Shown one piece after another: positions 1-64,000 of a stretch of 64,000 nucleotides of DNA. The position numbers and the translations under genes were made by a program. The notes under the pieces are model-generated. The model was not told where the DNA came from. It ran no database searches and worked only from the letters and a program-made list of their open reading frames with translations. Source of the DNA: Octopus sinensis (Eukaryota); NCBI RefSeq assembly GCF_006345805.1, contig NC_043004.1:71982001-72046000 (forward strand). The letters run 5' to 3'. Positions within the stretch are counted from its first letter, which is position 1. Each line of letters starts with the position of its first letter.

Positions 1-790
1 AACAAGCTTTTTATCTCTTTATAACTTTTACTTATATTTCTTATGTATTTTTATTTATACTTTTATACATATATTTTTTTACATATTTATAGAGATATTG
101 GTTTATAGGTTTATTGTTTATATATTTTTACACATATTTTTTCTGTATTCTACCTTCCACCCAGTATTTTTCCTGTGTGCATATGGAATCCTTTGTGTGC
201 GCGTGTGGATGTGTGCGTGTGTGCGGGTTTGTGCGTATATAGCTGTGTGCGTGTGTGCATGCATGCGAGTATGTGCGTATATAGACGTGTTTTACTCATT
301 GTTTTTTTACACATTTTCCTGTATTTTTGCGTTTAGTCCTGTTTTTTCATGCGTATACACGCATATAGACGTGTGTATGAACATTTTTGTGCGCGCGCAT
401 GTATGCGTGCCTATATAGACGTTTGCAAGTATGCGTGTATATAGGCGTGTGTGTGGGCGTGCATACGGGTATGTTCGGATATAGACATGGTTTAATGTTT
501 TTCTATATTGTTACCCTTAGCCCTGTGTTTTGTGTTTGTGTGTATATATAGACATGTGTATGAAAACTTTATGGTGCGCATGTGTGTGTGAGTTTGTACA
601 TATACATATATATATTTGGCGAATGGTGCGGTTGAGGTTGTGTACGTTTCAAGTGAAGGTGGATGAGTGTATACTTTTAGGCGCATGTACGTGGGTGTGT
701 GGACGCGCATGTGTAGGTATGAACATATGCGCTTACGCGAATACTATGAACTTTTTACCCCCTTACATTTACTCCCTCCCCTCACTTAGC
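1..790. repeat. Degenerate (TG/CG/TA) low-complexity tract
   Basis: Runs of gtgtgc/gcgtgt/atatag; the ORFs here are repeat-derived V/C/Y/M strings. Confidence 0.8.
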
Positions 791-886
791 GGTCGTTCAA
801 ATAGCTATTTTGTCTTAATAACGTCCAATCACAGTAATTTCCCTTTGTATAACAGTAATTTTTCATAGCATTTATTCCGATGGCTA

Positions 887-947
887 GATAACTGAAGAGA
901 TGGCGGCGTGGATTTGCACCTCGGCATCCGAAACTCGGAGTTTTATC
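887..947 (+). ncRNA. Minimal type I hammerhead ribozyme motif (family A)
   Basis: GATAA-CTGAAGA-GATG...CATC-C-GAAA-CTC-G-GAG-T-T-TTATC. Stem I GATAA/TTATC, stem II GATG/CATC with one extra C, near-palindromic stem III ACTC/GAGT, predicted cleavage after GUU (942). Confidence 0.7.
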
Positions 948-1036
948 ATGGCTACCTAATAATTGTCACATATTACATTTACAGATATATAGATATATAT
1001 ATATATACATATATATATATGTAGGTATGTATTATG

Positions 1037-1100
<64 letters not shown>

Positions 1101-1107
<7 letters not shown>

Positions 1108-1506
1108 ATTAGGGCTTAGTAAATAAATTACTTTGCCACATACTGAACTTTCTAGAAATAGCACCCAAAAAGTTTTTTAGCCATTTCCACTACTTTAAGA
1201 AAAATTTCTCTCAGATAATGTTTACTCAAAATAACTCACGAAAGTATGGAGGTAAAAACAGAAAAATATCACAAGTACAAAGATCATTTGAGAACGTTAA
1301 CGTTTCTAAATTAGCCAAATAAACTCAGCATTTCTTTCGTCAGCTCAGCATTTCTTAATTTGGATTTGGAAGCACTAAAAAGAAAGAACATACCCTTCGG
1401 CGACGTATCACCTCAGACGAACCCGTTCAGACTGCCAGTACTAACAAATTCAAAATGCGCAAGCGAAGATTCCTGCTCTCCCCTTCCACCCACGTGGGTC
1501 ATCTAG
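1101..1506 (+). repeat. ~390-bp dispersed repeat, copy 1, with Helitron-like 3' end
   Basis: Near-identical to 1666-2054; ends in the palindrome ACCCACGTGGGT (1488-1499) followed by CTAG (1503-1506). Confidence 0.55.
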
Positions 1507-1665
1507 CAAACATATATTTTAACGGTGAGAACCGAAGCAATAGAACAGAGAGAAATGAATTATAATATCAACAATTGAGGGTAAAATTAATTAGTTATTA
1601 ATCAATTTCACCAAGTAGTGTTCAGTATGTAAAAGGACCATTTAAGGCGAATTAAAAATATTACA

Positions 1666-2054
1666 TTATATAATTAGGGCTTAGTAAAATATATTACTTT
1701 GCCACATACTGAACTTTCTAGAAATAGCAGCCAAAAAAGTTTTTTAGCCATTTCCACTACTTTAAGAAAATTTCTCTCAGATAATGTTTACTCAAAATAA
1801 CTCACGAAAGTATGGAGGTAAAAACAGAAAAATATCACAAGTACAAAGATCATTTGAGAACGTTAACGTTTCTAGATTAGCCAAATAAACTCAGCATTTC
1901 TTTCGTCAGCTCAACATTTCTTAATTTGGATTTGGAAGCACTAAAAAGAAAGAACATACCCTTCGGCGACGTATCACCTCAGACGAACCCGTTCAGACTG
2001 CCAGTACTAACAAATTCAAAATGCGCAAGCGAAGATTCCTGCTCTCCCCTTCCA
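1666..2054 (+). repeat. ~390-bp dispersed repeat, copy 2 (3' truncated)
   Basis: Aligns base by base with 1101-1488 and lacks the terminal hairpin and CTAG. Confidence 0.8.
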
Positions 2055-2059
2055 ATTGT

Positions 2060-2098
<39 letters not shown>

Positions 2099-2177
2099 TA
2101 AGATCTTTATTTTAATACCGATCTTATCATGTAGCCAGCATGCGAATAAAATCCTTCAAAGGTAATAATCTATTATT

Positions 2178-2331
2178 AAAATTAAAAATTAGGGTATCTA
2201 AAGGATAGCACCATGCTGGTAATAGCAGCCAAATCTTGACTCTAAAACCACATTAATATGGTTTTAGAGTACAGTTTTGGCTGCTATTTCCAGCGTGGTG
2301 GTATCTCTTAGTTACCCTAAATTATAATTTT
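2178..2331. mobile_element. Fold-back MITE-like element
   Basis: ~73-bp imperfect inverted arms (AAAATTAAAAATTAGGGTATCTAA...CTCTAAAACCA / TGGTTTTAGAG...TTAGTTACCCTAAATTATAATTTT) around an 8-bp loop. Confidence 0.7.
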
Positions 2332-2340
2332 ATATATATA

Positions 2341-2373
<33 letters not shown>

Positions 2374-2519
2374 AGGTAGGTAGATGGATGTGTAGGTAAA
2401 CAGATGGGTAAGTAGATAGATTGGTACATAGGTAATACGGTCTGACAAGCACACTCAAACATACAACAAATGAGACGGGAACACATGACCATATACACAT
2501 ACACACAGTCCACACAAAT

Positions 2520-2550
<31 letters not shown>

Positions 2551-2704
2551 CACACTGACTCACGCACATACAGCCAACAAAAAGAACAGAGTCAACAACT
2601 TTTGCATGAAGCAGCGAAAATTTTAGAAATAAATATATAAGTAAAGTGAGTGGAAATTCAACGGGTGAGGACATTAGAACAGCATGACTCTCCCAAGACA
2701 TAAC

Positions 2705-2787
<83 letters not shown>

Positions 2788-2821
2788 TACACACATATAT
2801 CTATATACGTTCCGATGGCTG

Positions 2822-2993
2822 GATAACTGAAGAGATGATGGCGTGGATTTCCATCCCGACATCCGAAACTCAGAATTTTATCTTGGCTACCGAATAATTG
2901 TCACATTATATTTACAGATACATCCTCTATTTACATAATATTGAGGTATCTTTCTTTCTTTTGTTATCTTACCATTTTATCAAGATATATATA

Positions 2994-3031
<38 letters not shown>

Positions 3032-3185
3032 TGATAAAATGGTAAGATAACAAAAGAAAGAAAGATACCTCAATATTATGTAAATAGAGGAATGTATCTG
3101 TAAATATAATGTGACAATTATTCGGTAGCCAAGATAAAATTCTGAGTTTCGGATGTCGGGGTGGAAATCCACGCCATCATCTCTT

Positions 3186-3187
<2 letters not shown>
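2822..3187. mobile_element. Palindrome of two family-A hammerhead elements around a (TA)n centre
   Basis: 2828-2984 is the reverse complement of 3029-3187 with about 2 differences. The left hammerhead (2822-2882) has an intact core; the right one (3187-3133, minus) lacks C3. Confidence 0.75.
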
Positions 3188-3269
<82 letters not shown>

Positions 3270-3479
3270 TAATTTTATTATAGAAAAACAAAAGACGAAG
3301 GCAGGTGTATGGACAAGAGAGAATATGGTTTAGAACGCTATCAACGTATGAATTCATGGAGCAACGTTCCAATGGTCTGTTCATGAGAGTCATGCGATCA
3401 CGTGACAGCGTATGTCATAAAACAGAGAAGAGTGATATGAATAGGTGATTTATTTTACGGTCGTTTTCTCTCACTGTAT

Positions 3480-4040
3480 ATCCGACTCAATAAAGGTCTG
3501 TTCTGATGGATACTGCTAATGCTTCTTTGTTCCTTTTTTTTTTGCTTTTTTTTAAGGCAGACATTGGTTGTATCAGAACTGTTTTTGACTTTTCGCAATT
3601 CTTCAATATCTATTGCTTCGACGTTCTCTATTCCTTTCTCTTTTATAGTAGACGAGTACTACCTTTCAAGTAGCGCCTGTTTATTCTTTTATTTTGAACT
3701 TCCTGACTGGAGGCAATTGTTCTGATTCTCATAGCTTGTTTAAATGAAATCTTGTATTTGAAATGACTTGGAAGGTATGTAGCAAAAAGCATGTGCTGAG
3801 TCCGTTAGTTTGCAGATGTCACTTTCTGGGTTCATGCCATTCTGTTTTATCAAAAAGCCTAAGGGCAATTGGTTATGGATAAAGTCCATTGTGAACTGAA
3901 TACTGTTGCTGATGCTATTGAGTAAGGGTCTAAGATTACTGAGTTCATCTCAGTTGCATACTTACATAAAAGTATCGTTTCGAATTTTTCTCCATATAAT
4001 TTTGGAAATTGACATCTTTCATTGTTTTCGCTTGTTCATA
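3480..4040 (-). mobile_element. Penelope-like element RT fragment (decayed)
   Basis: Minus translation DELSNLRPLLNSISNSIQFTMDFIHNQLP resembles the Penelope RT LNS..IQFTME...LPFLD region; stops and frameshifts present. Confidence 0.6.
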
Positions 4041-4079
4041 CATTTAGACTTCTGGTTACGCTATATATAGACACAAACA

Positions 4080-4430
4080 TGGCGCAGTGTTTAAGACGAT
4101 CACTTTACAACCATATCATTTCGGATTGAGTTCCACTGCACAGCACAATGGCTAAGTGTTTTCTACTATAGCTCTGGGACAAGTAAGTTTTATGAATGAA
4201 TTACGCAGATAGAAATTGTGTGGAAGCTCGTTATATACGCGGATAGACCTTTGTCTGTATCGATATGTATATGTGTGTCTTCGTGTCTGGGTCATTGTGT
4301 TTGCCATTCATTAACAAAAGTTGTTAGTTATAAATTGTTGCCATAAATTAACGATTCAGCAAATGAAACTGATACAATAAACACCAGATTTTAAAATGTG
4401 TCGTGGGTTCGGATTTTTGACGCAACTCAG
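4080..4430 (+). mobile_element. Decayed tRNA-derived SINE
   Basis: TGGCGCAGTG A-box-like head; body alignable to the SINE at 26927-27322. Confidence 0.6.
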
Positions 4431-4609
4431 AGACAAAAGATTTATATATATATATATATATAATATATATATATAAATATATATAATTCAATTGCTTGGA
4501 TTAATAATTTACACACACGCGCACACAAACACATACACACCCACATACATCAAACATCATACTGTGCCAATGCAATTGGGTCAAATTTTTTTGGGGGTGG
4601 AGGGTATTT

Positions 4610-4985
4610 TATGAATTAGCATCACATAACAGTGATTTGTAAAGTGATGTGTAAAGACCCGATTTTGCGTTGTTATTCACATGTTGGCGCCAAAATCGTG
4701 ACTCCACACCACCAAATGCTTCTGCTGCCCATTGAATTCGCAGATGTATTTCTACAACCAGATTTCCATCATTCTGTACAGAGCTTCCAAGGTAGATGAA
4801 AGACAAGTAACTTACCCATAACAAAAAACTTCAGTAGCTTTGCAAACAGCACCACTTGCAGGTTGATGCACTACACCTGTTTTTCTCAAGCAGATGGTCA
4901 AACCAAAATTATCACAAGCTGTGTCAAATTCAGATACAAGAGTTTGCAGACCTGTTTTAGAATGACTGACTACATCGTAAAAAAC
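4610..4985 (-). mobile_element. RTE-clade LINE RT fragment
   Basis: LQTLVSEFDTACDNFGLTICLRKT...FIYLGSSVQNDGNLVVEIHLRIQWAAEAFG, typical of the RTE RT region after the YADD motif. Confidence 0.75.
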
Positions 4986-5235
4986 TTAAAGGCACTATAA
5001 TGTATTGGTATACTTATTTATTCATTTTTGTATATATTTATTATTTAAAACTTTAAAGACACTATACTGTATTGGTATACTTATTTAATCATTTTTGCAT
5101 ATATTTATTATTTTCTTGAAAATTTTCCTTGCAATTAAAGCCGCTTTGATTTCCTTTTTTAATCTTTCTTACACCCATTTATATTAAAATTTGTTTTCAG
5201 TTTAGGATTCTGCCTATTATTATTTTTTCCTTCCC

Positions 5236-5274
<39 letters not shown>

Positions 5275-5639
5275 AGGTAACGTAATTTCAGAAATAATAT
5301 AAACTCTATTTTAATAATATGTAGATTTCCATGGCATCTACATCAATTTTATGGTTATCTGAAAGAAAGAAAAGCTTGTTTTAAATCAGTGGAACAAGTT
5401 ACATTTTCGTTTAAGTAAAAGCAAAGTATATATGATTATCAAACAGGAGTCAGAGGGGACTTAATGAAACTGTTCTTCATCATCCGCCTGTCGGACTGCC
5501 TCGACAAATTCATGCAATACATCGTATTGGGTTACTAGCTACCGGCACAACTACGAGTGACATATATGCAGGCTTGCATGTATACATACATGCATTCATA
5601 CATATATACATGCATACAAACATACATACATACATATAT

Positions 5640-6880
5640 AAAGCTGATAATATAAGACTTAGAGAGCACCTCCTTGGGCAGTATTCCATGCCTGGGACTC
5701 TACCGCAAAGTATCATCAGATGAAAGAGTGAGCTTATATCAGCAGAAGACCATGCATGGATATATTAGTGGAAAGCTCCGAGGTGAGATTGACATTCATC
5801 ATCAAAGCGGTATTTCAGCCACTTTGAAAGCTATGCGTTTTCAATCCAGGAACAGGAAATATCAATCAAATACCTGCTGCACAAAAGAGAGGGTGGTGCA
5901 GAAAATGCAGCAAAATCTGACAACCGATGCAGACTCCGTAGCTTTAACACCAAAGACATCGCCAACATCATAAGTAGTTGTCCGAAAATGTCATCACAAT
6001 ATTATCGATCAATGAGACATGATGTTAGGGCTAAGAGACTGTATAATGACGGCAAAGAAATAAGAAGCCACATTATGGTGGAAGGCATTGCCATTCATAA
6101 TAAAAAAGGAATATTGGTGGAATGTCCGAGCGAAAACCACATCGATATGTAAGTATAATAGACTTGACATAATGATCTGGAATAGAGAACTGAAACTGTG
6201 TACAATCAGCTGCCAAGCGGATGTGAATATAAAAGTAAAGATCAGCGGAAAAGAAAATACCTACACTGAACTTTGAAGAATTCCTCAGTTACACTACTCT
6301 GATTGTGAGGTAAAGTATACATAAATACATACATACATAAATGAAATGCATCGGAAGGATAACCTCGAAGAAAGAGAAATAAGAACCCACAATGGTAGTG
6401 GCCATTGCCACTCATTATATAAAGGAGTACTGGTAGAATGTCCCAGTGAAGACCTCAATAAAATATAAGCGCAACAGACCTGATATAATTATTTGGGATT
6501 GAGAAGAGAAACTGTGCACTTGTTGAAATTTACTGCTCAGCGGAAGTAAATATAAAGCTGAAGATTAGTGAAAAAGAGAATACCTACGTTGAAATCTGCA
6601 ATTACTCTATCCAGATTACAGGTTCAGGTTTATACCTGAAATTATTGGGGCCCTGGGATATGTAACACACTACTTAAATACTAATCTTGAGAAATTAGGC
6701 TTATCGAAAACCAGAAAGGAGAAAGCTAATTCGAAGACTACAGATCCAGTCCATCACTGGAAGTGTAAAAACCTGTAAACATTTCCAGAAGTGTATCATT
6801 TAAATATATTTATGAGCATGTCAAGATATATAACTTTATGCATGAGAATACATGCATAAGGGAAAACATACACACTGCAC
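5640..6880 (+). mobile_element. R4/Dong-like RLE LINE 3' fragments
   Basis: CPKMS..Y...RHD knuckle, WWNV..KT...KYNR.DI.IW and RLE-like segments (the RLE region occurs twice); 3' UTR runs into (ATAC)n. Confidence 0.7.
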
Positions 6881-6889
6881 ATATACATA

Positions 6890-8106
6890 AATGCATACAT
6901 ACATACATACATACATACATACATACATACATACATACATACATACATACATACATACATACACACATACATACATACATACAACATACATACATACATA
7001 CATACATACACACATACATACATACATACATACTACATACATACATACATACATACCTACATACATACATACACATACATACATACATACATACATACAT
7101 ACATACATGCAAAGAAGAAATTCCATTTGTTGATGTTGAAATTCCAATGAAGTAGCTTTGGATTTAGATTAGGAACCGACACTGTCTCTATTGGCAAGAA
7201 ATTTTGAAATAAAATTGAACAATATCATACATACATATATACATGCATACATACATACATGCATACATGCATACATACATACATACATACACACATACAT
7301 ACATACATACATACATACATACAACATACATACATAATACACACATACATACATACCTACATACATACATGCAAAGAAGAAATCCATTTGTTGATGTTGA
7401 AATTCCAATGAAGTAGCTTTGGAGTTAGATTAGGAACCGACACTGTCTCTATTGGCAAGAAATTTTGAATAAAATTGAACAATATCATACATACATATAT
7501 ACATGCATACATACATACATGCATACATGCATACATACATACATACATACACACATACATACATACATACATACATACATACATACATACATACATACAT
7601 ACACACATACATACATACATACATACATACATGCAAAGAAGAAATTCCATTTGTTGATGTTGAAATTCCAATGAAGTAGCTTTGGAGTTAGATTAGGAAC
7701 CGACACTGTCTCTATTGGCAAGAAATTTTGAAATAAAATTGAACAATATCATACATACATATATACATGCATACATACATACATGCATACATGCATACAT
7801 ACATACATACATACATACACACATACATACATACATACATACATACATACATACATACATACATACATGCAAAGAAGAAATTCCATTTGTTGATGTTGAA
7901 ATTCCAATGAAGTAGCTTTGGATTTAGATTAGGAACCGACACTGTCTCTATTGGCAAGAAATTTTGAAATAAAATTGAACAATATCATACATACATATAT
8001 ACATGCATACATACATACATGCATACATACATACATACATACATACATACATACATACATACATACATACATACATACATACATACATGCATACATACAT
8101 ACATAC

Positions 8107-8137
<31 letters not shown>

Positions 8138-8162
8138 CATACATACATACATACATACATAC
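6890..8162 (+). repeat. (ATAC)n tract with four tandem copies of a ~118-bp core
   Basis: Core GCAAAGAAGAAATTCCATTTG...TTGAACAATATC at about 7109, 7371, 7633 and 7869, separated by variable (ATAC)n. Confidence 0.9.
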
Positions 8163-8169
8163 TGACTTC

Positions 8170-9810
8170 ACGAGGGGTCACCATCTTAAAATTAAACACA
8201 GAGTGAATGTATTATCATCGATAGAATATGAGTGAAAACCTTATGCAAAGCGTATGCATGAGATAAAAAAAGAGCCTTGACCAAGTTACAACATTTTCAA
8301 ATGATGTAGGGTTGGAGTTTGGTCAGGATAAGTGCTGTTATGTGGTTGTGAAAAGAGGGGCAACTATAAACCAGACTAGTAACATCTCTATCATTGATTT
8401 GACTGTCTCCTCTGTAGCTGACGAGAAATATTACAGGTATCTAGGGGGTGGATGAAAATATATTTTACAATAGCACCTGTAACAAAACGCGTGTCACTAA
8501 AGAATATTACAGCCGAATAAAGGCAATTTGGACCTCAGAACCTCTGCATTCAAGAAAAAAGTGGCCCACAATGTGTTTGCAGTGCCAATACTCATACCAT
8601 CATTTCAGCTGCTTGATTGGACGCTTCATAAGATCCAAGCCATTGATGTGAAAACTCGAAAAATACTAACAAGCACACATAATTTCCACATAAATTGTGA
8701 CGTACATCGCCACTACCTAAAAGCGAAAACAAGGCAGTAGATCCAAAGTGCCTTTGAATGTGGCATCATATCCCTTCGGAAATATCGCTTAATCACCAAG
8801 TTCGAAGTGCACTTCTTGACCAAGTTTGCATACATGAGGCTGATAACATCATAAGACTTGGAAGGCAACTACTTGAGCAACACACTTTGTTTGATAATCT
8901 AAAGTACATGACCCCCAAAATTCGCACGAATCTACCATCTATATGAGCAGATGATTATGAATGAATACGTTACTAGAAAGCTCCGTGATGCCAGTAACAT
9001 CGATCATCAAAGCACTCTGTCATGGACCAATATCCGGATTACTAGCTCACACTTTGAAGGTACGTGTTTGAAATCCAGGAATAAGAAATATCAACCAAAA
9101 TGCCTGATGCAGAAAAGAGATAGAGATGCAGGAAAAGCCGTAAAATGTGACAACCGATGCAGACTTTGTGAAGTTCACACTGAAGATATCAGCCACATCA
9201 TAAATAGTTGTCCGAAAATGTCATCACGGTATTATCTACCAATGAGACATGATGCTGTATGTAGGACACTCTATAAAGAAATCCGTCCATAGGATAATCC
9301 CAAGGACAAAGAAATAAGAACCCAGAATATGGAAGAAGCCACTCATAATAAAAGGGAATACTGGTGGAATGTACCAGTGAAGACCTCAATAAAATATAAG
9401 TACAACAGACCCCTGATATAGTGATTAGGGATAGAGAAGAGAAGCTGTGCACAGCTTCGGAAATTAGCTGCCCAGCGAATATTAACATAAAACTGAGAAT
9501 CAGTGGAAAAGAGAATACCGAAGCTGAACTATTGAGAAATCTCCAGTTACTCTATCCAGATTACAATTTCAAATTTATAACTGTAATTACTGGGACCCTG
9601 GTGTATGTAACATACTGACTAAATACTAATCTTGAGAAATTAGGCTTCTCAAAACCAGAAAGTAGAAAGCTAATTCGAAGACTACAGATCCAATCCAGCA
9701 ATGGAACTGTAAAACTTTCCAAACGTTTATTATTTAAATTATATGAGCATGTCTAGATATGCAACTATATGCTTGAGAATACATGCATAAAATATACAAA
9801 TCTGCACATG
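8170..9810 (+). mobile_element. R4/Dong-like RLE LINE, 5'-truncated and decayed
   Basis: FSNDVGLEFGQDKC (late RT), YRYLGVDEN, CDNRCRLCEVHTEDISHIINSCPKMSSRYYLPMRHD (CCHC), WWNVPVKT..KYKYNRPD and EISCPA (RLE); flanked by (ATAC)n on both sides. Confidence 0.8.
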
Positions 9811-11989
9811 CATACATACATACATACATACATACATACATACATACATACATACATACATACATACATACATACATAAACATATACATACATGCAAACC
9901 TACACTTTTCTTGGACAATGTAAATATCTATGCTCATACTAAACGCAGTACGGAAAAGCAGCAGGATTTAATCATTGCATTTTCCATTGATATATGAATG
10001 GAAATTGATCAAAAGAAGTATTCATAGTTAACAATAAAATCGTTCGCTAACTCTTTACTACACCGGTCTCTCTCTTTCCCAGTTCGAGAAAACGAGTTCT
10101 ACAAATACTGACGTGAGTCTAGGACATTTATCTCCCTTCCACCATAGACAGTAAACCTCACAAAGGACAATTTCCCCTGAGGACAACAAGACCCTAGGAC
10201 AATTACCTTTAAACAGTTAACTCCTCATGTGTATCGTATATTCCCGGTGTATAAGCCGCTATTTTTTTACGTGGAAAATTTAGTGTGCGGCTTAGAGAAA
10301 TGTGTGCCTAATGTGTGTATTTTTTATAAGTTTCAGGAGGAAAATAATTTCTGTATACAGATCGAATAATTTCACTTTTTTTTTCAGAGGAAAGGTTGGT
10401 CGGTGAACAACGCGAAAGACTATAGCTGCAGTACATTGGTGCCTGGAAGAATACAAAGCATATTTGCTTTGTTTTACCTTCATGTTTTGATAATGTTACT
10501 TTTAATCTAATAAAGACTTTAATATTGACGAAATGTGTTTGTTGTTGATTATAGTAAAATAAAGTCATGACAATAACAATACATCTTATAGTTGTAAAAT
10601 AAGGTATTTTGAAACTACATACACGTCAACAACAGAAAAGCTAGTTGCAGACCCGTTGCTCTATAGGTCTTTTAGATGTTTAGATGTTTCAGCTCGTATT
10701 AATGCCGTAGTTAGCAATTATGAAAACATAAATGCGAACAATATTTGCGAGGAGGAATCGCATATAATTTGCACTTTCAGATGATAATTTAAAACTTCTC
10801 AATATATTGAAGAAGGAGTAATTAACCAAGGGCTGTAATTTCCCTCGGAGGAATTTCCTTATCGGGGTAATAATCATATGCAAGTAAGTGATCTGATACG
10901 ATCGACGTAGGTATTAGTGAAAATATATCATACAAAAGAAATGAGAAGAAAGAGAGTGTATCACCAAATATTAAACTAGACTTAAAATAACATGGCATTC
11001 AAAGGTTTTCATTTGCTATAAGATTACATTACAAGGCATTTACTAAAGACGCCCTGAGTCCAACATCTGGGATACAGGATTATCTAATGGGAGAATCCAC
11101 TCTACGTGCAGTAAAGTCTGCAAGACGCAGACATCAAATTCACATTTCCAAAGAAACAGTGATAATGAAGATCTAATCGTAGAGGAAAAGAGGGAGAAAG
11201 GGGGAGTAGAGTAAGAAAAGGGGGAGTAGAGTAAGAAAAGTCGGAGTAGAGTCATCTTTGAAGTATTGTATGACTTCACTCAGACAACAACTCACAGATA
11301 ATGACAGTAAAAATATTTACACCAAGAGTAAAATGAAGTGAATAAAATATTAAGGGTCGGTAGTCAATATTGGTTGGACACTCTCGTGAACTCTTCCGCT
11401 AAAATCAAAAAATAACAAAAACTTACAGTCATTCGTGGGGGCGTGAAAGTAATATGTATTATCATAGAGATATGTATATATGTTCTAAAATCTAGAGGAA
11501 AGAGAATATCTATGGGCAAATACTGCGGAACCAGCAGCTCTTCTACGCTGATAATAAATTCACATTTATATCAATTGTTTTTCAGACACAGAGAATAAAT
11601 ATATTACCATTAACGACCTCATTGTAGCGAATTATATAAGTGCCTTCGTTGATCTTCTTTGCTTTCATCACTTTCTTTGACATAGTATTTGGCGAGATGA
11701 AAAAGTTTTCTTCCCTGAAAATAACATATATTACAATTGACGCTTTCAATAATTTTCATCATAATAGAATACTTTACAACTGTATTTACGACAATCGGTA
11801 CAGTTTAATGAAATCACTGAGATTATATTTAATCTTTGAAATTATTGAGTGTAATCCCCGGTTTGTTACTTACAACATAAAAAGTAAATATAAACTGTAA
11901 GTTGGATAGATCCGATTATTTAGTTTCAGTTCAAGAGTAAAATAAATATCTTAATATCATCACTCCTTCGTTAAAGAATAATAATAATA

Positions 11990-12238
11990 AATGCGCTCTT
12001 TTAAAGCCTAGCCAGGCTCATGGGCTCGGTTTCCTGGTTTCTAAGGCATATGTGTTCCCCAGTTGGACGGGACGCCAGTCCATCGCAGCGTTACTCATTT
12101 TTTCCAGCTGCGTGGACTGGAGCAACGTGAAATGAAGTGTTTTTCTCAAGAATACAACGCGTCGCCCGGTTCAGGAATCGAAACCACAATCTTACGATCA
12201 TGATGCTGACATCCTAACCACTAAGCCACGCGCCTCCA
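11990..12238 (-). mobile_element. tRNA-derived SINE
   Basis: Minus head GGAGGCGCGTGGCTTAGTGG (A box) and GGTTTCGATTCC (B box), central TGCTCCAGTCCAC motif, (TTA)n tail. Confidence 0.8.
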
Positions 12239-15200
12239 TTCTTCGTTAAAGAAGTATCCAAATATTACCACCCCATCTTTTTACCGGTCTAAGCATAACC
12301 AACCTCGTCGTAATGAAGTGAATGAAATTTATTGGGTAAAAAAGTACAAACAGAGAGGAAAACAGATTAAGTAAGTTCAAATATAGGAAGGTACCCAAAC
12401 GAAATGCTTGTAGAATAAAATAATGAGTTTCATTACTCCTTTAGAAAAATCTAAAGGCAAGGATTTCATATCCTTCTTGGAAGCCATGATGTTTATTTGG
12501 TTGTGTTGCTGAATTTCGTAGCATTTAAAAAAAATTTTCACTGTGGTTATATACAGCTATCTAATTATTTTGTATAATTATTTTGTGTGTAGCTGACGAT
12601 GGTACTGACTGTAGCCTCAAAATTGCTAACCTTGTGTTTAATTCAAAAACATGATCATCATCATCATCATCATCATCACCACCATCTTCATCACCTTTAT
12701 CATTATTATTATTAATCTACAAAGCGTCGAGCTCACACACTCTTTAGCTCAGACAAAATGCTTAGCGGCATTTTGTGCGTCTTCACGTTTTCTGTTCAAA
12801 TTTCACCAAGTATGACTTTACCTCTCATCCTTTCGCAGTTGGGCAATGGTTTTGATGTAATCGACTAACAACCTCGCCGGTATTTTATGCAAAATTTAGG
12901 GGTATTTCTTCTGGTTCTGAGCTGAAATACCACTGAAGTTAACATTACTTTCCATCCTTTCAGCGTCGATGATAAAATAAGTAGCAGTTAAGAACCGCGG
13001 TCGATGTGTGTACAACTCCCTGAATATTTCGGGTCAGTTGATCAGTGAAAAAAAGGTCAAATTTTTTTATTAGAAGCTTTGACAAGCAATCATGCTCAGC
13101 ATCAGCTCTGTAAAGTTTCCCAAATTTTCACATTTTACACGCGAATTCTGTTATATTTGGTTTAAAAGTTGTTATCGTCTATATAGAGAATTTTCGTGAG
13201 AATTTATCCAAGGTAGCATTTTAAATCTTGTTTTGTATATTCGTCAGTTTTCAGGAAACAAAGATCCGTATCAATAATAATATTTATTGGGATGAATGAA
13301 ACACAAAAGGATTAAATGAGGGTTTAACTGAACCGAAAGGAGAAAGAGCCAGAACAAAGAATCTGTCAATCATTTCCTTTACTAGTCAAAATCCATTGAT
13401 TTTGGTAGAAGGCCAGCCATTTTGAGGTGAGGGGAAATAGATTATATGGACCCAAGTGCTCAAATGGTACTTATTTAATCGACGCCGGAAACATGAAAGG
13501 TAACGTCGACTGCCGGAGTATGGGCTCAGACCGTAAAGATGGGCGAAATGCCACCAAGCCTTTTAAACGTCGTGTTAACAAGTCTGCCAGCTCATCGACT
13601 CCCACTAGCTAGTAATAATAATGTCGTTTCTTTTGCAAGGACAGTGAGGAAAGAAACAATTACTGTCACCTGCTTTACGTCAACTCGATTATACTCCAAG
13701 AAAAGTTCAGCAACAATAATAACAACAGCAAAAATTACAATAGCACGCAAGAACAACAATGGAAAATGTGACGAGAACAACGGAAGTTTAACTTAAACGA
13801 AGTTAAACAAGCACAATAAAGAAGAACAGCAACGACAGCAGTGTATCGCAGCTAACACGGTTGTTATTGCGCTGCAGCCATCAATGTCATCATCGCCACT
13901 ATTTAGCTACTTGCATTGCAGCAAAGAGCATCAGAACCATCAATCTCAACAACCAACAACCCAACTACTACAGCCAATACGAAATACAACAAAGTTTCTC
14001 CAGAAAGTTCAGTTATGCTGGGAGACTGCAATTTATTTAAAAGCGTCGGAAATATTGGAAACGAAAACGAATTATTTCAATGTGTCAGATGTATTGGAAA
14101 ACAAAAGATCAACATGCACCAACATGAGTGATAAATATTACTAACTGATGCATTAAAAATTGGAGATGCATCAGCATGAGAACTTGTCATGTTGTAAACT
14201 TAAGGACATGGTATCGCTGAAAAATGCCTGAAAAGCTTATGGAGTCATACCACACCTCTCACAGTAAACATTTCAGAACTTTAAATGTTAAGTTTTAGCC
14301 TTGAAATACAGACGCGAACTCACTCTGTCGACTCTTGAAAGAGGAAAAACTGGAGAAGATGAAAGATGTTCTGCCAATTATGTATGATAGTTAATAGTAT
14401 ACATAATAATAGGCGATGGAGGTGAGTGACACATCCAGAAAAACAAGCCCTCTGGCCAAAATCTACCCATACTCTAATATCAAAGTACAAACACAATCTC
14501 ACTCACAGCTTCATGCTCAATTCATTCCCCCAGAATATAACGATCCCAAAATGAAAGCCGGTGTAAGCAAACAGGCGTTAGATGTTCCCCGCTAGTACAA
14601 CACATCCTTACCATCATCGCAACTGTAACAACAACCACTCAAACGAAAATCGAATAAAAACCACTAACACAATTACAAAAGATTTTTAAAAACTTGACAC
14701 TAATTACAATGCTCACTAAATCAACACCCGATCATAACTTCACTAGTGTTTCAAACAGTGATATGAATCGATGGAAGAAGTGATCAACAATAAACGCATA
14801 CACACTAAAATCTTAAAAGAAAATTTCTGTTTCAGTGTTAGGACCTTTAGAAAGATAGCCCAGAACTATGCCCTAAAACATCAACTTGACGTTTTCCCTT
14901 AATCAATAGGAGGCAAGATCATGCAGTTTTTATTATGGCCAGGGTGAGTAAACACCTTTTTCATTTTTCGATGAACAAGGAATGGAATGTATAAACGGAG
15001 ATGACCTGAGGTGAACTTGGCGGCAAAACCACTTCATGGTTTTAGGTGGCTGGTCTGTCTGGATCAAATATTGATCATAGTATTAGTCCGTAAATCATTA
15101 AGTCTCAAGATATGGGTCACTATCCAGGATCCAGTGGTCCTGGACTAGAGCATTATTAAAGATGGTGATTTCAGTTAAGCTGCCATTTATGCCTCACTGC

Positions 15201-16405
15201 GACAATAGGACCTGCGTTTTTCAGACGTCTAAATGCTTTCCTGGGGACTTCCGAACTCTCTTTCATTACTCGGGGAGCGGAAATGCATTTTATATGAACG
15301 TTGGGAATGTGTGGGGCTAGCGCAAGGTAGAAGTACTTAGAGGCCTAGGAAACCTTTTCAGAAGTTTCTTGTTGTCTTACAGATAACGACCACATCTCCT
15401 TGATTTGCCTGCGTAGCGTGAGGCAACCATAACAGACCGTTCAAATCGTATCTAGATAGAGTATTTGTAAGAACAGCAATTAAGAATAATGTAGGATGTC
15501 CAAATTTGAAAGTGATTGGTTACACAAACCATAAATTTGAGACCTGTTCGGTTTACCCAATGAATACTTGGTTTCTGGAAAGCGAATATTTCATTCTCGG
15601 CACACAAAAACTAAAGGGGCCGAATTAGAGAATTTGTTAAGGAGCAAATGGTGGGGGAAATTACTACTTGTAGCAAATAATGAAAATCGTATTAATAGTT
15701 TTAAATTTTGGTTCGAGAGCAGTAATTTTGGGGGAGGGGTTAAGTCGAATACATCGACATCTGGCATGGATTTTATAGAATCGGAAAGGACAAAAGACAA
15801 GGTTCAACTCTGAGGAATTTAGGCGCAGATTACAAAGACGAATGAGATGCTGCTAAGCACTTTACACGGCGTGCTAACAGTTCTTTCAGCTAGTCGCCTT
15901 AAAAAAGAAATAATATTAGAATCGCTTATAAAACGATTAATCCTTAAAAAGGATTAATATTAGAATCGGTTATAAAGAATCGTTAGAATCGAGCGGAATG
16001 TTTAGAGACATTTTGTCCATCTTCACGTTTTGGATTGAAATTCTGCTAGCATCACCTTTGCCTTTCATCTATTCGGGGTCGATAACATAAATACTAGTTG
16101 AGCACTGAGGGCGACAGAATCGGCGTAACACTCCTTTAAATCTTCTGCTTTTTTTTGCCGAAATTTATAATCGGCAAGGTTGCAAGCAATAAATCATTTT
16201 CTTATGTTTGTTTCTCAAATGTTAACTGTAAATCCCGTCGCGATCAAAGCTTGCATTTTTTTTCTTCTTGAGTGGATGAAATAATACGGGTTGTTTAATG
16301 AGGTCGATGAAATTAACTGTATCCTTCTACCTATGTGAGAAATCGAAATTACTATAATTGAAGAAAACAACAAGTCCTAATGAAGCACAGGTGATCGATA
16401 CATAC

Positions 16406-16557
16406 TTATCATTGAACTCGTAGGTTGATGCTATATTTCCAAACCATGGTTTTGAAATGAGTTTATTAGAATTGAACCAGGATCTGAAATCTGTACTTCT
16501 TCCAGTGAAAGTTAATGAGTGAATTTCAGCATTATTTTTTCTCAATATGAGTTTCAC
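16406..16557 (-). CDS. Gene A coding exon 3 (unnamed extracellular domain)
   Basis: ttgcag|GTG...GAT AA|gtatgt; VKLILRKNNAEIHSLTFTGRSTDFRSWFNSNKLISKPWFGNIASTYEFND; paralogous to 63683-63831 with the same phases (0/2). Confidence 0.85.
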
Positions 16558-16807
16558 CTGCAAATACAAAATTGAATGAAATCAAGAAGAAATCTGACAG
16601 GACTGAGGTAAAAGTATGAGAGAGAGAGAGAGACTGAGAGGGAGAGGGAGTGTGAAAGAAAGGAAAAGGATACTGAAAATTGTGAGAGAGAAATGCCAAG
16701 AGGAAATTATGGTGTGGGGTTAACAGAAGTCATAAAGGGCTGACAACTATGTAATGTAATACTTTTTATTGCATGATGATCATTTTGAAATTTTCAAAAG
16801 GTATCAC

Positions 16808-16899
16808 CTTATCAATAGACAAAATATCCCAATAACTGTACACAGGACTCCTTTTAAACGCTGTTCTATTCATCTCAAATACTTTCTGCCAGCTCGTAC
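16808..16899 (-). CDS. Gene A coding exon 2
   Basis: atacag|GT...AAG|gtgata, 92 bp; TSWQKVFEMNRTAFKRSPVYSYWDILSIDK; same length and strongly similar to 53820-53911. Confidence 0.9.
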
Positions 16900-17483
16900 C
16901 TGTATGAGTAATGAATGATATTGTTTTAGATTTAAAAGAACAGACGAGTTTTCAATTAATCTTTTAACGAAAATATTCTAGTATGTTTTACAATGGACTC
17001 AAAATAATTGTGTTGATTTAGAAATTATTCGATATAAATTCTTCCCAGGTTTCGTCTTAATGTTTTTGGTTTGGGGTTTCGATTTCATTAGTACAAGAAT
17101 TCGATAATCAAAAGAAATACTACAAAATTATTGTTTCTGTTGTTATTCAGCACCGAGTCAACTCTGAATGACATGTCCCATGGGAAAAGTTGCCGTAGCC
17201 ATGACCGTTTCGTCTATCTGTCATATATGCCTTATCTAGGACATTATCCAATGCGTATCATTCTTCTGAAGATGATATGATGTAATTTTAGAGAGGTTTG
17301 CCTGGTATTTCTAGCAGATTTTACAACCTTGGAAATATTGTCTTTTAGTTTCATTAAAGTAAATCGGAAAAGTATTTTACTGAAAGAGTTGTTATAATGT
17401 CGTCAGTTAAAACGGAAAAATTGAACAACACTTATTGATCCCGTCTGCTTGAAAAACAATAGTTGGTTTAGTGTTAATATATT

Positions 17484-17851
17484 TGTTATGATGTGAGATT
17501 TTCCACATTTAATATGTGTGGCTACTGTTGTGATTATAGCTGTTGTATCTACTCTTGTAGCCCCGGTATTGTATTGGTATCGGATACAGTGTATCTCTTG
17601 TATTACGGAATGGCGACACACCGCATCATCTATCGTGATATCGCCAATAGCTCTGCTAGACACAGAATTTCATCCCTCTACCTTGACTGTTACTAGAAAC
17701 TCGACTATAACCCGTAACTGACACTTAACTCTAAGAACTCGTACAACGACTCTACAACCGACTGACACACGTCTCTCTGCACTGGTTGACGTTGTCTCAC
17801 TTTGTAGTGACAGTGCCATACCACTTGTCGCATATCATTTCCACTACAACA
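17484..17851. mobile_element. Solo LTR (368 bp) in intron 1 of gene A
   Basis: Starts TGTT, ends AACA, and is flanked by a 5-bp direct repeat ATATT (17479-17483 and 17852-17856); GC is higher than the flanks. Confidence 0.7.
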
Positions 17852-18213
17852 ATATTTGATACGTATTGTTAACAACTTTAAGTAGAGATAATTTCGGTTG
17901 TGAAAAATATTAGTTTTTGAAAGATATTAATTGTTTTGGGTGGAATCCAAAATAATTATGGGCTGTTTTTTTATGAAATTATAATCTATTATGTACTTCT
18001 GTAAATTGTAACTAACCACTAAGTATATATGCAAAAGCGTAGGCCTTTTGGTGTAGAAAACTTAGAATAATCTTAGTTCTGAATTTCTGAGACGAGGAAG
18101 TTTAAATTATGTATTAGATATTACAGAACTGTATTATCAAATCGGTACGAAGACGACATGAGACACCAATGGAGGTTATAAGCCTTAACAAATTCACTCT
18201 GTCACTGTCTACA

Positions 18214-18346
18214 GGCATAGCGCAGTGGATAAGGCGTGGTTAATGCAGTGCAGTCACACAGATGTTCTGAGTTCAACCCCAGGCCAGTCACGAAGGTGAA
18301 TCACAAGACACCTGAAGGAGGCAACACTCGAAACGTAATGTAAGCA
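18214..18346 (+). mobile_element. tRNA-like Pol III head fused to a degenerate hammerhead
   Basis: A box TAGCGCAGTGG (18218-18228), B box GTTCAACCC (18271-18279), then GACAC-CTGAAG-GAG-GCAACA-CTC-GAAAC-GTA. Confidence 0.5.
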
Positions 18347-18358
18347 ATACGTTTCGAA

Positions 18359-18767
18359 GACGGCGAGCTGGCAGAAACGTTAGCACGCCAGACGAAATGC
18401 GTAGCCGTATTTCGTCTGCCCCTACGTTCTGAGTTCAAATTCCGCCGAGGTCGACTTTGCCTTTCATCCTTTCGGTGTCGATAAATTAAGTACCAGTTAC
18501 ACACTGGGGTCGACGGAATCGACTTAATACCTATGTCTGTCCTTGTTTGTCCCCTCTGTGTTTAGCCCCTTGTGGCTAATAAAGAAATAGGTATTTCGTC
18601 TGCCGTTACGTTCTGAGTTCAAATTCCACCGAGGTCAAATTTGCCTGTCATCCTTTCGGGGTGGATAAATTAAGTACCCACTGGGGTCGATCTAATCGAC
18701 TTAACCCCTTTTTCTGTCCTTGTTTGTCCCCTTTCTGTGTAGCCTCTTGTGGGCAATAATGAAATAA
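18359..18767 (+). mobile_element. tRNA-derived SINE with a duplicated body
   Basis: GGCGAGCTGGCAGAAACGTTAGC head, two GCCTTTCATCCTTTCGG..GTCGATAAATTAAGTACC bodies, and a 17-bp TSD GAAACGTAATGTAAGCA (18330-18346 / 18768-18784). Confidence 0.85.
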
Positions 18768-19324
18768 GAAACGTAATGTAAGCATTAGCAACAAAGACGA
18801 AGACACCAGTTCGGCTAAGACATAAAACTAAAATAGCTTAGAGAATAAGGCAGAGAAGATATACACAAATGAAAGAGCAGAGTTAGTAACACTAGTTATA
18901 CATTTGGTCATAGCTATTGAACTTGGATCATACTGAGGGAAACTAACGTTTGATATAATGTAAAAGAACGGTTTTGTAATGAAAACGCATCTACAGAAAG
19001 GCTGTTTTAAATTACTTTTTTTTTGTATTCCGTGATTGAATAAATGTTTGAAATGAGAGCTTTATCCTTATTGGTTGCAATACTTGTGGTCACTCGTTAT
19101 GGAAACAGTGCAAACTAGTGTGTTGTATTAATGATGTTTGTATATAAAATATAATGGTATAATAACGAAAAGGTGATGAAAAAATAAAACCATTCTGCGT
19201 GCTATGAGAGACACATCTATTTTATACTAAAAACTATGGTGAACTAAGCAGCACAGAGGTACATATTGTGGTAAAAAGTTAATACAAAAAGCTCAAAAAT
19301 AAATGTAAAACTTTATTTACTCAC

Positions 19325-19654
19325 TGTTTTCTGAGAGCGTAAAGAAAGATACACAGTCGCATTCAGTATTGGAATTATATTGGCAGTAGAACAATTTATA
19401 CATTTTGCATGGTCCATTACAATAGCTAAAATAGCCACACATGTCATTCATCTTACACCGTAATGCACATTCTCTGACGGACGTCGTATATTCGGTACGT
19501 ACAACTGGAAGACTCAAGCATTTTGACTCGGTTATTTTCCTAAAATGTTGCATGTCATTGTTTGCACCAGTTTTCAAAATCACGAGAAAAATAATTGTTA
19601 AAACTTGCTGAAGTCGACTGAGGATCATATGGTATTGATTTGACGTCTTCATTC
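19325..19654 (-). CDS. Gene A coding exon 1: signal peptide plus PAN/apple-like domain
   Basis: ttacag|GA ATG (19652)...AAC A|gtgagt, 330 bp; hydrophobic leader, then FRKITESKCLS...CALRC...CGYFSYCNGPC. Confidence 0.85.
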
Positions 19655-19749
19655 CTGTAAAATATACACATATATACAGGGTGTTCACAAAAAATGTATA
19701 CACACTTCAAAACCTTGTCAAGTAGGTGTTAATTAAAATACATTTCATT

Positions 19750-20430
19750 TTCAATAGAGACTACCAATATTATCTTATCGTTCTGTCAACGGCTGTTTAC
19801 AAACTGACGTCCGTTCTGATCCAGGCACTGCTAAAAACGCGAAGCTTTGTCCGTATCTTACCATATTTGCTTTCTTAGCACCGAGGCGTTATTTCAGTTC
19901 CTCCATTACCACTTTCAGGCCCTTTCCTTAAATATCATATTTCTTGTTCAGTGCCCTGTACTTTTGTTGGTTTTTAAGCTTCACCTCTTTTCGGTCTAAC
20001 ACAGAATTGGCCATCGAGAGCATATCTAACCCTGCCTGTATTCTTCTTTTCTACCTTGGTTGTTTTCTTTTATCACTCACATTATATTCCATTTTCTTGA
20101 CATCAACACCCACATTTTCTACTACAACAATACTTGCTGCCATGATCAAATTGTTTGTTTCTGTCATTGTTTTGTTTTTTCGTTCTAATATATTCCAGAA
20201 TTTCATTCACATTTTTCGTTTCTTGGTTGAATTTCCATCAATCAATCTTTTTTAGGTTGCAAATATTGTTGCTATCATTCTCCTGTAGCATTACCTTTAT
20301 TCTGTCGTAGATTGCTTTTTGCCCATCTATCATGTCACTATTAGTTTTATTGTCTTCTCCCAAACCATTTATATGTCTCTCATCGAGTAAGCTATCACTG
20401 TTCCTTTCCTGCGGTTCATTAGAGATTTCA
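19750..20430 (-). mobile_element. R4/Dong-like LINE N-terminal ORF fragment
   Basis: Minus translation ...VNEILEYIRT...GKGLKVVMEELK resembles the pre-RT region of this clade; stops present. Confidence 0.55.
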
Positions 20431-20439
20431 CCTCTGAAA

Positions 20440-21945
20440 ACAGAGAGGAAGTTGTCACAGATTTTGATCAAGAACAAGGATCACTTTACACCAATGACGT
20501 ACAGACAACTGGCTCAACACCACAGTAAACTACTACACATGTATGGTCTCCCTAAGATTCACAAGGATGGTATTCCATTAAGACCTATAGTGAGCTGTAA
20601 AGGTACAGTATGTCACCCACTGTGCTGCTTTCTTGTGGATATAATCAGTCCATTAGCAGGATAGTCAATATCGCACGTGAATAATTCCACCCACTTCACA
20701 GAATTGATCAAGGATACCCCCATTGAATCCAACCAGATGGTGAGTCTAGATGCGATAAGCCTGTTCACCAAAGTCCCAACTGGTAAAGCACTATCGGTGA
20801 TACGAACGAAAACTAGTGACAGACACCCATCTAAAAGAACAGACTAGTATACCAATAAGAAACTTGATGAAAATGTTGATATTCTGTGTAGAAACTACCT
20901 ACTTCTGTATGGACACTGATATATATCGACAAGAGGAGGGTTTAGCTATAGCTTCGCCATTATCGCCGGTAATAACCAATATATACATAGAACACTTTGC
21001 GAATTTGGCTTTAGAATCAACACCACTAAAACCAACCCTATGGCTACGATATGCTGATGACACCTTTATACTCTGGCCCCACCAGGAACAGATCCAAGTG
21101 CTGTTAGATCATGTGAAGTCAATGAAGCCTCCCATACAATTCACAATGGAAAAGGAAAAAGACAATCAATTAGCATTCCTGGACGTATCAAAAACACGCA
21201 CCAAGTATGGATTCAGGACATCCGTATACCTCAGGCCGACCTTCATGGACGATACCTCAACTTCAATTCCCACCATCCATACAGTGTAAAGAGAGGGGTT
21301 GCTCAGTGCCTAAAACATCGAGGAAAGAATATAAGTAGCGATCGTGATATATACCACGAAGAAATGGTCAAGCTCAATAACGATATGTTAAGCAACAACT
21401 ACCCCCAAAGTATACTATCCACTCTAATCAGGATAAAGAGAGAGGATGAGGCCGGAAAACTGTCCACAGTCTGTCTACCCTATGTGAAAGGCCTCTCCGA
21501 AAAGATACAAAAGATATGCGGCCTATGTGACATCAGGACAGTATTCAAGAGAAATACAACACTTCGCGAATATCTCCTTCGAGTAAAACCACCAACAGAA
21601 GAGAATATAACCAAAGACTGTGTGTACTACATCCCATGCAGTTGTGGTAGGTTATACAAAGGCGAAACATGCCTACCCCTCAAAATAAGGGTAGACGAAC
21701 ATCACAAAGCTGTGGCACGAGGAGATACTGATAAATCAGGTATAGCTGATCATGTATAGAAAATGGAGACCACTTCCCCCTGTGGGATGAAGTTAAAATA
21801 ATAGACAGAAAACACCACCAGAAAATACGAAAACTAAAAGAAGCAGCACATATGCTAGGACACAACAACCTCCTAAAGAGACCCAGTGAGGATGTGAACA
21901 GCATTTGGGAACCGGTATTAAGGATAGAAAAATATTTGATTAATA
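20440..21945 (+). mobile_element. Penelope-like element (RT + GIY-YIG), decayed
   Basis: YGLPKIHKDGIPLRPIVS, SLDAISLFTKVP, SPLSPVITNIY, WLRYADDTF, IQFTMEKE...LAFLDV, VYYIPCSCGRLYKGET; several stops and frameshifts. Confidence 0.92.
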
Positions 21946-22023
21946 AGTCCTAAAATTCACTCTATAATTGCCCACGGGCATATGGCGTAGTGGTTAAGAG
22001 TTCGATTCCAAGCAGTGACGTGA

Positions 22024-22098
<75 letters not shown>

Positions 22099-22139
22099 TA
22101 AAAATATTAATAACAATAATAATAATAATAATAATAATA

Positions 22140-22690
22140 ATGATGCAGTACCAGGCAGTGGCTCTCATGGCTTCTCATCTTAACTGACTGGAAGTGTTAT
22201 CATGTACGTTGTTTTGTCTTGGTATAAAAGAAGGGCTACAGCAAATATTCTGCTCAATACCACAGATTTGCTAGTCGGTTGTTTGACTTTAACCAGTTGA
22301 GCATGTCCCTTAGTGGCTGACGATATGTGCATCTCTGATCACGAGCAGAAGTAGTAGGGGAGCACCATAGCCATGTGTTGAGAGGGATTCTTTGGGATTT
22401 GAATAATTCACCTCTGGAAACATGGGTGTTTCGTTCAATATCCTTAAACAACTCTTATTCAGGGACCTTTCGAGTGGGATGGGTTACGCGACCTGAAGAA
22501 AATTCTAACTGGGCCCCACCTGCAAGGTCATGTGCTGTTTATTTTTATATGAGATCAGAATGTTGCGCACATATGGTTGTGATGCATGTGCCTGGTGTAC
22601 CCTTATCAGACGGGTAGTCATGATGGGTATACTGGGCTTCGTATATTTTACCCCAGTGTCACTTTGATGGCATGCACTGCTCTCTCACTC
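22140..22690 (+). mobile_element. Non-coding interspersed repeat flanked by (TAA)n
   Basis: Reverse-complement homologue at 62900-63310; (AAT)n tracts on both sides here. Confidence 0.7.
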
Positions 22691-22702
22691 AATGATAATA
22701 AT

Positions 22703-22733
<31 letters not shown>

Positions 22734-22929
22734 ATAATAATAATGAGGATGATGGTGATGATGATGATGATGATGTTTATGATGATGATGATGATGATGA
22801 TAATCCATTTTCGAAATTTCCCCAAGACACCTGAAGCAGGCTGGAGGGTTAACAACAAACAAGGTGAGGACTAGATAGAGTATTTTGAAGTTCTTTAGAT
22901 ACGGATAGTATTAGTTGTCCACAATTTGA

Positions 22930-23266
22930 AATGGTTGGCTACACAGATCCCAAATTGATGACCTGTAAGGTCGACTTAGATATCATAGATAGACAGGGCC
23001 CCAGCTACTGGAATTACAGCATGCCATTCCTGGAGTGCCAAGCTTACAGAGACAGGTTTAAAGAGTTAGTTCGGAAAGTTTTGACAGGAGCAGTCCTCAA
23101 CAATAAATGGTGCTGTAAGCTAAAAAGGGCTATTAACGTAGAATCAGTTAAATTTAGCAAAGGTTTAGCTGTAGAAAAAATAGATTAGTGTGATTTAGTG
23201 AGAAAGTTGGCAGAGGCGCTTGGGAGAGCAGTAGTTGCAGCAGTAGCAGCAGCAGCAGCAGCAGCG

Positions 23267-23305
<39 letters not shown>

Positions 23306-24130
23306 TAGTAGTAGTAGTAGTAGAAGAAGAAGAAGAATTGCAGTATGTCGGGCAAAGCGTTTAGTGGAAGTTCTACTATGGCGTTGTACGGAGGGTTAGT
23401 GGTGAAAGGAAATTACAAGGTTTTGGGGGAGACTCTAGGCGTCGATAAATTTCGGCTGGCCAGTCTGTTCTGGAGGACTCTGAGGCTGAGGCTTACGGAT
23501 AACTTCCAGAAAAATCTGGCCTGGCTATAATACAGGGGTGCTTTGCCTGTTCGGGATAAAGTCTACAGGCACGTAGAGATGTGCGCAGAATGACGAAACC
23601 GTTCTGCGCGCACTTGTCCAGTGGCCGAGCATACCTGATGTATGAATTTATGTCGAGCACCTGCTGTCACATGTAGGAAGTGTCAGCTTGTTGGCTGCTT
23701 CCATCATGGAGATTGGTCTAGATGAAATAGCTGAAGACAAATGCTTTTCTCTTTGGCCTACCCCTCATTAACTTTTTCAGATAGCATCTGAAACGGTACA
23801 TGAGGGTTGAGAAAGAAATGCTGAGTTCCAGCAATTTTGTTAAAAGGTGGGTGAATGTAGCGAAGATGGTCCATGTCAACGAGCCTGCTTTGAGCATGCG
23901 CTTTTGAGTTTCCAAGGCTGACAGAGAGGTCTGTTGCCCTAGTGGCCGTGGCGCTTGTGGATTTTTCGTGAGGTCTCCATGAGTAGCCCAGAGTTGCTTG
24001 CCTCTTTTAGGCATTCTCTTTGTTATATTGTTCATTGTTATTGACTGTTATTGAGTCTTATTGACTTTTCACACGACACTTTACGTAATCCCGCTTTGTC
24101 CTTCATGTTTTGTTAATGTCCAGTCTTATT
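22930..24130 (+). mobile_element. Tx1/L1-like LINE fragments
   Basis: GPSYWNYS...RDRFKELVRKVLTGAVLNNKW (post-endonuclease), DNFQKNLAW..YRGALPVRDKVYRH (C-terminal zf-RVT-like) and 3' end; interrupted and followed by (TAG/CAG)n. Confidence 0.65.
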
Positions 24131-24189
24131 TTTGTCGGCCATTGTGGCTCATAAAGAAAGGATTATTAATATTGATATTATTATTATTA

Positions 24190-24272
24190 TTAGTAGTAGT
24201 AGTAGTAGTAGCAGCAGCAGTAGTAGTAGTTTTAGTAGTAGTTGCAGTAGTAGCAGTAGTAGCAGTAGCAGC

Positions 24273-24359
<87 letters not shown>

Positions 24360-24445
24360 TGTAGTAGTAGTAGTAGTAGTAGTAGTAGTTGTAGTAGCAG
24401 TAGCAGCAGCAGCAGTAGTAGTAGTAGTAGTAGCAGCAGCAGTAC
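24190..24445. repeat. (TAG)n/(CAG)n compound microsatellite
   Basis: Direct reading; it produces the poly-S/V/A ORFs in the track. Confidence 0.95.
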
Positions 24446-25329
24446 TGCTCGATCAAGATTTTAATGGTTCGTTGTAAGGTAATTTTACGAAAAACTCCAA
24501 ACATCACAACATGCCAAATCCTTGACTACTTGAGTAAAATTTTATAAATTAATAAATGAAGAAAGAATTTTACTTAACGTTTAATTCTGCGAGTGAGTAA
24601 AGGGATTTCATATAAATTAAGTAAATATTTAGGAACTAGTTTACAGCAATAATTGCTGAAAGATAATCAGAAAAAATTCTCCAGATAACGAAAAAATAAG
24701 AGCAAGGAGAAACTCTTGCACAGGACTGATAATTTATTTATCAATCTCAAAAGAATGAGAGGGAAAACTGACCTAGTCGCAGTTTGAAATCAGAACAAGG
24801 AGAGAAAGAATAATTACCACAAAGCAATTCAAAGACGCTCTTACCATACTGCCACACTGTGATAATCTGGCACCCTATTCGCAAAATTATTGCTGATAGA
24901 ACTTTTTGCTACAGGTTATTACATTTGCAAAGCGATTAAAACTAAGCGAACGAAGGTTTTCCTTTTTCCTTTTTTATTCAATGGAATTAAATACTGAGCA
25001 TATAACATTTTCCAAAGAAATTGCACAATGAAATATTACAAAAGAAAAAGAAAAATTAGTAAATTCAGAATCATTGTCATTATTGCAACGGAACAAATGC
25101 TAACAAAATTAAACATGCATAAGGAAGAGACAACATTGTTTATATCGAAGATACAAATGGAGAAATCATGATATAATCAATAAATATACATAGGGAATGG
25201 GCAAACATCGATTACATGGATAAAAAGGGAGAAATTATGACTGATATCTACACTCAACATTTCTTATGATAACATACAAAGTGTTCTAACAAAAATCCCT
25301 CCAATACATTTTGAAGGCTATTTTATATG

Positions 25330-25470
25330 AGCAAGGTAATAAGGAATACATGCCTATCTCACTGACTTCACATCCCTGTAATGTCATGGAACAAATTATT
25401 TCAGGAAAGAATTATTTATTCCAGACAAACTATTTGCTGAGTGTTACTCAGTATGATTTCTCTCTGTTTC
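25330..25470 (+). mobile_element. CR1/L2-like RT fragment
   Basis: YMPISLTSHPCNVMEQII...LLSVTQYDF matches the YRPISLTS..CK.ME.I...QYGF motif. Confidence 0.55.
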
Positions 25471-26926
25471 TACGACTGGATATTGAAGCAACTACTCTCT
25501 CAGTCTAACATGTATATGATATATCTTCGTGTTTGTAATCTTCCATGATCTTGATCCATTACAATGAAATGTTTTATATGAAGAAACAAGAATCAGAAAT
25601 TTAGAAAGGATTAAACTGAAACATGAGACGATAAATTGTGTAATACTTGTAAAATCGTATAAGTTCATATCCAGATGTAGACATTGTTATATTGTTCAGA
25701 TGAAATATTTTCCTCAACTGATCCCTGTTTTCACAATTTACAGACGATCTATTTCAATACCGTTGTATTGTTGTTGTTACTAATATCAAGAATTTCGATT
25801 AGTAGGTTTAAAATTACTCTTTAACTAGAAATGATAATGATATATTATTCAGAGTCACGAGTTTCTAAGCCAAAAAATATATAATGGATTGGCTCGAATT
25901 TCTGTACATTACTTAAGCTTTTATTACAACTGTTGTATACGAAAGGGGAAGTCGAATAAAGACTGTTTAGTGGCATTTTTATTTCGAGAGATTGACTAAT
26001 ATTATCATTTATTGGCTTTTATCTAAATAAGAATGATTTCTATCTTAGAGACATCTTAGGCACATACCACACGGGAAACAGACAGATGAAAGGAAAACTT
26101 CTTGTGATTCGAAATAAGAATTTAAAGGTACGTGACTGAATACCAATGATATTTTATCAGTCGATACATATCTAGCATCCTCCGTTCAAACTCTCTTTCG
26201 AAACAGGAAATGATAATGGTAAATTTAATGTAAAGAAAGCACAAATCAGCAACACAGAATTGTAAAAACAATTGCAATTCTAATCTGTCTCTCTGTTCCT
26301 AATATAATTAATTCACTTACCTTTAACATTCATGACTGTTACAGAACTGCAAAGTAAACTTCCCTTTTAGTTGAAATTCGACCAACCAGAGGTTGCTTCT
26401 GTCTTTTAATGTTTCTTTTTCTAGTTTTGATGAATGAGCGTATTTTGTATTTCTTTTATCGTGGGTCTGGCAATTTAAGAATACAGTAAGGACATTTCCA
26501 TTGACTGATGAAACCAGTTGATTTATTTACATTGGTTTCGATAAAGATAATATGGTCTTAAAACAATATCGTCACAGTCTTTCCAACACAAACTTACTTT
26601 CGAAATTGTCGTCAGTATATTTCACTTTTCTTAAACCCCTTTTTCTTCTTTGTTGTCAGAATGCTTTACTATTGTGATGATTAGTAATTCATTAGCTTTA
26701 GCATTAGCTTCATTAGCTTTTAATTAATGTCTACTTCTATCCACCGATCATCGCAAGTAAGCCAATCAAAACAAGCTACGTGTATTTATACGGTTGATGA
26801 ACAAAAGACTTATATTTTAGCTGCCCAATATATTGATAGCTTTCAGCTTATTTGTAGATATTTCACTGGATAAATTACAAATAATGCTGTCGGAAGAATG
26901 TGTGCATATACGAATATATATATATA

Positions 26927-27322
26927 GGCGCAGGAGTGGCTGTGTGGTAAGTAACTTGTTTACCAGCCATATGGTTCCGGGTTGTCCCACTGCGTGGTAC
27001 CTTGGGCAAGTGTCTTCTACTATAGCCTCGGGCCAACCAAAGCCGTGTTAGTGGATTTGGTAGACGGAAACTGAAAGAAGCCCGTCGTATATATGTATAT
27101 ATATATATGCGTGTGTGTGTTTCTGTATCTGTTTGGTCCCCCTAGCATTGCTTGACAACCGATGCTGGTGTATTTATGTCCCGTTACTTAGCTGTTCGGC
27201 AAAAGAGACCGATAGAATAAGTACTGGGCTTACAAAAGAATAAGTCCCGGGGTCGAGTTGCTCGATTAAAGGCGGTGCTCCAGCATGGCCGCAGTCAAAT
27301 GACTGAAACAAATAAAAGAGTA
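26927..27322 (+). mobile_element. tRNA-derived SINE (full length)
   Basis: AGGCGCAGGAGTGGCTGTGTGGTAAG head, CCTTGGGCAAGTGTCTTC core, internal (TA)/(TG) tract, 3' CAGCATGGCCGCAGTCAAATGACTGAAAC; related copies at 31735, 39520, 41337 and 46816. Confidence 0.85.
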
Positions 27323-27720
27323 TATATATGTAAAACTGAGAATGTGTGTCTGTCTGTCTGTCTGTGTGTTTCCCTAAAACCCGAGAACTACATAACCAAT
27401 TTCATTCAAATTTTACACATGCCTTACTTAGGGTCCGGGGAGTGTCATCAGCAAAAACAATTTTGAACTTTTTGCCTAGGGCGAGCCCACAGCAATATAA
27501 TATCTTCTCCACTACGATTCACTAAAACTTGAGAACTACACAACCAATTCCATTCAAATTTTACACATGCCTTACTTAGGGTCCATGTAGTTTCATGGGC
27601 AAAACAAATGTTCAACCTCTTGCTTAGAGCGAACCCATAGCAATACCATATCTTCTCCACTATTTCAGTATTACGTGTTAAAAGTGAAACAAAAACGTTT
27701 CTCTATTTTATGTCAGATAC
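27323..27720 (+). mobile_element. Non-autonomous Helitron/Helentron-like (HINE-type) element
   Basis: TATATATATGTAAAACTGAGAATGTGTGTCTGTCTGT start, (GTCT)n, and two internal ~150-bp repeats (27382, 27532). Confidence 0.5.
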
Positions 27721-28039
27721 TTTCACTTTAACAATAAAAATAATAATAACAATTGAATTATATGTAGTAAGTAATAATTAAAATCAAACTAAAGTATAAT
27801 ATAATCGTAACATAACAAAAGGAAAAATAGCAATTGGTATAAAATTGCATCAATGACTTGAACTCGAATAAGTGGTTTCACATGAATGGGAATGAATTAA
27901 AAATAAAATTATCGTGCAGAAATGTAATAGTCCAGATGGATAATAAAAAATTAAATTAAAGAAAAGACTATTGTCTATAAAGTATACAATGTAAAGAAAA
28001 AAGAAGATTTGAACATATGGAGGAAAGCACCTTCGAAAA

Positions 28040-28330
28040 GTGTCTTGGTGCGACTATGAAAGGTATCTAATCAGAGGCGGTAAATTCGCCACAATAGAAG
28101 CAAGGTTCGAGTCAAATGGAGCGTGCAAGGGAGTACTCGACACGGACTTGCAAAGTGGAAATATTTTATTTTTACCTTTATATCTGGGACGTAGGACGCC
28201 CCGGAAAAAAATTAAATGCCCCTCTCCCCCCGAAGTAGAGGTAGGCTGGATTGTAACCACACTTCTATACAAGAGGGAGGACAAGATACAATCGATCGAA
28301 ATTACAAGAGACGGGCTAACAATTCCAGTC
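28040..28330 (+). mobile_element. Probable Tx1/L1-type ORF1 fragment
   Basis: LFLPLYLGRRT.RKKIK..PPEVEVGWIVTTLL resembles ORF1 remnants of the Tx1-like family; recognised from memory only. Confidence 0.35.
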
Positions 28331-28503
28331 TGTTATATATTTTGAGTATTATTATCACTAGCGATATCAAGATATAACTTTGTATTTTGTATTTTATGTG
28401 TAGATGTATATATATAGATGTACATGTAATATGTACACATATATGTACACATATATACATGCACTAGCACTATGACCCAGCAACGACGGGTCTTTAATGC
28501 TAG

Positions 28504-28554
<51 letters not shown>

Positions 28555-28771
28555 TATATATATATTATATATATATATATACAGAAAATATAGAGATTCT
28601 CGAACGCAGGAAGACTGTGAGGGCAGCTTAGAGATTATATCTGAAAATATTAAACTACGGTTTACCAACTACTGTTAACCTTACAGCAAGGCCTATACAT
28701 TATTAGATAATGCACGAATACTGCTACAGATGCATTTCACCCATAGACAGTTGCATAACCTCTAACTTATA

Positions 28772-28829
<58 letters not shown>

Positions 28830-28857
28830 GTAGAGAGAGAGAGAGCGCGATAAATAA

Positions 28858-28926
<69 letters not shown>

Positions 28927-29077
28927 CAGATATTTACATGCTTACACATATATATATGTATATATGTATATGATAATAATAAAATGTAACAACAAAAGAA
29001 TAAGACCTAGATATTAGAGAAATAGAGGATTATTTATATATGTTAAAAATTAGGTCAAACAGAAAAAGGTTGTCATT

Positions 29078-29136
29078 ATAGTACTCGGAGTTTCGAAGGT
29101 TGAAGCAAAGAGCTACAATGCATTCTCGTCGGCTAT
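29078..29136 (-). ncRNA. Hammerhead motif (family A) with U4C core change
   Basis: Minus: ATAG-CCGACGA-GAA...TTC-GAAA-CTC-C-GAG-T-A-CTAT; the downstream AT-rich segment resembles that of the 2822 and 3187 copies. Confidence 0.55.
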
Positions 29137-29744
29137 TATTGGCATCAGAAGCTATGAAAAATCGTTATATAAAAGGTACGAAAATCTAATATATGAAAAA
29201 TTAACAAAAAATTTGCTAACACGCAGCTATATTCTCAAAATACATAGACATAAACTTCCTGCGTTCACAACGTCAACAGACGTATACACACACACTCACA
29301 AATGTTTATATCCCTATCTGAAAGCTTGGGCTTTCTTTCGGAGTTTCGTTTCGACGCGGACGTTCTTCCCTCTTCCCTCAAAGGCTGTCATTACTTTCAT
29401 CGGCTGTTTTCGTTACGCTAGCACCTGCTATACGTGCACCAACAATTTGACCTCTTTGAAAGTCCAATAGATCTGTCATTTTTATGAATTTTAATTACCT
29501 TTTACTCATGATATCTAAAAATGAATAGCAATTTTAGCAAAACATATTAAACCACACTAATAATAAATTAAAATTCATACAAATAAGCAAGCTTTTGACG
29601 GTTTTATAGATATTTCAAAATTATGATGCTATGGTGCAAGGTGTTTCCATTATTTTGGCCAACCCCTGTATATATATATATATATAATATATATATATGT
29701 GTGTGTGTGTTGTGGTGTGTGTGTGTGGTGTGTGTGTGTGTGTG

Positions 29745-29775
<31 letters not shown>

Positions 29776-29787
29776 CGTGTGTGTGTA

Positions 29788-29844
<57 letters not shown>

Positions 29845-30599
29845 ACAATTCATATTGTTTTTGTCGCCAATGCAAACAAAGGACCACTTCATTGTTTCTG
29901 CAGTTTCTTTCTTTACGAAAGAAACGAATCATAAGCATCATATCTTTTGAAGTTCAATGAAATAATCACCATCAGCGTAAGGTTTTGGTGCTATTTAATA
30001 ATTAAAATATAGGAAGTTCATAAGATAGGAAAAATGTGTCTAATTAAGCGTAGGAAATGGTTATGCCACAATAGCTTTTGAGGAGAAAGAAAATAAACCT
30101 ATAAAAGATCAATCAGTAATGATTATCTATACATCGCACCTCGCTCTCTGTTACACAATCAACATCAGGAAGTTGTTGTGCCAACTTCATTTTAATTAAC
30201 CACTTCATGCTTAAACCTCAAAAGAACACCTGGGTATTTCTTGTTTAAACTTGTCCTTCCTTTCAAGTTATTAAGTTTGTTTTTCGTATTCCTTATATTA
30301 CATTTCACTAGTGAGCAAATGACCTTTAATGAACATTATATCTCTCAATATGAGCTTAAAGGGATGACGTGGTGACTCTCAGTTATGTTCTAGGTTACGA
30401 CTAACCGCATTGGTTGGTGTTTGATGTCTTTGACTATCTTGAGTTCACACTCACGCTGTAAATTCCACCGAAGCACGTGTAGGTCGTAATACCATAGAAA
30501 TATGCTGTATGAAATTGTAAAATAAAAGGAAATAAATTTTGAGGTAAAGCAAGTCTCCATATCCTATGTGGTGTTTGTCTACTCCTTATGCTGAGTCTG

Positions 30600-31480
30600 A
30601 TCACCTATTATACCGATACCTTAGATATATCATGGCGTCTGATGTGGCTTTTTAAACCAGGCAATGTTCTGGAAATACACCCACATAGATTGTATATCTG
30701 ATTTGGACCATCAAGAGCTCCAGTTAAGTTCTGATCTTTGTGGGTCTTAAAATGTCTTTTCATGCCTCCATTAGATTTGCAGACCTTATGCCATACACAA
30801 CATTGAAAAGTGTGCAAAGATATACAGGTAGAATAGTTGTAGGAGGCTCGTTTGTCGTGGGTCCTCAAATGAGATTTGAGCCCAGCAAAAGAAAGGCATA
30901 GTCTGTCACAAACTGTGCACAAAAGAAGACCACTAAAATTCAAATTCCCGATCGCAACATTCTTCTTTAAATCTCTCTTGAGTCTTGCATGTATAATCCC
31001 GGCCTCCTCAAACGCTTTCACGCCACACTTTTGTTCGCCATGCTGCACGATCCGAAGCAAAGTTTTCTATGGCCTTTGGATATATTCTAAGGGTCTTCAT
31101 GGTAGTGCTTGTGCCATCCTGAATCCACTTTTTAGGTTTGATCGATTGCGCTCATCTCTGCAAGCTTGCCATAAAACAGCTGTTTGGGTGTGCGTTCATC
31201 CTCCATTCAAACAATGAGGCCAGAACATTTCATTTGTTTTTTCAGATTCATTGATTTAATTGAAGTGATGCCTACAGATTCAATGATATCTGTGTCTGGA
31301 GTAAAGGTGCCCCGTTTGATCACTAAAATGCGGCAAAGACATTTTTGGAGGAATCGTTCTAACAATTTGAAATGTCTTTCATAACACAGACGTTTTGTAA
31401 AGAATCAATTTTGTGTTGTTATTTATGTCTTTGGCGCCAGATTGTTATTGCGATGTTTATATTAGCAAGTATTTAATCGT
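30600..31480 (-). mobile_element. RTE-clade LINE 3' end with C2H2-like fingers
   Basis: YERHFKLLERFLQKCL.RIL, MEDERTPKQLFYGKL, then CTVCDRLCLSFAGLKSHLRTH and two further finger-like units. Confidence 0.85.
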
Positions 31481-31734
31481 TTTACCTCGGCTACACTGGC
31501 GTATTGACAATAATTTTGTAGGGAATGTGCGATGGGTGTTTTGATATTGTGAAATTTGTTTGTAGTCAAGACTATAACAGGAACAAACTCGTTCGCAAGG
31601 CAAAACTCACAGAAAATAATCCGTATTTAAGAAATATTTCTCTTCTTTTTTCTCAATTAGTTTTAATGATCTAGGAAGAGAATGGAGAAACAAAACACAC
31701 ATTCCCTGTATGTCTTCTAAACTCTAAGTATTTT

Positions 31735-32115
31735 CCACTCATGAAACATATCTCGCTTCACATGGTTCCGTGTTCAATCCCACTGTGTGACACCTTGGGC
31801 AAGCGTCCTCTACTCTAGCCTCGGGCCGACCAAAGACTTGTGAGTGGATCTGGTAGACGGAAACTGCAAAGAAGCCGTCCGTATGTACATATGTGTGTGT
31901 GTGCGTTTGTGCATCTGTGTTTGTCCTACCACCACCGTTTGTCAACCGATGTTGGTGTGCTTACGTCCCCATAACTTAGCGGTTCGGCAAAAGAACTGAT
32001 ACAATAAGTAGTAGGCTTACAAAGTATAAGTTCTTGGGCCGATTTGCTCAACTAAATGCGGTGCTGCAGCATGACCGCAGTCAGACGAATGAAACAAGTA
32101 AAAGAATAAAAGAAT
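31735..32115 (+). mobile_element. tRNA-derived SINE
   Basis: Same family as 26927-27322. Confidence 0.8.
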
Positions 32116-32360
32116 GTACAAAGTTACAATTTCGCAGTGACAAAATTGTTTGTGTTTGGATCGAATTCTTGTCATATATTTTGGGGGAAATATTTTATCC
32201 GCCGTTCTTACGATTTTACCGGTCTAAACCGCTATTTCTCTCTGGAAATCACAACGGTGGCTCTAACGTAATGCAGACATGGGACAGTAACAGGAGTTCC
32301 TAACTTACGTAATTATAAAAACAATAGTAATTATTATCCGTCTTAAAATCCATATTAATA

Positions 32361-34180
32361 CTCTTTTCTACGCTAGGCACAAGGACCGAAATTTTGGGGT
32401 ACTTAATTTACCGACTCCGAAAGAATGAAAGGCAAAGTCGACCTCGGCGAAATTTGAACTCAGAACGTAGCGGCAGACGAAATTCCTATTTCTTTACTAC
32501 CCACAAGGGGCTAAATACAGAAGAGACAAACAAGGACAGACAAACGGATTAAGTCGATTATATCGACTCCAGTGCGTAACTTGTACGTATTTAATCGAAC
32601 CCGAAAGGATGAAATGCAACGTCGACCTCGGCGGAAGTTGAACTCAGAACGTAAGACAGACGAAATGCCTATTTCTTTACTACACACAAGGGGCTAAATA
32701 CAGAAGAGACAAACAAGGACATACAAACGGATTAAGTCGATTATATCGACCCCAGTGCGTAACTTGTACGTATTTAATCGAACCCGAAAGGATGAAATGC
32801 AAAGTCGACCTCGGCGGAATTTGAACTCAGAACGTAAGACAGACGAAATGCCTATTTCTTTACTACACACAAGGGGCTAAATACAGAAGAGACAAACAAG
32901 GACAGACAAACGGATTAAGTCGATTATATCGACCCCAGTGCGTAACTGGTACGTATTTAATCGAACCCGAAAGGATGAAATGCAAAGTCGACCTCGGCGG
33001 AATTTGAACTCAGAACGTAAGACAGACGAAATGCCTATTTCTTTACTACCCACAAGGGGCTAAATACAGAAGAGACAAACAAGGACAGACAAACGGATTA
33101 AGTCGATTATATCGACCCCAGTGCGTAACTGGTACGTATTTAATCGAACCCGAAAGGATGAAATGCAAAGTCGACCTCGGCGGAATTTGAACTCAGAACG
33201 TAAGACAGACGAAATGCCTATTTCTTTACTACCCACAAGGGGCTAAATACAGAAGAGACAAACGAGGACACACAAACGGATTAAGTCGATTATATCGACC
33301 CCAGTGCGTAACTGGTACGTATTTAATCGAACCCGAAAGGATGAAATGCAAAGTCGACCTCGGCGGAATTTGAACTCAGAACGTAAGACAGACGAAATGC
33401 CTATTCTTTACTACCACAAGGGGCTAAATACAGAAGAGACAAACAAGGACAGACAAACGGATTAAGTCGATTATATCGACCCCAGTGCGTAACAAGTACG
33501 TATTTAATCGAACCCGAAAGGATGAATGCAAAGTCGACCTCGGCGGAATTTGAACTCAGAACGTAAGACAGACGAAATGCCTATTTCTTTACTACCCACA
33601 AGGGGCTAAATACAGAAGAGACAAACAAGGACAGACAAACGGATTAAGTCGATTATATCGACCCCAGTGCGTAACTGGTACGTATTTATCGAACCCGAAA
33701 GATGAAATGCAAAGTCGACCTCGGCGGAATTTGAACTCAGAACGTAAGACAGACGAAATGCCTATTTCTTTACTACCCACAAGGGGCTAAATACAGAAGA
33801 GACAAACGAGGACACACAAACGGATTAAGTCGATTATATCGACCCCAGTGCGTAACTGGTACGTATTTAATCGAACCCGAAAGGATGAAATGCAAAGTCG
33901 ACCTCGGCGGAATTTGAACTCAGAACGTAAGACAGACGAAATGCCTATTTCTTTACTACCCACAAGGGGCTAAATACAGAAGAGACAAACGAGGACACAC
34001 AAACGGATTAAGTCGATTATATCGACCCCAGTGCGTAACTGGTACGTATTTAATCGAACCCGAAAGGATGAAATGCAAAGTCGACCTCGGCGGAATTTGA
34101 ACTCAGAAAGTAACGGCAGACGAAATACGGCTACTCATTTCGCCCGGCGTACTAGCGTTTCAGCCAGCCCGCCTCCTTAG
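32361..34180 (-). mobile_element. SINE with about 10 tandem 183-bp internal units
   Basis: Unit starts (AAGTCGACC) at about 32435, 32619, 32802, 32985, 33168, 33351, 33531, 33712, 33895 and 34078; one head (~34110-34178), one tail (~32361-32400); 13-bp TSD ATCCATATTAATA (32348-32360 / 34181-34193). Confidence 0.9.
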
Positions 34181-34555
34181 ATCCATATTAATATTAATTC
34201 ACTTAACTTTCCAAGTAACCCTTAAATTTAATTGAGTTTCTAACATTTTCTTTTCCTTTTTTTTTCTTTTTTCCAGTATTGCTAAAAGTGTTTCCTTTAC
34301 CTTGGTCCTGACAATTAAAGATCAAAAATAAGAAACTCTCACAGATTTTGTGAAACAAGTTTTTTTTTTTTAAATATACTGGCTTCCAAAATAATGATGT
34401 GTTGCTAACACGATGTCACCAAGTTTATTCCACCCTTGTGAAGTATGGTGATAGACTTGAATTTGCTTTACCAAAAATTCTTGAAATTATTGCCAAGTTA
34501 TATCTGCTTCCTTAAGCAAATTCTACGTCTTGATGTCCAACTTTATTCCTTTATT

Positions 34556-34590
<35 letters not shown>

Positions 34591-35688
34591 TTTGCTACTC
34601 AGATAGTTCTAATATGGAAGTTTTCAGTCTTATCATCAGCTTCGTTACATAGTTTAACAATCGGCATTCACTTCTGTCCAAAAATATTCACAAATAAACC
34701 AATGAAAACAAACCAAGTCTTTATAACAAACAAATAAGGCGTCGAGCTGGCAGAACGTTAGCACACCGGGCGCAGATGCTAAGCGGTATTTCCTCTGTCG
34801 TTACGTTCTGAGTTCAAATTCCGCCGAGGTCGACATTGCCTTCTTTCTTACGGGGTTGATAAATTAAGTACTAGTTACGCACTAGGGTCGGTCTAATCCC
34901 TTTGTCTGTCCTTTTTTGTTCCCTCTATGCCCCTTGTGGGCAATAAAGAAATAAGAAAAGAAACCAAGTCTTTATACGTTGTTGACGAAAAGTATTTTCA
35001 GCTATTGTAGTATACTGGCGGCTTCACTTTGATTATTTCTATTTCAGATTTGGTAGATTTGTTTGTTAATGCCGTGGAAAAAGGTGCTGTACAGCCATAT
35101 AAAGTAGATTTAGATATTGATGAAATGAAGGAATGATTTGTTTTGTATTCTGGGAGGTGATTAATTCTGCTTATACTCATCAGTAGACATTCCACTTCTG
35201 TATTTGGAATTCTCCTACTCCTCTGAGATATTTTTATTCACTCTTAATTCAATTAAACTAATTTTAAAGTACTTTCCAATCGCTACGTTCCAGCATTTTC
35301 CTACTCCTTTGTTTTAAATTTCCCTAATTTTTCCCCTACAATTCTCAAATTTGCTAACAGATCTTACCAATATTTTGGATTTTCTCTTTACTTTTCAACT
35401 CTGGATCATTGATTCTTATTTATTTTATTTCCTAAGACGTATATATCTATTTTATTATTTTTTTTAATTAATAGGTCCCATGTTTATATTTTTGATACAC
35501 TTTTCCGTCATTCTACATACTATTCCAACAATTTTAATAATTCTTCAATCATCGCCTTTCGCGTTTTATTTTCGTCATATGCTTCCAGTATTAAGGTGCT
35601 TCACTCACATAAACCCTAGCTGCCAATCATAATTTCCAGACACAATATTACCTCCATTCCATTCAATTTTACAATTTCACTTCTCTCT

Positions 35689-35726
<38 letters not shown>

Positions 35727-35792
35727 GCCTCTCTCTCTCTCTCTCTCTCTCAGTATATATATACATATATATATATACGTATGTATGTATAT

Positions 35793-35827
<35 letters not shown>

Positions 35828-37835
35828 TCATTAAGGAACAGTTAACGTCCAGCGAACAATAGTACGGATCATTGATCAATTTACAGTGAAATTGTATGAT
35901 AAGCAAAGTAGAAAAGAAAGTAAGCTCGTGGGTTTAAGAGAAGTAACAAGTGCGTAACTGGTACGTATTTAATCGAACCCGAAAGGATGAAATGCAAAGT
36001 CGACCTCGGCGGAATTTGAACTCAGAACGTAAGACAGACGAAATGCCTATTTCTTTACTACCCACAAGGGGCTAAATACAGAAGAGACAAACAAGGACAG
36101 ACAAACGGATTAAGTCGATTATATCGACCCCAGTGCGTAACTGGTAAGTATTTAATCGAACCCGAAAGGATGAAATGCAAAGTCGACCTCGGCGGAATTT
36201 GAACTCAGAAAGTAACGGCAGACGAAATACGGCTACTCATTTCGCCCGGCGTACTAACGTTTCAGCCAGCCCGCCTCCTTAGATCCATATTAATATTAAT
36301 TCACTTAACTTTCCAAGTAACCCTTAAATTTAATTGAGTTTCTAACATTTTCTTTTCCTTTTTTTTTCTTTTTTCCAGTATTGCTAAAAGTGTTTCCTTT
36401 ACCTTGGTCCTGACAATTAAAGATCAAAAATAAGAAACTCTCACAGATTTTGTGAAACAAGTTTTTTTTTTTTAAATATACTGGCTTCCAAAATAATGAT
36501 GTGTTGCTAACACGATGTCACCAAGTTTATTCCACCCTTGTGAAGTATGGTGATAGACTTGAATTTGCTTTACCAAAAATTCTTGAAATTATTGCCAAGT
36601 TATATCTGCTTCCTTAAGCAAATTCTACGCCTTGATGTCCTACTTTATTCCTTTATTTTATTTATTTATTTGCTACTCAGATAGTTCTAATGTGGAAGTT
36701 TCCAGTCTTATCATCAGCTTCGTTAGATAGTTTAACAATCGGCATTCACTTCTGTCCAAAAATATTCACAAATAAACCAATGAAAACAAACCAAGTCTTT
36801 ATAACAAACAAATAAGGCGTCGAGCAGATGCTAAGCGGTATTTCCTCTGCCGTTACGTTCTGAGTTCAAATTCCGCCGAGGTCGACATTGCCTTCTTTCT
36901 TACGGGGTCGATAAATTAAGTACTAGTTACGCACTAGGGTCGGTCTAATCCCTTTGTCTGTCCTTTTTTGTTCCCTCTATGCCCCTTGTCAGCAATAAAG
37001 AAATAAGAAAAAAAAACAAGTCTTTATACGTTGTTGACGAAAAGTATTCTCAGCTATTGTAGTATACCGGCGGCTTCACTTTGATTATTTCTATTTCAGA
37101 TTTGGTAGATTTGTTTGTTAATGCCGTGGAAAAGGTGTTGTACAGCCATATAAAGTAGATTTAGATATTGATGAAATGGAGGAATGATTTGTTTTGTATT
37201 CTGGGAGGTGATCAATTCTGCTTATACTCACCAGTAGACATTCCACTTTTGTATTTGGAATTCTCCTACTCCTCTGAGATATTTTTATTCACTCTTAATT
37301 CAATTAAACTAATTTTAAAGTACTTTCCAATCGCTACGTTCCAGCATTTTCCTACTCCTTTGTTTTAAATTTCCCTAATTTTTCCCCTACAATTCTCAAA
37401 TTTGCTAACAGATCATACCAATATTTTGGATTTTCTCTTTACTTTTCAACTCTGGATCATTGATTCTTATTTATTTTATTTCCTAAAACGTATATATCTA
37501 TTTTATTATTTTTTTTAATTAATAGGTCTCATGTTTATATTTTTGATACACTTTTCCGTCATTCTACATACTATTCCAACAATTTTAATAAATTCTTCAA
37601 TCATCGCCTTTCGCGTTTTAATTTTCGTCATATGCTTCCAGTAATAAGGTGCTTCACTCACATAAACCTTAGCTGCCAATCATAATTTCCAGACACAATA
37701 TTACCTCCATTCCATTCAATTTTACAATTTCACTTCTCTCTCTCATTCTCTCTCTCTCTCTCTCTCTCTGTCTGCCTCCCTCTCTCTCTCTCAGTATATA
37801 TATACATATATATATATATATACATATGTATGTAT

Positions 37836-37905
<70 letters not shown>

Positions 37906-38120
37906 TATTAGAGACAAAACCACTATTTTGCAAAACAAACAAGGAAAGACTTAATCAATACATAAAATTTTAATAAATAGTCAAAAATATATATTCATTA
38001 AGGAACAGTTAACGTCCAGCGAACAATAGTACGGATCATTGATCAATTTACAAGTGAAATTGTATGATAAGCAAAGTAGAAAAGAAAAGTAAGCTCGTGG
38101 GTTTAAGAGAAGTAACAAGT
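33849..38120 (+). repeat. ~2.1-kb tandem duplication (33849-35950 / 35951-38120)
   Basis: Colinear copies; the junction AACAAGT|GCGTAAC shares AGT microhomology; scattered substitutions plus a ~28-bp and a ~90-bp indel. Confidence 0.9.
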
Positions 38121-39419
38121 TGAAACAAGAAATGGCCGTGTATAATTTTAGGCATTGTGACAGAAACTGGTCAATTAATTGTAGGATCACAAAAATGGTA
38201 ATTATCAGAATAACTTCCGGTTGCTGAATGTGAAACATAAACTAACAGCAAGTCAATACAAACTCACTCTCTATTGATTTCAGGTTTTTTTTTCTGGATA
38301 ATAATCTAGGTACGTTTTAATTAACGAAAAATGCCGTTAATAAAATCACTACGTAACACATATCCAAATACCAGCTCTTAATTCAGTTTCGTAAAGAAAG
38401 AAAAACAGTATATGTTAAAAAATAAGAATTAGTAGAAAGGTTTTTTTGTGTTTTACAACGTACAAAAGAGGTTTGGAGACAGTGAAACGTTCTGTTATTC
38501 AGACACGCGTTATAAATATTCCATATTTTTTCTGTGTTTGCAGTCATATCTAAAATTATAAATAACGAGGCTGACTGTAAAACTAACAATTTACTGATGA
38601 TCCAAATATCAAAGCATTCAGGAGAGAAAAGACGAACACCATAAGGATTCAAGTTTAAAAAGTGTTGAAGAAACTGAAATAACCTGACAACAGCATCTAG
38701 AGTTAGAAGGAAAGTAAGTTCTAGTTGTTCACTTATCTTTACGAGGGTGGAAAATGTCTGATGGTATTCTTTTAAGAACATCTTTTTCGAAGCCATATCT
38801 AAACGATTCAACTGATTGCATCAATCTATAATAGTGTCCTAAATATATTCTTTTATCCAAATATGGAAAAAGAAACATCAAAAAGCAGAAGATATTTTCC
38901 CCAGTGAGACACCTGTGATTGATCAATTTTCAAGATAAGGTGAAGTTTACTTAGCAACTCTGTAACAGTCATGAATCTTAAAGGTAAGTGAATTAATGTT
39001 ATTAGGAATCGAAAGAGAAATAGTAACTGCAATGGGTTATCTTTTATGTTTTGATTGATTCTGTCATTCGACTGCTATAATACTGGGACACGGCCCTGAA
39101 GGGTTTTATACGAAAACATTGACGCTAAGACATAGTTTTTAACCCTAGTATATATTCCATCGGTCTCTTGTGCCGAACCACTACGTTACGAGGAAGTAAA
39201 CACACCAACACCGTTGATCAAGCAGTAATTGGGGAACAAACACACACACACATACACTCACACACTCACACACATACATATAGTATATATATATATATAT
39301 AAATAATAGAGATCCAAAAAAGTGACGGAAGGTACTGACTAGAACCCACTTCACTTTTGTGAGCTCTATTAATTTTTACTAGTAGTTTCTAATTGCTAAT
39401 AAGCCACCCTTTTCATCTG

Positions 39420-39516
<97 letters not shown>

Positions 39517-39779
39517 ATGGGATTATTTTAGTGTTCGCCAACCAAATCCACTCACAAGGCTTTTATTGGCCTGAGACCCTGGTAGAAGACACTTGCCCAA
39601 GAGGCGACGCAGTGAAATTAAATCCGAGACCATGTTATTGAGGATCAAGTTTCTTATCACACAGCCACACCTGCACCTATAATTTTCTATAATCCTATGT
39701 TGCAAAACACGGTCTCAAATATGTAGGACTCATGGAACGACTGCTAAAATATCTTCAGTATTCAGTCGCGTAATTTGAC

Positions 39780-40100
39780 GTTCAGATTTCGAATCCTGTT
39801 GTAGTGGAGTTTGATATCAATTATAGTGTTAATGATCATGTTGATTGTTCACGATAAACTGTTTTGATTACCAATGTTGCTGTCATCCGTGGATTTCCTG
39901 CTAACATATCCATACACGGCCTTCTGCTGATGTACTCTCATCTTTTTATCGGATTATATATACGTACAGTAGACTCGTGCAACATCTTTGGGCGCGTACT
40001 CGAGGTTATCAGGCGGCTAACCTTTCTTACAGAGATGCTTTTCACGTCTCAGGATATTTTCTGCCTCGTGTATGTAGACTTGATTAATAAATGAATTTCA
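39780..40100 (-). mobile_element. R4/Dong-like LINE fragment (same family as 8170-9810)
   Basis: INQVYIHEAENIL...HQQKAVYGYVSRKSTDDSNIGNQNSLS aligns with the LDQVCIHEADNII...SNIDHQSTLSW segment near 8.8-9.0 kb. Confidence 0.65.
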
Positions 40101-40299
40101 ACACTTGGTGCTTAAAATATGTTGCCGAAAAGATATGATGTGGCATTCACATACAAAAGCTGACTGAACTGATGTTAAGCATGCATCTCCCTATTTCCGT
40201 TTAGTTTGAGGTGCAATAGTCAATGTTCATGAATGCATGTGCATGAATATATATGTATTTATCTATATACGCGTGTGTATTGATATGTACGTGTGTATG

Positions 40300-40388
<89 letters not shown>

Positions 40389-40390
<2 letters not shown>

Positions 40391-40469
40391 AGACAAAGGA
40401 CATGCTGTCGCCATTCCAGCATAGAGGTAACTTCTATGCTGGAGTGGCGACAGCATGTTCTTTGACTAT
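40389..40469 (+). other. 71-81 nt near-perfect hairpin
   Basis: CAAAGGACATGCTGTCGCCATTCCAGCATAGA / TCTATGCTGGAGTGGCGACAGCATGTTCTTTG: 32 bp with two G-U pairs and a short loop. Confidence 0.8.
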
Positions 40470-40832
40470 CTCCTGAAATTCTTGGAGATTTTAAGTATAA
40501 TCATACTAATGTGTCCAACTGTTCTAATTTAATTAAATTCTATGTCTTTAAATTGATGTAATGATTGCATTGTTCAATTAAATGGCGTTGTATGAAACGA
40601 TCGTACTGGATTACCTCTGGATATCCTTGTTTTGATTTTAATCACCTTTGAAATTGTATGGATAATACCGTATTAATTTCTGGTGCCTCAAATTAAGTAC
40701 CATATTCATCTGAATGAAACATTTTGCTACACTCATCTACCATACCCAAAGTATATATATATATATATATTATATATATATATATATGCATGCATGTATG
40801 TATGTATATGTATGTATGTATATGTATGTATG

Positions 40833-40876
<44 letters not shown>

Positions 40877-41499
40877 CATGTATGTATATGTATATATATA
40901 TAAATACACACACATACACATCATACATGAACACATACATACCCAGATACACATATACACATACACGCACAGGTAACATTGTGCCGATACAAGTATATAC
41001 GTTAGGTGCATGGAGGTTTTCACGCACGTTTGATTTACATTTCAACAAAGTAATGAAAGCTATGAGATAAAACGTAATAATATTTATGGAAAGTTCTAGT
41101 CATTAGTTGGAATGTTTCCGTCCCATTGTTCGGTCGACTGATGACTGAATTAATCAGGTGATACTAGAAACCATTTCCCATGCATTATCATGTAGGCCAA
41201 TGATAATATGGGAGGAACATATTGAGAAAAAGAGGGAATCATACAAAATAAAATACCGGCAAACCAAAGGAAGAGAGAAGGCAAAAAAATGAAAAACAAA
41301 AAAGACAAGGAAGAACAAAATAATTGTATATATATAGACGCAGGCGTGGCTGTATGTTAAGAAGCTTGCGTCCCAACTACATGGTTCCGGGTTCAGTCAC
41401 ACTGCGTGGCACTTTGGGCAAGTGTCTCTATTGTAGCATCGGGCCGACCAAAGCCTTGTGAGTGGATTTGGTAGACAGAAGTTGCAAAAAAGCCCGTCG

Positions 41500-41554
<55 letters not shown>

Positions 41555-41589
41555 GTGTGTGTGTTTTTTCTCCCCACCATCGCTTGGCA

Positions 41590-41636
<47 letters not shown>

Positions 41637-41899
41637 AATTACCATTTTCGTTAGCAGTTTATGATATGATATTAAGCAACTTTGGTAATGAATGAATGCT
41701 TTTGAATATAAATTTGGCCGTTAGTAATAAATGAAAGTCCATGAAATGAGATCGCAATTGTTGTAGGCATGAGGGATACTATATCTTACTTGAAGCGTTT
41801 TGTATCATATACTTATTTTCTTGTTTTGCCTGACATAAGCGTATTGCAGCTTTTTTTCAATGAAAGTGATGTATGTTAAAGAAAAGCATACATTTATAA

Positions 41900-43915
41900 C
41901 AAACATACAAATTGAATAAAGGCAGGTACAAAAATACATGTCAGAGCATGCTTATGAGCGAAAAGCGTGCGTGAAGTAAGAATGGTCATTGAAGGTAACG
42001 TACTGTTAACAACAATCAGGAAATGAAACAAAATATGAAAGAAATGCTTGCAGGAAGTCTGATTACTAACGGTTACAGTTTGGCGTAGATGTGAAAATTG
42101 CAGTAGAGGAATAACTATGACAGGGCTGCTTTGTAGCATAGATGACGAAGTTGTCTGGATGGTCAACTCTGGAACAACCGACGTAGAACTGTCCATGTGA
42201 AGAAAAGCACACTTTCAAAGATCCAATCAGACAACTTTCGGCAATTGACATTGTGCTTTGTCAATTGTCATGGCAAAGCTGAATTTGAGAGAAATTGACA
42301 TCTCTGTATAGGATAGGAACAGTGTTTGTTGGGTTTAGCGGAAATTTCGAACGTTTTTGCCATGTCCCGTGATAATTTGGGCTGCAATGTCGTGGTCCAT
42401 CATTTGTTTGCTACAAGGCGAATTCCATTGCACAGTGTGGGTGCGCTTAGATTGTGTAGGAGGATGGTAGGGCAACCGACTTTTAAAAGAAGTCCATGAG
42501 CAGAGAGTGCTGCGGGGCTTGGGATTTGATAAATTCTGTTGGAAAGTGTGTAACCTGATCGAGGTCGGTAACGGTGTCAACTGTTCTGTTTGAGAGGGTA
42601 GCTGACTGAGTAAGTCGTACTTGAGAGTGTTGACAGCTGCCTTTTAGTTGCAAGAATAGGCCTGTCGCGAAACCAATCTGATTTTATGTATTCTGTTGTT
42701 AGATATGTGTAAACAGCAGAACATAAGTCTTCAGGGCTGGAGACAGTCTGGCCAATGATGGTAATGTCAATGTATCTGTTGTCGCCGGACGTAACTTGTC
42801 TATTGCCGATTTTAAGGAGCATTTCCGAAACTGGGTTGTAGACTGACCAGTCTGTATGAGTAATCTCATGTTGATGGTGAACTGTTTCGATCAAATATGC
42901 GACCAAAGGAGGGATTCCTTAAGGCAGGCATTAAGTTCATCAGCGGGTGTTTCTTTGAGTATAATAAGCAGAGTTTGTCGAAAATCTCCTTCAAGAGGTT
43001 GAGTCGCACCTCCAAGGATATTGTTGTTCGATCTAAGGTCTTTCATTGTGGTACCAAGTGTTTGTAGGGAACATTTATCGGACGTTGTTTCGTCATCCCA
43101 AAGAATGAGATTGCACTTTTTCGAAATTGTCGCTTCGTCCGAGGAATGCACTATGAGGCACGTTTGGTTTTCTTGATCTGCTACCTTGAAAGGAAATTTC
43201 AAGGTAGAGTGTGCCGTTCATCCGTCACCGAGAAGAGTCGGAGCTATTCCTGATGAGGCATCAACAATAGTAAGATCACTTTTATGCCGCAAATTCGCAA
43301 GAAGATTCAGGTGGAATATTTCTCCAGTTCCACCGAGTGCATCTAAGAAGATGATTCTGCTAGTGTGTGTGTAGATGTTTGCGAGGACAAAATTGTTCGG
43401 AATTTAGAAGGGTCTCGTTGTCAGCAGTGTACTGTTTGAGTTTGTGGATGTAATAGGATGTTTCTCTCAGAATGGGGCGACAGGAACTGGCGTTTTCATT
43501 TCCGTCCGGAATGTTGAGAGAACAAGCGTCCAATCATTGACCTCCAATTGCCATAACCAGGTTTTCCAAGAGAAGAAGCCTTACGTTTTAAATGGCAGGG
43601 GTAGTGAGAGTGTCTACGCTATTTGTTATTTGGCGAGTCTGCTGCCAAATATCATGGCACATTGCGTCTTTTATTTATTCCAAAGTGAATGTGCATCTGT
43701 CAAGTTGCAGAAAACCAGCATTATTTGCAAAAATGGGTTGGAGCTTGTGTGGAGAACGACACAAAGAGACCTCTTCGAATGCATTATCATTTTGATCATC
43801 TGTATCCAAAACTCGCACCTTTGAAAGTGCCGCAAAAGTGGCCGTCCACTATGCGAAGATCTTTGAAGGAGGTTGGTCTCTTAATGACATAAAGAGCTGA
43901 AGATGGAAGCATACG
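41900..43915 (-). mobile_element. Helitron Rep/PIF1-helicase pseudogene (duplicate ~47430-49435)
   Basis: KRPTSFKDLRIVDG, GGTG, SSGIA..LL..G.TAHSTLK, LILWDD, GDFRQTL, QIITGHGKN and FSHGQFYVGCSRV helicase motifs with frameshifts. Confidence 0.85.
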
Positions 43916-43924
43916 GAGTTCAAG

Positions 43925-44345
43925 GGGTGAACTGTCCGGCGACAACGGATACATTGACACTACCACCATTGGCCACACTGTCTCCAGCCCTGATGACTTA
44001 TGTTCTGTTGTTTACACATATCTTACAACGGGATACATAAAATCAGATTGGTTTCGCGACAGGCATATTCTTGCACCTAAAAGACAGCTGTCAACACTCT
44101 TAACTACGACTTACTCAATCCGCTACCCTCTCAAACAGAATAGTTGACAGCGTTATTGACCTCGATCGGGTTACACACTTTCCAACAAAATTTCTCAAAT
44201 CCTAAAATCCTTCAGGACTCCCTGCTCATGGACTTCTCTTAAAAGTAGGTTGCCCTATCATCCTTCTACGCAATATAAACGCACCCACACTGTACAATGG
44301 AACTCGCCTTGTGGCAAACAAATGATGGACCACGTCATTGAGGCC
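43925..44345 (+). mobile_element. Inverted partial copy of the Helitron helicase (duplicate ~49440-49865)
   Basis: Reverse-complement match to about 42390-42790 ([32 protein letters not shown]). Confidence 0.8.
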
Positions 44346-44367
44346 ATTTTGTGTTTGTGTGTGTCTC

Positions 44368-44692
44368 TAATTTTACACGCTAGAAGAAGCAGTCGGTTAG
44401 ACACTATCCATCTACTGCCGACTGAAACTGCGCTTGCGCGGTGGATTTTGAAAAGTTATAACATATAATGATGAGCTCGTGTTATTCGTCTCTAAGTTAT
44501 ATTTTAGTTGTTAAGGCACGGTTACTGATGAGGATCCGCTAAGTAAATTATTTTATTTGCTAAAGAAATCTGAAACCTAGGTATAACCGCAAAAAAAACA
44601 AGGTAAAAGTTTATATTTTTCATTCTTTTCGAAACTTACTCTTAAATGTAGTTTTGGTCGTTTTGACTGCTTCTTCTAGCGTCTAAAAATTA
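44368..44692 (+). mobile_element. 325-bp element bounded by inverted repeats and containing a hammerhead (copy at ~49890-50223)
   Basis: Perfect 18-bp inverted repeat ACGCTAGAAGAAGCAGTC (44377-44394) / GACTGCTTCTTCTAGCGT (44665-44682), extendable to about 27 bp. Confidence 0.7.
44519..44589 (+). ncRNA. Type I hammerhead ribozyme with intact core (family B)
   Basis: CGGTTA-CTGATGA-GGAT...ATCT-GAAA-C-CTAG-GT-A-TAACCG. 6-bp stem I, stem II GGAT/ATCT (closing G-U) with an inner AGTAAAT/ATTTGCT hairpin, palindromic stem III ACCTAGGT, GUA cleavage after 44583. Confidence 0.85.
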
Positions 44693-44872
44693 CCTGTTAA
44701 AGGTAGTTTTTTCTTGTGTTTAAATGTACACTATTTTATATTGAGAATATGTTGTCTATTGACTTTTTATACATGCCAGGCCACTGGTGGTGACATTTCT
44801 AAGAATATTCGTTACTCCATATATATATTACGTATATATATATATATATATATATGCTTGTATATCTTTCAG

Positions 44873-45202
44873 GAATGCTACATTCATCTGATGACCATAT
44901 CTTTCTTAAATTGACGGTAGGCTTTACACTTCTAATTTTCGGCGCTCCGATAACTGGGCGAGCAGAATATAAAGAAAGTTATTTCAAAAGACTTACTAAA
45001 TCAAAATGCTTATCTGACAAAAATGAAATAACCGAGAAGACGGTATCTGGTGCCCAATGTGGACTTCTGTGTACAGCACATGCTCAGTGTGGATATTTTA
45101 GCTATTGTAATGGCGCCTGTCATTTGCATCGACCCTTTTACAGCGAAGAACTTGAAGATTATACTTGCAACAGTTCATTGTATATTTTGCTGAATGAAAA
45201 CG
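44873..45202 (+). CDS. Gene B coding exon 1, copy a: signal peptide plus PAN/apple-like domain
   Basis: ctttcag|GA ATG (44875)...AAC G|gtatgt, 330 bp; FKRLTKSKCLS...CGLLC...CGYFSYCNGAC; same length and phase as gene A exon 1. Confidence 0.8.
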
Positions 45203-45405
45203 GTATGTAAATCGCAACTTCCCTCTGTGTCTCTGTAATTTTATATATATGCATATACGTATAAATGTGTGTGTCTGTGTGTGTGTGAATACATATATGT
45301 ATGTATCTACATACATAAATGCACACATACTAATTAATTTTTAGGAAATTACTATTTTTAAATCTCACAACGTGAAAAATTCAGCAACAGTACTTTGTAT
45401 TAAAC

Positions 45406-45548
45406 ATTATTTGCCAACATAACATGGCAGTCCTGGGTTAGGACTAATGATCGTGTCGTATAGCCAGCTGGAGACGATGACTCCTGGGGCTAAATTACAG
45501 CAACATTTAGTCCTAAACCAAGACTGCCATGTTATGTTGGCAAACAAT
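45406..45548. mobile_element. 143-bp MITE-like hairpin with ~44-bp arms
   Basis: ATTATTTGCCAACATAACATGGCAGTCC... / ...GACTGCCATGTTATGTTGGCAAACAAT; collapsed to 44 bp in the duplicate (50947-50990). Confidence 0.75.
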
Positions 45549-45706
45549 CTTTACTAATTAACTTATTTTATTAAAATTATATACAATTTATATATATATA
45601 TATATATATACATATACATACATAAATACTCACATACCAATTACTTCTTGTATTAAAATTATATTCAAAATTATATATATACACACACATATACATATAT
45701 ATATAA

Positions 45707-45923
45707 CGGGAAGCTTTATGAAAATAGACAAAAGACGAAGGCAGGTGGAAAACAAACAAACAATTGTATTAGTATGGCGCTCAGGAAATATAAATAAAAC
45801 AAGTCTTTAACGTTTCGAGCCTACGCTCTTCAACAGAAAGATACACAGAGAGAAAAAAACATAGAAAGAAGGAGAGAAAAAAATGCGTGCAGTAACTAAC
45901 GAATCAACATGGCGATCTGTATA
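45707..45923 (-). mobile_element. Penelope pseudo-LTR-like fragment with a hammerhead relic
   Basis: Minus 45841-45804: TCTTT-CTGTTGA-A-GAGC-GTAG-GCTC-GAAAC-GT-T-AAAGA (A6U core change); shares CAAAAGACGAAGGCAGGTG with ~3288. Confidence 0.6.
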
Positions 45924-46257
45924 AACTTCTATGCTGGAGTGGCGACAGCAGTGTTCTTTGACTATCTCCTGAATTCTTCTTGGAGATTTTAAGTATAATC
46001 ATAGCTAATGTGTCCAACTGTTTCTAATTTATTAAATGCTATGTCTTTAAATTGATGTAATGATTGCATTGTTCAATAAATGGCGTTTGTATGAAACGAT
46101 CGTACTGGATTACCTTCGGGATATCCTTGTTTTGATTTTAATCACCTTTGAAATTGGTATGGATAACTACCGTTTAATTTCTTGCTGGTGCCTCAAATTA
46201 AGTACCATATTCATCTGAATGAAACATTTTGCTACACTCATCTACCATAACCCAAAG

Positions 46258-46290
<33 letters not shown>

Positions 46291-46991
46291 GCATGCATGG
46301 TATTATGATATGTATGTATGTATATGTAATATATATATATATTACTTATATATATACAATACATGTATGTATATGTATATATATATAAATACACACACAT
46401 ACACATCATACATGAACACATACATACCCAGATACACATATACACATACACGCACAGGAACATTGTGCCGATACAAGTTATACGTTAGGGCATGGAGGTT
46501 TTCACGCACGTTTTGATTTACATTTCACAAGTAATGAAAGCTATGAGATAAAACGTAATAATATTTATGGAAAGTTCTAGTCATTAGTTGGAATGTTTCC
46601 GTCCCTTGTTCGGTCGACTGATGACTGAATTAATCAGGTGATACTAGAAACCATTTCCCATGCATTACATGTAGGCCAATGGATAATAGGAGGAACATAT
46701 TGAGAAAAAGAGGGAATCATACAAAATAAAATACCGCAAACCAAAGGAAGAGAGAAGGCAAAAAATGAAAACAAAAAAGACAAGGAAGAACAAAAATAAT
46801 TGTATATATATATAGACCAGGCGTGGCTGTATGTTAACAAGCTTGCGTCCCAACTACATGGTTCCGGGTTCAGTCACACTGCGTGGCACTTTGGGCAAGT
46901 GTCTCTATTGTAGCATCGGGCCGACCAAAGCCTTGTGAGTGGATTTGTTAGAAGAAGTTTGCAAAAAAGCCCGTCGTATATATATGTATCG

Positions 46992-47047
<56 letters not shown>

Positions 47048-47114
47048 TATTATATATATATATATATATATATGTTGTTTGTGGTTTTTCTCCCCCACCA
47101 TCGCTTGGCAACCG

Positions 47115-47181
<67 letters not shown>

Positions 47182-50048
47182 TACCATTTTCGTTAGCAGT
47201 TTCTGATTGATATTAAGCAACTTTGGTAATGAATAATGCTTTTGAATATAAATTTGGCCGTTAGTAATAAATGAAAGTCCATGAATGAGATCGCAATTGT
47301 TGTAGGCATCAGGGATACTATATCTTACTTGAAGCGTTTTGTATCATATACTTATTTTTTCTTGTTTTGCCTGACATAAGCGTATTGCAGCTTTTTTTTC
47401 AATGAAATGATGTATGTTAAAGAAAAGCATACATTTATAACAAACATACAAATTGATAAAGGCAGGTACAAAAATACATGTCGAGCATACTTATGAGCGA
47501 AAAGTGTGCGTGAAGTAAGAATGGTCATTGAAGGTAACGTACTGTTAACAACAATCAGAGAAAAAACAAATATGAAAGATGCTTGCAGGAAGTCTGATTA
47601 CTAACGGTTACAGTTTGGCGTAGATGTGAAAATTGGCAGTAGAGAATTACTAGAATGACAGCTGCTTTGTAGCATAGATGACGAAGTTGTCTGGATGGTC
47701 ACTCTGGAACAGACCGCAGAAATGTCAATGTGAAGAAAAAGCACACTTTCGAAGATCCAATCAGACACTTTCGGCAATTGACATTGTGCTTTGTCAATTG
47801 TCATGGGCAAAGCTGAATTTGAGAGAAATTGACATCTCTGCATAGGATAGGAACAGTGTTTGTTGGGTTTAGCGGAAATTTCGAACGTTTTTTGCCATTC
47901 CCGTGATAATTTGGGCTGCAATGTCGTGGTCCATCATTTGTTTGCTACAGGCGAATCCATTGCACAGTGTGGGTGCGCTTAGATTGTTGTAGGGAGATGG
48001 TAGGGGCAAACGACTTTTAAAAGAAGTCCATGAGCAGAGAGTGCGGGGGGGCTTGGATTTGATAAATTCTGTTGGAAATTGTGTAACCTGATCGAGGTCG
48101 GTAACGGTGTCACTGTTCTGTTTGATAGGGTAGCTGACTGAGTAAGTCGTACTTGAGAGTGTTGACAGCTGCCTTTTTAGTTGCAAGAATAGGCCTGTCG
48201 CGAAACCAAATCTGATTTTATGTATTCTGTGTTAGATAGGTGTAAACAGCCGAACATAAGTCATCAGGCTGGAGACAGTCTGGCCAATGTGGTAATGTCA
48301 ATGTATCTTGTGTTTCGCCGGACGTAAATGTCTATTGCCGATTTTAAGACATTTCCGAAACTGGGTTGTAGACTGACCAGTCTGTATGAGTAATCTCATG
48401 TTGATGGTGAACTGTTTCGATCAAATATTGCGACCAAAGGAGGGATCCTTAAGGCAGGGCATTAAGTTCATCCGCGGTGTTTCTTCTTTGAGTATATAAA
48501 GCAGAGTTTGTCAAAAATCTCCTTCAAGAGGTTGAGTCGCACCTCCAGGAATTGTTGTTCGATCTAGGTCTTTCATTGTGGTACCAAGTGTTTTGTAGGG
48601 ACATTTATCGGACGTTGTTTCGTCATCCCAAGAATGAGATTGCACTTTTTCGAAATTGTCGCTTCGTCCGAGGAATGCACTATGAGGCACGTTTGGTTTT
48701 CTTAATCTGCTACCTTGAAAGGAAATTTGAAGTAGAGTGTGCCGTTCATCCGTCACCGAGAAGAGTCGGAGCTATTCCTGATGAGGCATCAACAATAGTA
48801 AGATCACTTTTATGCCGCAATTTCGCAAGAAGATTCAGGTGGAATATTTCTCCAGTTCCACCGAGTGCATCTAAGATGATTCTACTAGTGTGTGTGTAGA
48901 TGTTTGCGAGGACAAAATTGTTCGGAATTTAGAAGGGTCTCGTTGTCAGCAGTGTACTGTTTGAGTTTGTGGATGTAATAGGATGTTTCTCTCAGAATGG
49001 GGCGACTGGAACTGGCGTTTTCATTTCTGTCCAGAATGTTGAGAGAAAAAGCGTCCAATCGTTGACCTCCCATTGCCATAACCAGGTTTTCCAAGAGAAG
49101 AAGCCTTACGTTTTAAATGGCAGGGGTAGTGAGAGTGTCTACGCTATTTGTTATTTGGCGAGTCTGCTGCCAAATATAATCACACATTGCGTCTTTTATT
49201 TATTCCAAAGTGAATGTGCATCTGTCAAGTTGCAGAAAACCAGCATTATTTGCAAAAATGGGTTGGAGCTTGTGTGGAGAACGACACAAACAGACCTCTT
49301 CGAATGCATTATCATTTTGATAATCTGTATCCAAAACTCGCACCTTTGAAAGTGCCGCAAAAGTGCCGTCCACTATGCGAAGATCTTTGAAGGAGGTTGG
49401 TCTCTTAATGACATAAAGAGCTGAAGATGGAAGCATACGGAGTTCAAGGGGTGAACTGTCCTGGCGACAACGGATACATTGACACTACCACCATTGGCCA
49501 CATTGTCTCCAGCCCTGATGACTTATTTCTGTTGTTTACACAATCTTACAACGGGATACATAAATCAGATTGGTTTCGCGACAGGCATATTCTTGCACCT
49601 AAAAGACAGCTGTCAACACTCTTAACTACGACTTACTCAATCCGCTACCCTCTCAAACAGAATAGTTTACAGCGTTATTGACCTCGATCGGGTTACACAC
49701 TTTCCAACAAAATTTCTCAAATCCTAAAATCCTTCAGGACTCCCTGCTCATGGACTTCTCTTAAAAGTAGGTTGCCCTATCATCCTTCTACGCAATATAA
49801 ACGCACCCACACTGTACAATGGAACTCGCCTTGTGGCAAACAAATGATGGACCACGTCATTGAGGCCATTTTGTGTTTGTGTGTGTCTCTAATTTTACAC
49901 GCTAGAAGAAGCAGTCGGTTAGACATTATCCATCTACTGCCGACTGAAACTGCGCTTGCGCGGTGGATTTTGAAAAATTATAACATATAATGATGAGCTC
50001 GTGTTATTCGTCTATATTTTAGCTCGTTATATTTTAGTTGTTAAGGCA

Positions 50049-50119
50049 CGGTTACTGATGAGGATCCGCTAAGTAAATTATTTTATTTGCTAAAGAAATC
50101 TGAAACCTAGGTATAACCG
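50049..50119 (+). ncRNA. Type I hammerhead ribozyme (identical duplicate of 44519-44589)
   Basis: Sequence identical to 44519-44589. Confidence 0.85.
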
Positions 50120-50360
50120 CAAAAAAAAACAAGGTAAAAGTTTATATTTTTCATTCTTTTCGAAACTTGCTCTTAAATGTAGTTTTGGTCGTTTTGACTG
50201 CTTCTTCTAGCGTCTAAAAATTACCTGTTAAAGGTAGTTTTTTCTTGTGTTTAAATGTGCACTATTTATATTGAGAATATGTTGTCTATTGACTTTTTAT
50301 ACATGCCAGGCCACTGGTGGTGACATTCTAAGAATATTCGTTACTCCATATATATATTAC

Positions 50361-50398
<38 letters not shown>

Positions 50399-50413
50399 TT
50401 GTATATCTTTCAG

Positions 50414-50743
50414 GAATGCTACATTCATCTGATGACCATATCTTTCTTAAATTGACGGTAGGCTTTACACTTCTAATTTTCGGCGCTCCGATAACTGGGC
50501 GAGCAGAATATAAAGAAAGTGATTTCAAAAGACTTACTAAATCAAAATGCTTATCTGACAAAAATGAAATAACCGAGAAGACGGCATCTGGTGCCCAATG
50601 TGGACTTCTGTGTACAGCACATGCTCAGTGTGGATATTTTAGCTATTGTAATGGCGCCTGTCATTTGCATCGACCCTTTTACAGCGAAGAACTTGAAGAT
50701 TATACTTGCAACAGTTCATTGTATATTTTGCTGAATGAAAACG
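50414..50743 (+). CDS. Gene B coding exon 1, copy b
   Basis: ATG at 50416; differs from copy a by Y36D and V57A; splice sites intact. Confidence 0.8.
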
Positions 50744-51156
50744 GTATGTAAATCGCAACTTCCCTCTGTGTCTCTGTAATTTTATATATATGCATATACC
50801 TATAAATGTGTGTGTGTGTGTGTGTGTGAATACATATATGTATGTATCTACATACATAAATGCACACATACTAATTAATTTTTAGGAAATTACTATTTTT
50901 AAATCTCACAACGTGAGAAATTCAGCAACAGTACTTTGTATTAAACATTGTTTGCCAACATAACATGGCAGTCCTGGGTTGGCAAACAATCTTTACTAAT
51001 TAACTTATTTTATTAAAATTATATACAATTTATATATATATATATATTATATATATATAATACATACATAAATACTCACATACTAATTACTCTTGTATTA
51101 AAATTATATTCAAAATTATATATATATACACACATATACATATATATATATATATG

Positions 51157-51213
<57 letters not shown>

Positions 51214-51427
51214 GTAATAGTATTATATATAAAAATAATCTGATATTCTAAAAGTGGATGTCCGTCTGTCTATCTATCATGACTGAGGGAGGAAAGATTT
51301 TGAGGAATCTAATATTCGTAACAAAGTGTATCTACAGGAAGGACAAGAGAAAAAGTTTTTGAGAGAAATACAATATGAGAGGCAACGTGTGTGTATGTGT
51401 GTGATAGATAGATAGATAGGTAGATGC

Positions 51428-51511
<84 letters not shown>

Positions 51512-51612
51512 TTCGATCTACGCGGCCGCCGGCACATTTTTCTGCAAAATATGGGTAGTTTATCCTGTCCATGCTATATAATTAGCATTACCCTGCTAAT
51601 TATTTTCTTATC

Positions 51613-51654
<42 letters not shown>

Positions 51655-51795
51655 CTCATTAAGAGATGAGAGTAATAACTATACTAACAGGTAAATTTAA
51701 CCTCCACATCAATATGGTTATTCAGTGCTACTACTAATTTAACTCCAGACAGATAGTCCGCCAGCTGGTTATATGTGCAACCTCCACCCCATACA

Positions 51796-64000: not shown

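What the first reader, a model, noticed from the sequence alone, without database searches (positions are those of the whole stretch)
44368..44692. Intact hammerhead in an inverted-repeat-bounded mini-element, sense to and just upstream of gene B's ATG exon
This is the best ribozyme here: full core, 6-bp stem I, GUA site and the perfect palindrome ACCTAGGT as stem III (4-nt loop as a monomer, 8 bp as a dimer). It ends about 280 bp before the splice acceptor of the ATG exon, so it probably lies in the 5' intron of the pre-mRNA, where cleavage could affect expression. If the duplication is real, two copies in one transcript could form the dimer. Terminal inverted repeats around a hammerhead fit neither a standard MITE nor a standard retrozyme. 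The left part (CTAGAAGA...AGTCGG/CCGACT-GAAAC-TGCGC/GCGCG-GT) may be a second, dead ribozyme.
Basis: partly seen in the sequence, partly recalled or inferred. Interest (0 to 1): 0.85.

Follow-up and report, generated by a model that had tools for sequence, protein, structure and literature searches.

The report
Lone hammerhead ribozyme repeat relic
A real but atypical hammerhead ribozyme motif sits at the tip of a 325-base hairpin-like unit upstream of a gene; it is most likely a single leftover copy of the ribozyme-carrying mobile repeats already known in invertebrate genomes, not a new kind of gene switch.

Summary
The sequence features are real. At 44519-44589 (+) there is a type I hammerhead: core CUGAUGA...GAAA, 6-bp helix I, GUA site (cut after A44583) and the 8-nt palindrome ACCUAGGU as helix III. 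Shuffled windows give 0.007 such matches. Two other hammerhead families with the same build lie in the window; shuffles give none. The 27/28-nt inverted termini (44368-44394 / 44665-44692) are confirmed.

- The second copy (50049-50119) comes from a 5.2-kb segmental duplication with identical flanks, not from transposition.
- I found no other copy in the window or in any searchable collection, no empty site and no convincing target-site duplication.
- Rfam's hammerhead models do not match. Helix II is 40 nt and closes with a G·U pair instead of the conserved G10.1-C11.1.

One new result: the unit folds into a 56-bp rod. Its inner 33 pairs form only as RNA on the ribozyme strand (9 G·U; z -4.5 versus -1.15 on the other strand).

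Best reading (confidence 0.5): a solitary relic of an RNA-propagated hammerhead element of the metazoan retrozyme / Penelope-pLTR kind. It needs a partner copy to cut, so it is probably silent here. A MITE is the main rival. The 5'-intron and regulatory idea cannot be tested here.

The parts
44368..44394 (+). Left terminal inverted repeat arm (TAATTTTACACGCTAGAAGAAGCAGTC). It contains the core-like string CTAGAAGA (44380-44387).
   Evidence: 24 nt, 96%; extension to 27/28 nt read
44665..44692 (+). Right terminal inverted repeat arm (GACTGCTTCTTCTAGCGTCTAAAAATTA).
44395..44455 (+). Left inner arm of the rod. It holds the local hairpin AGUCGG (44391-44396) / CCGACU (44418-44423), then GAAAC (44424-44428), then the GC hairpin UGCGC-UU-GCGCG (44429-44440).
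44625..44664 (+). Right inner arm of the rod. It pairs with the left inner arm only as + strand RNA: 33 pairs, 9 of them G·U.
44519..44589 (+). Type I hammerhead motif: helix I 44519-24 / 44584-89; core 44525-31 and 44572-74; helix II 44532-71; palindromic helix III 44575-82; predicted cut after A44583.
44508..44601 (+). Hammerhead with a possible loop 1 and closing stem (UUGUU 44508-12 / AACAA 44597-601).
   Evidence: read; not tested further
49890..50223 (+). Second copy of the unit (334 bp; hammerhead 50049-50119 identical). It was produced by the segmental duplication 40429-45705 / 45924-51150.
44349..44356 (.). TTGTGTTT, repeated directly at 44714-44721. A weak candidate target-site duplication for a slightly larger insert (44357-44713).
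   Evidence: P about 0.035-0.056
44875..45204 (+). First coding exon of 'gene B' (signal peptide plus a Cys-rich PAN/apple-like stretch). It is preceded by UUUCAG|GA and followed by GUAUGU.

Best explanation
The 325-bp unit is a solitary relic of a short, non-coding hammerhead element that was propagated or shaped as RNA. It belongs to the kind known in animals as non-LTR retrozymes, or as derivatives of the pseudo-LTRs of Penelope-like elements (PLEs).

Shown:
- On the + strand, about 90 nt at each end pair into a 56-bp rod.
- A type I hammerhead sits at the apical end of that rod, and its cleavage site lies at the junction with the 3' arm.
- Helix III is only an 8-nt palindrome.

Inferred:
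- The ribozyme can complete its active fold only by pairing with a second copy (a double hammerhead), as in tandem retrozyme arrays and newt or Schistosoma repeats.
- As a single unit it should cleave poorly or not at all.
- In the rod conformation the ribozyme's 3' strand is sequestered.
- The unit was made or selected as + strand RNA and inserted by a reverse transcriptase supplied in trans, most likely by a PLE.
- It has no demonstrated role for the neighbouring gene.

The second copy 5.5 kb downstream arose later, when the whole 5.2-kb segment including the gene's first coding exon was duplicated.
For: - The motif is not chance: 0.0067 equally strict matches per shuffled window. Three independent families with the same build (helix II of 30-40 nt, palindromic helix III of 8-10 nt) occur in 64 kb, against 0 in 200 shuffles.
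- Size (325 bp), GC (34%) and a type I motif with a short palindromic helix III match published retrozyme units. Dispersed monomers are common (PMC7229834; preprint; PMC4209133).
- The whole unit folds to -88 kcal/mol, z -4.7.
- With the outer 27 nt excluded, the inner arms form a -32.8 kcal/mol duplex on the + strand (z -4.5; 1 of 2000 shuffles as good). The - strand gives only -17.0 (z -1.15).
- At DNA level the inner arms are not significantly alike. They become so only when G·U on the + strand is allowed (z 4.1 versus 1.1).
- The MFE rod has 9 G·U among its 33 inner pairs and none among the 23 outer pairs.
- Other inverted repeats in the window differ symmetrically and mostly by transversions.
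- The genome hosts PLEs: a decayed RT plus GIY-YIG element lies at 20430-21921.
- PLE inserts are characteristically bounded by inverted repeats and favour microsatellite targets. The left flank here is (TG)n-like.
- Dimer energetics fit.
Against: - Only one independent locus exists. There is no other copy in the window, in IMG/VR or in JGI metagenomes. A six-frame pseudo-peptide search of 5.8 billion proteins found nothing.
- There is no tandem array here.
- The unit shows no similarity to the one PLE remnant in the window.
- No empty site could be found, and the candidate 8-bp TSD is weak.
- The sharp contrast between the near-perfect outer 27 nt and the roughly 65% identical inner arms fits a DNA transposon's terminal repeats better than one inverted retro-copy.
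- Rfam's Hammerhead_1 does not score it, although it scores a compact relative at 21.4 bits in a related genome.
- The conserved G10.1-C11.1 pair is G·U here.
- The strand asymmetry rests on about 11 positions at a single locus.
Confidence: 0.5

Rival explanations
1. A miniature inverted-repeat DNA transposon (MITE), for example Tc1/mariner-mobilised with a TA target duplication, that happens to carry or derive from a hammerhead-bearing sequence. The termini would be transposase binding sites and the ribozyme a passenger.
For: - 27/28-nt terminal inverted repeats flush with TA on both sides.
- 325 bp, AT-rich, non-coding.
- The outer arms are far better conserved than the inner arms, as expected for transposase-bound ends.
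- Another MITE-like palindrome lies nearby at 45398-45556.
Against: - TA is itself part of the palindromic extension, so it cannot be told apart from the repeat. No other TSD abuts the termini.
- There is no second independent copy.
- The inner-arm pairing is specific to the ribozyme strand, which DNA-level transposition does not predict.
- A full-text search found no paper describing a hammerhead-bearing MITE.
Confidence: 0.2
2. One reading: the hammerhead lies in a 5' intron of gene B's pre-mRNA and modulates expression by self-cleavage, possibly by dimerising with the duplicated copy.
For: - Same strand as the exon and 283 bp upstream of it.
- The exon is real: a paralogue at 19652-19323 aligns over all 110 residues and shares YAG|GAAUG, which is compatible with an upstream non-coding exon.
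- The copy at 50049 lies downstream of the first copy of the exon, so it could be intronic if that exon is used.
Against: - No upstream exon, transcription start site or transcript data are available.
- The exon peptide has no homologue in the protein database.
- Retrozyme monomers are depleted from introns in the one genome studied.
- A single dimer-type motif is expected to cleave poorly (PMC4209133).
- Identity of the two hammerhead copies carries no information: 15% of 71-nt windows in the duplication are identical.
Confidence: 0.08
3. A long-hairpin RNA locus (a source of small RNAs) or a purely local inverted duplication, in which the hammerhead is an incidental relic and plays no part.
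For: A 56-bp rod with G·U pairs only on one strand is also what hairpin-RNA genes look like. It is a single locus.
Against: The hammerhead at the apex is itself non-random and belongs to a class found three times in this window. No small-RNA data are available.
Confidence: 0.1
4. Chance match to the hammerhead descriptor inside an unrelated inverted repeat.
For: - No Rfam hit.
- The hammerhead stretch alone does not fold better than shuffles (z -0.22).
- At 0.0067 per 64 kb, a gigabase genome would hold hundreds of chance matches.
Against: - The 8-nt perfect palindrome falls exactly at helix III.
- Two further families share the same unusual architecture, against 0 of 200 shuffles.
- A plausible loop 1 and closing stem are present.
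Confidence: 0.04

Closest known systems
Metazoan non-LTR retrozymes (Cervera & de la Pena 2020, PMC7229834; Li, Clavereau & Pollet 2026 preprint 10.64898/2026.07.22.740005)
   Same: - Type I hammerhead with a short palindromic helix III that works through dimers.
- Unit of about 170-400 bp (family means of 313-342 bp in insects, corals and amphibians).
- Low GC and no coding capacity.
- Strongly self-paired RNA.
- Dispersed monomers exist beside arrays.
   Different: - No tandem array here and no family census.
- Flush 27-nt inverted termini are not a described feature.
- Helix II is 40 nt instead of about 4 bp plus a loop.
- G·U at 10.1/11.1.
Pseudo-LTRs of Penelope-like elements and their hammerheads (PMC4209133, PMC3846280, PMC8557442, PMC11167929)
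   Same: - Hammerhead on the element's sense strand near an end.
- Inserts bounded by inverted repeats.
- Microsatellite-rich targets and variable or absent TSDs.
- pLTRs alone suffice for mobilisation in trans.
- A PLE remnant lies in the same window.
   Different: - No sequence similarity to that PLE remnant.
- The inverted part is only 27 nt at high identity.
- PLE 'min' hammerheads usually keep G10.1-C11.1 with one unpaired base after A9, which this motif does not reproduce.
Classical double-hammerhead repeats: newt satellite 2 (about 330 bp), Schistosoma Sm-alpha (about 335 bp, SINE-like), cave-cricket pDo500 (from own knowledge and as cited in PMC4209133, PMC2837043)
   Same: Unit length of about 330 bp, type I topology and helix III too short for a monomer.
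   Different: - Those are high-copy tandem or SINE families with compact helix II, and Rfam's RF00163 recognises them.
- Rfam's tRNA model found no tRNA-like head in the left arm.
- A related genome does show a tRNA-like SINE head followed by a compact hammerhead (L002).
MITEs (Stowaway / Tc1-mariner type)
   Same: Terminal inverted repeats, TA at both ends, about 300 bp, AT-rich, hairpin-forming.
   Different: They are not known to carry ribozymes, are multi-copy by definition (untested here), and give no reason for strand-specific G·U pairing.
Intronic and UTR hammerheads of amniotes (HH9/HH10; discontinuous Clec2 3'-UTR hammerhead)
   Same: A hammerhead in sense orientation within or beside a protein-coding transcription unit, with proposed cis-regulation.
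   Different: Those are monomer-competent, conserved across species at orthologous sites, and matched by Rfam models. None of this is shown here.

Membership tests
Hammerhead ribozyme, type I | Conserved core C3 U4 G5 A6 N7 G8 A9 ... G12 A13 A14 | tested here: met
   CUGAUGA 44525-31 and GAA 44572-74
Hammerhead ribozyme, type I | Three helices around the core with helix I open (5' and 3' ends in helix I) | tested here: met
   Helix I 6 bp; helix II 4 bp plus inner 7 bp; helix III palindrome
Hammerhead ribozyme, type I | A15.1-U16.1 pair and a non-G nucleotide at position 17 | tested here: met
   A44575 / U44582, with A44583 at the GUA site
Hammerhead ribozyme, type I | G10.1-C11.1 pair closing helix II (highly conserved; PMC4209133) | tested here: not met
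   G44532 faces U44571, a wobble pair. The G-C pair one step in leaves an extra U before G12.
Hammerhead ribozyme, type I | Match to Rfam covariance models (RF00163 and clan CL00010) | tested here: not met
   No hit at gathering score, nor at E<=10 on 1.4 kb or 111 nt. Positive control: a compact motif in L002 scores 21.4 bits, E 0.003.
Hammerhead ribozyme, type I | Site-specific self-cleavage | not testable with these tools
   Needs in vitro transcription of monomer and dimer constructs
Metazoan non-LTR retrozyme | Short (about 170-400 bp), low-GC, non-coding unit carrying a type I hammerhead with a short palindromic helix III | tested here: met
   325 bp, 34% GC, no ORF longer than 33 aa lying wholly inside the unit
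Metazoan non-LTR retrozyme | Head-to-tail tandem repeats of the unit | tested here: not met
   Single unit. The second copy is 5.5 kb away inside a segmental duplication. Monomer derivatives are known.
Metazoan non-LTR retrozyme | Multi-copy family in the genome; expressed as circular RNA | not testable with these tools
   The source genome and its transcriptome are not in any searchable collection
PLE pseudo-LTR derivative | Sequence homology to the terminus of an autonomous Penelope-like element | tested here: inconclusive
   No similarity to the single decayed PLE in the window. Other PLE families of the genome cannot be examined.
PLE pseudo-LTR derivative | Direct and/or inverted repeat arrangement at the insert ends; microsatellite target; variable TSD | tested here: inconclusive
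   Inverted termini present; (TG)n-like left flank; 8-bp direct repeat with P 0.035-0.056
MITE | Terminal inverted repeats | tested here: met
   24 nt at 96%; 27/28 nt by eye
MITE | Target-site duplication of fixed length abutting the termini | tested here: inconclusive
   TA on both sides cannot be distinguished from the palindromic repeat. No longer direct repeat abuts the ends.
MITE | Many dispersed copies sharing both termini | tested here: not met
   None in 64 kb apart from the segmental duplicate.

The most novel reading that the evidence does not exclude
The unit represents an undescribed class of hammerhead element: a rod-shaped, viroid-like RNA whose genomic copies end in flush inverted termini. 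That would make it either a ribozyme-bearing MITE or a retrozyme that integrates as a single hairpin unit. The roughly 50-bp inner rod would be maintained by selection, or by RNA editing fixed through reverse transcription, on the ribozyme strand only. Hammerheads in this genome would share a variant build: helix II of 30-40 nt and a non-G-C 10.1/11.1 junction.
Probability: 0.12. Interest if true: 0.6.

Novelty: new member of a known kind. Interest (0 to 1): 0.3.

Why it matters
If the best reading holds, this is one more fossil of the hammerhead-bearing repeats that litter many invertebrate genomes. It matters mainly for annotation. It should be masked as a repeat and not read as a regulatory ribozyme of the neighbouring gene.

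Two points deserve a follow-up if the genome is available:
- All three hammerhead families in this window have an unusually long helix II that Rfam's models miss. Standard scans would therefore undercount ribozymes in this lineage.
- The strand-specific G·U rod is a cheap sequence-only signature of RNA-level history. It could help separate RNA-propagated from DNA-propagated short repeats.

Tried and rejected
- **Rfam.** No hammerhead hit in the whole window at gathering score, in 43800-45200, or in 44500-44610 at E<=10. Rfam's tRNA model found no tRNA-like head in 44360-44480, and ARAGORN found no tRNA in the window. I therefore dropped the idea of a tRNA-derived SINE head, which rested on the D-loop-like CAGTCGGTTAGA.
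- **Census outside the window.**
  - A gapped hammerhead pattern found nothing in IMG/VR.
  - The same pattern found nothing in JGI metagenomes.
  - A looser pattern gave three bacterial chance hits without helix I.
  - Exact look-ups of ORFs in or across the unit found nothing, and the same for other window ORFs.
  - A concatenated six-frame pseudo-peptide of the unit, used as a proxy DNA search, found nothing at E<=10.
- **Related genome.** PLE RT relatives (about 70% identity) come from ENA assembly ERZ21867824. About 96 kb fetched around five of them holds no copy of the unit. The source organism could not be named.
- **Empty site.** The decayed Helitron-type helicase fragment at 43934-44340 stops at 44340, while its inverted twin at 42385-42790 reads on as helicase. 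Nothing resumes after 44692. The paralogous gene at 19.3-19.7 kb is too diverged upstream to compare.
- **Constraint between the two copies.** The hammerhead is identical in both, but so are 15% of all 71-nt windows in the duplication. This is uninformative.
- **Homology between the three hammerhead families.** MAFFT alignments were not meaningful. A shared UUUAUUUG(G)CUAA in helix II of families 1 and 3 may be chance.
- **Gene B.** The exon peptide has no homologue in the protein database.

Full report
**1. What is in the sequence**

Reading 44000-45300 confirms every base-level statement of the finding. On the + strand:
- CGGUUA (44519-24) and UAACCG (44584-89) form a 6-bp helix I.
- The core is CUGAUGA (44525-31) and GAA (44572-74).
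- A15.1 to U16.1 is the perfect palindrome ACCUAGGU (44575-82), followed by A44583. The predicted cut is therefore between 44583 and 44584.
- Helix II is unusually long at 40 nt: GGAU/AUCU at the base, a 6x6 internal loop, then the 7-bp hairpin AGUAAAU/AUUUGCU.
- UUGUU (44508-12) and AACAA (44597-601) could close an internal 'loop 1' beyond helix I.

My own descriptor finds this site and an identical one at 50049-50119, and nothing else at that stringency.

**2. Is it more than chance?**

- Dinucleotide shuffles of the window give 0.047 relaxed and 0.0067 equally strict matches per window.
- A slightly more tolerant descriptor allows one bulge at either end of helix II. It reveals two further, unrelated hammerhead-like families:
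  - Family 2 at 884-950 (+): CUGAAGA, helix II of 31 nt, helix III ACUCGGAGU.
  - Family 3 at 1285-1351 and 1851-1917 (-): CUGACGA, helix II of 30 nt, helix III the 10-nt palindrome ACGUUAACGU.
- When an 8-11-nt palindromic helix III is required, the window has five sites in three independent families. 200 shuffles give none.

The motif is therefore real, and it belongs to a class typical of this genome.

**3. How 'intact' is it?**

- The core, A15.1-U16.1 and the GUA site are intact.
- The pair next to the core is G44532·U44571 rather than the conserved G10.1-C11.1, which is listed as a hallmark even of minimal PLE hammerheads (PMC4209133).
- None of Rfam's hammerhead models matches: not at gathering score on the whole window, nor at E<=10 on 1.4 kb or 111 nt.
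- As a control, a compact hammerhead found in a related genome (L002 20256-20302) scores 21.4 bits, E 0.003, against RF00163, which is still below the gathering score of 34. The other two families in the window also fail.
- The failure is best explained by the 30-40-nt helix II, but formally this membership test is not met.
- Energetically, a monomeric 2-bp helix III is destabilising (-8.1 versus -9.0 kcal/mol without it). The intermolecular 8-bp ACCUAGGU duplex is worth -11.4 kcal/mol and forms in the dimer MFE.

It matches what is known for metazoan type I hammerheads (PMC4209133).

**4. The duplication**

A self-comparison shows 40429-45439 matching 45924-50980 at 94.5% identity, continuing as 45536-45705 with 50978-51150. 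The two units have identical flanks on both sides.
- The two copies are therefore one insertion that was later duplicated along with the gene's first coding exon. They say nothing about mobility.
- Substitution divergence is 3.2% over the segment and about 1% locally.
- The hammerhead is identical in both copies, but 15% of all 71-nt windows are too. There is no evidence of constraint.

**5. The inverted repeat and the rod**

- The repeat finder reports 24-nt arms at 96%. By eye they extend to 27/28 nt, starting at TA on both sides.
- Folding the whole unit gives -88 kcal/mol (z -4.7) on the + strand and -72.6 (z -3.7) on the - strand. The second copy gives -91.5 (z -5.6).
- The MFE is a rod of 56 arm-to-arm pairs, from 44371·44688 to 44455·44625. 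The outer 23 pairs have no G·U. The inner 33 include 9 G·U.
- At DNA level the inner arms are not significantly similar (score equal to the shuffle mean). They become similar only if G·U on the + strand is allowed (z 4.1). Allowing G·U on the - strand gives z 1.1.
- With the outer 27 nt excluded, the RNA duplex of the inner arms is -32.8 kcal/mol on the + strand (z -4.5; 1 of 2000 shuffles as good). On the - strand it is -17.0 (z -1.15; 260 of 2000).
- Four other inverted repeats in the window differ symmetrically and mainly by transversions, as does the segmental duplication (67 transitions to 95 transversions).

The strand-specific, transition-only pattern points to selection for an RNA structure. 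Alternatively it points to editing of a double-stranded RNA later fixed by reverse transcription. Either way it acts on the strand that carries the ribozyme. This is the main new observation. It rests on one locus and roughly eleven positions.

**6. Is it a mobile element, and of what kind?**

- No other copy of the unit or its termini occurs in the window.
- No empty site could be reconstructed. The decayed Helitron-type helicase fragment at 43934-44340 simply ends at 44340, whereas its inverted twin at 42385-42790 reads on as helicase. Nothing resumes after 44692. The paralogous gene is too diverged upstream to compare.
- No TSD abuts the termini, other than a TA that is itself palindromic.
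- An 8-bp direct repeat, TTGTGTTT, lies 11 bp outside the left end and 21 bp outside the right end. It has P 0.035-0.056.
- All outside searches failed. The source species seems absent from the collections.
- The ends of the 'element' are therefore defined only by the inverted repeat.

**7. Context from the literature**

- Animal type I hammerheads with short palindromic helix III reside in non-LTR retrozymes: units of about 170-400 bp, low GC, tandem but also many dispersed monomers (PMC7229834; preprint 10.64898/2026.07.22.740005).
- They also reside in the pseudo-LTRs of Penelope-like elements (PMC4209133).
- PLE inserts are typically bounded by inverted repeats, often sit in microsatellites and have variable or no TSDs. 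Their pLTRs alone can be mobilised in trans (PMC3846280; PMC8557442).
- A purified PLE protein cleaves and extends both DNA strands in vitro (PMC11167929).
- Dual hammerheads 100-700 bp apart on opposite strands, and many solitary motifs, were already reported.
- The window itself holds a decayed PLE (RT plus GIY-YIG, 20430-21921). It has relatives at about 70% identity in ENA assembly ERZ21867824.
- Family 2 hammerhead units form an inverted pair around a (TA)n tract at 2795-3220.

A hammerhead inside an inverted-repeat-bounded short unit is therefore within the known repertoire, though the flush 27-nt termini are not a described feature. A full-text search found no paper describing a hammerhead-bearing MITE.

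**8. The neighbouring gene**

- The exon at 44875-45204 encodes a signal-peptide-like start and a Cys-rich PAN/apple-like stretch.
- It has no homologue in the protein database.
- It is duplicated at 50416-50745. It also has a 34%-identical paralogue at 19652-19323 (-) that aligns over all 110 residues and ends at the same point.
- Both share YAG|GAAUG just before the start codon. This is modest support for a real acceptor, and hence for an upstream non-coding exon.
- Where that exon or the promoter lies cannot be determined here.

The claim that the ribozyme is intronic, and any effect on expression, remain untested.

**9. Verdict**

The ribozyme motif, its dimer dependence, the inverted termini and the duplication hold. 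The mobility inference from two copies, the 'dead second ribozyme' and the regulatory role do not hold or cannot be judged.
- The most likely explanation (0.5) is a solitary relic of an RNA-propagated hammerhead element of the retrozyme / PLE-pLTR kind, probably inactive as a single unit.
- A hammerhead-bearing MITE (0.2) is the main rival.
- Novelty is that of a new member of a known kind. There is a small chance (about 0.12) that it represents an undescribed terminal-inverted-repeat, rod-shaped variant.

Noticed in passing
window 40429-45705 and 45924-51150: Tandem segmental duplication of about 5.2 kb (94.5% identity with indels; 3.2% substitutions). It includes decayed Helitron-like fragments, the hammerhead unit and the first coding exon of gene B. 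It could be real or a haplotype mis-assembly.
   Followed up: partly
window 884-950 (+); degenerate copies 2815-2900 (+) and about 3115-3195 (-): Second hammerhead family (CUGAAGA, helix II of 31 nt, helix III ACUCGGAGU, GUU site). Two decayed units form an inverted pair around a (TA)n tract, flanked by (GA)n and (GATA)n, at 2795-3220.
   Followed up: partly
window 1285-1351 (-) and 1851-1917 (-): Third hammerhead family (CUGACGA, helix II of 30 nt, 10-nt palindrome ACGUUAACGU as helix III). It sits inside a roughly 400-bp unit duplicated in tandem (1092-1488 and 1658-2054, 97.7%) and bordered by (TA)n.
   Followed up: partly
window 20430-21921 (+): Decayed Penelope-like element (reverse transcriptase 20816-21289, GIY-YIG endonuclease 21364-21759, frameshifts). 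It is about 70% identical in DNA to copies in ENA assembly ERZ21867824. No hammerhead was detected next to it.
   Followed up: partly
window 19323-19652 (-): Paralogue of gene B's first coding exon (34% identity over 110 residues; shared CGYFSYCNG motif and a shared YAG|GAATG start context). This points to a small local gene family of secreted PAN/apple-like proteins with no database homologues.
   Followed up: partly
window 42385-42790 (-) and 43934-44340 (+): Two inverted copies (89.7%) of a decayed Pif1/Helitron-type helicase fragment. One reads on as helicase, the other is truncated 28 bp before the hammerhead unit.
   Followed up: partly
window 45398-45556: MITE-like palindrome (50-nt arms, 90% complementary, 59-nt spacer) at the edge of the segmental duplication. 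The second copy of the duplication seems to hold only one arm.
   Followed up: no
window 32398-34126, with related pieces at 18346-18766, 35949-36228 and 34735-34953: Array of about 9.5 tandem copies of a 183-bp unit (95-97% identity), with dispersed relatives. The unit contains a tRNA T-arm-like stretch (GGCGGAAGTTGAACTCAGAAC) and may be a SINE-derived satellite.
   Followed up: no
window 56740-57570: Almost perfect 831-bp palindrome (arms of 224 and 188 nt at 100%), centred near 57155 inside LINE-type reverse-transcriptase ORFs. Either a head-to-head inverted LINE duplication or an assembly artefact.
   Followed up: no
L002 20256-20302 (-), with context 20200-20520: In the related genome (ERZ21867824), a compact type I hammerhead (RF00163, 21.4 bits) directly follows tRNA-like A/B-box sequence and is followed by (TA)n(GA)n(GATT)n. 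It looks like a tRNA-derived SINE carrying a hammerhead, like Schistosoma Sm-alpha.
   Followed up: partly
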